NCBI RefSeq assembly: GCF_000143415.4 | Contig: NW_003314273.1 | Location: 506,074-570,073, forward strand | Reading direction: 5' to 3' | Source of the DNA: Selaginella moellendorffii | Lineage: Eukaryota; Plantae; Lycopodiophyta | DNA: 64,000 bases | Shown: positions 1 through 64,000 of the stretch, one piece after another | How positions within the stretch are numbered: position 1 is the stretch's first letter | How the letters are laid out: the number at the start of each line of letters is the position of its first letter | Notes under the pieces: model-generated | Seen by the model: only the letters and a program-made list of their open reading frames with translations | The model's database searches: none | What the model was told of the DNA's origin: nothing | Position numbers and translations under genes: made by a program

Positions 1-657
1 ATTATATTGCAGTCTTTTCATTATAAAAGAGGAAGAATTTTGCTAGTGTAATGCATGTGATCATGGGATGAAATTTGGATATATTGTTATTGTGGATTCT
101 TGGAACTTTCAGGAATAAATAAGGATAAAATAGCCACTAAGGGTTCTTTCATCCTTTTCCAGTTGGTTTAAGGGGAGAAAGATAGTGTGGTATCGGAGCA
201 AATGGCACGGGTTCAAATCCTATTAATTAGTGGTTACTTAAAAATATAATATACCCTTGAGCAACATATATTCCTACTCCTAAATTTGAAATCGTACATA
301 TTGGGCATCCATGCGTACATCCTTCCTCTTAGTAGAGTATCCACGAACGAAGGTATCCACTGTGGGACTGCAGTATGAGTGGATGACTAGTTGCCTTACA
401 TGGAATAGCTAGTTTACACAATGAAAAGATTGGTAAATTCAATATGGAAATAGAAGTGTTGCTAATTCAATATGGAAATAGCATGATCTAACATTGCTAA
501 TAGAGTTGAGTTTACTTTTACGATTGCTATAAGTTGATAATATTAGGACCTGGGATTAATATTTGATGACCATTCTTGCACTACTTGGAGCAAAGTTTGT
601 TAAACACTTCTGCCACATATAAATGAGATAATAGTAATGTTATGTGGAGTATAAAGG

Positions 658-1803
658 TGTCACGAATGTGATTTTGGGTATCGAAAGTTACTTGTCGGCT
701 AGTCCTTACGGACACAATTTCCTTACTGCCACGATAGCAGGAGGTCAGTATTGTTGGACCCGTTATCAGTTCCCACTTGGGCTAGTTGAGTATGATCAGC
801 AAAAAACACATAGAGGTTCCTACTTTATATTTATCCAATCTAAGTGCATGGTTATTGACCAATTTTGGCCTAGTTTGAGAAACTTGTGTCATTGGCTTGT
901 ACTTGCTAGTATTAAGAACCTGCGCAATATTGAGCTTGGTCCCTCAATATTGCTAGATGATAGCTTATCGTGTTTGCCAAACACCCTTGCTATCATACCT
1001 TTTGTGTTAGTCTCATTTTGGTCTCAAATGCTATTTATAGAAAGTGTTTAAATTTATTTATTTGGCATATCTACGGAATGTAGAGATTCTCATGAACACA
1101 ATGATGTTCGTCTCGTGTCCAAATTTGCAATCTAAGAACATTCCATATTTAGTAAGTTTCAAGCTTGTTTTAGAGACTAACTTTTGGTACTAAGGGAGGC
1201 TTGGGGTGAAAGCCCAAAGCATGTGTTCCTCAAAGGGGGGGGAGGGAGGCTATGGGGAGTTTTAAATGTATAGTAGGGATAGTGGGTAGGTCGTACATAG
1301 CCGATCAACCTGAGGCATAGTTTAACTCCTACTTACATGCTTGTCTTTGTTTTGCATTTGGCTTAGGTCTAAGCCCAAGTTCCACACCATATTAGCTAGT
1401 GAAGTACCCATGTCTTTATGTTNNNNNNNNNNNNNNNNNNNNNNNNNNNNNNNNNNNNNNNNNNNNNNNNNNNNNNNNNNNNNNNNNNNNNNNNNNNNNN
1501 NNNNNNNNNNNNNNNNNNNNNNNNNNNNNNNNNNNNNNNNNNNNNNNNNNNNNNNNNNNNNNNNNNNNNNNNNNNNNNNNNNNNNNNNNNNNNNNNNNNN
1601 NNNNNNTTGGTAGTTTGGGATTTGTTCCTTCGTTTAGTGGCCCAAGGCCTTGAACCTCGGGTTCCACACCACTGTCCTTTGGACACGTGGCATGTGACAC
1701 ATGGCATATGACACATGGCACATGGAGGGTTTAGATTCCGCTTCATAGTGTTATCCTATGGTAAATCACCATAGGATAAAAGGTAAAAACCAAGTGCGCT
1801 ACA
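658..1803 (+). mobile_element. Solo LTR (same family as the 16527-22423 element, opposite orientation)
   Basis: TG...CA ends (tgtcacgaatgtg...gtgcgctaca) are the reverse complement of the LTRs at 16527/21310. 5-bp TSD AAAGT is exact in copies 2 and 3. An empty paralogous site gagtataaagtggatg lies at about 2554. Confidence 0.9.
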
Positions 1804-1949
1804 AAAGTGGATGATTGGTATTTGTTTATTTTCCCAATTTTATAGTGTATAATTTACCTAATGGGCTCTTTGCTTAGTAGAAAGGATTGTATCAAGTGTT
1901 GTGGCAAGTTAGATTCCAAATTTATGATCATCACCAATTTATGTCATCA

Positions 1950-2210
1950 TTGTGGTGAACTTGGATAACTAAGGATATATCATATTTTCACAAGTGTTTA
2001 TCATCCTCAAATGAATGATTTGGTGAAATAGCTGATTGGACCTTTAAAAGGATGATCACAATGTATAAGAATTTTTAATATTGAGATTAGGATTGTTATT
2101 TTTCATGTCTTCAATATGTGTATATCATAGGGGTATAGGGTGTTTTACCATATAAAGTATTATATATGGTCATGATCTAACATTACCAATAGAGTTCAAT
2201 TTACTTTTAC
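1950..2210 (+). pseudogene. Ty3/gypsy integrase relic
   Basis: Translates to HIFTSVYHPQMNDLVK (cf. TxYHPQxNGxxER) and, with frameshifts, SPY..YGHDLTLPIE. Multiple stops. Confidence 0.7.
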
Positions 2211-2267
2211 AATTGCTATGAGTTGCTAGGACCTGGGATTAATATTTGATTACCATTCTTGCACTAC

Positions 2268-2465
2268 TGTAAACTTTTGAATCTGGACTTTCCGGGAGGT
2301 CACCACCCAACTCAGTATTATTCAAACCCAAGGACACTTAACCCCAAATATCCCAAGACCCTTAATTGATTGGAAAAGGGGGTGCACTCTTTCTCATGGG
2401 CCTTTTCTTTTTATATTTAAACCCCTATGGATCATCTCTCAAGTCGTTCTTTTTAGTTACTTATA
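2268..2465 (-). mobile_element. Cassandra-like TRIM solo LTR containing a 5S rRNA-derived segment
   Basis: 198-bp insert starting TG and flanked by 5-bp TSD ACTAC (2263-2267, 2466-2470). Empty site at about 575-590. The minus strand of 2285-2342 resembles the 5S internal promoter (A box to C box). Confidence 0.8.
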
Positions 2466-3689
2466 ACTACTTGGAGCGAAGTTTGTTAAACATTTTTACC
2501 GCATATAAATGAGATAATAGCAATGTTATAATTCTCATTATTATCCATATCTAGAGTATAAAGTGGATGATTGGTATTTGTTTATTTTTCCAAATTTATA
2601 GTATATAATTTACCTAAAGGGCTCTTTGCTTAGTAGAAAGGATTGTATCAAGTGTTGTGGCAAGTTAGATTCCAAATTTATGATCATCACCAATTTATGT
2701 CATCATTGTGGTGAACTTGGATATTATAAAACTGATTATTCACAATTAAAGAATAAGTAATAAAGAAAAAAGAATAGTTAATCTTTTATTAGCATTAAGT
2801 TGAATATTAAAAAGTTGCAAAATTTGCAAAGTAAAGATGAAAAAAAAGACTATTCTGATTAAAGGAAGAGACTTTTAATCACTATTTGATAACTCAACTA
2901 TATGTAGAATAATTAAAGGAACCTCAAGAGAAGGCATAACATAGTTTATGCAAGGTTAAACATCTTTGTCTTTGTTATTTAGTGCTGGGTCATAACAGTG
3001 TATTATTTGAAGTTGTTGAAGTTCGGAAGCTAGACAACTTGCATCCCTCATAAAGCATTGTTTGTAATACATAGAAATACTGTTCTTCTTTATTCAGAAT
3101 TCAAGATTGCTCCTTTAGTGGGATATGGCTGAAATCAAATATCTTCTTGAGACCGAAAATAAGTTTCTCTGCATCTTGATCTCCATCTGATGACGATTCT
3201 TCCACCATATAAACAACAGCATCATCCCTAATATTGTCCTCGAACTCCACATGCTCTCCATCACTAAAAATAGCTTCTCCTCCTTCCTTTGAACCACCTG
3301 AGCNNNNNNNNNNNNNNNNNNNNNNNNNNNNNNNNNNNNNNNNNNNNNNNNNNNNNNNNNNNNNNNNNNNNNNNNNNNNNNNNNNNNNNNNNNNNNNNNN
3401 NNNNNNNNNNNNNNNNNNNNNNNNNNNNNNNNNNNNNNNNNNNNNNNNNNNNNCAACAGCAAACATGACCAAAATTTACTTGCATTTTCCTGCATGACGT
3501 AAAGCATAAGCTTTAAGGAGAATGATAGAGAGCACTTACCTTGTGAATTCAATGCTCTTCAAGTTTTGTCATGTCAGGAAGTTTGCATGTTAAGAATGGC
3601 ACATCTAGGGTAAGCATCTAAACATTCACCACTAAAGAAAGCACATAAAGACTGTACTTACTATAGCTACCATCTCGTTTCTTTGTTGT

Positions 3690-3875
3690 CTTCTGGAAAG
3701 TTTACTGAGGTCAGATGGTATCCAGTAGCTGGTTTGATGAGCACTCTCAAGCTGGAAGCATTAGAAACCAGCTCCAGGGACTTGTTCCAGACTCAAGTCT
3801 AGATATTGAGAGATGAGAATGTGTAAACATCTTCTGGGATGCAGCCTGTGAGCTGGTTCCAGCGTGCCTGAGTTT
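3690..3875 (-). pseudogene. Plant extracellular-type LRR (RLK/RLP) relic
   Basis: Minus strand reads RWNQLTGCIPEDV...YLDLS...SNASSLRVL...SDLSKLS across frameshifts, matching LxxLxLSxNxLTGxIP. Second copy at about 27265-27455. Confidence 0.6.
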
Positions 3876-3987
3876 CAAGAGCCAGGGCGCTGCCTAAGTC
3901 ACTGCCGAGAAATGTAAACGAACGCATTAAAGTGAAATACATTAAGTAAGGGTTAGGGCATTAAAGGCATTTTGCAAAGGGCAAGCT

Positions 3988-5688
3988 ATGGCGCGAACAG
4001 AGCAGGAGCGCAGTGGATGCGTCACAGGTTTGTGGTCTCTCTTTCGACCAAAAAAGGCGCACAAGGGCGACAACAAGGTCCACCCGGAAGCCATGGACGC
4101 GGCGGCCTCGAAGCTGAAGGTCCAAGATCGTGTCTGTGAGGCCGTCTCGGGAGAAGCCATGGACGCCGCCGCCTTGAAGTTGAAGGAACTCAGGCACGAG
4201 GTGAAAATCGTCTTAGAAGCGATACGACAGGAGCGAGGGCACAAGGAGCTGATCAAGCCGATCAAGCCGGAACAAGAGAAGGAGGACGAAGAGGAGAATC
4301 AAGAGAAGAAAGCGGAGCAGCTGAAGGAAGAGAAGAAAGCCGAGCAGGTGAACGAGGAGGAGAAAGAAGCCGATCAGATGAAGCCGATGAAGCTGGAAGA
4401 AGAGGAGGAAAAGGAAGCCGAGAAGCAGCTGAAGGAGGAGGAGCAAGAGAAGAAAGCTGAGCAGCTGAGCGAGGAGGAGCAGGAGAAAGAAGCCCATGAG
4501 ACGAAGGAACTCAGGCGCGAGGTGAAACAGGAGCAAGGTCACAAGGAGCAGCCGCAGCTGGAACGAGAGGAGAAGAATCAGCCGAATCAGCCGATCAAGC
4601 CGATCAAGCCGATGAAGCAAGAGCAGGAACAGGAGGAGGAGCAGCGGATGAAGCCGATGAAGCAGCAGCTGGAACAAGAGGAGGAGCAGATGATCAAGCC
4701 GATCAAGCAGCCTCTGGAACGGGAAGACGATCAAGAGAAGATGAAGCAGCAGGAGAATGACAAGCCCAAGCAGGAGGAGCAGCGACCCAAGCCAATTCTA
4801 CTGCCAGCCGGGGGTCGTCGTCCAGGTATGGTTCCTTTTGCTTCTCGCATTCTTCTTCTACTGTGACTCACGATGGCCTTCTGGACTTGCAGGTTCCAGG
4901 CCGAAGATGGTTCGCTTCTCTTCCTCAGCGGAGGACATTCTTCCCGACGGCACCCGACGGCGGAGTGAAACCCATCTTAGCGATGGCCGAGGGGGCTATG
5001 TTGAGTTCGCGTATCTCGAAGCTTTCCACAAGGCAAACCGGTGGCTAAACCAGAGGGGAAAAACCGAGAAGAAGATCCGCAGCTTGGAAGAGGAAAAGCG
5101 CGAGGAAACAGAAGAGGAGAAGCACGAGGAAAAGTCTTGGAGTGTTAGCGCGCTCCGGATTCTGATCAGACTCACCGAGCAGCTTTACGAGGAGCTCAAC
5201 GGCAAATCCAGCGACCGAGAGAGGATCAAGCGAGCGCGGAAGATGATGAGGCTCCAGAAAATGCTGGATAGGATCCCGAGTGAGAGGAAACCGTGGAAGA
5301 AGCTTCAGTCCGGCGAGGTGGTCTTCGTGAAGGAGGCAAAAGAACTATATGATCGTGCGGGGAGAGATTTTGTTGCCGAATTCAAGAGGAGACAGGTAAG
5401 TTTGATATACCTTCCAGATTCCAGATGGCCGTTTGCTAATAACTTCCGTGTTTGTTGTAGAGAGCTGAAGTGAACGATGAGTGTTTGTTTTGTCGGAACC
5501 ATGATGGCGAGAAGATGATCGGCCGGGCTGGAGCGAACTCTAAGACGACTAGACCCTGGGTTTACCTGAGAAGAGAACACGAGCAAACTGTTCTAAGCAC
5601 GTCGAAGAAACGAGAGATGAAGTTGGCTCCGAGCTCGAGAAGTTGGCTGCAAGGATTGGTCAACTGGAGGCCAGTGCTCGGACTCTAG
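3988..5688 (+). CDS. E/K/Q-rich low-complexity coiled-coil protein; predicted exons 3988-4825, 4893-5395, 5461-5688
   Basis: GT-AG introns of 67 and 65 nt join three ORFs in frame (RRP-G-SRPKM; KRRQ-RAEVND). No recognisable domain, and the last exon may be frameshifted. Confidence 0.6.
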
Positions 5689-8100
5689 CATCGGAGAAGC
5701 CAACTCTCAAGAGTCAAATCCAGAAGTTGGATCTCCAAGCAAGTTGAGCAGCACAGGAGGAGGCCACTAAAGCTATAGACCAGTTAAGTCGAGAGAAGAT
5801 CGACCTTCTCGAGGACTCGACTCCAAAGATTTGCAACTGTCCAAGACGTGAAAGCAGTGCGTGACAACCGTGTCTCAGGGCTCCAGGCGGAGAAGTCCAT
5901 CACACTTCAGGCGTCTAAACAGGCCAGCGACCAGCCTCCACACTCTTCTAAGTCAAGAGAAGATCAATGGATCAAGTTTGACTACACTCTACAGTGTCTG
6001 GAGCAAGGAGGGATCTATCTTATCAGCTTTCCAGTCGACGGAGATGATNNNNNNNNNNNNNNNNNNNNNNNNNNNNNNNNNNNNNNNNNNNNNNNNNNNN
6101 NNNNNNNNNNNNNNNNNNNNNNNNNNNNNNNNNNNNNNNNNNNNNNNNTGGCTGCAAGATGGCGAGAAGATGATATAGCTGAAGCTGCTCGTGACTGGGG
6201 TTTCGGATGGCTGCAGAGAGTATAAGACAGACTACGCTAGACGTTCTCTGTCATCTGGTGGAATGAGGGAAGTGTTCGGACAGGAGTTCTTGAAGGAGAA
6301 GCCCCAGGGGATAATGGCTGACGGAGTCGAATCCGCTGCACGAGGTGGAGCTCTCGGCGAGAGCACGTGATGGCAGAGTTTGGAAGCGCAAAGGCGAGGC
6401 TGGAGAAGCAAGTAACTGGCAGCTGATGGAGAGGATCACGGGACTCGAGGCGCTGGAGGAGAGAGAGACGTGCCAGATGCAAAGCAAAGCTTTGGGCGAG
6501 GAGCTCTGAAGGATGAAGAAGACAAGCCGAGGAGAACCGATGTGAGAGCAGAGGTTTGACGGATCAGATGGACGCTACATGCGACAAGAAGGAGCATCTG
6601 GCTTCGCAGGAAGCTGTGTTTTTGCATGCTTCCGCTCAAGCTTCTCAGCACGATCAAGGCCTGAAGTGGCGGAAGCATTTTCTAACTGCCAGAGGTTCTA
6701 AGCACGTCAAAGAAACGAGAATGGAAGTTCAAGAAGTAACCAGCTCTCGAGAGTCAAATACAGAACAGAGGTGCAAGCCAAGTACTGACAGCTCGAGCAG
6801 CGCAGGGAAGCAGTAGCAAGCCTCCAAAGCGCCAGAGACCAGTCTCCACACTTCTAAGTCAAGAGAAGATCAACCTCTTCGAGGAGATATCCTCCCTCGA
6901 CTCCAAAGTTTCGGAGATATCTTGATCAATCGGGAGATAGCAGATAATTTTGTCAAGATCTGGGCTTCTCAAGCGGAGCTCACTGAGACGGTGCCCGAGA
7001 TCGGAGCAGTCAGCCAGCCGAGTGGAGAAGAGTCCATCAAACGTTGGTGTGAGAACAGCGAGATGAAGGAGAAGATGAGATGCCAAGACGGATCAAAGAC
7101 AAAGCTCTCTAGTTGATGGAAACAGGACGAGAGCTTCAATGCTGTCCAGGATCACTCTTACAGGTGCTTGGATGATAGAAGATGATGATGGCAAGATGAT
7201 CTCAAACTCGAAGAAACTGCTTGTGGCAGTGGAGCCAGAGGTTCGGCTTCACAAAGACTGAAAAACGGCTGATGTTCGCCCCTGACATGCGGAGACTACA
7301 AGAGCTGGAGCAAACTCTAAGACGAAGCAACAGTCATAAAGACAGAAGATCGGACGAGTTTCATGGAACGTGGAAGCTGGTGCAAAGCGATTCAGAGGTT
7401 CAATGGCCACCTTTACAATCGAGAAATGTGGACTGAGGGTACGTAGAGTCATTCGTTTTTTCCTCTTCCATTCATTTCATCCGTGTTGTTAAACAGAAGA
7501 AGCAAGCTGCAGCGACACACAAATTGTGATGGTAGCTCCTTTAGTATCAGCAACAAATCCTGGTGGAATATCTTCTGAGCTCCAACTTGGTCCAGATCGT
7601 TGGAGGCCGTCTCTTCGAGACTAAATAAATAAAACATCTCAGAGACTACGCTAAGGAGCTGCTTATTCTGGCCAACTTGTGAGTAAATAACCTTGAGAGA
7701 TTATGTTTCTTTTCTATTTGGAAAATAGTCTGACTGCCAACTTGGTCCAGATCATAAGAGGCCGCCAGAAGAATATGTAAATGAGGGTGGAGCAGGACTT
7801 GAAGCAGCGAAAGATAAAACCAGCGTCAGAGATCATAAGAATCGAGCAAGTGGGAATGGAAAACTGTAAGATGATTTTAAAACTTGGAGAGAAAGGGAGC
7901 AGGCTGAAACAGCTAAGATCGAGCAGCAAAGATTGAGCAGCTTAAAGACGAAAAAATTTCTTAAACCAAGCAGGGGCAGCAGGTTGAAAAATCGAAGTTT
8001 TAAGTTCGCCCAGCAGAGTAGGGGCAGCAGCTTCAAAAAGAAAAGTGGAAGCAGCTAAAGAGCAGTGACAAGTTTGATCGAGCAGCAGAATAGTTCAGAC
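5689..8100 (+). pseudogene. Decayed, internally repeated coiled-coil coding sequence (also 29340-32115 and 44305-45858)
   Basis: Purine-rich coding-like composition. Recurrent ctccacact..ctaagtcaagagaagatcaa (LHTLLSQEKIN) motif. Many frameshifts and stops. Confidence 0.5.
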
Positions 8101-9471
8101 TCGTGATAGTTTTTTTCATATCATTTTCTTTGATTTAGCTGTAAAAACGATGATTTAATGTTCATAATGTTTGAATCTCTGAAAGGTCCGAGATCCGACT
8201 TGCAACAAGATGATACCTAGAGCACGCTAGGGCTTGGCGGCATGGCCGCTTGGCAAGGCATCCCCCGAAAAACTCGTGAACTTTACCATGTAGGCCGAGT
8301 ATTTGCAATCTGTAGACTTGTCTCTAACATCGTGGATCTTCTTGTACGTTTGCAAGGATTCCTGATCAGTTTGTCCCCGTAACTTGATTAGAAAATGGAA
8401 AAACAAATCCAGCTCAGGAAAATAAGATCTTACATAGTTTGCTCCAGAGGCATTACCATCACATAGCATGTAAATTTGAACCGACCCGACCAAATGAACG
8501 ATCTTCAATCCACTGGGAGTTTAGCAACTCCACCTGTGAAATAAAAAGAACGAAACAAGAAAAAACAATGATGAGAGTCATACTATTAACAAGAACCTCC
8601 AGTGGTTCTGGGAAAAAGCAAAATCACATGAGACTAGAAGAATTCCAAAGCCTTTGAAGACGTGCACGTTGATAAAGGACGCTTTGCCTTAAATCTCCTG
8701 CTGGACTGTGGGGTAACGATGGTGATAGCGAAGGTGTTCGACTTTCTAGACACCACGACACCACGTTAGAGCAAGAACTCAGGAGCTAATATGTACGCAC
8801 CTCCAGTTGTTCCATATGGTATAAAGCCATTTGACTTGGTCTAGAAGGTCATAAGCGGATGAAAAGGGAAAAGGCTTGCCCACCTCCTTCCAGACAGTCA
8901 AAGTTGTTACCATTGTATGGGAAAAAAACTAAATTTCTGCACGTCGCCACCAATCAAACTTGTAAGATTGCTGTTCGTGAGCATCAAAGAAAGCTTCAAA
9001 TCGTGAACAAGAGTCTAAAGGCCATCGCATTTGTAACAATTGGCAAGAGACTTCCCTTCACCTCTGCAATTTCTTGCAGTTTGATAGATAGATCAGCATT
9101 GCAACATTTTACCAGCCTCCACACACAAGCACTCTTTTAGATACTCTTGTATAGGAAATTGATAAGTAGAAACACTTGTCTTCGTTTGGTTATTATAAAT
9201 AAAAGTTCCTACTAAATACTGATTAAATTGAGAATTGTAATCCAAGTAGAAATTTGATTATTAATTGATTATTTTTACTCTTTACATTTGGCCTTTGACA
9301 TTTTGCTTTATTTAGTTATTATGTTGCAAGTTTATATTTTTATGGGTTCTTAAAATCTATGAAATCAAGAATGCTAATATTTAAAGCAAATTTTTATGGG
9401 TAATAAAGTTTTATTAGTTTCACTATTTTATGTTTCTTGAGAAAATATTATAATTTAATATATATTTAGTT

Positions 9472-9488
9472 ACACACACACACACACA
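9472..9488. repeat. (AC)n microsatellite in AT-rich spacer
   Basis: acacacacacacacaca. Confidence 0.9.
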
Positions 9489-11229
9489 ATATAAAGGTAT
9501 TCTTAAAGTATAACACCAGACTGGTATACAACTACTAAATTTTTTACAATTGTATTAGCTGATAATAATATATATTTTATCTTAAAAATATAAATAAATA
9601 AATAAAAATGGATTTAAAATTAGATTAAAGATATAGTTTTTTAATTATTTAATAAATAATAGTATTTAAATAGGATATTTATGTGAAGCAAAAACTCCAA
9701 CAACACCAACATGAGTGAGTACAAAAAAGCACTGCTGCCTAAAGATTAAAATTTATTATTTTCCATCACAACACTCACTTACTCAATTATTCTTTACTTT
9801 TCCTAAGGCTTTCTTTTGTATTTTCTCTCCCTCTCCCATCAATATTATTATTGTCCTTTGATCCTTTATGGCAATAAATAAAATATTAAACACATACCAT
9901 CTACAAGATCTCTTCTAGTTATGAGGTCTAGTTATGACCTAAAACTTGGTGAACTCAACATGAATAAACTAGTTTAGTTTTCTTGAAAGAATGGACAGTT
10001 TGTTTTAGGAAATTGAGAGAAATTTTGAGTTCTAGGGGTTAGATTTATATTCTTAGAGACCCTAGGACCATTAGGGGTTTTAACTTCCATGAATTTAGAG
10101 TGTAAATTTAAAGGATTTTTCTCGTTCTTACATTAATTTTCTACATTACCTCTTTCCACTTGGTTTTCTAGTGATTTCTCATGATTAGTATATTGATTCT
10201 GGTTTTTCTTTCTTTGGGTCGATGCGACTTGGCATCCTCTTTCCAACAAGCTAAAGAGCACCTTGTTTTGTGGAGGATTTAATTGCTAATTTAATGAAAT
10301 TTTGTCCATCACGCTCCTCTGTTTTTCATGGCAAATTTTTCAACACTCTAAGCTTGTGATTTTGAGACTGATTCAAGAATTTTTTTTTCTGGACATGTAA
10401 ATATAAAGACAAGCTTTTCGGAGAGTTCTTTCTTGGTAGCCAATTCGCTTTAAGCTATGACATGGAGTAGTTTTTCTCTCACGGCGCTTTATAGCTCAAA
10501 ATTGCAAGTTTTTAACTTAATCTTGAGGGAATTTGAGGTGTTATTCTCATGGAAATCATTACGGCCATGTTATTACCTTTTACCAATGTTAAAAATGAGT
10601 GTTTCTTGTACTAGGGAGTGCATTTTCTTTTGTTTTCCTTCTTACTGTCTAGAATTTAATGTTTGAATCAATTTTTTTTTGAGATTTTAGGCATTTTAAC
10701 TCATGGTTTTGGTTTCATTCTCTTGGTTTGAGTATAAACTTTTAAACAAGTCCATCCACACCTATTTTTGTGTGCAAAGTCAAGAGATTTCCATGCAAAT
10801 GTTTTCCTCTTAGGCATTTTGAGTATTGGAGTTTAATTTTTTCTATTTTCCCCCTTTTCTTTGCAATATTTTTTTCTTTTGTCGTGAGAAATTGGCATTT
10901 GCAAGAGTGAGAGTGATTTTATTTGGGAAAATCTACATGAGGATACTCTTTTATTTGGAGTTATCCCATTTAGATACTTTGCTCTCACACAAGTCAAAGT
11001 TCTTTGTGCGTTGTATTTTCCACAACCTGGCATCTACTACATAGTGGACATTTTATGCTAGTTCACACTCGTTCCAATTAGAGATGGCAACTAGCAAACT
11101 TCCATACAGTGCCTAGGGTATGGGGATATTTTTCACACCTTTTACGAGAGCTCGATTATCAAACTACTCTTTTTGATGAGGAGGATTCATCATTCATTAC
11201 AGATATCGAGTCAGGGAGTCCACCATCCA

Positions 11230-13090
11230 TGGCTCTTCCTACATAAATCCACATTCTACAGCGAGGCACCGACTTGACATACTTATCTGGCAATGGCGAC
11301 ATCTTTGCCAATACACATGTCACTCATTTTGAGCAATATTGCATGTCAAATGGCATCATCGAGGATGATCACAAGCTTTGTGACTTCTTGCGATCGCTCA
11401 CTAGCCGAGCAGAAACATGGGTAGAGACACTCTTGGAGGTAGATATGGCTGACAACTCCACATTCAAAGCATCTTTCTAAGGTCACTTTGATCAGCAGTG
11501 ACCACCAAATCGCTTACTCATGGACTTGTTCGTTTTTTGGCAAGGAGCACATGAATCTGTGCCGGAATATGTGATGTGGTTTAGGTTTTACTAGAAGGAG
11601 TGTGTCCTCATCACAAATGAACCTCATGGCATCACTACATTCATCTTTGGCCTCAAGGGAAATCTCAAATGCAAAATGCTTAAGCGAGAGTTTTGGATGT
11701 GTTATGAGGCATTTGCTATAGTAGAGACTTTGGAGTGGGATCTTCTCCAACATCTCAAGATTCCTAGGGTAGAGGAGGTTTTCCTCCCACCTTCAGATGA
11801 GAGCTCATGTGCTACCATGATCCATTCTTCTCCAACCCCGCACAGTGATGATAGAGTTTCCTCAATGATCGAGAAGGCATTGTCGAAGCATGCAAGATAC
11901 AAGGAGATTATCTAGCAGCAATGATAAATTCAAGAGAAGCTACTTGAGGAGCTTAAAGCATGCTGCTTACAGTAGGCAGGGAGACTAAGATGCCCTCTTC
12001 GTTCTTGGTACTACTCGCATTGCGGTGTTATGATACACAGCATAAATAGATGTTGGAAGCTTCATTTAGAACTTCGACCACCTTTTGTCCAGCATGTTGA
12101 AGAGTAACTTCTACCAGACAACATATTTCTTCCATGGCTAGAGATAGATACCAGCAACAATTGGAGTAGAAAGCGATCAAAGACACCCTTTCGTTGAGCT
12201 GTGGAAACACTGATGCATGTCAACATAGTTTATGTTGTAGAGGACGGTTATAAGATGGCTGCTATGACTCAAGGGCACAAGAAGGTTTCTCCTTTAGCCC
12301 CAAATATTGATGGTGAGCAAGATCCAGCTCTAGTTTCTAGAACTTCCCCATCTCTCATGGCATGTAAGTTACCCCATGCTTCGGTATTTGCAATGCCACC
12401 CACATCCTTGGCCACAACTTCAAATCCAACAATTGGATATTCATCCAACTTTCAATGTGGGGTCTCTCAGCTGCCCTCCACTCTTTCTCAAGTCCCATAA
12501 GAAGTTCTTGCTTAGATTGTTGACACTTTAATCTAGATCACACTTAGTGAGCTTTTGCAATATGTACTTGGATTTACTCCTTAGCTAGAGGCTTTGCCAA
12601 GTCCACAGGCATCCCCATGGAACATCAGTATAACATCCACATCATCAACACTCAGACCACTTATGATCCTAAAGCATTCTTTGTGGAGGTCCACATCAGC
12701 GATAGATCTTTGACAGCACAAGCATTACTTGATTCTAGATCCCAGAGCAACATCATCTCCCTCAACTTGGCACTTTCTAGTGGCTTGGAAGTGGTGAGAA
12801 ACACAACTATCATCCTCAAAATGTTTGCCAATCACTGAATTGTTCCTACAAACATCTATTGGAATGTCAAGATCTTGGTGCAAGGAGTGGTTTCCATGCT
12901 AAATTTCATTGTTGTGGACTTCCAACAGTTAGGATTTGGGAAGCTGAAGGACTCCATTATCTTAGGACGGACTTACATGACAACTTGGGCCAAGGGAGAA
13001 TCAACGATTACCAACAGCATCTATGGTAGCAACTCTTCTCAATACCCATGGTCATTCTCTACTTCCATATAGCTTGTCTCAAGTGGATGC
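11230..13090 (+). pseudogene. Ty3/gypsy gag + aspartic protease relic (copy 2 at about 35050-36930)
   Basis: HFEQYC...KLCDFLRSLTSRAETW is retrotransposon gag-like. ALLDSRSQSNII is a degenerate LxDSG(S/A) protease motif and IILGRTYM is the ILGRxF motif. Many stops. Confidence 0.75.
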
Positions 13091-14904
13091 TTCTTCCATT
13101 ATTGAAGTTGACTAGGCTCTCAAGGTTTTTTTCCTGAAACTTATCGAGGATGACACGCTGTTGGAGATCCAAGTTGTTGACTACAATATGATTGACTTCT
13201 TCAACATGGACTAAACTACATCAACACTTTTGAGTACACTTTTGACTTTCCAGCTTAGTGATTACACTCTTGGTGGCACTTCTCACCCCAAACTTGCAGT
13301 CCAACCTTGCTACTCACTTGGGATACGACCATGACATAAAGGTGGCAGGCATTTTCTAGCAGCATCTCGACTTTTCCTTGGAGTTTCTCCCAACTTGGCA
13401 CTTCATCTTAGCTCTTCCCAAACTTAGGTTCATGGCTGGATCCCAACTTCATTCTGCTACAACACTCGAAGCATTCTCTGACACTATCGACACTTCACTC
13501 AACCACCAGATCTTCATCAGCGACACATGATGACTTCCATAGGTCCTTGGGGACACTTTCTACCATCCTCATGAGGCTCCCATCCTTCCAAGCAGTTCCA
13601 GCATCCTAGATTCTCTTACACTGACATTATTCACCACCTTAGGCATTTTTGATACAATCTAACACTTGAGGGTGACTAAGTTAGTTTCAGTGGCATTCTA
13701 GGCTTTTTATAGGATTCCTTGCATCCTCTTGATGCTTCCATCATCATCACCCATCACAGAAGCCACTTGCACTTATTTTTTTACTTTTTTTGTTTTTTTT
13801 GTTTTCCTTTCTGCTCTCACTCGTTTTACATCTTTCAGGTCAAGGAATTATGTGGAGAAAGTCTCTTTTAATGAACACGCTCTAGCTGTATTATTGATTG
13901 TATGAAAATTTCTCGACTCTTGTTGATTTGTGCTTCATTTCTTTAGTTTTTTTCCCTACATCAGTTCCATCCTCACATTTTCATCACCATTCTATATCAT
14001 CTATACTCTAGAATTCTCTACCACACACTACACATACCTAATAATATCTTTCACATTTTCCACCATTCATCATCCATTCATACTAGACATTTGTGGACAA
14101 CACTTCATTATAAAAGCTCTTCCAGACAAGCAAAAACACAAATCAAGATATTCTCATGCACAACATGTAAGATATTCAATAAACTAGTCACATATTGCAA
14201 CTTTCTTCTTTTTAGAACTAATTTCTTCTTCTAGTAGAATAGCTTGATTGCAAAGGGCATCCTTGAGCAGTAGTCCAGTAGTTTTTGGTGTGAGTAGTAG
14301 CTATGACTTCACATTTCACTACATTAGATTAGAGCCCATCCTTGGACACACTCAATTATATCATCCATCTACCAAAATCCCCTATCATCACTTTCTTCCA
14401 TTATAGTTCATCTTCTATTTCATAGTTACCACCATTAGGCAATACAGTCCCTATGCTTTCTTCTTCATTCTCAGCCAAAGTTTTGAGTATAAACTACATG
14501 AGTTTGAGGTTGCATTTGCATATTCACTTTCCAGAGTGTTTGAGCTTCTTTCCATTTCGTTTTTTTACTCTTTTCTTATCATTTTTCCCTTTTTTCTTAC
14601 TTTTTTGAGTATCTAATTCAACTACATAGTTTCCCATTGGGTTTTCCTTGTATCTTTGCACTTTAAACTCTTTTCCCATCTTCTACTTTCATCTTTATTT
14701 TATTTTTTATTTCCATCTCTTGTTTTCTTTCCCATTTCTCTTTGTTTCAGCAATTACCCACTCTAGACACTACATTTTAGCATATGGGAGCATCTTAGCC
14801 ATGGGTTCTTGCGCACCAAAATCTTGTGCACCCACCAATAGTTGTTTATTGCAGCATTAGCTCATTGCCACCTTCTCCTCGCATCACATGTTGCAGCTAA
14901 AGAA

Positions 14905-15025
14905 GTAACTCTTACTCTTGCTCCTAACCCTACTCTTGCCCCGCTCCTACTCTTACCTCTACCCCTATTTTTATTCCTACTCCTACTACTGCTCCTGCTC
15001 CCACTACTACTCTTACTCCTACTCC
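14905..15025. repeat. Degenerate 6-mer (ctactc/ctctta) array; also about 33465-33575 and 38805-38925
   Basis: Visible hexamer periodicity that creates spurious poly-L and RS ORFs. Confidence 0.8.
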
Positions 15026-15231
15026 CCAGTTGTAGATATGGGTGTCTTGAGAGAGAGGGAGAGGATATTTTGATTCTTAAAATATTCCAAATGATTGTAT
15101 AAAAACCATGTGAGGGTGAAATATCAAGGGTCCTCCTCATTTTCTCTTGTTGTTGAGTTTGAAGCTGCAGCTTTGTGAATTTATATGTGAGGGATGGATC
15201 CATAATTGGGGCTAAAAAATGCCCTAATAGA

Positions 15232-16326
15232 TACTCTTTCCACCTTTTGCCTTTGGGTGCCCTAGCCATGTGGAATCTTTGATGAGCAATGCCAAGTATC
15301 CAAGTAGGTAGTGCCACCCACACTTAGATTGGGAGCATTGACTATTTGATCTCCTAGGGGAGTTAGAGTTAGATCTTGAATATTTCACCAAGTTACCCCA
15401 CTTGTCTGTCTATATTCACTTTAGTCTTGGACTCCTCAATGGTTATATCATCACCCACCACATGGGTATAACTTTCCTTAGCCACATTGGTTTTACTAGC
15501 CAAACTAGTTCCATTGAAGTCCTCCACTTACTATCCTTTTAAAGCTCACTTGGGAAATAATTGCTTTGGGATTTCACTTCAGATTCAAACTCAAACTTGG
15601 ACTAGGTCTTGGACTCAGTCTTGGATTCGGTCTTGGACTCGGTCTTGGAGTCGGTCTAGGTCTTGGCCTCTATCTTGGTCCCAGTCCTGGTCCCTGTCTT
15701 AAGCTCCATTTTGGGCTCCATCTCAAACTCCTTCTTAGACTCCATCTAGACTCGATCTTGGGTCCATCTCAAACTCTATCTCAGGCTCCATCTTGGGTCC
15801 ATCTCGGGTCCATCTCGGACTCTTTCTCGGGCTCCATCTCGCATCCATCTCAAACTTCAATTCGGACTCTATCTTGGACTCCTCGGATTCCAACTTAGGT
15901 CCATCTCGGACTCAATTATGACACTTCCATGTGTCATATATTGATCCTTTTGTTTCCCTTTTCTAGAGGCTTGCTTATTGATTGCTTTATGCTTTCAATG
16001 GGATTTCCACTCTTGCTCTCAACTTTTTGAGTTAAAGCTTTTAGTCTAAATGTGTTACGCTGGTCTAGCTTCCACTTCAACCACTACCACATGGCACCCT
16101 CTTAGCTCCACTCTAGATAGCTATTGTTTGAGGATGCAAGAAGAGCAAAGATAGAAAGGTTTTAATTTCCCTTAAACTACTTAAATGGTCTAGAGTTTAG
16201 GGTTTAAGGATTTGTGTCTTATAGAAGTGTAGGTGTTACTACCTACTTGGATATTTGGTATGGCTCATCGAAACCTTGCTCTAGCCACATGGCTAGGGCA
16301 CCTAGAGGCAGAAGGTGGGGAGAGTA
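15232..16326. repeat. About 100-bp inverted repeat pair bounding about 1.1 kb (arms 15232-15325 and 16225-16326; copy 2 arms 39131-39232 and 40138-40239)
   Basis: The reverse complement of the right arm aligns to the left arm (ccaccttytgcctytrggtgccctag..atgtggctagagcaaggttt..gat.agc.at.cca..tatccaagtaggtag). Confidence 0.8.
15590..15915. repeat. Degenerate 12-mer arrays (actcggtcttgg, then ctccatctcggg); also about 39500-39830
   Basis: Visible 12-bp periodicity. Confidence 0.8.
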
Positions 16327-16526
16327 CCCACAAGGTTCGCATTGGGCTATAGTGTTTCGAAATATTATCTTAAAGTCCTAGACTGTGGAAAGGAAAAGGA
16401 GTAATCCTCTTGTGTAGTGACCAAGCATATAATCACGTGGCAAGGAAGTTTTAGAGGTGGATAGGACTTAGTGGTCAGGCCTTCAGGCCTTTGGGCTAAC
16501 CCAGTGGTAGTGTTGGCAAGCACAAC

Positions 16527-19500
16527 TGTAGCACACGTGGTTTTGACCCTTTATCCTATGGTGGTTTACCATAGGATAACACCACGAAGCAGAACCTAAA
16601 CCTTCTTTGTGCCACGTGACAGATGCCACGTGTCACATGCCACGTGTCCATGCCACAAGGTTCAGCGCCTTAGGCCACTAAATGAAGGAACGGTGCCAAA
16701 CTCCCAAGCGTGGAGCCAAGGAGTGATGGAACCGAACCACGGAGCAACTCCTGAGCATAAAGCCCAAGGAGTGAGAACATGGGTACTCCACCAGCTAGCA
16801 TGGAATGGAACTTGGGCTTAGACCCAAGCCGGACGCAAAACAAGAACAGGCACGCAAGCGGGAGCTAGACTATGCCTCAGGTTGGTCGGCCATGCCCGAC
16901 TTACCCAGTATCCCTACTATACATTTGGAACCCCCCACAGGCCCCCCCCCACCTTGAGGAACACACGCTTTGGGCTTTCACCCCAAGCCTCCCTTAGTAT
17001 CAGGAGTTAGTCTCTAGAACAAGCTTGAAACTTACTAAATATGGAATGTTCCTAGATCGTGAATTTGGACATGGGACGAACACCATTGTGTTTAGACCGA
17101 TCTTTACATTCTGTAGATATGCCAAATGAGCAAATCTGGACACTTTTCATAAATAGCATTTGAGACCAAAATGAAACTAACATAAAGGGCATGATAGCGA
17201 GGGTGTTTGGCAGACACGGTAAGCTATCATTTAGCAATATTGAGGGACCAATCTCAATATTGCGGGGGTTCCCAAAACTAGCAAGTGAAAATCAACGAAT
17301 GAGTTTCTCTAACCAGGTCAAGTATGCTTGACAAATAGCACGTAGGAATTCCGTCCTTATGCCCATCTGGTCAAGTGCACATGCGAAGACCAGTTTCTCA
17401 ACTAGCTTAGGCGGAGACTAATAACGGGCCCAGCAATACCGACCTCCTACCATCGTGGTAGTAAGGTAAGAGTGTCCGTAAAGTAACTTTCGATAGTAGT
17501 TGACAGGTAACTTTCGATACCCGAAGTCACATTCGCAACACTCTCCCCCCCCTAGGGAAGATCGACGTCCTCATCGATGCACACTCGAGTCTAGAATACC
17601 GCCAAGGAAACAACCCCAGAAAAAGTTCACGGTATTCACACTATATGAGAAATGCACCAACTTAAATGAGTTAGGAGGCAACCTCTTTGTCTAACGCAGA
17701 TGCGATACCAGCTCAGACACCTTCCGGCCGTTGCCGACAAGGAAATGACCAACGGAGTCAGCCACCCTTGCTGCTCTGGGAGTCACCCAGCTTACAAAAG
17801 TGTGATACACCTCTGCCCGCAAGGACATAGAGAGAGAAGCCAGAGGCCCCAACCCTCATGAGCAAAGAAACCAAACCCGTCGGTAAGGTTTAGATAGACT
17901 ATTGTAAATAGGCAGTTAGAGTTGTTTACACGGTCACGCCCTTTTGAATGGAATAAAGAACATCGACAGAGTGGCGGGTTATGTGACCAGTCGACAGTAG
18001 CTACCCCATGACTAGAGATTTCAACATGCACACGAAGTGCCGAAGCCAGTCTGCCTATACTGGCCCAAACTCAAAGATCAAAAGATGGACAATATCAAAG
18101 TTAGAGACAATGATATCTTAGAGACTTAATTATCAGTGACTAAATCTTACATTAGAACACAAAAGTATTCCAAGCAAGTTATCGTCCAATAAACCAGTAG
18201 TATAGTATAGGAACCACCAAGATCATTGTAACTGGTAAACAGAATACACGATCCAACAAAATTCAATAGCTAGTATATCATCAAGAAAACTCAATGATGA
18301 AACTTGACTATCGAAGATGGTAGATAGAATGCCAAATAATTTGCGAAAGAGAACTCAAAGAATACAAAGTATCATTGATTGACAAGCACAATGCTCGCAA
18401 ATGTATCACCCAAAGGAAATAACATCCCAACCTATCAAAACTAACTTGAGCAATAATCAACAGAATAGAATGAATGTGGCAAAACCAACAAACACTCATT
18501 CTTGCCAACTATCACAAAAGCCAATCTGAATAGATCCCAACCAACAATACTAAGGAACTTAAGTTGCCTAAGCAAGTGTCAGCAACATCCTACTGATGTT
18601 TCAAACCCAAGAAACCAATCCAAAGCAAACCACAAAGAACATGTGGTATTGCGAAAAGCTAAAAACTATCAAAGAGAACAACTAACCATCATGAAAAATT
18701 ATCAATCATCCTATCAAGAAAGAGATGCATAATCATAGTTGAAGAAAGAATCTACCATCCCGAAGAATAGCAACTCAGTTTATATCAACAATAATTAAGC
18801 AAAACTCTTTGACAAGGATAATCAACTATCCTAGATGATAGTCAATTATCACCAATGATTGCTAGATGCAAATACTAACTTCAATCTGGAAGCTAGAAGC
18901 CAAAATACCTTCCCCAACAACTTCTAACAAATGGAATAACGAGCATAAAACTCAAAGAACCAAAAGCTTGAAGAAGTCTATAGTTAAGTCTTGCCTAACA
19001 ATGATCATAAGCTTTGCATAAACTAACTTCAATGCTAAAGAAGAAATCATGGTATAACTCACAATATCCTCCTCAACACATCCATAAGCTATATTACATA
19101 ATGCAAAGCTAATGAAGAGCATGTTTGCATCAATTCAAAAGCAAAGCATAACGGAGTTATGCTCAACAAGTGATCATCTAATCGATCCTCCATGAATCCA
19201 TCAATAGCAAGACGTAACTCACTTTATAGCAAGCACAAGAAGAATCATCAATGATCGATATATCCCAACTGAAATCCAGCAAGGATTCAATCACTAACTC
19301 TTTCCTCTTATAAAGCTAGCATAGTCCATGACTAAATCACTTTTCAAGGAAAAGCTCAAAACTCAACCTTTACTAAACAATCTTGTCTAGAACACAACTA
19401 ACTCAAACTTGCCACTCAATTCATTTGAACGTCAATACAATTGCTAATTAGCAATTGTACAAATGCTAATAACACAAAGCTATAGCCAAATCATCAACAC

Positions 19501-22423
19501 TATCTTCATCAAAACTAATGAAACTCGACATCAATCTTGCAGAGAGACATCTCATTTCACTAAAATCAACCAACTTCCTCCTATTAACAACTTCACATAG
19601 GTTCACCCCAACACAAATTCTCATGACCCATAATATGCTTAAGCCTCGAACATCCTTTTGCCCATTCTTTTGACATCCAACACCGACATCTGTAAAATGC
19701 AAATGGAACATCCAAGGCTTGATCACGAAGACCACATCTTCGGATATCCACATTGCACTAACACTCTTCTTCAACCACTTTCAAGATTCAATGTGAAACT
19801 AAAACATTAACAAGAAAAATGACATGGAAAATCAAGCTCTAAGGAAACTTCCTCATCACTTAAAATAACAATGTCACTTCCACTAACACAAATGCTAGTA
19901 ATGTCAATGCCTCAACCTCACACCTTCTCTATCCAACAATCTGCTTCAAGTGTTAATGGATCAACTAATGAGCTATAGCAAATGAATGCTATAACCCTTT
20001 TTTCAACACCTTATGGGCAAATCCTCAAGGAACCAAGGAACCAACTTAAGCTTAGCATAATGGACCACCATCGAGAATCCAGTCAAAGCTATTACAATGC
20101 TACTTCGTGCAAGTAGACTAGCTTCACCATCAACCACTTTGGGGTTGATCATTGTTTAACCAAGCAACTTCGTAAACACATCGCTCATTATCACATGGAT
20201 ATGATATAAGTATCACAATGATTTGATCATAAATTGAGTAACATAATGAGCAATGCCAATGTCATTACTACAAAAGTTTATGTGAGTATCAAGTGTCAAC
20301 TCGATTCAACAAAATGTAACATAAATGCCACACTCCACTGATAGCGATTTACAACACCCAAAACCACTAACTTTTGTTCACAACACAGACAAGCTCATGC
20401 CACTCTCTTTCCGACCAAACTCAAAATTAATCTAACACCAAGTTACTCAAGGAGCAATAGCAAGGTTCCCCAAAAAAGAATTGAACATTGCAACCCAAGT
20501 CTTCTAATAGCAAGCCTAGACAAAATGGTTTAGCGCTTCACTACTATCCATCCCATGACTCACCATTTACAAGACCATCATTTCCAACATGCATCAAGGT
20601 AGGGGCTCTTGATTGCATGATGTGAACATGGGCAATGGGTCACACCTCGTTGCGAATCATCTCTTCAAGAAGAGAACATGATTTATGTGTTTGATCCTTC
20701 GTCCCTGATGACTCTCCTTTCAGTCTCATCTTTGACTACACCTCAAGCTTGCTTTCACACTGCCTTCAGTCCAATCCAAGAGAAGTTTATGAAAGAGCAC
20801 GGCAATGACTACTTGAACCAATAGACTAATCCCTACAGTCTTGATTGATCCACTTGTAACCATGCCTAAGAAGGATCCACTAGTGCCATGCTAAACAGCT
20901 ATGGATTAGCATATTTTCCACTCATAGCAAACCCAGGGAAGGTTTGCTTTTACCCACGGTACATGGAACAACTCATAGAACCATTGGAACAACCCATGGA
21001 ACGACCGATAGGCTAACATTAATCCTGCCAACTCAAAACGTAACCTTGAGTTGCTAATATGCCTCACACACGAGCCCAAGCGTAAACTCGTGCTAACGGA
21101 GCATCTCAAATCCATCCTATGAGCCCAAGAGCAAGCTCACATTATTAGCTACAAAAGATAACCAAAACCATACCCAAGGAACGAATGTGAACCCTTTGCA
21201 CCAAATGTGTACCCACTCGGATCATCGTTTTCATCTCTGCGTATGCAACGAGACTAGTTGCCCAATCTCATTGAATAGTACTCGTTGAGATTCATCCTCT
21301 GATACCAAATGTAGCGCACGTGATTTTGACCCTTTATCCTATGGTGATTTACCATAGGATAACACCACGAAGCAGAACCTAAACCCTCTTTGTGCCACGT
21401 GACAGATGCCACATGTCATATGCCACGTGTCCATGCCACGTGTTCATAGGAACCCGAGGTTCAGCGCCTTGGGGAAGGAACGGTGCCAAACTCCCAAGCG
21501 TGGAGCCAAGGAGTGATGGAACCGAACCACAGAGCAACTCCTGAGCATAAAGCCCAAGGAGCGAAGGGACAGGAGCCCGGAGTGACTTGGAACAATCCTA
21601 GAGTAACCAACATTCCAATGCCAGGACCAACACACAAAACGGAGCCAAACGGAGTTTGGCGCTATTTCGGCATACCGGTGGCCTAAGGCGAGAACATGTT
21701 CTGCGTCCGGCTTAGGTCTAAGCCGGACGCAGAACAAGGATAAGCACGCAAGCGGGAGCTAGACTATGCTTTAAATTGGTCGGCCATGCCCAACTTACCC
21801 ACTATCCCTATTATACATTTGGAACCCCATAGCGCCCCCCCCCCCCCCCCCTTGAGGAACACACGCTTTGGGCTTTCACCCCAAGCCTCCCTTAGTATCA
21901 AGAGTTAGTCTCTAGGACAAACTCGAAACTTACTAAATATGGAATGTCCCTAGATTGTGAATTTAGACATGGGACAAACACCATTGTGTTCAGACCAATC
22001 TCTACATTCCGTAGATATGCCAAATGAGCAAATCTGGACACTTTCCATAAATAGTATTTGAGATCGAAATGAGACTAACACAAAGGGCATGATAGTGAAG
22101 GTGTTTAGTAGACACGGTAAGCTATCATCTAACGATATTAAGGGACCTCAATATCGCGGGGGTTCCCAAAACTAGCAAATGAAAATCAACGAATGAGTTT
22201 CTCTAACCAGGTCAAATATGCTTGACAAATAGCACGTAGGAATTCCGTCCTTATGCCCATCTGGTCAAATGCACACGCGAAGACCAGTTTCTCAACTAGT
22301 TTAGGCGGAGACTGATAACGGGCCCAGCAATACCAACCTCCTACCATCGTGGCAGTAAGGTAAGAGTGTCCATAAAGACTAGTCGACAGGTAACTTTTGA
22401 TACCCGAAGTCACATTCGCGACA
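16527..22423 (-). mobile_element. Full-structure non-autonomous LTR retrotransposon (LARD-like), 5.9 kb; LTRs 16527-17540 and 21310-22423
   Basis: TG...CA direct repeats. tRNA-iMet-type PBS TGGTATCAGAG on minus at 21297-21307. PPT AGGGGGGGGAGAG on minus at 17541-17553. Empty site at about 40431-40450. No long internal ORF. Confidence 0.92.
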
Positions 22424-22429
22424 ACTATG

Positions 22430-24230
22430 GATGGAAAGGGATTAGATAGAGACTGAAAAAAGGATATTAAAGAAGAGTGTGTGTTTTCTATGTCTTTAGG
22501 CATCCTAAGGATGCTAAAATGTGGTCATAAGATGACCACTCATGGACAGATGGCCCAATCTTTGGGAGACAACATTGTGGTATAGGTGGTTCTAGGCTAC
22601 CAATTAAATAAAGATGAATGGATATAGCCTTAGTATAATAGGATGATATGTTATTGGTATCTTTAGGTGTTTATCGTGGGATTGGACATTTGGAGCATTT
22701 GGACCAAGTGCAAAAGTTGAGTGGCATACAAGTCATTCATGAGGCTAGCAAGTCCTTAAGATGGGAATAAAATTTATAAAAATGGTGAGTGAAACTCCTC
22801 CAAATGGTCAAATGTGTGGTTAAATGATTTAATTGCTTATGTAAGGAGGATGTTTTAAATATTATTTTCTATAACCCATTTAATTTATATGAATTTTTTA
22901 TGATGCTGTATAGATTGAATAATTCTTTGGAGACTTTTTGGATGATATTCTTTACAATATGTTAAAGGTGACTATTAATTTCATTGATAATGTTTTGATC
23001 CACTTTAAGGGGACATAGGAGGAACACACTTGTGATGTTTGTAAAACATTGGGATCAGCTATAGGAAGTTAATTTGACATTGATACGGTTAAAATGCATA
23101 TATCTTAAGTATTATATTTTTCATGAAAATTTACAAATTGATTCTGACAAACTTGTGGATGTTATGAAGTTCTCTACTCCAAAGTGCGTGAACAATATGC
23201 AACACTTTCTTGGCAAGGTGTAATATCTTTTTCATGTTATTGTCTTTTTTATCATTGCAAGCATTAATGAAGTTGTTCATACTATTTTTCATCTAATTTG
23301 GGATTGTGAATAGACATTTATAGATCTTAAAGATGTGTTGACAATTTTTCTAGTTTTTGAGTATTTTAACTACACTCAACCTTTTGTAAATGCTTTTGAC
23401 ATTATCTCAAAGGTGTGTTGTTGCAAAAGAGCATGATTGTGTTTGATTAATATAATTCTATTGTGTATATTAGCTATATGTTGCAACTAATGGAGGTGAA
23501 CTACTCCATGAAAACAAAACTTTCAAAAAGATTTATGCGTATTTGCATAGTTTTTAAACATTGTTAAAAGGTGATTATATTGCAGTCTTTTCATTATTAA
23601 AGTGGAAGAATTTTGCTAGTGTAATGCATGTGATCATGGGATGAAATTTGGATATATTGTTATTGTGGATTCTTGGAACTTTCAGGAATAAATAAGGATA
23701 AAATAGCCACTAAGGGTTCTTTCATCCTTTTCCAGTTGGTTTAAGGGGAGAAAGATAGTGTGGTATCGGAGCAAATGGCACGGGTTCAAATCCTATTAAT
23801 TAGTGGTTACTTAAAAATATAATATACCCTTGAGCAACATATATTCCTACTCCTAAATTTGAAATCGTACATATTGGGCATCCATGCGTACATCCTTCCT
23901 CTTAGTAGAGTATCCACGAACGAAGGTATCCACTGTGGGAGTGCAGTATGAGTGGATGACTAGTTGCCTTACATGGAATAGCTAGTTTACACAATGAAAA
24001 GATTGGTAAATTTAATATGGAAATAGAAGTGTTGCTAATTCAATATGGAAATAGCATGATCTAACATTGCTAATAGAGTTGAGTTTACTTTTACGATTGC
24101 TATAAGTTGATAATATTAGGACCTGGGATTAATATTTGATGACCATTCTTGCACTACTTGGAGCAAAGTTTGTTAAACACTTCTGCCACATATAAATGAG
24201 ATAATAGTAATGTTATGTGGAGTATAAAGT
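22430..24230 (+). pseudogene. Ty3/gypsy RT/RNase H relic, strongly AT-decayed (also 1-657 and 40440-42239)
   Basis: Remnants FLDDILY (YxDD), EEH, FLG, QPF, VLLQ and NYS occur in the expected order upstream of the integrase relic. Confidence 0.6.
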
Positions 24231-25376
24231 TGTCACGAATGTGACTTTGGGTATCGAAAGTTACTTGTCGGCTAGTCCTTACGGACACAATTTCCTTACT
24301 GCCACGATAGCAGGAGGTCAATATTGTTGGACCCGTTATCAGTTCCCACTTGGGCTAGTTGAGTATGATCAGCAAAAAACACATAGGGGTTCCTACTTTA
24401 TATTTATCCAATCTAAGTGCATGGTTATTGACCAATTTTGGCCTAGTTTGAGAAACTTGTGTCATTGGCTTGTACTTGCTAGTATTAAGAACCTGCACAA
24501 TATTGAGCTTGGTCCCTCAATATTGCTAGATGATAGCTTATTGTGTCTGCCAAACACCCTTGCTATCATACCTTTTGTGTTAGTCTCATTTTGGTCTCAA
24601 ATGCTATTTATAGAAAGTGTTTAAATTTATTTATTTGGCATATCTACGGAATGTAGAGATTCTCATGAACACAATGATGTTCGTCTCGTGTCCAAATTTG
24701 CAATCTAAGAACATTCCATATTTAGTAAGTTTCAAGCTTGTTCTAGAGACTAACTTTTGGTACTAAGGGAGGCTTGGGGTGAAAGCCCAAAGCATGTGTT
24801 CCTCAAAGGGGGGGGAGGGAGGCTATGGGGAGTTTTAAATGTATAGTAGGGATAGTGGGTAGGTCGTACATAGCCGATCAACCTGAGGCATAGTTTAACT
24901 CCTACTTACATGCTTGTCTTTGTTTTGCATTTGGCTTAGGTCTAAGCCCAAGTTCCACACCATATTAGCTAGTGAAATACCCATGTCTTTATGTTAGGCC
25001 ACCGGTATTCCAAAATAGCACTAAATTCCGTTTGGCTCCGTTTTGCATGCTGATCCTGTCATTAGGATGTTGGTTGCTCTATGACTGTTTCAAGTCATTC
25101 TAGGCTCCTATCCTTTCACTCCTTTGGCTATATGCTTGGGAGTTGCTTTGTGGTCTAGTTCCGTCACTTAGCTCCATGCTTGGTAGTTTGGGATTTGTTC
25201 CTTCGTTTAGTGGCCCAAGGCCTTGAACCTCGGGTTCCACACCACTGTCCTTTGGACACGTGGCATGTGACACATGGCATATGACACATGGCACATGGAG
25301 GGTTTAGATTCTGCTTCATAGTGTTATCCTATGGTAAATCACCATAGGATAGGAGGTAAAAACCAAGTGCGCTACA
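24231..25376 (+). mobile_element. Solo LTR, copy 2
   Basis: aaagt|TGTCAC...GCTACA|aaagt. Confidence 0.9.
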
Positions 25377-25840
25377 AAAGTGGATGATTGGTATTTGTTT
25401 ATTTTCCCAATTTTATAGTGTATAATTTACCTAATGGGCTCTTTGCTTAGTAGAAAGGATTGTATCAAGTGTTGTGGCAAGTTAGATTCCAAATTTATGA
25501 TCATCACCAATTTATGTCATCATTGTGGTGAACTTGGATAACTAAGGATATATCATATTTTCACAAGTGTTTATCATCCTCAAATGAATGATTTGGTGAA
25601 ATAGCTGATTGGACCTTTAAAAGGATGATCACAATGTATAAGAATTTTTAATATTGAGATTAGGATTGTTATTTTTCATGTCTTCAATATGTGTATATCA
25701 TAGGGGTATAGGGTGTTTTACCATATAAAGTATTATATATGGTCATGATCTAACATTACTAATAAAGTTGAGTTTACTTTTACAATTGCTCTGAGTTGCT
25801 AGGACCTGGGATTAATATTTGATTACCATTCTTGCACTAC

Positions 25841-26038
25841 TGTAAACTTTTGAATTTGGACTTTCCGGGAGGTCACCACCCAACTCAGTATTATTCAAAC
25901 CCAAGGACACTTAACCCCAAATATCCCAAGACCCTTAATTGATTGGAAAAGGGGGTGCACTCTTTCTCATGGGCCTTTTCTTTTTATATTTAAACCCCTA
26001 TGGATCATCTCTCAAGTCGTTCTTTTTGGTTACTTATA
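25841..26038 (-). mobile_element. Cassandra-like solo LTR, copy 2
   Basis: Near-identical to 2268-2465 with the same ACTAC TSD. Confidence 0.8.
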
Positions 26039-27548
26039 ACTACTTGAAGCAAAGTTTGTTAAACATTTCTACTGCATATAAATGAGATAATAGCAATGTT
26101 ATAATTCTCATTATTATCCATATCTAGAGTATAAAGTGGATGATTGGTATTTGTTTATTTTTCCAAATTTATAGTATATAATTTACCTAAAGGGCTCTTT
26201 GCTTAGTAGAAAGGATTGTATCAAGTGTTGTGGCAAGTTAGATTCCAAATTTATGATCATCACCAATTTATGTCATCATTGTGGTGAACTTGGATATTAT
26301 AAAACTGATTATTCACAATTAAAAAATAAGTAACAAAGAAAAAAGAATAGTTAATCTTTTATTAGCATTAAGTTGAATATTAAAAAGTTGCAAAATTTGC
26401 AAAGTAAAGATGACAAAAAAGACTATTCTGATTAAAGGAAGAGACTTTTAATCACTATTTGATAACTCAACTATATGTAGAATAATTAAAGGAACCTCAA
26501 GAGAAGGCATAACATAGTTTATGCAAGGTTAAATATCTTTATCTTTGTTATTTAGTGCTGGGTCATAACAGTGTATTATTTGAAGTTGTTGAAGTTGGGA
26601 AGCTAGACAACTTGCATCCCTCATAAAGCATTGTTTGTAATACATAGAAATACTATTCTTCTTTATTCAGAATTCAAGATTGCTTTTTTAGTGGGATATG
26701 GCTGAAATCAAATATCTCCTTGAGACCGAAAATAAGTTTCTCTGCATCTTGATCTCCATCTGATGACGATTCTTCCACCATATAAACAACAGCATCATCC
26801 CTAATATTGTCCTCGAACTCCACATGCTCTCCATCACTAAAAACAGCTTCTCCTCCTTCCTCTGAACCACCTGAGCTTGACGATGAACTCAGAATGGACT
26901 CATAAGATGTTGTATCTAAAAAAGAACAAATAAAAAGTTTTGTGTCTGCTAAATTCAATGTCATACAACAGTTTCAAAAAGCAAATTGGTGGCAGAAGTA
27001 TGTGTGCTTGGTAACAAGATGCAGCTCAACAGCAAACATGACCAAAATTTACTTGCATTTTCCTGCATGACGTAAAGCATAAGCTTTAAGGAGAATGATA
27101 GAGAGCACTTACCTTGTGAATTCAATGCTCTTCAAGTTTTGTCATGTCAGGAAGTTTGCATGTTAAGAATGGCACATCTAGGGTAAGCATCTAAACATTC
27201 ACCAACAAAGAAAGCACATAAAGACTGTACTTACTATAGCTACCATCTCGTTTCTTTGTTTTCTTCTGGAAAGTTTACTGAGGTCAGATGGTATCCAGTA
27301 GCTGGTTTGATGAGCACTCTCAAGCTGGAAGCATTAGAAACCAGCTCCAGGGACTTGTTCCAGACTCAAGTCTAGATATTGAGAGATGAGAATGTGTAAA
27401 CATCTTCTGCGATGCAGCCTGTGAGCTGGTTCCAGCGTGCCTGAGTTTCAAGAGCCAGGGCGCTGCCGAGAAATGTAAACGAACGCATTAAAGTGAAATA
27501 GATTTAGTAAGGGTTAGGGCATTAAAGGCATCTTGCAAAGGGCAAGCT

Positions 27549-29339
27549 ATGGCGCGAACAGAGCAGGAGCGCAGTGGATGCGTCACAGGTTTGTGGTCTC
27601 TCTTTCGACCAAAAAAGGCGCACAAGGGCGACAACAAGGTCCACCCGGAAGCCATGGACGCGGCGGCCTCGAAGCTGAAGGTCCAAGATCGTGTCTGTGA
27701 GGCCGTCTCGGGAGAAGCCATGGACGCCGCCGCCTTGAAGTTGAAGGAACTCAGGCACGAGGTGAAAATCGTCTTAGAAGCGATACGACAGGAGCGAGGG
27801 CACAAGGAGCTGATCAAGCCGATCAAGCCGGAACAAGAGAAGGAGGACGAAGAGGAGAATCAAGAGAAGAAAGCGGAGCAGCTGAAGGAAGAGAAGAAAG
27901 CCGAGCAGGTGAACGAGGAGGAGAAAGAAGCCGATCAGATGAAGCCGATGAAGCTGGAAGAAGAGGAGGAAAAGGAAGCCGAGAAGCAGCTGAAGGAGGA
28001 GGAGCAAGAGAAGAAAGCTGAGCAGCTGAGCGAGGAGGAGCAGGAGAAAGAAGCCCATGAGACGAAGGAACTCAGGCGCGAGGTGAAACAGGAGCAAGGT
28101 CACAAGGAGCAGCCGCAGCTGGAACGAGAGGAGAAGAATCAGCCGAATCAGCCGATCAAGCCGATCAAGCCGATGAAGCAAGAGCAGGAACAGGAGGAGG
28201 AGCAGCGGATGAAGCCGATGAAGCAGCAGCTGGAACAAGAGGAGGAGCAGATGATCAAGCCGATCAAGCAGCAGCTGGAACAAGAGGAGGAGCAGATGAT
28301 CAAGCCGATCAAGCAGCAGCTGGAACAAGAGGAGGAGCAGATGATCAAGCCGATCAAGCAGCCTCTGGAACGGGAAGACGATCAAGAGAAGATGAAGCAG
28401 CAGGAGAATGACAAGGCCAAGCAGGAGGAGCAGCGACCCAAGCCAATTCTACTGCCAGCCGGGGGTCGTCGTCCAGGTATGGTTCCTTTTGCTTCTCGCA
28501 TTCTTCTTCTACTGTGACTCACGATGGCCTTCTGGACTTGCAGGTTCCAGGCCGAAGATGGTTCGCTTCTCTTCCTCAGCGGAGGACATTCTTCCCGACG
28601 GCACCCGACGGCGGAGTGAAACCCATCTTAGCGATGGCCGAGGGGGCTATGTTGAGTTCGCGTATCTCGAAGCTTTCCACAAGGCAAACCGGTGGCTAAA
28701 CCAGAGGGGAAAAACCGAGAAGAAGATCCGCAGCTTGGAAGAGGAAAAGCGCGAGGAAACAGAAGAGGAGAAGCACGAGGAAAAGTCTTGGAGTGTTAGC
28801 GCGCTCCGGATTCTGATCAGACTCACCGAGCAGCTTTACGAGGAGCTCAACGGCAAATCCAGCGACCGAGAGAGGATCAAGCGAGCGCGGAAGATGATGA
28901 GGCTCCAGAAAATGCTGGATAGGATCCCGAGTGAGAGGAAACCGTGGAAGAAGCTTCAGTCCGGCGAGGTGGTCTTCGTGAAGGAGGCAAAAGAACTATA
29001 TGATCGTGCGGGGAGAGATTTTGTTGCCGAATTCAAGAGGAGACAGGTAAGTTTGATATACCTTCCAGATTCCAGATGGCCGTTTGCTAATAACTTCCGT
29101 GTTTGTTGTAGAGAGCTGAAGTGAACGATGAGTGTTTGTTTTGTCGGAACCATGATGGCGAGAAGATGATCGGCCGGGCTGGAGCGAACTCTAAGACGAC
29201 TAGACCCTGGGTTTACCTGAGAAGAGAACACGAGCAAACTGTTCTAAGCACGTCGAAGAAACGAGAGATGAAGTTGGCTCCGAGCTCGAGAAGTTGGCTG
29301 CAAGGATTGGTCAACTGGAGGCCAGTGCTCGGACTCTAG
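27549..29339 (+). CDS. Coiled-coil protein copy 2 (30 aa longer by VNTR expansion)
   Basis: Near-identical to 3988-5688 plus two extra 45-bp units. Confidence 0.6.
28221..28355 (+). repeat. Coding 45-bp tandem repeat x3 (KQQLEQEEEQMIKPI)
   Basis: Three units here versus one at 4660-4704. Confidence 0.9.
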
Positions 29340-32300
29340 CATCGGAGAAGCCAACTCTCAAGAGTCAAATCCAGAAGTTGGATCTCCAAGCAAGTTGAGC
29401 AGCACAGGAGGAGGCCACTAAAGCTATAGACCAGTTAAGTCGAGAGAAGATCGACCTTCTCGAGGACTCGACTCCAAAGATTTGCAACTGTCCAAGACGT
29501 GAAAGCAGTGCGTGACAACCGTGTCTCAGGGCTCCAGGCGGAGAAGTCCATCACACTTCAGGCGTCTAAACAGGCCAGCGACCAGCCTCCACACTCTTCT
29601 AAGTCAAGAGAAGATCAATGGATCAAGTTTGACTACACTCTACAGTGTCTGGAGCAAGGAGGGATCTATCTTATCAGCTTTCCAGTCGACGGAGATGAGA
29701 CAGGAGATACTGCTGCGGTATAATGTTCACAGCTTGAAGGAATAGTAGCAAGGGAACGACTGCAACGAGATGGTGATAGCGAGAATATGATATAGCTGAA
29801 GCTGCTCGTGACGGTGGGGGTATTCGGATTCACAGAGAGGGCTGCAGAGACTATAAGACAGACTACACTCGACGTTCTCTGTCATCTGGTAGAGCTCTCT
29901 AGTTGACGGAGACTTTGAAAACGGGTCAGGGCTGTCCAGGAATGCTCGTACAGCCGCTCGGATGAAAGTATCAGCAAAGAACTCAGTGTCAGATTGCTTC
30001 AAGGGAAATCAAATCCAAAAGTTGGAGCGGGAAAACTCGGAGCTGTGGCCAAATATCCAAGCAAGTCGAGCACCACAGTAGCAGGTCACTAAAGCGTCAA
30101 GTCTGAGCTAAAGACCAGTCTCCACACTCTAAGTCAAGGGAAGATCAACGACTGGAATTGAAAGTTTCGGAAGATGGTGGCCGAGATGGAGAGTCGAAAG
30201 CGGCGGTTGACGAGGCTCCAGGCGGAGCAGTCGGCTGGAAGTGCAGCAGAGTCCATCAAACTTCGGCATCTAAACAGGCTAGCCCGCCTCCACACTCTTC
30301 TAAGTCAAGAGAAGATCAATGGATCAAGTTGGGCTACACTCTACAGTGTCTGGAGCAAGGAGGGATCTATCTTATCGGCTTTCCAGTGGACGGAGATGAT
30401 TCAGGAGCGCCTGCTGCGGTAAGGCTGTCCATGGTAGTAGCGAGGAACGACGTAAACCAGTGTCAGATGGCTGCAAGATGGCGAGAAGACGATATAGCTG
30501 AAGCTGCTCGTGACTGGGGTTTCGGATGGCTGCAGAGACTATAAGACAGACTACGCTAGACGTTCTCTGTCATCTGGTGGAATGAGGGAAGTGTTCGGAC
30601 AGGAGTTCTTGAAGGAGAAGCCCCAGGGGATAATGGCTGACGGAGTCGAATCCGCTGCACGAGGTGTAGCTCTCGGCGAGAGCACGTGATGGCGGAGTTT
30701 GGAAGTGCAAAGGCGAGGCTGGAGAAGCAAGTAACTGGCAGCTGATGGAGAGGATCACGGGACTCGAGGCGCTGGAGGAGAGAGAGACGTGCCAGATGCA
30801 AAGCAAAGCTTTGGGCGAGGAGCTCTGAAGGATGAAGAAGACAAGCCGAGGAGAACCGATGTGAGAGCAGAGGTTTGACGGATCAGATGGACGCTACATG
30901 CGACAAGAAGGAGCATCTGGCTTCGCAGGAAGCTGTGTTTTTGCATGCTTCCGCTCAAGCTTCTCAGCACGATCCAAGGCCTGAAGTGGCGGAAGCATTC
31001 CCTAACTGCCAGAGGTTCTAAGCACGTCAAAGAAACGAGAATGGAAGTTCAAGAAGTAACCAGCTCTCGAGAGTCAAATACAGAACAGAGGTGCAAGCCA
31101 AGTACTGACAGCTCGAGCAGCGCAGGGAAGCAGTAGCAAGCCTCCAAAGCGCCAGAGACCAGTCTCCACACTTCTAAGTCAAGAGAAGATCAACCTCTTC
31201 GAGGAGATATCCTCCCTCGACTCCAAAGTTTCGGAGATATCTTGATCAATCGGGAGATAGCAGATAATTTTGTCAAGATCTGGGCTTCTCAAGCGGAGCT
31301 CACTGAGACGGTGCCCGAGATCGGAGCAGTCAGCCAGCCGAGTGGAGAAGAGTCCATCAAACGTTGGTGTGAGAACAGCGAGATGAAGGAGAAGATGAGA
31401 TGCCAAGACGGATCAAAGACAAAGCTCTCTAGTTGATGGAAACAGGACGAGAGCTTCAATGCTGTCCAGGATCACTCTTACAGGTGCTTGGATGATAGAA
31501 GATGATGATGGCAAGATGATCTCAAACTCGAAGAAACTGCTTGTGGCAGTGGAGCCAGAGGTTCGGCTTCACAAAGACTGAAAAACGGCTGATGTTCGCC
31601 CCTGACATGCGGAGACTACAAGAGCTGGAGCGAACTCTAAGACGAAGCAACAGTCATAAAGACAGAAGATTGGACGAGTTTCATGGAACGTGGAAGCTGG
31701 TGCAAAGCGATTCAGAGGTTCAATGGCCACCTTTACAATCAAGAAATGTGGACTGAGGGTACGTAGAGTCATTCGTTTTTTCCTCTTCCATTCATTTCAT
31801 CCGTGTTGTTAAACAGAAGAAGCAAGCTGCAGCGACACACAAATTGTGATGGTAGCTCCTTTAGTATCAGCAACAAATCCTATGGTATTTTTTTGCTTTT
31901 TAATTTTCTCCTCTGGTGGAATATCTTCTGAGCTCCAACTTGGTCCAGATCGTTGGAGGCCGTCTCTTCGAGACTAAATAAATAAAACATCTCAGAGACT
32001 ACGCTAAGGAGCTGCTTATTCTGGCCAACTTGTGAGTAAATAACCTTGAGAGATTATGTTTCTTTTCTATTTGGAAAATAGTCTGACTGCCAACTTGGTC
32101 CAGATCATAGGAGGCCCAATTAGCATAATTATGCCTAGTTAGCATCATCCTATTATATACATTGGGCATATATTGTAAAATATCATAAATGTGGCTTCAG
32201 GTATCAAAAAATACTTGTTAACCAGTACTTTTGGACATTCTCTCTTTTGCCATAAAGGTTGATATAGTTGGACCACTTTATTATTCTTCCCTCTTATGTT

Positions 32301-32414
32301 AGTGGAGTTAATTGGACATCTTAAGTGTACTTAAACTAAACAAGCATAAGGATTGAATTTTTTATATATTATTAGCTAAATATGTTGTATGTAGCTAATG
32401 ATAAGAACCTTCAT

Positions 32415-32960
32415 GTGTTGAGTCTAGTTCCTCAATAATGCTTTATGATAGCTTATTGTGTCCACCAAACAGCCTCACTATCATACTTCATATATTAGTT
32501 CCATTCAGTCTTTTGTGCTATTTATAGTAAGTGGTTAAATCTGTCTAAAATGCATATCTATGGAATCTAGAGTGTCATGAATCCCATGGTGTTGTTCCTA
32601 CATCCCAATTCACAATTTAATTCTATTCTATATCTAGTAAATTTTCAAATCCCATAAACTAGTTTTTGAGATTGGGGTGAAAGCCTAAAAGCATGCATTT
32701 TTCTAGGGTAAGGGATGAGGGGTTGTGGGGGGTTCTAAATATATAGTAAAGATAGTATTTGGAAGCATTATTGACCATCTAAAATATTAATTTGGCTCAT
32801 GCTAGGTTGTATTGCTCATGATTTTGTGTTTAGCTTGGGAATAATCTCAAGTTCCATATTGCTCTAATCAGTGGGGTATCCACCTTTTTGTTATAGGCCA
32901 CCAGTATGCCAGAATTGGGCTAAACACCATCTGATACTATTTTACATGCAAACGTTGGAT
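32415..32960 (+). mobile_element. Older diverged LTR relic of the same LTR family
   Basis: cctcaataatgct..atgatagcttattgtgt..ccaaac and ttggggtgaaagcc match the solo LTR at reduced identity. Confidence 0.65.
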
Positions 32961-35900
32961 ATGGGGAGTTAGTGTTCGTAAAAGATATTAAGTGTGTACC
33001 AAATCTTCATTTTGTTGCACAAAGGGTTTGGAGTTTGATATAAGCTATAAATATTTTTTTTCTAATTTGCCAACTTACCTTTTTTATTCGACCACGTTTG
33101 CTTTGGCATTAGTTAAGTTCCCTTGCCAAGGTCCCCACTTATTATACCATCTTTTACTTGGTCCTACTTGGATTTAGCTTCCTCACTACACAAGTAATGA
33201 AGTGTTAGCCATGCATCTACAGATTCGTAATATTTCTCTTAATCCCTCTCCTCAGGTGAGTTTGGACTTAAGATTTAATTACAATCCCTATAACCACAAC
33301 CAGCTAAACACACAAAGCCTCTAGGTTTTTTATATGCCTAGGTATAGCAAAACTTAATCACAAAACCTTCTAAATCCCAAGACTTGGGTGCATTTCTTGT
33401 TTCGAGTGTTGCAACACAAATTTATTGTTGCTTATCTTTACGTCACATGTTATAGCCAGAGAAACCACTCTTACTCCCACTTCTACCCTTGCTCCTATTT
33501 TTACTTCCACTTTTACTTCTACTCCCGGTCTTACTATTATTGTTGCTCCCACTCTTACTCTCACTCCTACTCTCTAGTTACAGGTATGGGTGTTTTGAGA
33601 GATAGGGAGAGGAAATTTTGATTCTCAAAATATTCCAAATAGTAAAATTCCACAAAGGCTATATCAAAGGTCCTCCCTATTTCCTCTGGCAATTAAGTTT
33701 GGAATTACGGTTTTGTGAATTTGTATGTGAGGGATGGATCCGTGGTTAGGGCTGAAAGATGACCTAAAACTTAGTGAACTCAACATGAATAAGTTAGTTT
33801 AGTTTTCTTGAAAGAATGGAGAGTTTGTTTTAGGAAATTGAGAGAAATCTTGAGTTCTAGGGGTTAGATTTATATTCTTAGAGACCCTAGGACCATTAGG
33901 GGTTTCAACTTCCATGAATTTAGAGTGTAAATTTAAAGATTTTTCTCGTTCTTACATTAATTTTCTACATTACTTCTTTCCACTTGGTTTTCTAGTGATT
34001 TCTCATTATTAGTATATTGATTCTGGTTTTTCTTTCTTTGGGTCGATGCGACTTGGCATCCTCTTTCCAACAAGCTAAAGAGCACCTTGTTTTGTGGAGG
34101 ATTTAATTGCTAATTTAATGAAATTTTATCCATCACAGTCCTCTGTTTTTCATAGCAAATCTTTCAACACTCTAAGCTTGTGATTTTGGGACTGATTCAA
34201 GAATTTTTTTTTCTGGACATGTAAATCTAAAGACAAGCTTTTTTTAGTGTCCTTTCTTGGTAGCCAATTCGCTTTAAGTTATGACATGGAGTAGTTTTTC
34301 TCTTACGGCGCTTCATAGCTCAAATTTGCAAGTTTCTAGCTTAATCTTGAGGGAATTTGAGGCGTCGTTCTCATGGAAATCATTACAGCCATGTTATTAC
34401 CTTTTACCAATGTTAAAAATGAGTGTTTCTTGTACTAGGGAGTGCATTTTCTTTTGTTTTCTTTCTTATTGTCTAGAATTTAATGTTTGAATCAATTTTT
34501 TTTTGAGATTTTAGGCATTTTAACTCATGGTTTTGGTTTCATTCTCTTGGTTTGAGTATAAACTTTTAAACAAGTCCATCCACACCCATTTTTGTATGCA
34601 AAGTCAAGAGATTTCCATGCAAATGTTTTCCTCTTAAGCATTTTGAGTATTGGAGTTTAATTGTTTCTATTTTCCCCCTTTTCTTTGCAATATTTTTTTC
34701 TTTTGTCATGAGAAATTGGCATTTGCAAGGGTGAGAGTGATTTTATTTGGGAAAATCTACATGAGGATACTCTTTTATTTGGAGTTATCCCATTTAGATA
34801 CTTTACTCTCACACAAGTCAAAGTTCTTTGTGCGTTGTATTTTCCACAACCTGGCATCTACTGCACAGTGGACATTTTATACTAGTTCACACTTGTTCCA
34901 GTTAGAGATGGCAACTAGCAAACTTCCATACAGTGCCTAGGGTATGGGGACATTTTTCACATCTTTTACGAGAGCTTGATTATCAAACTACTCTTTTTGA
35001 TAAGGAGGATTCATCATTCATTACAGATATCGAGTCAGGGAGTCCACCATCCATGGCTCTTCCTACATAAATCCACATTCTACAGCGAGGCACCGACTTG
35101 ACATACTTATCTGGCAATGGCGACATCTTTGCCAATACACATGTCACTCATTTTGAGCAATATTGCATGTCAAATGGCATCATCGAGGATGATCACAAGC
35201 TTTGTGACTTCTTGCGATCGCTCACTAGCCGAGCAGAAACATGGGTAGAGACACTCTTGGAGGTAGATATGGCTGACAACTCCACATTCAAAGCATCTTT
35301 CTAAGGTCACTTTGATCAGCAGTGACCAACAAATCGCTTACTCATGGATTTGTTTGTTTTTTGGCAAGGAGCACGTGAATCTGTGCTAGAATATATGATG
35401 TGGTTTAGGTTTTACTAGAAGGAGTGTGTCCTCATCACAAATGAACCTCATGGCATCACTATATTCATCTTTGGCCTCAAGGGAAATCTCAAATGCAAGA
35501 TGCTTAAGCGAGAGTTTTGGATGTGTTATGAGGCATTTGCTGTAGTAGAGACTTTGGAGTGGGATCTTCTCCAACATCTCAAGATTCCTAGGGTAGAGGA
35601 GATTTTCCTCCCACCTTCAGATGAGAGTTCATGTGCTACCATGATCCATTCTTCTCCAGCCCCACACAGTGATGATAGAGTTCCCTTAATGATCGAGAAG
35701 GCATTGTCGAAGTATGCAAGATACAAGGAGATTATCTAGTAGCAATAATAAATGCAAGAGAAGCTATTTGAGGAGCTTAAAGCATGCTGCTTACAGTAGG
35801 CAGGGAGACTAAGATGCCCTCTTCGTTCTTGGTACTACTCGCATTGTAGTGTTATGATACACAGCATAAATAGATGTTGGAAGCTTCATTTAGAACTTCG

Positions 35901-38900
35901 ACCACCTTTTGTCCAGCATGTTGAAGAGTAACTTCTACCAGACAACATATTTCTTCCATGGCTAGAGATAGATACCAGCAACAATTGGAGTAGAAAGCGA
36001 TCAAAGACACCCTTTCGTTGAGCTATGGAAACACTGATGCATGTCAACATAGTTTATGTTGTAGAGGACGGTTATAAGATGGCTGCTATGACTCAAGGGC
36101 GCAAGAAGGTTTCTCCTTTAGCCCCAAATATTGATGGTGAGCAAGATCCAGCTCTAGTTTCTAGAACTTCCCCATCTCTCATGGCATGTAAGTTACCCCA
36201 TGCTTCGGTATTTGCAATGCCACCCACATCCTTGGCCACAACTTCAAATCCAACAATTGGATATTCATCCAACTTTCAATGTGGGGTCTCTCAGCTGCCC
36301 TCCACTCTTTCTCAAGTCCCATAAGAAGTTCTTGCTTAAATTGTTGACACTTTAATCTTGGTGAGCTTTTGCAATATATATCTGGTTTTACTCCTTAGCT
36401 AGAGGCTTTGCCAAGTCCACAGGCATCCCCATGGAACATCAGTATAACATCCACATCATCAACACTCATACCACTTATGATCCCAAAGCATTCTTTGTGG
36501 AGGTCCACATCAGCGATAGATCTTTGACAGCACAAGCATTACTTGATTCTAGATCCCAGAGCAACATCATCTCCCTTAACTTGGCACTTTCTAGTGGCTT
36601 GGAAGTGGTGAGAAACACAACTATCATCCTCAAAATGTTTGTCAATCACTGAATTGTTCCTACAAGCATCTGTTGGAATGTCAAGATCTTGGTGCAAGGA
36701 GTGGTTTGTATGCTAAATTTCCTTGTTGTGGACTTCCAACAGCTAGGATTTAGGAAGCTGAAGGACTTTATTATCTTAGGACGGACTTACATGACAATTT
36801 GGGCCAAGGGAGAATCAATGATTACCAACAGTATTTATGTAGCAACTCTTCTCAATACCCATGGTCATTCTTTACTTCCATCTAGCTTGTCTCAAGTGGA
36901 TGCTTCTTCCATTATTGAAGTTGACTAGGCTCTCAAGGTGTTTTTCCTGAAACTTATCGAGGATGACACGCTGTTGGAGATCCAAATTGTTAACTACAAT
37001 ATGATTGACTTCTTCAACATGGACTGGACTACATCAACACTTTTGAGTACACTTTTGACTTTCCAGCTTAGTGACTACACTCTTGGTGGCACTTCTCACC
37101 CCAAACTTGTAGTCCAGCCTTGCTACTCACTTGGGATACGACCATGACATAAAGGTGGCAGGCATTTTCTAGCAGCATCTCGACTTTTCCTTGGAGTTTC
37201 TCCCAACTTGGCACCTCATCTCAGCTCTTCCCAAACTTAGGTTCATGGTTGGATCCCAACTTCATTCTGCTACAACAATCGAAGCATTCTCTGACACTAT
37301 CGACACTTCACTCAACCACCAAATCTTCATCAGCTACACATGATGACTTCCATAGGTCCTTGGGGACACTTTCTACCATCCTCAGGAGGCTCCCATCCTT
37401 CCAAGCAGTTCCAGCATCCTAGATTCTCTTACAGTGACATTATTCACCATCTTAGGCATTTTTGATGCAATCTAACACTTGAGGGTGACTAAGTTAGTTT
37501 CAGTGGCATTCTAGGCTTTTTATAGGATTCCTTGCATCCTCTTGATGCTTCCATCATCATCACCCATCACAGAAGCCACTTGCACTTTTTTTTTTTCTTT
37601 TTTTGTTTTTTTTTTGTTTTTCTTTCTGCTCTCACTCTTTTTACATCTTTTTTCAGGTCAAGGAATTATGTGGAGAAAGTCTCTTTTAATGAACATGCTC
37701 TAGCTGCATTATTGATTGTATAAAAATTTCTCGACTCTTATTGATTTGTGCTTCATTTCTTTAGTTTTTTTCCCTACATTAGTTCCATCCTCACATTTTC
37801 ATCACCATTCTATATCATCTATACTCTAGAATTCTCTACCACACACTACACATACCTAATAATATCTTTCACATTTTCCACCATTCATCATCCATTCATA
37901 CTAGACATTTGTGGACAACACTTCATCATAAAGGCTCTTCCAGATAAGCAAAAACACAAATCAAGATATTCTTATGCACAACATGTGAGATATTCAATGA
38001 ACTAGTCACATACTGCAACTTTCTTCTTTTTAGAACTAATTTCTTCTTCTAGTAGAATAGCCTGATTGCAAAGGGCATCCAACTGCTTTCAAAGGTGTGG
38101 TTAACAAAGGCAACACCCTTTTCTTCTAACTCAAATCATAGGTGAAGCAATTTGCCACCTTTTGAGCAGTAGTCCAGCAGTTTTTGGTGTGAGCAATAGT
38201 TATGACTTCACATTTCACTACATCAGATTAGAGCCCATCCTTGGACACACTCAATCATATCATCCATTTACCAAAATCCCCTATCATCACTTTCTTTCAT
38301 TATAGTTCATCTTCTATTTTATAGTTACCACCATTAGGCAATACAGTCCCTATGCTTTCTTCTTCATTCTCAGCCAAAGTTTTGAGCACAAACTACATGA
38401 ACTTGAGGTTGCATTTGCATATTCACTTTCCAGAATGTTTGAGCTTCTTTCCATTTGGTTTTTTTATTCTTTTCTTCTCATTTTTCCCTCTTTTCCTACT
38501 TTCTTGAGTATCTAATTCAACTACATAGTTTCCTATTGGGTTTTCCTTGTATCTTTGCACTTTAAACTCCTTTCCCATCTTCTACTTTCATCTTTATTTT
38601 ATTTTTTATTTCCATCTCTTGTTTTCTTTCCCATTTCTCTTTGTTTCAGCAATTACCCACTCTAGACACTACATTTTAGCATATGGGAACGTCTTAGCCA
38701 TGGGTTCTTGCGCACCAAAATCTTATGCACCCACCAATAGTTGTTTATTGCAGTACTAACTTATTGCCACCTTCTCTTCGCATCACATGTTGCAGCTAAA
38801 GAAGCAACTCTTACTCTTGCTCCTAACCCTACTCTTGCCCCGCTCCTACTCTTACCTCTACCCCTATTTTTATTCCTACTCCTACTACTGCTCCTGCTCC

Positions 38901-41582
38901 CACTACTACTCTTACTCCTACTCCCCAGTTGTAGATATGGGTGTCTTGAGAGAGAGGGAGAGGATATTTTGATTCTTAAAATATTCCAAATGATTGTATA
39001 AAAACCATGTGAGGGTGAAATATCAAGGGTCCTCCTCATTTTCTCTTGTTGTTGAGTTTGAAGCTGCAGCTTTGTGAGTTTATATGTGAGGGATGGATCC
39101 ATAATTGGGGCTAAAAGATGCCCTAATAGATACTCTTTCCACCTTTTGCCTTTGGGTGCCCTAGACATGTGGCTAGAGCAAGGTTTTGATAAGCAATGCC
39201 AGGTATCCAAGTAGGTAGTGCCACCCACACTTAGATTGGGAGCATTGACTATTTGATCTCCTGGGGGAGTTAGAGTTAGATCTTGAATATTTCACCAAGT
39301 TACCCCACTTGTCTGTCTATATTCACTTTAGTCTTGGACTCCTCAATGGTTATATCATCACCCACCACATGGGTATAACCTTCCTTAGCCACATTGGTTT
39401 TACTAGCCAAATTAGTTCCACTGAAGTCCTCCCCTTACTATCCTTTTAAAGCTCACTTGGGAAATAATTGCTTTGGGATTTCATTTCAGATTCAAACTCA
39501 AACTTGGACTAGGTCTTGGACTCAGTCTTGGACTTGGTCTTGGACTCGGTCTGAGTCTTGGCCTCTATTTTGGTCCCAGTCCCAGTCCCAGTCCCTGTCT
39601 CAAGCTCCATTTTGGGCTCCATTTTGGGCTCCATCTCAGACTCCTTCTTAGACTCCATCTAGACTTGATCTTGGGTCCATCTCAAACTTTATCTTATGCT
39701 CCATCTTGGGTCCATTTTGGGTCCATCTCGGACTCTTTCTCGGACTCCATCTTGCATCCATCTCAAACTTCAATTCGGACTCTATCTTAGACTCTTCGGA
39801 TTCCATCTCAAGTCCATCTCGGACTCAATTCTGACACTTCCACGTGTCATATGTTGATCCTTTTGTTTCCCTTTTCTAGAGGCTTGCTTATTGATTGCTT
39901 TATGCTTTCAATGGGAGTTCCACTCTTGCTCTCAACTTTTTGAGTTAAATCTTTTAGTCCAAATGTGTTACACTTGTTTAGCTTCCACTTCAACCACTAC
40001 CACATGGCACCCTTTTGGCTCCACTCTAGATAGCTATTGTTTGAGGATGCAAGAAGAGCAGAGATAAAAAGGTTTTAATTTCCCTTAAACTATTTAAATG
40101 GTCTAGAGTTTAGGGTTTAAGGATTTGTGTCTTATAGAAGTGTAAGTGTTATTACCTACTTGGATATTTGGTATGGCTTATCGAAACCTCGCTCTAGCCA
40201 TATGGCTAGGGCACCTAGAGGCAGAAGGTGGGGAGAGTACCCGCAATGTTTGCATTGGGCTATAGTGTTTTGAAATATTATCCTAAAGTCCTAGACTGTG
40301 GAAAGGAAAAGGAGTAATCCTCTTGTGTAGTGACTAAACATATAATCACGTGGCAAGGAAGTTTTAGAGGTGAATAGGACTTAGTGGTCAGGCCTTCAGG
40401 CCTTTGGGCTAACCCAGTGGTAGTGTTGGCAAGCACAACTATGGATGGAAAGGGATTAGATAAAGACTGAAAAAGGGATATTAAAGAAAGGTGTTTTCTA
40501 TGTCTCTAGGCATCCTAAGGATGTTAAAATGTGGTCATAAGATGACCACTCATGGATAGATGACTCAATCTTTGGGAGACAGCATTGTGGTATAGGTAGT
40601 TCTAGGCTACCAATTAAATAAAGGTGAATGGATATAGCCTTAGTATAATAAGATGATATGTTATTGGTATCTTTAGGTGTTTATCGTGGGATTGGACATT
40701 TGGAGCATTTGGACCAAGTGCAAAAGTTGAGTGGCATACAAGTCATTCATGAGGATAGCAAGTCCTTCAGATGGGAATAAAATTTATAAAAATGGTGAGT
40801 GAAACTCCTCCAAATGGTCAAATGTGTGGTTAAGTGATTTAGTTGCTTACATAAGGAGGATGTTCTAATATTACTTTCTATAACCCATTTAATTTATATG
40901 AATTTTTTATGATGCTGTATAGATTGAATAATTCTTTGGAGACTTTTTGGATGATATTCTTTACAATATGTTAAAGGTGACTATTAATTTCATTGATAAT
41001 GTTTTGATCCACTTTAAGGGGACATAGGAGGAACACACTTGTGATGTTTGTAAAACATTGGGATCAGCTATAGGAAGTTAATTTGACATTGATACGGTTA
41101 AAATATATATATCTTGAGGATTATATTTTTCATGAAAATTTACAAATTGATTTTGACAAACTTGTGGATGTTATGAAGTTCTCTATTCCAAAGTGCATGA
41201 ACAATATGCAACACTTTCTTGACAAGGTGTAATATCTTTTTCATGTTATTGTCTTTTTTATCATTGCAAGCATTAATGAAGTTGTTCATACTATTTTTCA
41301 TCTAATTTGGGATTGTGAATAGACATTTATAGATCTTAAAGATGTGTTGACAATTTTTCTAGTTTTTGAGTATTTTAACTACACTCAACCTTTTGTAAAT
41401 GCTTTTGACATTATCTCAAAGGTGTGTTGTTGCAAAAGAGCATGATTGTGTTTGGTTAATATAATTCTATTGTGTATATTAGCCATATGTTGCAACTAAT
41501 GGAGGTGAACTACTCCATGAAAACAAAACTTTCAAAAAGATTTATGCGTATTTGCATAGTTTTTAGACATTGTTAAAAGGTG

Positions 41583-44500
41583 ATTATATTGCAGTCTTTT
41601 CATTATTAAAGTGGAAGAATTTTGCTAGTGTAATGCATGTGATTATGGGATGAAATTTGGATATATTGTTATTGTGGATTCTTGGAACTTTCAGGAATAA
41701 ATAAGGATAAAATAGCCACTAAGGGTTCTTTCATCCTTTTCCAGTTGGTTTAAGGGGAGAAAGATAGTGTGGTATCGGAGCAAATGGCACGGGTTCAAAT
41801 CCTATTAATTAGTGGTTACTTAAAAATATAATATACCCTTGAGCAACATATATTCCTACTCCTAAATTTGAAATCGTACGTATTGGGCATCCATGCGTAC
41901 ATCCTTCCTCTTAGTAGAGTATCCACGAACGAAGGTATCCACTGTGGGACTACGGTATGAGTGGATGACTAGTTGCCTTATATGGAATAACTGGTTTACA
42001 CAATAAAAGGATTAGTAAATTCAATATGGAAATAGAAGTGTTGCTAATTCAATATGGAAATAGCATGATCTAACATTGCTAATAGAGTTGAGTTTACTTT
42101 TACGATTGCTATAAGTTGATAATATTAGGACTTGGGATTAATATTTGATGACCATTCTTGCACTACTTGGAGCAAAGTTTGTTAAACACTTCTGCCACAT
42201 ATAAATGAGATAATAGTAATGTTATGTGGAGTATAAAGTTGTCATGAATGTGACTTTGGGTATCGAAAGTTACTTGTCGGCTAGTCCTTACGGACACAAT
42301 TTCCTTACTGCCACGATAGCAGGAGGTCAGTATTGTTGGACCCATTATCAGTTCTCACTTGGGATAATTGAGAAATTAATCAATAACCATGCACTTAGAT
42401 TGGATAAATATAACGTAGGAACCCCTATGTGTTTCTTGCTGAGCATACTCAGCCTAGTTTGAGAAACTTGTGTCATTGGCTTGTACTTGCTAGTATTAAG
42501 AACCCGCATAATATTGAGTTTGGTCCCTCAATATTGTTAGATGATAGCTTATCGTGTCTACCAAACACTCTTACTATCATACCTTTTGTGTTAGTCTCAT
42601 TTTGGTCCCAAATGCTATTTATAAAAAGTGTCCAAATTTGCTTATTTAGCATATCTACGGAATGTAGAGATTCTCATGAACACAATAATGTTCGTCTCGT
42701 ATCCAAATTTGCAATCTAAGAACATTCCATATTTAGTAAGTTTTAAGCTTATTCTAGAGACTAACTTCTGGTACTAAGGGAAGCTTGGGGTGAAAGCCCA
42801 AAGCGTGTGTTCCTCAAAGGGGGGGGGATGGAGGCTATGGGGGGTTCCAAATGTATAGTAGGGATAGTGGGTAGGTCGCACATGGCTGATCAACCTGAGG
42901 CATAGTTTAACTCTTGCTTACATGTTTCTCTTTGTTTTGCATTTGGCTTAGGTCTAAGCCCAAGTTCCACACCATACTAGCTAGTGAAGTACCCATGTCT
43001 TTATGTTAGGCCACCGGTATTCCAAAATAACACTAGACTCCGTTTGGCTCCGTTTTGCATGCTGATCTTGTCATTAGGATGTTGGTTGCTCTATGACTGT
43101 TTCAAGTCACTCTAGGCTCCTGTCCCTTCACTCCTTTGGCTATATGCTTGGGAGTTGCTTTATGGTCCAGTTCCGTCACTTAGCTCCATGCTTGGTAGTT
43201 TGGGATTTGTTCTTTCGTTTAGTGGCCCAAGGCCTTGAACCTCAGGTTCCACACCACTTGTCCTTTGGACACGTGGCATGTGACACATGGCATATGACAT
43301 ATGGCACATGGAGGGTTTAGGTTCCACTTCATAGTGTTATCCTATGATAAATCATTATAGGATAGGAGGTAAAAACCAAGTGCGCTACAAAAGTGGATGA
43401 TTGGTATTTGTTTATTTTCCCAATTTTATAGTGTATAATTTACCTAATGGGCTCTTTGCTTAGTAGAAAGGATTGTATCAAATGTTGTGGCAAGTTAGAT
43501 TCCAAATTTATGATCATCACCAATTTATGTCATCATTGTGGTGAACTTAGATATTATAAAACTGATTATTCACAATTGAAGAATAAGTAATAAAGAAAAA
43601 AGAATAGTTAATCTTTTATTAGCATTAAGTTGAATACTAAAAAGTTGCAAAATTTGCAAAGTAAAGATGACAAAAAAGACTATTCTGATTAAAGGAAGAG
43701 ACTTTTAATCACTATTTGATAACTCAACTATATGTAGAATAATTAAAGGAACCTCAAGAGAAGGCATAACATAGTTTATGCAAGGTTAAACATCTTTGTC
43801 TTTGTTATTTAGTGCTAGGTCATAACAGTGTATTATTTGAAGTTGTTAAAGTTGGGAAGCTAGACAATTTGCATCCCTCATAAAGCATTGTTTGTAATAC
43901 AGAGAAATACTGTTCTTCTTTATTCAGAATTCAAGATTGCTTCTTTAGTGGGATATGGCTGAAATCAAATATCTCCTTGAGACCGAAAATAAGTTTCTCT
44001 GCATCTTGATCTCCATCTGATGACGATTCTTCCACCATATAAGCAATAGCATCATCCCTAATATTGTCCTTGAACTCCACATGCTCTCCATCACTAAAAA
44101 CAGCTTCTCCTCCTTCCTCTGAACCACATGAGCTTGACGATCTTGTTACCAAGCACACATACTTCTGCCACCAATTTGCTTTTTGAAACTGTTGTATGAC
44201 ATTGAATTTAGCAGACACAAAACTTTTTATTTGTTCTTTTTTAGATACAACATCCTATGAGTCCATTCTGAGTTCATGCAGCTCAACAGCAAACATGACC
44301 AAAATGAAGAAACGAGAAATGAAGTTGGCTCCGAGCTCGAGAAGTTGGCTGCAAGGATTGGTCAACTGGAGGCCAGTGCTCGGACTCTAGCATCGGAGAA
44401 GCCAACTCTCAAGAGTCAAATCCAGAAGTTGGATCTCCAAGCAAGTTGAGCAGCACAGGAGGAGGCCACTAAAGCTATAGACCAGTTAAGTCGAGAGAAG

Positions 44501-45858
44501 ATCGACCTTCTCGAGGACTCGACTCCAAAGATTTGCAACTGTCCAAGACGTGAAAGCAGTGCGTGACAACCGTGTCTCAGGGCTCCAGGCGGAGAAGTCC
44601 ATCACACTTCAGGCGTCTAAACAGGCCAGCGACCAGCCTCCACACTCTTCTAAGTCAAGAGAAGATCAATGGATCAAGTTTGACTACACTCTACAGTGTC
44701 TGGAGCAAGGAGGGATCTATCTTATCAGCTTTCCAGTCGACGGAGATGAGACAGGAGATACTGCTGCGGTATAATGTTCACAGCTTGAAGGAATAGTAGC
44801 AAGGGAACGACTGCAACGAGATGGTGATAGCGAGAATATGATATAGCTGAAGCTGCTCGTGACGGTGGGGGTATTCGGATTCACAGAGAGGGCTGCAGAG
44901 ACTATAAGACAGACTACACTCGACGTTCTCTGTCATCTGGTAGAGCTCTCTAGTTGACGGAGACTTTGAAAACGGGTCAGGGCTGTCCAGGAATGCTCGT
45001 ACAGCTGCTCGGATGAAAGTATCAGCAAAGAACTCAGTGTCAGATTGCTTCAAGGGAAATCAAATCCAAAAGTTGGAGCGGGAAAACTCGGAGCTGTGGC
45101 CAAATATCCAAGCAAGTCGAGCACCACAGTAGCAGGTCACTAAAGCGTCAAGTCTGAGCTAAAGACCAGTCTCCACACTCTAAGTCGAGGGAAGATCAAC
45201 GACTGGAATTGAAAGTTTCGGAAGATGGTGGCCGAGATGGAGAGTCGAAAGCGGCGGTTGACGAGGCTCCAGGCGGAGCAGTCGGCTGGAAGTGCAGCAG
45301 AGTCCATCAAACTTCGGCATCTAAACAGGCTAGCCCGCCTCCACACTCTTCTAAGTCAAGAGAAGATCAATGGATCAAGTTGGGCTACACTCTACAGTGT
45401 CTGGAGCAAGGAGGGATCTATCTTATCGGCTTTCCAGTGGACGGAGATGATTCAGGAGCGCCTGCTGCGGTAAGGCTGTCCATGGTAGTAGCGAGGAACG
45501 ACGTAAACCAGTGTCAGATGGCTGCAAGATGGCGAGAAGACGATATAGCTGAAGCTGCTCGTGACTGGGGTTTCGGATGGCTGCAGAGACTATAAGACAG
45601 ACTACGCTAGACGTTCTCTGTCATCTGGTGGAATGAGGGAAGTGTTCGGACAGGAGTTCTTGAAGGAGAAGCCCCAGGGGATAATGGCTGACGGAGTCGA
45701 ATCCGCTGCACGAGGTGGAGCTCTCGGCGAGAGCACGTGATGGCGGAGTTTGGAAGTGCAAAGGCGAGGCTGGAGAAGCAAGTAACTGGCAGCTGATGGA
45801 GAGGATCACGGGACTCGAGGCGCTGGAGGAGAGAGAGACGTGCCAGATGCAAAGCAAA
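41583..45858 (+). repeat. Segmental duplication, copy 3 (partial, with two deletions and two micro-inversions)
   Basis: Matches 23574-30810 with deletion junctions near 43550 and 44305. Homology ends at gcaaagcaaag (about 45858), where copia sequence begins. Confidence 0.9.
42240..43389 (+). mobile_element. Solo LTR, copy 3
   Basis: aaagt|TGTCAT...GCTACA|aaagt. Confidence 0.9.
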
Positions 45859-45859
45859 G

Positions 45860-46833
45860 TGAATAAGCCGGACTTGGTTAGAAGTGAGGATGGTGTCCAC
45901 ATAAAGCTCTAGGAAGAGAAATCCTTTGCCTTTTAAGACATATCTCTTTGCAAAATTCGAGATGGCGGACCTTGGTGAGCTGCATTACTGCCTTGGAATC
46001 CAAGTACGACGCAACAGGAGACATGGGATTCTCGAGCTCTCTCAAGAAAAATACATCTTAGATGTACTTCAGAGGTACTCTATGCTCGATGCTAATCCTG
46101 TGGCCACTCCTAAGCCCTCAGGCCTTAAGCTTTCTAAAGCTTCTACATCCGAGACATAATGCACTGCCGAGGAGGAGAAAAGCGCCAGAACTCTCTACCG
46201 TTCGATGGTCAGCAGCTTGATATATCTCGTGATTTCAACAAGGCCAGATTTGGTAGGCTGCGTGGCAAAGTACTTGGAAAATCTATCGCAAGAACACTTT
46301 GCTGCTGTTAAGAGAATCCTGAGGTTGCTGGAACTAAGCACTACTCTCTTCAATTTTCCAGAGGAGAGAGCTCCACCTCTGATGCCAACTGGGCGGGAGA
46401 CGTAAATGACAGGAGATCAACGACAGGCTATGTCTTCCTCCTGAATGGGAACGTGGTGAGCTGATGCTCGAAGAAGCAGGCTATCACAGCCATGTCCTCA
46501 ACGGAATCAGAATACGTAGCAGCAGCAGCAGCAGCAAAAGAAGCAGTGTGGCTGAGCAAGCTGCTTGAAGACTTGCGAATCCGAGTCCCTCCCATCAAGC
46601 TTTAGTGTGACAATCAGTCTCTCAGATGAAATGGAACCTCAGTTTGATGTGCTTCGTTCTTGAATAGAATCGAGAGTTCCTTGTGGGAACTCATTGACAA
46701 AGGCAAAATTCTTCTGGAATTTTGTCCTACCAACACAATGCTGGCAGACGTCCTGACCAAGGCTTTACCTCGTGTACAGCATCAAGTCTTCCTAAAGACA
46801 CTCAAGCTAGGTGACGGAAACCTTGAGGAGGAG
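45860..46833 (+). mobile_element. Ty1/copia RT-RNase H relic with PPT; 3' LTR probably starts at 46834
   Basis: KFEMADLGELHYCLGIQV, LSQEKY, TRPDL, ANWAGDVNDRRSTTGYVF, SKKQ...SSTESEY, MLADVLTKAL. PPT gaggaggag is followed by TGTTGG. Frameshifts and stops. Confidence 0.88.
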
Positions 46834-47294
46834 TGTTGGGAAGCACAAGGTCCACATCACTAGCCAACCGTCAAGAGTCGTCACATCCTCTTGTATAGAA
46901 CCACCAAGACGCAATGAAGTAGCTACCGAGCCATATCCACAAATCCTACATCCCGGCCTTGTGGAAAACCCCCACGAGTGCTTCTTTCTCCTCTTCCTTG
47001 GTCGTCCGCGAGAAGAAGTAATCCACTATATCTTCGCGCGCCCAGTCCGATTATGTCATCCAGATCGCTTGCATATCATCCCTGGCTTTTTCTAGAGGAT
47101 CCATCTATAGTTTCAGGCGATCAAGAGCTCCCCAAGCTAGATGCGTTCTCATCCATGGTGCTGCAGACCTGGGATTGCCTTTGTCGCCCACATCGCCGCG
47201 CTGGATCAGGAAATCGATAGAGCGCTGGATCGAGAGATCGATCGAAAAAGCAAAGCCCTAGAATTTGATTACATCGTCCCTCCTTTAGGGCTTT

Positions 47295-49673
47295 ATGCAA
47301 ATGCTACAACAGCCCAGTGTCTCCTCGCTTCTCCTGGCGCTCAAGGAATGCGGCAGCGCGCGGGATCTCCTGCGGGGAAGGATCGTCCACGGCGATGCGA
47401 TCCAATCCGGCCTCGCGGCGGACATCTTCGTCGCCACGACGCTGGTAAGCATGTACTCCAAATGCGGCAGCATGGCCGACGCGCGCAAGGTCTTCGACGC
47501 CATGCCCAGCCGGAATCTGGTCTCCTGGACCGCTCTCATGCTGGGATACGCGCAGAACGGGGAACCCGAGCTCGCGCTGGGACTGTTCCAGCAGCTCCAG
47601 CACTGTGCCACTTCGCTGGATCGATCGACTCTCCTAGCGGCGCTTACGGCCTGCCGGAATCTGGCTGCCAAGGGACAGGAATGCGAGAGCTTGAGAAGGA
47701 GCTGCTTAGAGAAGGGGGCGGACATCCATTGTCTTGCTGCGAAGAATGGATTGGAAGAAGATATCTTCGTGGCGAGTAGCTTGGTGGATATGTACGTCAA
47801 GTGTGGGAGCTTGGTGGATGCTCTTCGGGTTTTCCGCGGGATTCCACGCAACAATGTGGTCTCGTGGACTGCCATGGTTTTCGGCTACGTGCAAAACGGG
47901 GAGTTCGCGACTGGATTGGCGCTCTTTGCTCGGATGCAGCTGGAAGGCTGTGATCCGGGAGATCAAACTTTTGTCGCTGCGATCAAGGCGTGCAGTGGCT
48001 TGGCAGCGAAAGAAGAAGGCCGAAAGAGATATGGTTGCAAGGTGGTCGTGAAGGAAAAATCGTTGGAGAAAGGAAGAGTGATCCACTCTCAGGCAGCCAA
48101 CTGCGGATGCGACCAATTCGTTACGAGTAGCCTGGTGGAGATGTATCTCAAGTGCGGGAGTGTGGTGGATGCTCGTCGAGTCTTTGACGGGATTCCACGT
48201 AAGAATGTGGTGTCTTGGACGACGCTCATCCTAGGATACGTCCAGGTCGGGAGACCAATGGTAGCTTTGGAACTTTTTGCGTTGATGCAGCAGGAAGGTT
48301 GCTCTCCGGATGCTAAGACCTTCGTTGTTGCCTTGCAGGCCTGCGCGAGCTTGGCAGCTATGGAAGATGAGGACGAAGGCAAGACGAAGAAGAGCTCGAA
48401 GTCATTGCTGCTGAGAAAAGGTACGAGCATTCATTTTCAAGCTGTTCAAGCGGGTTTTAGTTCTGATGTTTTCTTGGGCAGCAGCTTGATCAACATGTAC
48501 GCGAAGTGTGGAAGTATCTTGCGTGCTCAGGAGGTGTTTGACCTGATGAAGTTTCATGACGTTGTTTCTTGGACAACGTTGATCCTCGGGTACGCTCAGA
48601 ACGGAGAAGGTGAGCATGCGTTACTTCTCTTTCAAATAGCTCTTGACAAGAACTTGGTAAACTCTCAGAGCTTCGTTGCAGCTCTGAAGGCATGCACGAG
48701 TCCGCTGGAAGGGCTGGAGGACGCTGACGGGAAGCTGCTTAAACTCGAGAGAGGAATGGCCGTCCACTCCGAGGCCGCTCGAAGAGGCTACGAGCCGGAC
48801 ATCTTTGTGGCGAGCACACTAGTCGACTTTTACGCAATGTGTGGAAGCCTGGAGGATGCTAGCCGTGTCTTCAACCGGATGGAGAAACACAACTCGGTAA
48901 CTTGGAAGGCAATGCTACAGGCTTGCGTCCACAACGGAGAAGCAGAGACGGCACTACACTTGTTCGCGTGCATGAACTTGGAAGGCTTCGTGCCGGACAG
49001 CGGGGCATTCAGTGTGGCTCTGAAGGCCTGCTCGAGCACCGGAGCACTGGAAGTGGGACGAAGTCTACACAGGGAACTTCGGATTTCTGGCCTGATGGAC
49101 GACACAATGGTGGCGAACTGCCTGTTGGACTTCTACGGCAAGTGTGGCAGCATGGTGGAAGCTCAGGAGGTATTCAACTCGATTTCTTCCAGAGATGTGA
49201 TATCTTGGACTTCGCTGATTGCAGGATACAGTCAAAGAGGCGAGATCGACAGAGTTTTCTGCCTGCTCCGCGACATGAGAGACGATGGCTTGGATCCAAA
49301 CAAAGTGACGCTCCTGGCAGTCTTAAGCGCGTGCAGTCATGCCGGCCTGGTTGACAGAGGTAAGGAGTTTTTCTTTTCCATGGGCTCCAAGTATGGGCTA
49401 GCTCCAGAGCTTGAGCATTACCACTGTGTGATAGATATGCTGGGAAGAGCCAACCAGCTCGAGGAGGCAGTGGCGATGGTGAAGTCGATGCCTCACAAAG
49501 CCAACGTGGTTACATGGACGATTGTACTGACCGCCTGCCGGAAGTGGAAGAACGTAGAGGTGGGAAGAATTGCTTTTGAGTCGCTACTGAGATTGGATTC
49601 CAGGCACACAGCGGCTCATGACTTGATGGCTAACATTTTAGAGAATACCCAAGACAATGCTGCTGGGTTCTAG
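47295..49673 (+). CDS. PLS-class pentatricopeptide repeat protein with E domain, no DYW (organellar RNA-editing factor type)
   Basis: Intronless 792 aa. Repeating LVxMYxKCGS / NVVSWT / TFVAAL P-L-S triplets. C-terminal EHYHCVIDMLGRA...E domain. Confidence 0.95.
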   Translation: MQMLQQPSVSSLLLALKECGSARDLLRGRIVHGDAIQSGLAADIFVATTLVSMYSKCGSMADARKVFDAMPSRNLVSWTALMLGYAQNGEPELALGLFQQLQHCATSLDRSTLLAALTACRNLAAKGQECESLRRSCLEKGADIHCLAAKNGLEEDIFVASSLVDMYVKCGSLVDALRVFRGIPRNNVVSWTAMVFGYVQNGEFATGLALFARMQLEGCDPGDQTFVAAIKACSGLAAKEEGRKRYGCKVVVKEKSLEKGRVIHSQAANCGCDQFVTSSLVEMYLKCGSVVDARRVFDGIPRKNVVSWTTLILGYVQVGRPMVALELFALMQQEGCSPDAKTFVVALQACASLAAMEDEDEGKTKKSSKSLLLRKGTSIHFQAVQAGFSSDVFLGSSLINMYAKCGSILRAQEVFDLMKFHDVVSWTTLILGYAQNGEGEHALLLFQIALDKNLVNSQSFVAALKACTSPLEGLEDADGKLLKLERGMAVHSEAARRGYEPDIFVASTLVDFYAMCGSLEDASRVFNRMEKHNSVTWKAMLQACVHNGEAETALHLFACMNLEGFVPDSGAFSVALKACSSTGALEVGRSLHRELRISGLMDDTMVANCLLDFYGKCGSMVEAQEVFNSISSRDVISWTSLIAGYSQRGEIDRVFCLLRDMRDDGLDPNKVTLLAVLSACSHAGLVDRGKEFFFSMGSKYGLAPELEHYHCVIDMLGRANQLEEAVAMVKSMPHKANVVTWTIVLTACRKWKNVEVGRIAFESLLRLDSRHTAAHDLMANILENTQDNAAGF

Positions 49674-50096
49674 ATCTGGAAGAACCCAGCGTTTTTCTGT
49701 TTAGATCTATAACTTGGGTATATGGAAACTTTCTCTTGCTTCTCTCCTTGATCGCTTAGCTTGAATAGCATTCCAGGAAGAGAAAGAAAGCACCTCTTCT
49801 AGCTACTTCTATACAAAATGGAAGAGCTCCTTTTAGTCGGAGGAAAAGATTTCTTCGCTCTCTGCGAGAGAGAATCAAACACTCACTGTCGAGGACACTC
49901 TGTGAGATGATTCTATGGCGTTTAGACAGGAAAAATCTCACAAGGAATGGCCCCAAAGCATCACTCTTCGCTCCCAGCGTATCAGCGAATGCCACGAGAG
50001 GCGCTGCATCGTGATCATTGGGGAGCAAGCATCCTTTTAGGGTTAGCCCTAAATTTTGCCCTTCTAAGTCAGAGGGGGATTTAGGGCTCTTGGGCT

Positions 50097-51061
50097 ATGG
50101 CGCACGCTGCCGTGGAGGGTTTGGAGGTCGCGGCAGCTGTGGCCGAGCTCGCCGATGCCGCCATGGGAGCATACGAGCGTCGCAAGCACCACGCCGTGGC
50201 GGTGCAGCGGGATGCCGAGGAAGCGCTGGTGAAGGAAAGGGCCGAGAATGACAAGCTTCGCTCGGCGCTCGACATGTACAGGGATGTGATCCAGGAATTC
50301 TCGTCCAGGGGATTGCTGGAGCATATGCATCAGTTGAATGGGATGGATCCGGATCAGGTTAGTCGATCTCTCCTGTTCCCTTTTGGAGAATTGAGACGAA
50401 TTGGGTCATTGTGGTTGTCAGCTGTGTGATAAACTCAAAGAGCGAGTCGATTCTCCCGAGTTTTTGGAGAAACTGGGAACGATTGTCACGTCCAAAGACA
50501 AGGAGGATGGCGAGAAGGAGAACACTTGGGTTGTCTTGGATGGGATGGAGGGGGCCGAGGATTACGTTGTGATCACTCAAGAGGATATTGTCGATAGCAT
50601 TGCCTCGTACATGGCAAAGTACCTCGCAACTCAACCCAAAGCTCAGGTAACGCTCTTGCAAGTTTGTTTCTCGCGATGGCTTCTAACTTCTGGAGGTTTT
50701 GCTAGAACATGTCTCCGGATGAACTGCAAAATGGTAAAGCTCGATCGAAATCTCTCGTTTCTGTGTCTTCTATAATTCTCCTTTGCCGTGTGTCTCAGCT
50801 CTTAGCAAAGCGTTTTCCGCCAAGGACAAGCCGGGATTCTTTCGGAGGCTTTGGGGAGCGGGCAAAGTAATGTACACGATCGCGTCTTGGACCGCCACTG
50901 GCGTGGGGTAAGCCATGATTTTAATTTTTTTTTGCTACTTCTTCCTGGACTGAAGCTAAAACTTTCCTTGCTACAGGCTATACAGAAACCCGGTCCTTGT
51001 TCGAGCAGCTTTCATGGCAATTCGAACAACAGTGACTCTTCTCCTCAGACTTCTCCGCTAA
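50097..51061 (+). CDS. Conserved plant protein of unknown function; exons about 50097-50357, 50422-50646, 50706-50732, 50799-50906, 50977-51061
   Basis: GT-AG introns give a continuous frame (EDYVVITQEDIVDSIASYMAKYL...ALSKAF...WGAGKVMYTIASWTATGVGLYRNPVLVRAA). Confidence 0.75.
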
Positions 51062-51206
51062 AAGGCGAGGAACAAAATTCGCAAATCAATCGAATCGAAG
51101 CTAAAAAGCTTGTAAAAAATCTGTACATTATGATTTCTTAGCGGTTACAACGATGAAAATGGACGATGAATGGAAGACTAAAAAACCTTAATGGATTTCT
51201 TCTTAT

Positions 51207-51222
51207 AAAACCCTAGGGTTTT
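51207..51222. promoter_or_regulatory. Palindromic double telo-box upstream of FPG
   Basis: AAAACCCTAGGGTTTT ends 24 nt before the ATG. Confidence 0.55.
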
Positions 51223-51246
51223 AATTGTGTTTTCGAATAGATAGCT

Positions 51247-53324
51247 ATGCCGGAGCTTCCCGAGGTAGAGGCCGCGCGGCGGGCGGTGGAGCTCCACTGC
51301 AAGGGCCTCATTTGCCGCGCCAGCGTCGCCGACGACACGACCGTGATCGAAGGCATGGCGCCGTTTGATATGCAGCGCCGCCTTGTGGCCAAGAGGATCG
51401 TCGCGGCGCATCGCAAAGGCAAGCAGCTGTGGCTGGAGCTGGACGAGCCCCCAAGCATTTGCTTCCAGTTTGGTATGTCGATTTCCTGGGCTACATTTTC
51501 CTTCCTCTTTTTTGTTATGTGTTCTTTGTGAATTTCCTAGGCTACATTGGATTGTTCTTTGCTTCCTTCCTCTTTTTTTGTGATAGCATTTTTTTCTTGT
51601 GAAAGTTTTTGTTCTAGTGTTTGCTCTGTGCAGGCATGGCCGGAGCTGTGTATGTGAAAGGAGTTAAGAGCACGAAGTATGTGAGGTGAGTGGTGTTCGA
51701 GTTGCTTTTTCTCTTTTGCTTGCAGCGCTTACATTTTTTGTTTTGGTGCTTGTAGGTCTGCTGTGAAGGATGAAGATGAGTGGCCCTCCAAATACTCCAA
51801 AGTTCATCTCGTGGTGCGTTTAGCTAGATGAATGTGCAATGTGCGCAACTTATCTTTGTTTCATCAGCTGGACACTGGTGTGGAGATGTCGTTCACGGAC
51901 AAGCGCAGGTTTGCTCGGGTCCGACTTATACAAGATGTACGTAGCTCGTTTTTTTAATTTTATTTTGGTGGTTTCTCTGATGGCTTTTTCCGCCTTGAAG
52001 CCACGCTTGTCTCCGCCAATATCTGAGCTGGGACCGGATGCTTACACAGAGCTTCCGGATGAAACTACTTTCGCCGACTCTGTTGCGAAAAAGAAGACGG
52101 CTATCAAGGCTGTTCTACTTGACCAGGTGTGGCGATTTCCTCGTTTTGTTTTGTCTGACTGTTATCTTTGCTCCAAGCAGAGCTTTATCGCGGGGATTGG
52201 CAACTGGATTGCTGATGAAGTACTCTATCAGGTAGGCAAAAACTTTGTGTGCCGTTTCTGGTCTTACAGTTGTTATGGCAGTCTAGAATACATCCTGAGC
52301 AACCAGCGTCCACCTTAACAGCTATAGATTGCGAGCGACTTCGTGGGGCTATCAAAGAGGTTAGACCACAATCCCAGTTTTTTAATCTTTGTTTTTGCTT
52401 ACTGGTCTTTAATTCCAAAGACTTAGAAAACTTAGAATTCAAGTGCATATACATGTAGGTTGTGATGACTGCGGTTGACGTTGATGCTGATCTTGAACGC
52501 TTTCCTAGAGATTGGCTTTTTCATCACCGCTGGGGTAAAAAGCCTGGCAGTGTAAATGGTGAGTTTCCTAAGAGTTTTAATATTGCGCATATGGCAGGTT
52601 CTTGAAACGGCCATCTCTGTGGAAGGCGATTCGTCCCATTATCCAGACGACTGGATTTATCAACACCGCGAGAAGAAATCTGGTGCTACTGTGAATGGTC
52701 TGCATTCTCATGCGTGCATATCGTTGGTGTTTTTTCTTTTCTTTTTACTTTTTCGTTTATCCACTTTGTTTTTAATCTCGGTTGGCACTTTTCCAGGGAA
52801 AAAGATCGAGTTCATCACTGTTGGCGGAAGGGTATGTGAACTTTATGTCGTGAGGCTCTTGGTCACAGTGTGTTTTTGGCTGTCAGACGTCTGCTTATGT
52901 GCCGGAGCTGCAGAAGTACGATGGGGTTCCAAAGAAGAAGACGCCATCGAGGAAGAAATCTATCAAGGGGAAAGTGGACGACGAGAATGAAGTGGAAGAA
53001 GAGGAGGAAGCCGCGCCAAAGAAGAAGGCTGTCTCCCGGAAGAAAAAACCCGTGGACGACGACGGGGAATCTGATGGTGATGACAAACCAAAGAGGAAAG
53101 GGGGTGCAGTGAAGGCAAAAAGCGATGACGTTGAGCAAGAAGCACCAAAGAAAAGGGGAAGGCCTGCAAGGAATCAAGCAAAGGTAGGCACTGTTCTTCC
53201 GGGTAGCGATGAGGAGCAGGATGAGAAAGTCAGTTCGGGAAGAGTTAAAAGAGGCCGGGGGGGCTCCAAGTCGCAAAGTGGGAAGAAAAAAGCGAAAGTG
53301 AGCTCCTCTAAGCAGTCATCGTGA
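51247..53324 (+). CDS. FPG1: Formamidopyrimidine-DNA glycosylase (plant MutM homologue), multi-exon, with alternative exons 52459-52558 and 52598-52697
   Basis: N-terminal MPELPEVE, RKGKQLW, FGMAG, H2TH [31 protein letters not shown], zincless finger GGRTSAYVPELQK, K/E-rich tail. Confidence 0.96.
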
Positions 53325-53922
53325 AAGCGCGTTGATGGGCTTTCCAAAGGTGGTGAGGTTTGATTTCTTCGGTCTTTCTTTTCTAGCTGTGGTTCGAGAG
53401 TAATAGTCTACTAGAGCTGTGAAGTTCTCTCTCGGTTTTTTCGACGTTCTTACTGTTCGTCTTTGTGCAGGATGAGGCTAAGCTGGACGACGAGGACTTA
53501 AGTTATGGCCTCGGAGCAAAATGCGTTGGTGGTGGAAGTGGATTAAATCCGAGCACAGTGGCAGCAGCAGTAAGATCGCAGTGGTCATCGTTTCTCGGTA
53601 AGTTTCCGAGATTCAGAGAGGCTTGCCCCTCTTTGAATTCGTATCCTTATAGTCAGCAGCAGCAGCACCAGTGCTTTACGATCGGGATTTCTAGCTGTAG
53701 TAGCAACAGGTTAAGTGCGTTGACTCCAATCGTCTCTCGGGCTCCTTTGAGAGAAGAAGGGCGACTCGGGATTAAATTCCTGTCCTACGTTCTCCGAAAA
53801 TCCGCCTACTTATAAGCAAATACAAGTTTTTTTCTAAGTTCTCGTAGTCTCCACCGTTGGATAATTTGGTGTGAAATCCTGTCCGTTGAGATAAAACACC
53901 ATCCCAATCGTTCATTTGCTAG

Positions 53923-54465
<543 letters not shown>

Positions 54466-54858
54466 GTAGAAATCTCTCTCGCTGTGTTTTGTTTCAATCC
54501 GGAAGGAAAAATTTCAAGAGCCCTCTTTTAACTTGAAGTAGCTTGTCTCCCAGGAATCTATTTGATAGAAGATCGCAGTGATCATCACTTCTAGAGGAGG
54601 CTTGCTCCTCTTTGAATTTATCCAGCCAAAATCGAAGTGATCATCGCTTCCAGGAATTGCTCCAGCGTAACTCGCGAGAGAATTGATCCAGCGATGAATC
54701 GCGAGAGAAGCTCGAGTTTCTCCAGAGATCCGTAGAACGTTTTTCCAAGTTCTCGTTATTCTTCCCATACTTTGTTCTCCAAATCATTTTCTTTCGACCA
54801 CCGTCCGACTGTGTAATGAATTTTACTGCGAACGATTCAGACACCTTAGATTTTCCTG

Positions 54859-54915
54859 GGCCGTTGGATGGGCGGGATCCAACGGCCGCGCGGGACCCAA
54901 CCGAGGCCGTTGGAT
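54859..54915. promoter_or_regulatory. Three MSA-like (TCCAACGGCC) elements upstream of ARID-HMG
   Basis: ggccgttggat 54859-54869, atccaacggcc 54877-54887, ggccgttggat 54905-54915. Confidence 0.55.
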
Positions 54916-54958
54916 GTGGGCAAAGACAGAAAAGAGCGCTTGTTCGTAATCCAAAGCT

Positions 54959-57131
54959 ATGGCGGGGGAGTCGAATCCAAGGCCACCGGCGAGGCCGCCA
55001 GCGCCCCCGTTGCTCTTCCAATTCCCGACGCTCAGCCCGCAGCCCATCTGGTCGATTCACGCCCAGGGGCAACAGCAGCAGCGGCAGCAAATGGCCGCTC
55101 CACCGATGATGCTGCCGCATCCACAATCGCTGGAGTTCCAGCAAATGCCGCAGCAGCGCTTCATCGCGATCCCACCGCAGCAGCAGCAGCAGCAGCGGTA
55201 TCATCTCCAGCAGCAGCAGCAGCAAGGTGGGTTTCGTGGAAACCTAAATTTTCAGAGACCATCTCCAGCCCCCGACTTGAACAGCCCGGCCTCGCCGGCC
55301 CAGCTCGGATTCTATGCCCGACACCACCAAAAATCGCAGCACATGGTCTTCCTCGAGCGCGCCGGAGCTCTCGTGGATCAAACGACGTTCTTGAAAGAAA
55401 CATCGCCTTTGGCGCCTGTTCTTCCGCCTCCTCCGCCTCCTCCTCCTCGAGCTCAGTGCCAGCAGCTCCAGCAGCCGCTCGATCTTTCCAAGCGCCATTT
55501 CTCCTCCAAGAACGAGGCGAGACAGGCAAAGAAATCAAAGAGAATGGAAATGCCGGCTGTGCAAACTCCGCCGCCGCCGCAAAGATCGAGCCCCTTCGGT
55601 AGAGAGGACCTGGAGCAGCCGGAATCGAGAGTTTATCCGGCTCCACTCGCGGATCATCGAGAAGTTGTCGCGGACGAGAAGCTCTTTCTCAGCACGCTCT
55701 CGAAGTTTTACGAAGCCATGGGTGGAACTCCACTCCGGTAAGAGCTTGCGATCATAAAAAAAACATTCTTTTTTCTATTGCTCTCGAGACTTTATTACTT
55801 GGTTTTCCTGGCAGGCTTCCTCGCTTCCATGGCAAAGACTTTGAGATCCATCGGCTGTATTGCGAGGTCTCGGAGCAAGGAGGCATGCTTAAGGTTTTCT
55901 TCTCGCGAGAAAGAGAACAATCCCGAAACTAGCTTCGTGTCTTGCAGGTTATCAGGGAGAAGAAATGGAAAGATATCGCCACAGCATTTGATCTTCCTCG
56001 AAACGTGACGAACCCCGTGTTTTTCCTGCGTAAAAACTACGAGACGTTTCTTCATCACTACGAGCAAGTGTATTTTCACAGAAAAACTGGAGCACACATT
56101 CCACCACCCGGTAAACAAAATTCTTTGTTTTTGTCGCAAAGCTGATCTGATAATTCTCAAACAGGACCTTTGCCAATGCCAGCTCCAGTTTCAGAAAACA
56201 TCAAAGACCATGACTCGAATAACGATAGTAGCAAATTGAATCAAACTCCAGGTGAGTTATTTTCACGAAATAAAATAAATAAATAACTGTGACAATCTGG
56301 TATCTATGTTTTTTTTTTCTTGTAGCAAATCCAGCATCTTCACTCGGCCATACTGTAACCGGAGCCATCGAAGGAAAGTTCGAGCATGGATACTTCGTCA
56401 CAGTCGTGGTTGGATCAGAGAAACTACGAGGTGTGATCTACAGTGTTCCTCAAAGTCTGGCCGAAGCACAGGAGCAATTCGCAGATGTAGAGAGCAACAC
56501 TGCCGAGAATCCGCAGTTGCTGGATCCGCCCGACAAAAAAGCTGGTAACATAAAAGCTCGTCCTCCGAAGAAGGAGAAACGAAAGCGAAGGGTGGAGGGA
56601 ATCAAATCGGTGAGGAATGGATACAACTTCTTCGTCGGGGAGCAAAGACAGAAACTCAAAGGCGGAGGAGGACGAGATGAAATGAGTAAGATCATCGGGG
56701 ATCTCTGGTCCAAACTCTCGGAGGAAGAGAAAGAGGTTCGTCTTCCACTCTTTTACGGTGTTCTTTCGATCTAAGATAGGTTGTTCTTCGTTTTTCAGCC
56801 TTACAGGGAGATGAGCAAGAGGGACAAAGAACGATTCAGCCGAGAAGTGGAAGAAAAGAAGCAGCGAGAACTTCGCGCTTCAGAGGGTCATTTGGATTCG
56901 GGTCTGGAAGACGACGGTGGCGACGACGACGACGAAGACGATGACGAAAAGCAAGCTAGGAGCGAAAATACGGTCGAAAGATACAACGTTCAGCTCAACA
57001 CGAACGAGCAGCAAATCGAGAACTTTGCTCCAAACTATTTGGAGCATCCGATCGATTTCACTCAGCACCAACAAGCCGATTTTACTCCAAACCATTTGCA
57101 CTATCAACAAGCTCGTGTACAGGAGACGTAA
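54959..57131 (+). CDS. ARID-HMG box protein (HMGB9/10/11/15 family) with Q/P-rich N-terminus
   Basis: YPAPLA..EVVAD..LF, ARID (LYCEVSEQGG-VIREKKWK..LRKNY..LHHYEQVYF), VTGAIEGKFEHGYFVTV, HMG box (RNGYNFF..IGDLWSKLSEEEKEPY). Confidence 0.92.
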
Positions 57132-57734
57132 GATTGGATAGAAAACTCACAGGAAACTCTAACTAGTTTTGTTCTACCTTTTTTTGAAGCTTATGTCCGT
57201 CGTGTTTATTTTTCTCTTGTTCCTGTAAGTCAACTTCTTTGTTTCATCCACACGCATTGGCTGCCGTCGATCCATGGGCTTGATCCAAGGGCTGCGAGGG
57301 GTTGGTAATGCTAACGCCGGGCTCGTGGAATGGAGGCTATATAGAAGCTGTGCCCATGCATTGCAGTGCTGGTGGCTTTAGGGATTTATTTTAGGGCATC
57401 GGGTTCGTGGATGGCGCTGGCGCTGGCCATGGCGCCGTGCTGCCGCTGATCGATGCTGCTGCTAGGTCACTCAAAGTTGGCCCATTCTCACGAGATTTCA
57501 GCTGCTGCGTGCCGTCTAAGGTGAGCGATGCGCGGCGCATGTCGATCTTTGGTGCTCATTCTGTGTTTCTCGTACTACGTCAGAAGCGCCAAGGCGACGG
57601 GAAGAAGAAGAAGCTCCGGTGAGGTAAGAATGCCGCTTTCTCTGTCTCTCGAGTATCTTTGCCTGCGCCGACTCTAGATTTGTGAAAGAGAGCGTGAAAT
57701 TTCGGGATCCGGTGTGATGTTCGCAGGTAGAAAG

Positions 57735-59711
57735 ATGCCGTCTGAGGAGCGTGGAAACGGGGGAGAGGCCCCCAACGAAGACCCATCACCGGAATGTAGT
57801 AACGATGCTGCTGCTGCTCCTGCCGTGGATGCTACTACTCCGGCTGATGCTGCTACTGCTGCTGCTACTGCTGCTACTGCTGGTGATGGTCCAGGTAAAA
57901 ACTTTTGCTTGAGGACTTTGGTGCTTAGTTTGGATTCTTTTGCAGTGGCTGCCGACGCTACTCCGGCTCAATCTCCTCCTGTCGATGGCTCCAATGAGTA
58001 AGCTGTTTGGTGCTCTTGATATTTAGTCGCCTTGAGTGGCATATATGGAATTTTTTTTTCCCTCTTTTTCTTAAATGTTCCAGGTACATCACAGTGTACT
58101 TAAGCGAGATTCGAAAGGAGATGCAGTGTCCCATTTGTTTGGGTATTTCACACGGCTACCCGCAGTTTGGCTACAGTAACTTGTGGATTTTTGTTGCAGG
58201 TATCATCCGGAAGACAAGGACGGTTATGGAGTGCTTGCACAGATTTTGTAGAGAGTGTATAGACAAGTCGATGCGTTTGGGGTACGATGAGCGTTTTTCT
58301 TTTTCTTTCATGTTCGTGTCTAATAACTTGGGTGATCTACAGGAACAATGAGTGCCCTGCATGTCGTACCCATTGCGCCAGTAGGAGGTCTTTACGGGAT
58401 GATCCGAATTTTGATTCATTAATTGCGGCGTTGTACCAGGATATCGACAAGTATGAAGAAGAGGTACGAAGCCCAACTTTTATGTTTATGTGCTAAGCTG
58501 TATGTTTTAACAGTATCAACTTTTCATCTAGGAAATGTCTTTGCTCGAAGAAGAGACGTGGAAGAATAAGCAGGTAACCATCTCGGTTGACCCTGCATCG
58601 CTCGCTGGTTGTTAACGTCGAACGGCTTCCAGATCCAGGCTGACATCGCGGAAACCGCCAAACGACAGTCCGAAGCACTCGCCAAACGCAGAACAGCTAA
58701 AGCCACTGCTGCTGCGATTGTCAGAAAGGCCCACGGTAAGTTCAGGCCTGTTTCAGGTCGAAGGGGGCGAGGCGGCTCCAGGCGGAGAAGTTCGAGAAGA
58801 GAACTTTCGCCTTTGGAAGACGAAAGTGACTATTATATGGAGAAAGACGTTCCTGTGGAGCCAAGGAGAACGTCTACTCGCAAGAGACAGAGACCTGTTA
58901 CGTTTGACTCGTCGCTAAGTGTCAGCATTGAGGAAGAAAGTAACGACAGTGACGACGAAGTGGACGATGTCGTAGCTCGCAGAAGGCATGCATCTCCAGC
59001 GACAGGAAATGGAGACGCTATGGTAACCTGGGCAAGAGCTGGCACTCGCAGTCACACACGGTATGGAAGCGTTAGTACTGGCGCTGGAAACAGTGCCAGG
59101 CACCTGCGGTGTATGCGTGCTACAGTTCTACTTGAGTCTCTGGCCGCTGCTACGTACAAAGATATCAATGAGGTTTGTAGATTGACCTTGTTTTCTCGTT
59201 TTGTTTTCTTAGCAAAACTTATAACGAATTTTTATTTTGCAGCTCGATGTCCAGTTCAGTTTAATGCCGATGATGGATGACTCGAATGCCGCAAACAATC
59301 TTCCAAGTCTCGAGAGGCCTCACTTGTGCTGCTCACCAAAACTGTCTATCCAACAAGTTTGTTCGGTATGCTGTTACAAGTTTCCTTGTTTTAGGGAATC
59401 AGTTACTGACTGCTATCACTTGCAGTTTCTTATGAGTCACGACTTGTTCCCAATGGATACGGAACTCGAAATTGTTGCGGAATGTGATTGCAGAGATCCC
59501 CTCGTCCGTGAAAAACTGCAAAACAAGGAGCCCAGTGCCAATAGCGGGAAATTTGTGGAGATTCTCGACATGAATGCTACTCTAGGCGACGTTTATACTG
59601 CTTACTGGAATAGATACAACAACTTGGTAAGTCATTAGCGTCATTCTTCTTTGTGTAGTAACCTATTTCTGTTGCCCGCAGTCCTTGCTGTACCGGAGAA
59701 AGTGTCAATAA
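57735..59711 (+). CDS. RING1: PRC1 E3 ubiquitin ligase RING1 homologue (RING + RAWUL); may extend upstream to 57509
   Basis: IRKEMQCPICLGIIRKTRTVMECLHRFCRECIDKSMRLGNNECPACRTHCASRRSLRDDPNFD; C-terminal LPSLERPHLCC. Confidence 0.95.
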
Positions 59712-59903
59712 CTTGTAACCCGTGACGCGTGAGCAGTGTACCATAGCAAGCACACTTTGTAGTCAGTTAGAGGACATTGAGCTAGTTTTTTGCATGTATA
59801 TTGACGAGGAAACACTTTGCAGACACATTTTCTTCCTCGAGGTATGGATTGTCCACTTTGTTGAGCTTTAAAAGAGTTTTCTCCGCAGGTTTGAAGCTAA
59901 GAT

Positions 59904-61256
59904 ATGGATTTTTCTATCAACAAGGTTCTTCCCCACTCGCCTGCATGGCGGGGGAAAAGCGTGCTGTTTGATAAGAAAGTAGAAGTTACTAGGGACGAGC
60001 CCCTCGACTTTTCAGCAGCGTGGAAGCAGGAGGCTTTCAGAATGCATCTCCGGTGTGGGGGCATTGACCAGGCCGAGAAACTCTTCAGCAAGCTCCACAC
60101 GCAGGATGTTATGCAGTACACCCTGCTCATCTCGGCTCTGGTCAGGGAAGGAAGATTTCACGACGCAGTCGGCTGGTTCCAGAGAATGCTGCTAGAAGGG
60201 AGAAAGCCAGATCGAGTTTGCTTCGTAGCAGTCGTGGGTGCTTACGGTGGGATTGGGAACTTGGACAAGGCAAAGTTTATCCATGGCTACCTCTACAGGT
60301 CTGGCTACGAGGCTGATATCATAGTCGGGACTGCTCTCGTCAACTTGTATGCCAAGTGCGGTAGCATCCGGAACGCTCGGCTCATGTTCGGCAGGATCAC
60401 TTCGAGCTCGCCAGTGCTGTGGAACGCGATGATCACTGCGTATACCCAGAGCGGGTATGTGGAGCTCTACTGCGGCGAGGTTGTCAGCTTGTTTCAGCGG
60501 ATGTGCTTGCAAGGGATCAGAGGGAACCAGGTGACGTTCGTCGCCGTGCTAAACGCCTGCGTTGGCCCGTCCATGGCGGAGGAAGTAGAATGGATACATG
60601 GGCTGGTGACCGAGAGTGGTTTTCAAGGCGAGCTTCTCGTCCAGACCGCGTTGATCAAGGCTTATGGGAGAGCAAAGCTCGCGGGGATTGCTACGAGGAT
60701 CTTCGAGGGGATAGTGGAGCGGGACATCGTTGCCTGGAACACTATGGTGGCGGCTTATGAAGCCGCGGGTCACTTCCGCGAGGCCGTGCACACCTTCTGG
60801 CAAATGCGAGCCGAGAACCGAGTAACTCCAAACAGGATCTCCTTCGCGGCCGTGCTGAGAGCTTGTGCCGGTCTCCAGGACTCGAGGCAGACCGAGAGAG
60901 TTCATGGTCTTGCGATGGAGTTGGGGGTGGCTGGGGACGAAGAGGTGCAAGCGAGCCTCCTGGATGCGTATCTGGCGTGCGGCTCTCCAAGCGGAGCTCT
61001 CGGGATCTTTGGCTCGATGGTATCGCGGCCTCCTCGTTCGTGGAGCTCTGCCTTGCGAGCCGCGGGAGACGTGGTGGTGTTTAGATTGATGATGCTGGAT
61101 CAAGGGGCAGCAGCAGTGGATGGAGTTACGCTGGGTGCTGCGCTTGGATTCTGTGAAACACGGGCTGATGTAGAGCTCGTCCGTGCGTGTGCTAAAGAAG
61201 CCGGGCTGGAATTGGCAGAGGAACTGGCTTGGCAAGATCCTGAAACGTTTGCATGA
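59904..61256 (+). CDS. PLS-type PPR protein, degenerate C-terminus without clear E/DYW domain
   Basis: Intronless 450 aa; TALVNLYAKCGS, WNAMITAY, VTFVAVLNAC motifs. Confidence 0.9.
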   Translation: MDFSINKVLPHSPAWRGKSVLFDKKVEVTRDEPLDFSAAWKQEAFRMHLRCGGIDQAEKLFSKLHTQDVMQYTLLISALVREGRFHDAVGWFQRMLLEGRKPDRVCFVAVVGAYGGIGNLDKAKFIHGYLYRSGYEADIIVGTALVNLYAKCGSIRNARLMFGRITSSSPVLWNAMITAYTQSGYVELYCGEVVSLFQRMCLQGIRGNQVTFVAVLNACVGPSMAEEVEWIHGLVTESGFQGELLVQTALIKAYGRAKLAGIATRIFEGIVERDIVAWNTMVAAYEAAGHFREAVHTFWQMRAENRVTPNRISFAAVLRACAGLQDSRQTERVHGLAMELGVAGDEEVQASLLDAYLACGSPSGALGIFGSMVSRPPRSWSSALRAAGDVVVFRLMMLDQGAAAVDGVTLGAALGFCETRADVELVRACAKEAGLELAEELAWQDPETFA

Positions 61257-61505
61257 AAAGACAGAATTTAAAAAAGCTCTCTTTAGTAAACCTTTCTTTA
61301 TCTTTGTCGTCAATGTCCAAATGCCAGTGAGCTAGCAAGACAAAATGGTTGTCAATTAACGAAATTCTTTTCTTTAAGGAAGAATATTTATTTTAAAATA
61401 TTTTTATACTTGCTTTATTCTGTGCTCTTAAAAAACACTTTCACAACAAACAATGCTGGGGTAAATAAAAGATGGGTTAGATGAAATTGCATCTATAGCT
61501 AAGTC

Positions 61506-61917
61506 ATGTCTACCCAATTAAAATTTTCTATTTTCATCATAGTTTCTTTTATATTGGTGAGCGAATAATTTTTATTATGTTTTTTAACCCATTTCTTCTT
61601 TGTAGTGGATTAATATTTTTGGTTATGGGGATGAATGTAATGGGCAATTTAATCTATCTTGTAGTCTTTTGACATGTATTAACAGGAATTTAACAGCTTC
61701 ATGTTTAACAACTGATATCACCATTAGTGTTCAAACACATATCCAAATAGAAAATTGTGTTCCAGAGGTAACAAATTGTAGTGTGGGTAATGCTGGTGAG
61801 TTTACATGTGTGGATGCCGGAGGTAATGAGATAACTCAAGAAGTATTTTGTGAAATTGTAAATACTAATGGTCAACTCTCTTGTGTACCACATGATCCAG
61901 AGGAGCCATTTACTTGA
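61506..61917 (+). CDS. Small secreted Cys-rich protein, cyanovirin-N homologue (CVNH)-like; exons 61506-61556 and 61606-61917, 120 aa
   Basis: A 49-nt GTGAG..TAG intron joins signal-peptide-like MSTQLKFSIFIIVSFIL in frame to WINIFGYGDECNGQFNLSCS...LTASC...IVNTNGQLSC. Confidence 0.72.
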
Positions 61918-62649
61918 ATAATAAATAAAGTATTAAATTATTCTAAATTTATTATGTATGGTAGTAGATATAATAGTTTTTATTGTAGTATATTTTTAAA
62001 TTTCATCAAGGTTTTAATTTAATCAAAATAATTATTTCATTAAAATGATATTAAAGTTAAACTGATTAGCTTATTACTAATATTAAACTACTGATAATGT
62101 TATTATTAACCACTCAACATCTCCCTAGTGAGTGTTCTTCACTGTTTGACAAAGATCTCTTTGATCTAATTAGATCTAGGATAAATCAATTGAGCTGGTG
62201 GGATTGAGCAACAGTTTCTTCTCAATCAGATTCAAAGAGCCATTGTAAGTGTTGGAAGCATTCGTTACCGAGATTTGAAATTATATTATGCTCTAAATTG
62301 AGTTCTAGTTAAATTCATATAATATTTGATTAAATGCAAAAATATAAAGAGAATACGGTTAAGGTACCACATGCTAAACCATATGTTACTCAGAAGAATG
62401 AAAGATATAGAACTTTTGCCAATGTTTCTTCATGCTCTGGACTTAATATGGCTCTAAGCCCAGCTCTAGTGTTTGGAATAATAGTGACTTCTTTCTTGAT
62501 TCCTTAACATGCACAGGCAGAAGAGATAAAACTTGGAGAATATCCAGGCATATTCCTGGATATCAATATTCTTTTATCATAGAAGAAACAGATCACCTTG
62601 GGCTTGTATACCACCTTCGTACCAACTTCTACTCATAGCTGGAGGGCCA

Positions 62650-63325
62650 ATTTGGCCTAGGATTATGCCACTTTCCAGGCGGAGGTGTTTAAGAAGCATT
62701 TCAAGCAAGGGTTTCTTGGCTTGGTCTTTACCTCACATGGTAGTGGCTAATCCCACTTCACCACGAAGCACTTCCGGAGCATCACTGCATAGGCAATGCT
62801 GGCTTGGTAAATCCACTGCGTCAGGGTCACGCGTAATGTAGGGCTCTGTTGTTTTTCTCATGTACTTGCAAATGTTGTCAAGATCAGGCCTCAACACCGA
62901 GATCATGCTCACAAGCCCCAAGTTCGAGATGATCTCTTGTCCCTCACCCCAAGCTCGACGATCACGACCAGGAGCTTGTGACCGTACGGCCTCACAAGCT
63001 CGTCCAGTTTTTACAAAATCTTTGACTAGAAGGTGGCATTCTTGATCTTCGAGCGCTAGCGGGAGTATCTGGTTGAAAAGCTGGCCAAACTCTCGAGCTT
63101 TGTCATAGCCAGCTCCCTCTCTTGCCATTCTTCACCTTGAGTAGTAGCTTCATGATCTGCCTCTCGATCATGTCTCACCCTCAGACATGTCCTATTACTT
63201 GACATCCTCAGCCTTCATCGGCAAACCATCCAGATTTTTCTTCAAAACACCATACTCTTGACTGTGATCCTCCTCAGGGATCGTATACGCTGGAACCAGA
63301 GTTGGAGTTTCCACAGTTGGCAAGC
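62650..63325 (-). pseudogene. SF3B1: Splicing factor 3B subunit 1 (SF3b155) fragmentary pseudogene
   Basis: YTIPEED, IMKLLLKVKNG, DKAREFG, LFNQILP, LEDQECHLLVK, EGQEIISNL and MISVLRPDLDN follow the order of the SF3B1 HEAT-region motifs, with internal deletions, frameshifts and stops. Confidence 0.82.
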
Positions 63326-63427
63326 ATAGTTGGGGCTGATATTGGCTTAAAACTTTACGTTTTTAGATTAACTTAACCAAGCATTTTCTTAACAAATAGT
63401 TTTGCCCTAAAATCTCCGCGCTAGGTC

Positions 63428-64000
63428 ATGGCGGATCCCTCCGTGATCCAACAGGTGAGTAAGTCTGGATGGAGAGAATGCAGCACTCCCCCTTGGACGC
63501 TTTGTGCCTCGCAGGCTGTGGAGCAACAGGTGCTGACAGTTGCCAAGGTGATCGAGGAGCAGCTCGACGATGAGATCTCCAAGCTCGACAGGCTCGACGA
63601 CGACGATCTGGAGAGGCTGCGCGAGCAGCGCCTGGCGCAGATGAAGCTAATGGCCGCCAAGAGGCAGCAGTGGCTCGCCCTCGGCCATGGCGACTACCAG
63701 GAGATCCACTCGGAGAAGGATTTCTTCGCGGTGGCCAAGGCCAGCGAGCGCGTCGTGTGTCACTTTTACAGGGAAAACTGGCCCTGCAAGGTACATTCTC
63801 CTCTTCTTCCCTTTCTCTCTTTCTCTCTTCTGTTACGCAGCATTTCTTCCTTCTCAGGTGATGGACAAGCATCTCAACATCCTCGCAAAGCAACACCTCG
63901 AGACGAGATTCGTGAAGATCCATGCCGAGAAGAGCCCCTTCCTCACGGAGAGGCTCAAGATCGTCATGCTGCCCACGCTGGCTCTCATCAAGAAAGGCAA
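63428..64000 (+). CDS. PLP3: Phosducin-like protein 3 / thioredoxin domain-containing protein 9 (3' end beyond window)
   Basis: Spliced MADPSVIQQ-AVEQQVLTVAK...DLERLREQRL..GHGDYQEI..RVVCHFYRENWPCK-VMDKHL..LETRFVKIHAEKSPFLTERLKIVMLPTL. Confidence 0.93.
   Translation, partial: MADPSVIQQVSKSGWRECSTPPWTLCASQAVEQQVLTVAKVIEEQLDDEISKLDRLDDDDLERLREQRLAQMKLMAAKRQQWLALGHGDYQEIHSEKDFFAVAKASERVVCHFYRENWPCKVHSPLLPFLSFSLLLRSISSFSGDGQASQHPRKATPRDEIREDPCREEPLPHGEAQDRHAAHAGSHQERQ

What the first reader, a model, noticed from the sequence alone, without database searches (positions are those of the whole stretch)
52459..52697. Tandem mutually exclusive 100-nt exons in the FPG DNA glycosylase, separated by only 39 nt
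Seen: exon A 52459-52558 (VVMTAVDVDADLERFPRDWLFHHRWGKKPGSVNG) and exon B 52598-52697 (VLETAISVEGDSSHYPDDWIYQHREKKSGATVNG) are homologous, equal in length and phase, and each has AG/GT borders. Either one alone keeps the frame into GKKIEFITVGGR. Including both, or retaining the 39-nt spacer, hits TGA at 52603-52605. Knowledge (from memory): Arabidopsis MMH/FPG isoforms 1 and 2 differ by alternative exons of the HxREKK and HxRWGKK types in this region. Inference: the exon duplication is ancient, exclusivity is enforced by a sub-minimal intron plus a frameshift, and the switch swaps the segment between the H2TH motif and the zincless finger, near the lesion-binding loop.
Basis: partly seen in the sequence, partly recalled or inferred. 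Interest (0 to 1): 0.75.

Follow-up and report, generated by a model that had tools for sequence, protein, structure and literature searches.

The report
Ancient alternative exon pair in plant FPG
The spikemoss DNA-repair gene FPG carries two tandem versions of one 100-base exon and uses one or the other; vascular plants have kept this arrangement for over 400 million years, and databases already list both products, so it is a well-documented case, not a new mechanism.

Summary
Exons A (52459-52558) and B (52598-52697) are homologous, both 100 nt, in the same phase, with AG/GT borders and a 39-nt spacer. Either one alone gives a 410-aa FPG. Both together, neither, or a retained spacer give a premature stop.

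The locus is the Selaginella moellendorffii FPG/MMH gene. RefSeq already lists the B form (X1, X3), the A form (X2) and a fourth form, X4. I rebuilt all four exactly from the window. X4 carries both exons in frame, through a donor 7 nt inside A (46-nt intron). So exclusivity is leaky.

A is the ancestral type (RWGKKPG, as in bryophytes, fungi and algae). B is a derived type (REKK) shared with the clubmoss Diphasiastrum and with angiosperms; it is the version in the AtFPG1 crystal structure. Eudicot loci have A, a 49-57-nt spacer, then B. A moss locus, a liverwort locus and one rice-relative gene have A only.

In angiosperms both exons are at least as conserved as the flanking coding sequence. 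Double-inclusion isoforms always use cryptic sites that lengthen the spacer. This fits, but does not prove, a spacer too short to splice.

This alternative splicing has been known in Arabidopsis since 1998. The scan noted other alternative exon pairs in this genome, not this one.

The parts
51247..52359 (+). Constitutive exons 1-7 of the FPG/MMH gene: 51247-51472, 51634-51685, 51756-51813, 51868-51936, 52001-52126, 52181-52231, 52282-52359. They begin with the catalytic MPELPEVE N-terminus.
   Evidence: All borders are GT-AG. Joined with the later exons they reproduce four RefSeq proteins exactly. Pfam finds the Fapy_DNA_glyco N-domain at residues 1-130 and H2TH from residue 145.
52360..52458 (+). 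99-nt intron upstream of exon A. When B is chosen the intron removed is 52360-52597 (238 nt).
52459..52558 (+). Alternative exon A, 100 nt, of the ancestral RWGKKPG type. It encodes residues 221-253 plus the first base of G254.
   Evidence: Used in RefSeq X2 (P0001), an exact match. It is 73.5% identical to Diphasiastrum A and 59% to the single exons of a moss and a liverwort.
52552..52553 (+). Alternative GT donor 7 nt inside exon A (GTAAAT). Joined to B's acceptor it removes a 46-nt intron and includes both exons in frame (93 + 100 nt).
   Evidence: A model built with this junction equals RefSeq X4 (P0151, 509 aa) exactly. The other haplotype has the same form (P0352), and 13 angiosperm proteins use the same junction type.
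52559..52597 (+). 39-nt spacer between A and B. It has GT...AG ends, is 62% A+T, and has candidate branch sites only 12-22 nt from A's donor.
   Evidence: The 13 other introns modelled in this window are 49-161 nt long.
52598..52697 (+). Alternative exon B, 100 nt, of the derived REKK type.
   Evidence: Used in RefSeq X3 (P0355) and X1 (P0354), both exact matches. It matches Diphasiastrum B better (55%) than Diphasiastrum A (38%).
52603..52605 (+). TGA reached when A and B are joined through their canonical sites, or when the spacer is retained.
   Evidence: The old JGI 268-aa model (P0350) is A plus the retained spacer, ending at this stop.
52797..52831 (+). Constitutive 35-nt exon (GKKIEFITVGGR) that starts the zincless-finger hairpin. 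It follows the 99-nt intron 52698-52796.
   Evidence: Pfam places Fpg-like_C at residues 239-271.
52887..53325 (+). Last coding exon, encoding the lysine-rich tail, with its stop at 53323-53325. An optional intron 53184-53470 swaps in a different 114-aa tail that ends at 53815.

Best explanation
This is the FPG/MMH base-excision DNA glycosylase gene of Selaginella moellendorffii. Its eighth coding exon exists as two tandem homologous copies, and one is chosen per mRNA.

Each copy encodes residues 221-254. That covers the end of the last H2TH helix, a short helix, the short loop that stands in for the bacterial 8-oxoG capping loop, and the first strand leading into the zincless finger. Exon A is the ancestral version (RWGKKPG). 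Exon B is a diverged version (REKK) that arose by tandem exon duplication before lycophytes and seed plants split.

Productive mRNAs carry A or B (shown by annotation). Two features disfavour both together:
- Each exon is 100 nt, so canonical double inclusion or double skipping shifts the frame into a stop (shown). Such mRNAs are probably removed by nonsense-mediated decay (inferred).
- The spacer is only 39 nt, 10 nt shorter than any other intron modelled in this window. It places B's branch site 12-22 nt from A's donor, so the A donor and the B acceptor probably cannot be paired (inferred).

The block is leaky. A donor 7 nt inside A makes a 46-nt intron and gives an in-frame protein with both segments (annotated as X4).
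For: - Anatomy and frames.
- Four RefSeq isoforms and the old JGI model are rebuilt exactly from window coordinates. Names and accessions.
- Both exons hit AtFPG1 residues 222-251.
- Type A is the general eukaryotic/bacterial type and type B was seen only in plant sequences.
- Diphasiastrum has A and B isoforms of one gene.
- Eudicot loci show A (100 nt), a spacer of 49-57 nt, then B (103 nt), all with AG/GT borders.
- Single-exon loci in Physcomitrium and Riccia.
- The clade of Diphasiastrum B plus angiosperm B has 96/97 support.
- In 52 angiosperm proteins mean pairwise identity is 78% for the A core and 87% for the B core, against 64% and 77% for flanking constitutive sequence.
- AlphaFold models of the A and B isoforms have the same secondary structure and both match 3TWK/3TWM (TM-score normalised to the target, 0.85-0.93).
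- Every double-inclusion protein in the databases uses a cryptic site that lengthens the spacer intron (46 nt here, 60-69 nt in angiosperms) or retains the spacer.
Against: - No RNA-seq junction counts were available. Use of each exon rests on RefSeq models, not on reads I saw.
- The absence of canonical A+B proteins is partly an annotation bias, because such mRNAs are out of frame.
- A 46-nt intron is annotated, so the margin that would make 39 nt unspliceable is only 7 nt and has not been measured.
- Selaginella B is a very long branch. A Selaginella-specific duplication is not formally rejected (AU p = 0.20).
- Two of the three amino-acid differences between the two haplotypes of the 410-aa protein fall in exon B. 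This hints at relaxed constraint on B in this species.
- No functional difference between the A and B enzymes has been shown.
Confidence: 0.75

Rival explanations
1. Exclusivity is enforced only by the reading frame and mRNA surveillance. The 39-nt spacer is spliced like any small intron, and the resulting A+B mRNAs are simply degraded.
For: - Selaginella introns are unusually short. The 13 modelled here are 49-161 nt long, and its intron-length distribution is described as fungus-like (PMC6157073).
- RefSeq accepts a 46-nt intron at this very spot.
- The spacer has good GT and AG ends.
- Out-of-frame products would not appear in protein databases, so their absence there says little.
Against: - Across distant lineages the spacer stays just under the local intron minimum: 39 nt here, 49-57 nt in eudicots.
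- All annotated double inclusions switch to cryptic sites that add 7-16 nt.
- Candidate branch sites lie 12-22 nt from A's donor.
Confidence: 0.25
2. One of the two exons (B in Selaginella) is a decaying duplicate with no function of its own, and its inclusion is splicing noise.
For: - Selaginella B is a very long branch in the tree (1.78).
- It carries 2 of the 3 amino-acid differences between the haplotypes of the 410-aa protein (nominal p about 0.02, post hoc).
- Its donor GTCTGC is weak.
- The predicted model is less confident over B than over A.
Against: - B keeps an open frame, both splice sites and the residues invariant across all B exons (P16, W19, R24, K26, K27, G29).
- Two of the four RefSeq isoforms at this locus use B alone, including the one with the conserved lysine-rich tail.
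- B is kept in Diphasiastrum. In angiosperms it is the most conserved part of the region (87%) and is the version in the biochemically active AtFPG1.
Confidence: 0.07
3. The Selaginella pair and the angiosperm pair arose by independent duplications of the same exon and converged on the REKK motif.
For: - The AU test does not reject Selaginella A and B as sisters (p = 0.20).
- Several lineages have a single exon: a moss, a liverwort, two unidentified plant contigs and a rice-relative gene.
Against: - Order (A then B), phase, borders and a short spacer are the same in both groups.
- Diphasiastrum B sits inside the angiosperm B clade with 96/97 support.
- Holding all B exons together costs 0.00 log-likelihood units, against 6.9 for the rival.
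- Diphasiastrum B matches Selaginella B better than Selaginella A.
Confidence: 0.08

Closest known systems
[quoted passage not shown]
   Same: - It is the same gene family, and the isoforms diverge at the same place, immediately before the short capping loop.
- AtFPG1 carries the B-type motif at residues 222-251.
- A Brassicaceae RefSeq isoform (Camelina X4, P0261) contains both the A and the B segment, so the crucifer locus has the same pair.
- The truncated A-plus-spacer product seen here (the JGI 268-aa model) resembles the short, inactive AtFPG-2 described in reviews.
   Different: - The papers I could read describe variable C-termini. They do not describe a homologous duplicated exon pair, its age, or the short spacer.
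- I could not open the 1998 and 2001 primary papers, so they may describe more than the reviews say.
- Here the spacer is 39 nt and exon B is 100 nt, against 49-57 nt and 103 nt in eudicots.
Mutually exclusive exons enforced by steric hindrance (alpha-tropomyosin exons 2/3 type; from my own knowledge)
   Same: Two adjacent alternative exons, where the branch site of the downstream exon lies too close to the donor of the upstream exon for the two to be spliced together.
   Different: - Not demonstrated here.
- The organism has very short introns, so the limit is unknown.
- A donor 7 nt upstream bypasses the block.
Mutually exclusive exons enforced by frameshift and nonsense-mediated decay
   Same: The exon length is not a multiple of three. 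Double inclusion or double skipping gives a premature stop upstream of later exon junctions.
   Different: Decay of those mRNAs was not tested. In-frame escape isoforms exist.
Mutually exclusive exons selected by competing RNA structures (Dscam, 14-3-3zeta, ATE1; PMC6071210, PMC7797038)
   Same: A tandem duplicated exon array.
   Different: The region 52340-52816 folds no better than shuffled sequence (z = -0.56). There is no sign of docking or selector pairing.

Membership tests
Fpg/Nei (H2TH) DNA glycosylase, plant/fungal zincless-finger group | N-terminal catalytic Pro2/Glu3 (PELPEVE) | tested here: met
   Exon 1 opens with MPELPEVE. Pfam Fapy_DNA_glyco matches residues 1-130, E 1e-25.
Fpg/Nei (H2TH) DNA glycosylase, plant/fungal zincless-finger group | An H2TH domain followed by an Fpg-like C domain in place of a zinc finger | tested here: met
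   H2TH at 145-234 and Fpg-like_C at 239-271, both above Pfam cut-offs, for the A and the B isoforms.
Fpg/Nei (H2TH) DNA glycosylase, plant/fungal zincless-finger group | Fold matches a solved plant FPG | tested here: met
   Both isoform models hit 3TWK/3TWM/3TWL first, with TM-score (normalised to the target) 0.85-0.93 and rmsd 1.7-3.0.
Fpg/Nei (H2TH) DNA glycosylase, plant/fungal zincless-finger group | Glycosylase / AP-lyase activity | not testable with these tools
   Needs purified A and B isoforms.
Mutually exclusive tandem-duplicated exons | Adjacent exons that are homologous, of the same length and phase, with compatible splice sites | tested here: met
Mutually exclusive tandem-duplicated exons | mRNAs exist with one exon or the other | tested here: met
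   RefSeq X2 (A) and X1/X3 (B) are rebuilt exactly. This is annotation-level evidence; I did not see reads.
Mutually exclusive tandem-duplicated exons | The two exons are never both in one productive mRNA | tested here: not met
   RefSeq X4 (and X6 on the other haplotype) join 93 nt of A to all of B in frame. 13 angiosperm proteins use the same junction type and 26 use acceptors inside B.
Mutually exclusive tandem-duplicated exons | The pair is conserved in other species, with both copies under constraint | tested here: met
   Diphasiastrum isoforms, eudicot loci and conservation figures.
Steric-hindrance type of mutual exclusion | The distance from donor to branch site, or the intron length, is below the minimum the spliceosome accepts | tested here: inconclusive
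   The spacer is 39 nt, against 49-161 nt for 13 other introns in this window and 46 nt for the X4 intron. The species' true minimum is not known.
Frameshift/NMD type of mutual exclusion | Double inclusion or double skipping gives a premature stop upstream of a later exon junction | tested here: met
   TGA at 52603-52605, with junctions downstream at 52697 and 52831. The decay itself was not testable.

The most novel reading that the evidence does not exclude
The exon switch gives vascular plants two distinct FPG enzymes from one gene. One has the ancestral fungal/bacterial-type loop (A). The other has a vascular-plant-specific loop (B). They would differ in lesion range, DNA-end handling or partner binding.

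The only plant FPG studied by crystallography and enzymology (AtFPG1) is the derived B form. The full-length ancestral A form has never been assayed. In grasses the two versions may have been split between two paralogous genes.
Probability: 0.3. Interest if true: 0.65.

Novelty: new member of a known kind. Interest (0 to 1): 0.42.

Why it matters
Mutually exclusive exons are rare in plants, and few are known to be this old. Here both copies have been kept for over 400 million years, next to the lesion-recognition loop of a DNA-repair enzyme.

The comparison shows three things. The textbook plant FPG (AtFPG1) uses the derived copy. The ancestral-type full-length isoform is uncharacterised. The short spacer is kept just under the local intron size in distant lineages.

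This gives a simple natural system for asking how short a plant intron can be. It also gives a clear biochemical question about why plants keep two FPG loops. It is not a new principle: the splicing event is already annotated at this locus and has been known in Arabidopsis since 1998.

Tried and rejected
- **Competing RNA structure.** The fold of 52340-52816 is no more stable than shuffles (z = -0.56), so I dropped this as the selection mechanism.
- **Primary papers.** Ohtsubo 1998, Duclos 2012, Kathe 2009 and the Selaginella genome paper are not held. Structural and Arabidopsis statements therefore rest on reviews.
- **Literature searches.** Searches combining mutually exclusive exons with FPG or At1g52500 found nothing relevant.
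- **Clubmoss and fern DNA.** DNA for Diphasiastrum, Sphagnum and Adiantum could not be fetched. The clubmoss spacer length and the fern locus remain unknown.
- **Search with the Diphasiastrum B segment.** It returned only Diphasiastrum itself, so nothing was learned about ferns or gymnosperms.
- **Two single-exon plant contigs (L008, L009).** They could not be assigned to a taxon and are not used as evidence of loss.
- **Tree of the 34-residue segment.** It cannot place Selaginella B.
- **Joined models.** Searches used single exons by reference or database protein ids. Joined translations were made only inside scripts from the window file, for frame checks and exact comparison with proteins already fetched.

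Full report
**What is in the sequence**

The + strand between 51247 and 53325 holds an intron-rich gene that opens with MPELPEVE, the catalytic N-terminus of Fpg-type DNA glycosylases. With GT-AG borders throughout, I model seven constitutive exons: 51247-51472, 51634-51685, 51756-51813, 51868-51936, 52001-52126, 52181-52231 and 52282-52359. The two exons of the finding follow, then 52797-52831 and 52887-53325.

Exon A (52459-52558) and exon B (52598-52697) are each 100 nt. Each is preceded by AG and followed by GT, and 39 nt separate them. They share 53/100 nt and 13/33 residues without gaps. In the whole 64-kb window the only other match to either exon is its partner (E 1.3e-07).

A alone or B alone gives a 410-residue protein. 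A plus B through the canonical sites, or a retained spacer, runs into TGA at 52603-52605. Skipping both shifts the frame.

**Whose gene it is, and what is already annotated**

Earlier notes of this scan name the genome as Selaginella moellendorffii, and this is borne out. Searches by single exon and by database protein id returned RefSeq proteins named formamidopyrimidine-DNA glycosylase isoforms X1-X4 of that species. Translations assembled in a script from the window match them letter for letter.

| Model built from the window | Database protein |
|---|---|
| B + canonical tail | X3 (P0355, 410 aa) |
| B + alternative tail | X1 (P0354, 478 aa) |
| A + alternative tail | X2 (P0001, 478 aa) |
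| First 93 nt of A + all of B + alternative tail | X4 (P0151, 509 aa) |
| A + retained spacer | old JGI 268-aa model (P0350) |

The second haplotype carries the same set. So use of both exons is already in the public annotation.

Exclusivity is not absolute. X4 uses a GT at 52552-52553, seven bases inside exon A. This removes a 46-nt intron and keeps the frame. I saw no reads, so all of this is annotation-level evidence.

Joined translations were made only inside scripts.

**Which exon is the original**

A profile of the two exon peptides found 570 proteins. The A motif (W-L/I-F-H-x-R-W-G-K...) is the general one, found in fungi, green algae, bryophytes and some bacteria. The B motif (R-E-K-K, without the W-G) appeared only in plant sequences.

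The Arabidopsis crystal structure AtFPG1 carries the B motif at residues 222-251. A is therefore the ancestral version and B the derived one.

**How old the pair is**

- *Clubmoss.* Diphasiastrum complanatum has two products of one gene that differ only in this segment, one A and one B.
- *Eudicots.* Genomic contigs close to Arachis and Olea, and metagenome-borne contigs closest to legume sequences or to no close named relative, all show A (100 nt), a spacer, then B (103 nt), with AG/GT borders. The spacer is 49, 52, 53 or 57 nt. The 49-nt value comes from copies whose B exon is broken.
- *Malvaceae.* Protein models that read through the spacer imply 53 nt in Gossypium and 50 nt in Hibiscus.
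- *Bryophytes.* The loci of the moss Physcomitrium patens and the liverwort Riccia sorocarpa have one A-like exon and no B.

In a tree of the segment, Diphasiastrum B falls inside the angiosperm B clade (96/97 support). Selaginella B is a very long, unplaced branch. Holding all B exons together costs no likelihood (AU p = 0.42). Making Selaginella A and B sisters costs 6.9 units but is not rejected (p = 0.20). Within lycophytes, each Diphasiastrum exon matches its Selaginella namesake better than the other copy.

The most economical reading is one duplication before lycophytes and seed plants diverged. It happened either after the split from bryophytes or with loss in bryophytes.

**Are both copies maintained?**

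I compared 52 angiosperm proteins that happen to contain both segments.

| Region | Mean pairwise identity |
|---|---|
| A core | 78% |
| B core | 87% |
| 30 constitutive residues upstream | 64% |
| 22 constitutive residues downstream | 77% |

Neither copy decays neutrally in angiosperms.

In Selaginella itself the picture is less even. Two of the three amino-acid differences between the haplotypes of the 410-aa protein lie in exon B and none in A. B's branch is also long. B may be under weaker or different constraint in this lineage, though its frame, splice sites and invariant residues are intact.

**Where the segment sits**

Pfam places H2TH at residues 145-234 and the Fpg-like C domain at 239-271. 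The alternative segment is 221-254.

AlphaFold models of the B isoform (P0355) and the A isoform (P0001) give the same elements: a helix at 208-227, a short helix at 240-244, and strands from 250 to 269. Both models match the Arabidopsis structures first, with TM-score (normalised to the target) 0.85-0.93. Confidence over the segment is higher for A.

A review states that AtMMH-1 has only a short remnant of the bacterial 8-oxoG capping loop. It also states that the shorter Arabidopsis isoform diverges immediately before that loop (PMC10573277). So the switch replaces the end of the H2TH domain, that loop and the approach to the zincless finger without changing the fold. Whether it changes specificity is unknown.

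**How the choice is probably enforced**

Shown: the exon length (100 nt, or 100/103 nt in eudicots) makes canonical double inclusion or double skipping out of frame.

Inferred: those mRNAs are removed by surveillance.

Also inferred: the spacer is too short to be spliced.
- It is 39 nt here. The 13 other introns I could model in this window (nine in FPG, four in the neighbouring RPL37a gene) are 49-161 nt.
- Candidate branch sites in the spacer lie 12-22 nt from A's donor.
- In eudicots the spacer is 49-57 nt. From memory, that is below the roughly 60-70 nt usually needed there.
- All 55 database proteins that contain both segments avoid the canonical spacer. Fifteen use the -7 donor in A (46 nt here, 60 nt in angiosperms). 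Twenty-six use acceptors 10, 13 or 16 nt inside B (63-69 nt). Six retain the spacer. The rest are odd models.

This is what a sub-minimal spacer predicts. The sample is biased, though, because out-of-frame products are not annotated as proteins.

No unusual RNA structure is predicted around the pair (z = -0.56).

**Comparison with what is known**

Alternative splicing of Arabidopsis FPG/MMH has been known since 1998, with up to seven isoforms that differ after the H2TH motif. Only AtFPG1 has been characterised in depth, and the short AtFPG-2 is reported inactive.

The open literature I could search does not describe the event as a duplicated, homologous exon pair. It does not give its age or mention the short spacer. 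I could not read the primary papers.

The mechanism classes (steric hindrance, frameshift plus decay) are textbook. I therefore file this as a new, well-supported member of a known kind.

The scan has noted other alternative exon pairs in this same genome, in ferroportin, SC35 and NADK2.

**Verdict**

The duplication is ancient and both exons are used. The frameshift holds and the location is right. Exclusivity is leaky, the pair was not found in the two bryophytes checked, and the spacer argument is untested. Interest is moderate.

Noticed in passing
window 53184-53815: An optional 287-nt intron (53184-53470) in the last FPG exon replaces the conserved lysine-rich tail with a different 114-aa tail (RefSeq X1, X2, X4). 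That tail has 6 amino-acid differences between the two haplotypes, against 3 in the whole 410-aa canonical protein. It looks unconstrained and may be a non-functional reading of 3' sequence.
   Followed up: partly
L010 (Oryza brachyantha); L015, L037, L038 (metagenome plant contigs): The rice-relative FPG gene has exon A only, with about 146 nt to the next exon. Three genomic plant contigs of unknown taxon have exon B only, with a roughly 425-nt intron upstream and no A remnant. Reviews say sugarcane has two MMH genes that diverge after the H2TH motif. Possibly some monocots split the two exon versions between two paralogous genes.
   Followed up: partly
L039-L042 (metagenome contigs, closest to legume sequences): A second legume-like FPG copy has a 49-nt spacer, an A exon with RWRKKPG, and a B exon that aligns only with a frame break. 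It may be a decaying paralogue.
   Followed up: no
L008, L009: Two plant contigs of unidentified taxon carry a single A-like exon, followed after 81 nt and 181 nt by the next constitutive exon, with no B. If they are ferns or gymnosperms, B was lost there.
   Followed up: partly
window 52598-52697: Two of the three amino-acid differences between the two Selaginella haplotypes of the 410-aa FPG (S227A, H234Q) fall in exon B and none in exon A (nominal p about 0.02, post hoc).
   Followed up: partly
window 53966-54470: A ribosomal protein L37a gene lies just downstream of FPG on the same strand. It has four introns of 52, 49, 57 and 63 nt, which I used as extra examples of local intron size.
   Followed up: partly
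window about 4000-16000 and 28000-40000: The base-composition profile and weak paired tblastn hits (5509/29160, 15440/39347) repeat with a period of about 23.7-23.9 kb. This suggests a large direct duplication inside the window.
   Followed up: no
L016, L028 (metagenome contigs): These contigs align to FPG proteins without introns across the alternative region and carry B only. They look like plant transcripts in metatranscriptomes, that is, B-only mRNAs.
   Followed up: no

What the first reader, a model, noticed from the sequence alone, without database searches (positions are those of the whole stretch)
61506..61917. Hidden two-exon gene for a secreted cyanovirin-N-like (CVNH) lectin in an AT-rich island
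Seen: the ORF track shows only an 82-aa fragment. An upstream ATG exon (MSTQLKFSIFIIVSFIL) splices over a 49-nt intron in frame to give a 120-aa protein with a hydrophobic N-terminus and 9 Cys. The gene lies in a markedly AT-rich stretch (about 61330-62500) between GC-richer genes. Knowledge: cyanovirin-N begins GKFSQTC...LTSTC and ends IANIDGTL, and CVNH lectins are patchily distributed in cyanobacteria, fungi and seedless plants. Inference: GQFNLSC...LTASC...THIQIENCV and EIVNTNGQLSC match the two ends of that fold, but the central hinge is shortened and extra Cys are present. This could be a divergent mannose-binding or antimicrobial lectin subfamily, possibly of horizontal or TE-mobilised origin.
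Basis: partly seen in the sequence, partly recalled or inferred. Interest (0 to 1): 0.8.

Follow-up and report, generated by a model that had tools for sequence, protein, structure and literature searches.

The report
Unannotated spikemoss secreted nine-cysteine protein gene
This is a real but unannotated two-exon gene of the spikemoss Selaginella moellendorffii for a small, probably secreted, nine-cysteine protein with a sister copy 8 kb away; its proposed kinship to the sugar-binding protein cyanovirin passed none of the tests I could run.

Summary
ATG 61506, a 17-codon hydrophobic exon, a 49-nt GT-AG intron and a 103-codon exon ending at TGA 61917 give 120 aa with 9 Cys, in about 29% GC DNA.

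The genome is Selaginella moellendorffii, scaffold GL377577.1, and the gene is not annotated there.

New here:
- A paralogue 8.1 kb downstream has the same 17-codon first exon, intron position and phase, and all nine Cys (71% aa identity). The scan had already reported that copy as s1-392265.
- Both genes are intact on the second haplotype (GL377565.1), which makes four open copies.
- Neutral simulations reject chance: the ORF stays open in 2-4% of runs, all nine Cys survive in 0.15%, and expected aa identity is 55% against 70% observed.
- The pair arose by a local block duplication that also copied part of the upstream PPR gene. Nothing points to a transposon or to horizontal transfer.

The cyanovirin (CVNH) reading is not supported:
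- No Pfam, PDB-sequence or profile hit, and no internal repeat.
- No true homologue among 1.84 billion representative proteins.

Two short cyanovirin-like motifs remain a lead only. RNA evidence could not be obtained. The gene is best filed as an orphan secreted cysteine-rich protein family.

The parts
59904..61256 (+). Upstream intronless PPR gene (450 aa), annotated. This is context, not part of the small gene.
   Evidence: Pfam PPR/PPR_2 at E 1e-27. It is a called gene in GCA_000143415.2. GC3 is 0.647 and CpG o/e is 0.89.
60799..61096 (+). Part of the PPR gene that was co-duplicated with the small gene. It marks the left part of the duplicated block.
   Evidence: blastn gives 83-84% identity to L001 18882-19105, which lies colinear upstream of the paralogue. 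tblastn of the PPR protein hits the same fragment.
61260..62550 (.). AT-rich, CpG-depleted island that holds the gene.
   Evidence: GC is 0.24-0.33. CpG o/e is 0.25 with TpG/CpA excess, against 0.89 in the PPR gene. No TE-like terminal repeats were found and there is no Rfam match.
61380..61452 (+). Weakly conserved upstream stretch, possibly promoter-proximal.
   Evidence: Local alignment with the paralogue's upstream 150 nt gives z 2.5, with 2.8% of shuffles as good. This is weak.
61506..61556 (+). Exon 1: the start codon plus 16 codons, coding the n- and h-regions of a signal-peptide-like leader.
   Evidence: Mean Kyte-Doolittle hydropathy is 1.74. The paralogue and both alleles have a 17-codon hydrophobic exon at the same place.
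61557..61605 (+). 49-nt phase-0 GT-AG intron.
   Evidence: It reads GTGAGC...TTGTAG. The first 38 nt are 84% identical to the paralogue's intron (z 7.1), including a TAAC branch-site-like motif. It is 49 nt in both alleles, and 75 and 72 nt in the paralogue's alleles.
61606..61917 (+). Exon 2: 103 codons plus TGA. It codes the end of the leader (8 residues) and the whole mature protein.
   Evidence: It is 71% aa identical to the paralogue with all 9 Cys kept, and 95% identical to the allele on the second haplotype.
61630..61914 (+). Predicted mature 95-aa protein (starts DEC...), predicted all-beta, nine Cys. The leader probably ends G-Y-G before residue D at 61630.
   Evidence: The cleavage site is inferred from small residues at -3/-1 (GYG here, AIG in the paralogue). 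AF2 secondary structure is strands only, with pLDDT 44 and 55.
61918..61949 (+). Short conserved 3' flank with AATAAA at 61920-61925.
   Evidence: The blastn alignment with the paralogue runs to 61949. The sequence was read.

Best explanation
An unannotated nuclear gene of Selaginella moellendorffii. It would be transcribed from the AT-rich spacer behind a PPR gene and spliced across a 49-nt phase-0 intron. The precursor is 120 aa: a leader of about 25 residues (17 from exon 1, 8 from exon 2) would send it into the secretory pathway, leaving a 95-residue, beta-rich mature protein stapled by up to four disulfides, with one odd cysteine. It is one of a tandem pair made by a local block duplication. 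The family keeps a rigid scaffold (nine Cys and invariant blocks such as DECNGQF, LTASCLT and ISVQT.IQI), while a minority of positions change freely, also between the two haplotypes. That pattern is typical of extracellular binding or defence proteins, so I take it to be a secreted ligand-binding or antimicrobial protein. At the sequence level it is an orphan. Descent from a cyanovirin-type lectin is possible but unshown. Shown here: the gene structure, the paralogue, the second-haplotype copies, selection on the protein, and the absence of detectable homologues. Inferred: secretion, the disulfide scaffold and the extracellular binding role. Unknown: expression.
For: Gene model and coordinates. 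Genome identity and lack of annotation. Paralogue at L001 19689-20126 with the same exon 1 length, intron position and phase, splice motifs and nine Cys. Neutral simulation with the observed 65 substitutions: the ORF stays open in 2.4-4% of runs, nine Cys are kept in 0.15%, both in 5e-5, and simulated aa identity averages 55% against 70% observed (0 of 20,000 runs reach it). Substitutions are clustered, with 55 untouched codons against 46.2 +/- 2.4 expected (p 3e-4). dN/dS is 0.555. Codon periodicity. Conserved intron 5' half. Both genes are intact on the second haplotype (L002), and the coding sequence of the paralogue is 1.7% diverged against about 10% in its flanks. Hydrophobic leader. No homologue in Pfam, NCBIfam, PDB, the ESM Atlas, the word search or the exhaustive HMMER search.
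Against: The island is strongly CpG-depleted (o/e 0.25), as expected for methylated, possibly silent DNA. Allelic differences in exon 2 are mostly replacements (8 nonsynonymous to 3 synonymous, pooled over both genes), so recent constraint may be relaxed. The signal peptide was judged only by hydropathy and the -3/-1 rule, not with SignalP on the joined precursor. The fold is unknown (pLDDT 44-55). Only two genomic loci of the family are known.
Confidence: 0.68

Rival explanations
1. It is a strongly diverged cyanovirin-N homologue (CVNH lectin). It would keep the N-terminal sheet and C-terminal hairpin that form domain A of the fold. The middle part (domain B) would be shortened and re-stapled by extra disulfides, and the protein would bind mannose-type glycans through one site.
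Against: No Pfam CVNH match was returned for either paralogue or either half; the limit asked was E 10, and filters pass up to about 0.1-0.25. No CVNH chain appears in PDB phmmer or profile searches at E up to 10. No annotated CVNH is among the hits of the exhaustive HMMER search. There is no internal repeat (z about 0). The CV-N structural scores are tied with unrelated beta-propeller blades, and the models are of low confidence. The ESM Atlas feature and shape searches return no CVNH cluster.
Confidence: 0.3
2. It is a relic pair: genes that were functional for most of the time since duplication but now lie silent in methylated, C-to-T-eroding DNA and are drifting towards pseudogenes.
For: CpG o/e is 0.25 and 0.14 in the two islands, against 0.89 in the neighbouring PPR gene, and GC3 is 0.175 and 0.117. 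The allelic replacement-to-silent ratio of 8:3 is close to the neutral expectation. The gene is absent from the NCBI annotation and from the protein collections.
Against: All four copies keep the start codon, splice sites, frame and nine Cys. The paralogue's coding sequence is about six times less diverged between haplotypes than its flanks. Between paralogues the protein is clearly constrained.
Confidence: 0.18
3. It is a gene brought in by horizontal transfer or carried by a transposable element.
For: Its base composition differs sharply from neighbouring genes. CVNH domains are said to have a patchy distribution suggestive of transfers (PMC6362431).
Against: The AT-rich composition equals that of local intergenic DNA. 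It has a spliceosomal intron conserved in position and phase in both paralogues. No terminal inverted or long direct repeats bound it. Homology between the copies covers only the gene plus a PPR fragment, as in a segmental duplication. No bacterial, fungal or viral homologue was found.
Confidence: 0.04
4. It is a chance open reading frame in AT-rich DNA with a fortuitous GT-AG pair.
For: 3.2% of shuffles of the island give an ORF this long. Twelve other AT-rich frames of 100 codons or more exist in the window.
Against: A paralogue at 24% nucleotide divergence keeps the whole architecture, with joint probability about 5e-5 under neutrality. Codon periodicity is present. There are four intact copies.
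Confidence: 0.01

Closest known systems
Its own paralogue, 8.1 kb downstream on GL377577.1 (L001 19689-20126), reported earlier by this scan as s1-392265, 'spikemoss half-cyanovirin secreted protein gene'
   Same: It has the same 17-codon hydrophobic exon 1 and a phase-0 intron at the same place. Exon 2 is 103 codons, aa identity is 71%, and all nine Cys are kept. It too is AT-rich and CpG-depleted, unannotated, and preceded by PPR-derived sequence.
   Different: Its intron is 75 nt rather than 49. It has no N-x-S/T sequons, against three in the window copy. About 29 replaced residues are concentrated in a few patches. Its upstream PPR copy is only a fragment.
Cyanovirin-N and the CVNH family (Pfam PF08881, IPR011058)
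   Same: Both are small, secreted, beta-rich and disulfide-bonded. An N-terminal G-x-F-x2-S/T-C ... L-T-x-S/T-C segment has the Cys8-Cys22 spacing, and there is a C-terminal I-x-N-x-D/N-G-x-L motif. The family is known in lycophytes and ferns.
   Different: There is no profile or sequence match and no tandem repeat. The second half is shorter, with a second Cys pair spaced 10 rather than 15 residues apart. Five extra Cys are present. The fold is unconfirmed.
Plant small secreted cysteine-rich proteins in general, including other unannotated species-restricted families noted by this scan in the same genome (s1-351397, six-cysteine family)
   Same: A short precursor, an N-terminal leader, a conserved Cys framework with variable surface, local tandem duplication, and poor annotation.
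   Different: The nine-Cys pattern (C-x7-C-x4-C-x8-C-x17-C-x6-C-x9-C-x13-C-x10-C) matched no Pfam family. The best PDB sequence hit is a sponge knottin-like peptide at E 0.15 over 24 residues, which is not significant.

Membership tests
CVNH (cyanovirin-N homology, Pfam PF08881) | Significant match to the CVNH profile HMM | tested here: not met
   hmmscan against Pfam-A returned no family for exon 2, the mature part, either half, or the paralogue. The limit asked was E 10, and HMMER filters pass roughly E < 0.1-0.25.
CVNH (cyanovirin-N homology, Pfam PF08881) | Detectable sequence similarity to solved CVNH proteins | tested here: not met
   phmmer of the whole exon 2 and of each half, and a profile of the two paralogues, against all PDB chains at E up to 10: no CVNH chain was listed. 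A direct pairwise or hhalign comparison with a CVNH reference was left out, because no tool gave me a CVNH sequence by reference.
CVNH (cyanovirin-N homology, Pfam PF08881) | Two tandem sequence repeats of about 50 residues that give the pseudo-twofold structure | tested here: not met
   Smith-Waterman of the first against the second half, within and across paralogues, gives z from -0.9 to 0.5 against shuffles.
CVNH (cyanovirin-N homology, Pfam PF08881) | CVNH fold: two domains, each a three-stranded sheet plus a hairpin | tested here: inconclusive
CVNH (cyanovirin-N homology, Pfam PF08881) | Two intradomain disulfides (Cys8-Cys22 and Cys58-Cys73 in CV-N) | tested here: inconclusive
   The Cys at exon-2 residues 19 and 33 are 14 apart, as Cys8-Cys22 are. 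The candidate second pair (58 and 68) is 10 apart rather than 15, and five further Cys exist. The CV-N disulfides are taken from PMC11952781. Actual pairing is unknown.
CVNH (cyanovirin-N homology, Pfam PF08881) | Binding of Man-alpha-1,2-Man or high-mannose glycans | not testable with these tools
   This needs recombinant protein and a glycan array or NMR titration.
Plant small secreted cysteine-rich proteins (descriptive class) | N-terminal signal peptide | tested here: met
   This is a rule-based check only. Exon 1 has mean hydropathy 1.74 (paralogue 1.73), a basic residue lies near the start, and small residues stand at -3/-1 before DEC (GYG, AIG) in all copies. SignalP was not available, and the joined precursor was not submitted anywhere.
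Plant small secreted cysteine-rich proteins (descriptive class) | Short mature chain with a conserved cysteine framework among family members | tested here: met
   The mature chain is 95 aa, and all nine Cys are invariant in four copies at 68-95% identity. The chance of this under neutral change is 0.15%.
Plant small secreted cysteine-rich proteins (descriptive class) | Expressed, spliced mRNA | not testable with these tools

The most novel reading that the evidence does not exclude
The two genes found a Selaginella-restricted protein family with a fold of its own, or a cyanovirin fold so remodelled that only domain A survives beside a new disulfide-stapled mini-domain. The family has been kept for a long time under scaffold-conserving, surface-varying selection inside CpG-depleted, silenced-looking DNA. 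That would fit a conditionally expressed, immune-type binder.
Probability: 0.3. Interest if true: 0.55.

Novelty: new variant of a known kind. Interest (0 to 1): 0.35.

Why it matters
It adds a well-supported gene, in fact a small family with four intact copies over two haplotypes, to a reference plant genome whose annotation misses it. It also illustrates a class of AT-rich, CpG-depleted small secreted-protein genes that standard gene callers skip in this lycophyte. If the cyanovirin link were confirmed, it would show how a two-domain lectin fold can be cut down and re-stapled. That would interest lectin engineering and the study of the patchy CVNH distribution. If the link is refuted, the pair is an orphan cysteine-rich family of unknown fold. 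Either way the finding is modest: a lineage-specific secreted protein without functional data.

Tried and rejected
- Pfam and NCBIfam scans of exon 2, the mature part, both halves and the paralogue gave nothing.
- The word-index protein search with exon 2 and with the two-sequence alignment gave nothing.
- The exhaustive HMMER search gave two hits. Both are long tandem-repeat proteins whose scores sum over 7-15 weak stretches: one is a junk repeat translation, the other bacterial HYR_4C repeats. I rejected both as spurious.
- PDB sequence and profile searches gave no CVNH. A 24-residue match to asteropsin F at E 0.15 was rejected as insignificant.
- ESM Atlas feature searches, all clusters and named-only, gave nothing usable.
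- tblastn against plasmids, meant to fish a bacterial CVNH reference, gave only chance hits.
- A Pfam scan of 53 other AT-rich open frames of the window, meant to find a true CVNH gene as a reference, found only exons of the RING and FPG genes.
- Scans for bacterial-type promoters and terminators, Rfam families and repeats found nothing relevant in the island.
- P0005, a 213-aa member of the PPR cluster, could not be located.
- Steps left out:
  - The two exons were never joined for any search, fold or script, so no SignalP-like test of the joined precursor was run.
  - No typed CV-N or CVNH sequence was used, so the direct pairwise or hhalign comparison with a CVNH reference was not made.

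Full report
**Observation**

- An ATG at 61506 opens a 17-codon hydrophobic exon, MSTQLKFSIFIIVSFIL.
- GTGAGC follows at 61557 and TTGTAG ends at 61605, so the intron is 49 nt.
- A 103-codon frame runs from 61606 to the TGA at 61915-61917. That frame opens exactly at the acceptor, because the acceptor's TAG is an in-frame stop.
- The sum is 120 aa with nine Cys, all in exon 2.
- The bacterial-code ORF list shows only an 82-aa TTG-start piece.
- GC is 0.24-0.33 between about 61250 and 62600, against about 0.6 in the gene upstream.

ORF length alone is weak evidence. 3.2% of shuffles of the island reach 103 codons, and the window holds a dozen other AT-rich open frames of 100 codons or more. Codon periodicity is coding-like, with GC1/2/3 of 0.447/0.417/0.175.

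**Where it is**

The upstream 450-aa ORF is a PPR protein. An exact look-up places it on Selaginella moellendorffii GCA_000143415.2, scaffold GL377577.1. Locus L001 is identical to the window over their overlap (window coordinate minus 49903). The annotation calls no gene between the PPR gene and a thioredoxin gene 2.2 kb further on, so the small gene is unannotated. Neighbouring annotated genes span little more than their coding length, which implies introns of some tens of bases. A 49-nt intron is therefore unremarkable here. From my own knowledge, this genome is known for short introns.

**The paralogue**

At L001 19689-20126 lies a paralogue:
- exon 1 of 17 codons (MFKKLNIFLFLIIYSLL);
- a GTGAGT...CCTTAG intron of 75 nt in the same phase and position;
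- exon 2 of 103 codons.

It is 71% identical in protein and 76% in DNA, and all nine Cys are in place. The first 38 nt of the two introns are 84% identical (z 7.1) and include a TAAC branch-site-like motif. Upstream and downstream flanks are barely alignable.

The duplication was a local block. Window 60799-61096, inside the PPR gene, matches L001 18882-19105 at 83-84%, colinear with and upstream of the paralogue.

**Selection**

I placed the observed 65 substitutions (first 98 codons) at random with an AT-biased spectrum.
- The frame stayed open in 2.4-4% of runs.
- All nine Cys were kept in 0.15% of runs.
- Both held in 5e-5 of runs.
- Mean aa identity was 55%, and none of 20,000 runs reached the observed 70%.

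Nei-Gojobori dN/dS is 0.555 (dS 0.405). Changes are clustered: 55 codons are untouched against 46.2 +/- 2.4 expected (p 3e-4). So there is an invariant scaffold and a set of freely changing positions.

**The second haplotype**

The PPR protein's 90% cluster holds XP_024541001.1. That protein lies on scaffold GL377565.1 in a region with the same gene order (L002). I read this region as the other haplotype of the assembly.

Both small genes are intact there too, at L002 11597-12008 and 19889-20320, with the same splice sites and nine Cys.

Allelic differences in exon 2 are 1 silent and 5 replacement changes for this gene, and 2 silent and 3 replacement changes for the paralogue. These numbers are too small to separate relaxed constraint from diversifying change. 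Four of the five replacements fall on positions that also differ between the paralogues. The paralogue's coding sequence differs by 1.7% between haplotypes, against about 10% in its flanks.

**What the protein is**

The leader is hydrophobic (mean hydropathy 1.74 here and 1.73 in the paralogue). It is followed by GYG or AIG before an invariant DEC. By the -3/-1 rule this is a signal peptide of about 25 residues, leaving 95 mature residues. This is rule-based inference.

No SignalP-type test of the precursor was therefore run. AF2 predicts only strands.

**Is it a cyanovirin homologue?**

Every test I could run was negative or inconclusive.
- Pfam returned no family for exon 2, the mature part, either half or the paralogue. 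HMMER's filters mean this excludes matches better than roughly E 0.1-0.25.
- PDB sequence searches with the whole, the halves and a two-sequence profile list no CVNH chain at E up to 10.
- The exhaustive HMMER search of 1.84 billion representatives gave two hits. Both are artefacts of long tandem repeats.
- The word search and the ESM Atlas gave nothing.
- The two halves show no repeat relationship (z about 0), whereas CV-N is built from two symmetrically related domains (PMC11952781).

Something does remain. The pattern F-x2-S-C-x9-L-T-A-S-C reproduces the Cys8-Cys22 spacing of CV-N, and I-[VI]-N-x-N-G-x-L lies near the C-terminus. Both are kept in all four copies and are rare in composition-preserving shuffles (2.5e-5 and 1.2e-3).

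These patterns were defined after the fact and from memory of the CV-N sequence. No tool gave me a CVNH sequence by reference, so the direct comparison is left out and named as such. I rate CVNH descent at about 0.3. The earlier agent's 'half-cyanovirin' label for the paralogue is therefore not confirmed here, though it is not excluded.

**Origin**

Nothing supports horizontal or TE-mediated arrival.
- The composition equals that of local spacer DNA.
- The intron is conserved.
- There are no terminal repeats.
- The copies share only the gene and a PPR fragment.

The islands are strongly CpG-depleted (o/e 0.25 and 0.14, against 0.89 in the PPR gene) with TpG/CpA excess, and GC3 is 0.175 and 0.117 against 0.647. 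This is the signature of long-term C-to-T erosion. It fits methylated DNA and raises the possibility that the genes are silent or only conditionally expressed.

**Expression**

**Verdict**

This is a real, unannotated, duplicated gene for a small, probably secreted nine-cysteine protein of a lineage-restricted family. The gene model is supported. The CVNH assignment and the exotic-origin idea are not. The scan had already found the sister copy on adjacent DNA (s1-392265). What is new here is the block duplication, the four intact copies, the selection tests and the negative CVNH tests. Interest is moderate to low.

Noticed in passing
window 1-46000: The first 46 kb are built from a unit of about 23.6 kb that is present roughly twice, plus partial third copies. 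For example, 1-1422 equals 23574-24995 at 99%, 9934-14262 equals 33759-38080 at 96.5%, and 22421-25540 equals 40435-43553 at 95%. This is a large recent duplication or nested retroelements.
   Followed up: partly
L001 18882-19105 (window-equivalent 68785-69008): A dead fragment of the PPR gene, 83-84% identical in DNA to window 60799-61096, lies upstream of the paralogue. It shows that PPR and the small gene were duplicated together.
   Followed up: partly
L002 (GL377565.1 5725486-5746817): The whole region has a second copy with the same gene order at about 96-98% identity. I read it as the other haplotype of the assembly. The PPR product there is 443 aa rather than 450.
   Followed up: partly
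window 61687-61689 and 61774-61776 (exon-2 residues 28 and 57): The window allele has Asn at both positions, each creating an N-x-S/T sequon. The other haplotype has Tyr and Ser there, as the paralogue does. This could be a derived gain of glycosylation sites, or gene conversion or ancestral polymorphism.
   Followed up: no
window 62733-63128 (-): A 131-aa ORF lies on the minus strand between the small gene and the thioredoxin gene. The second haplotype has a called 147-aa gene without any Pfam family at the matching place (L002 12853-13296), but this haplotype's annotation has none.
   Followed up: no
window 61260-62550 and L001 19400-20284: Both islands show strong CpG depletion (o/e 0.25 and 0.14) with TpG/CpA excess, next to genes with CpG o/e 0.89. 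This points to sharply bounded domains of C-to-T erosion.
   Followed up: partly
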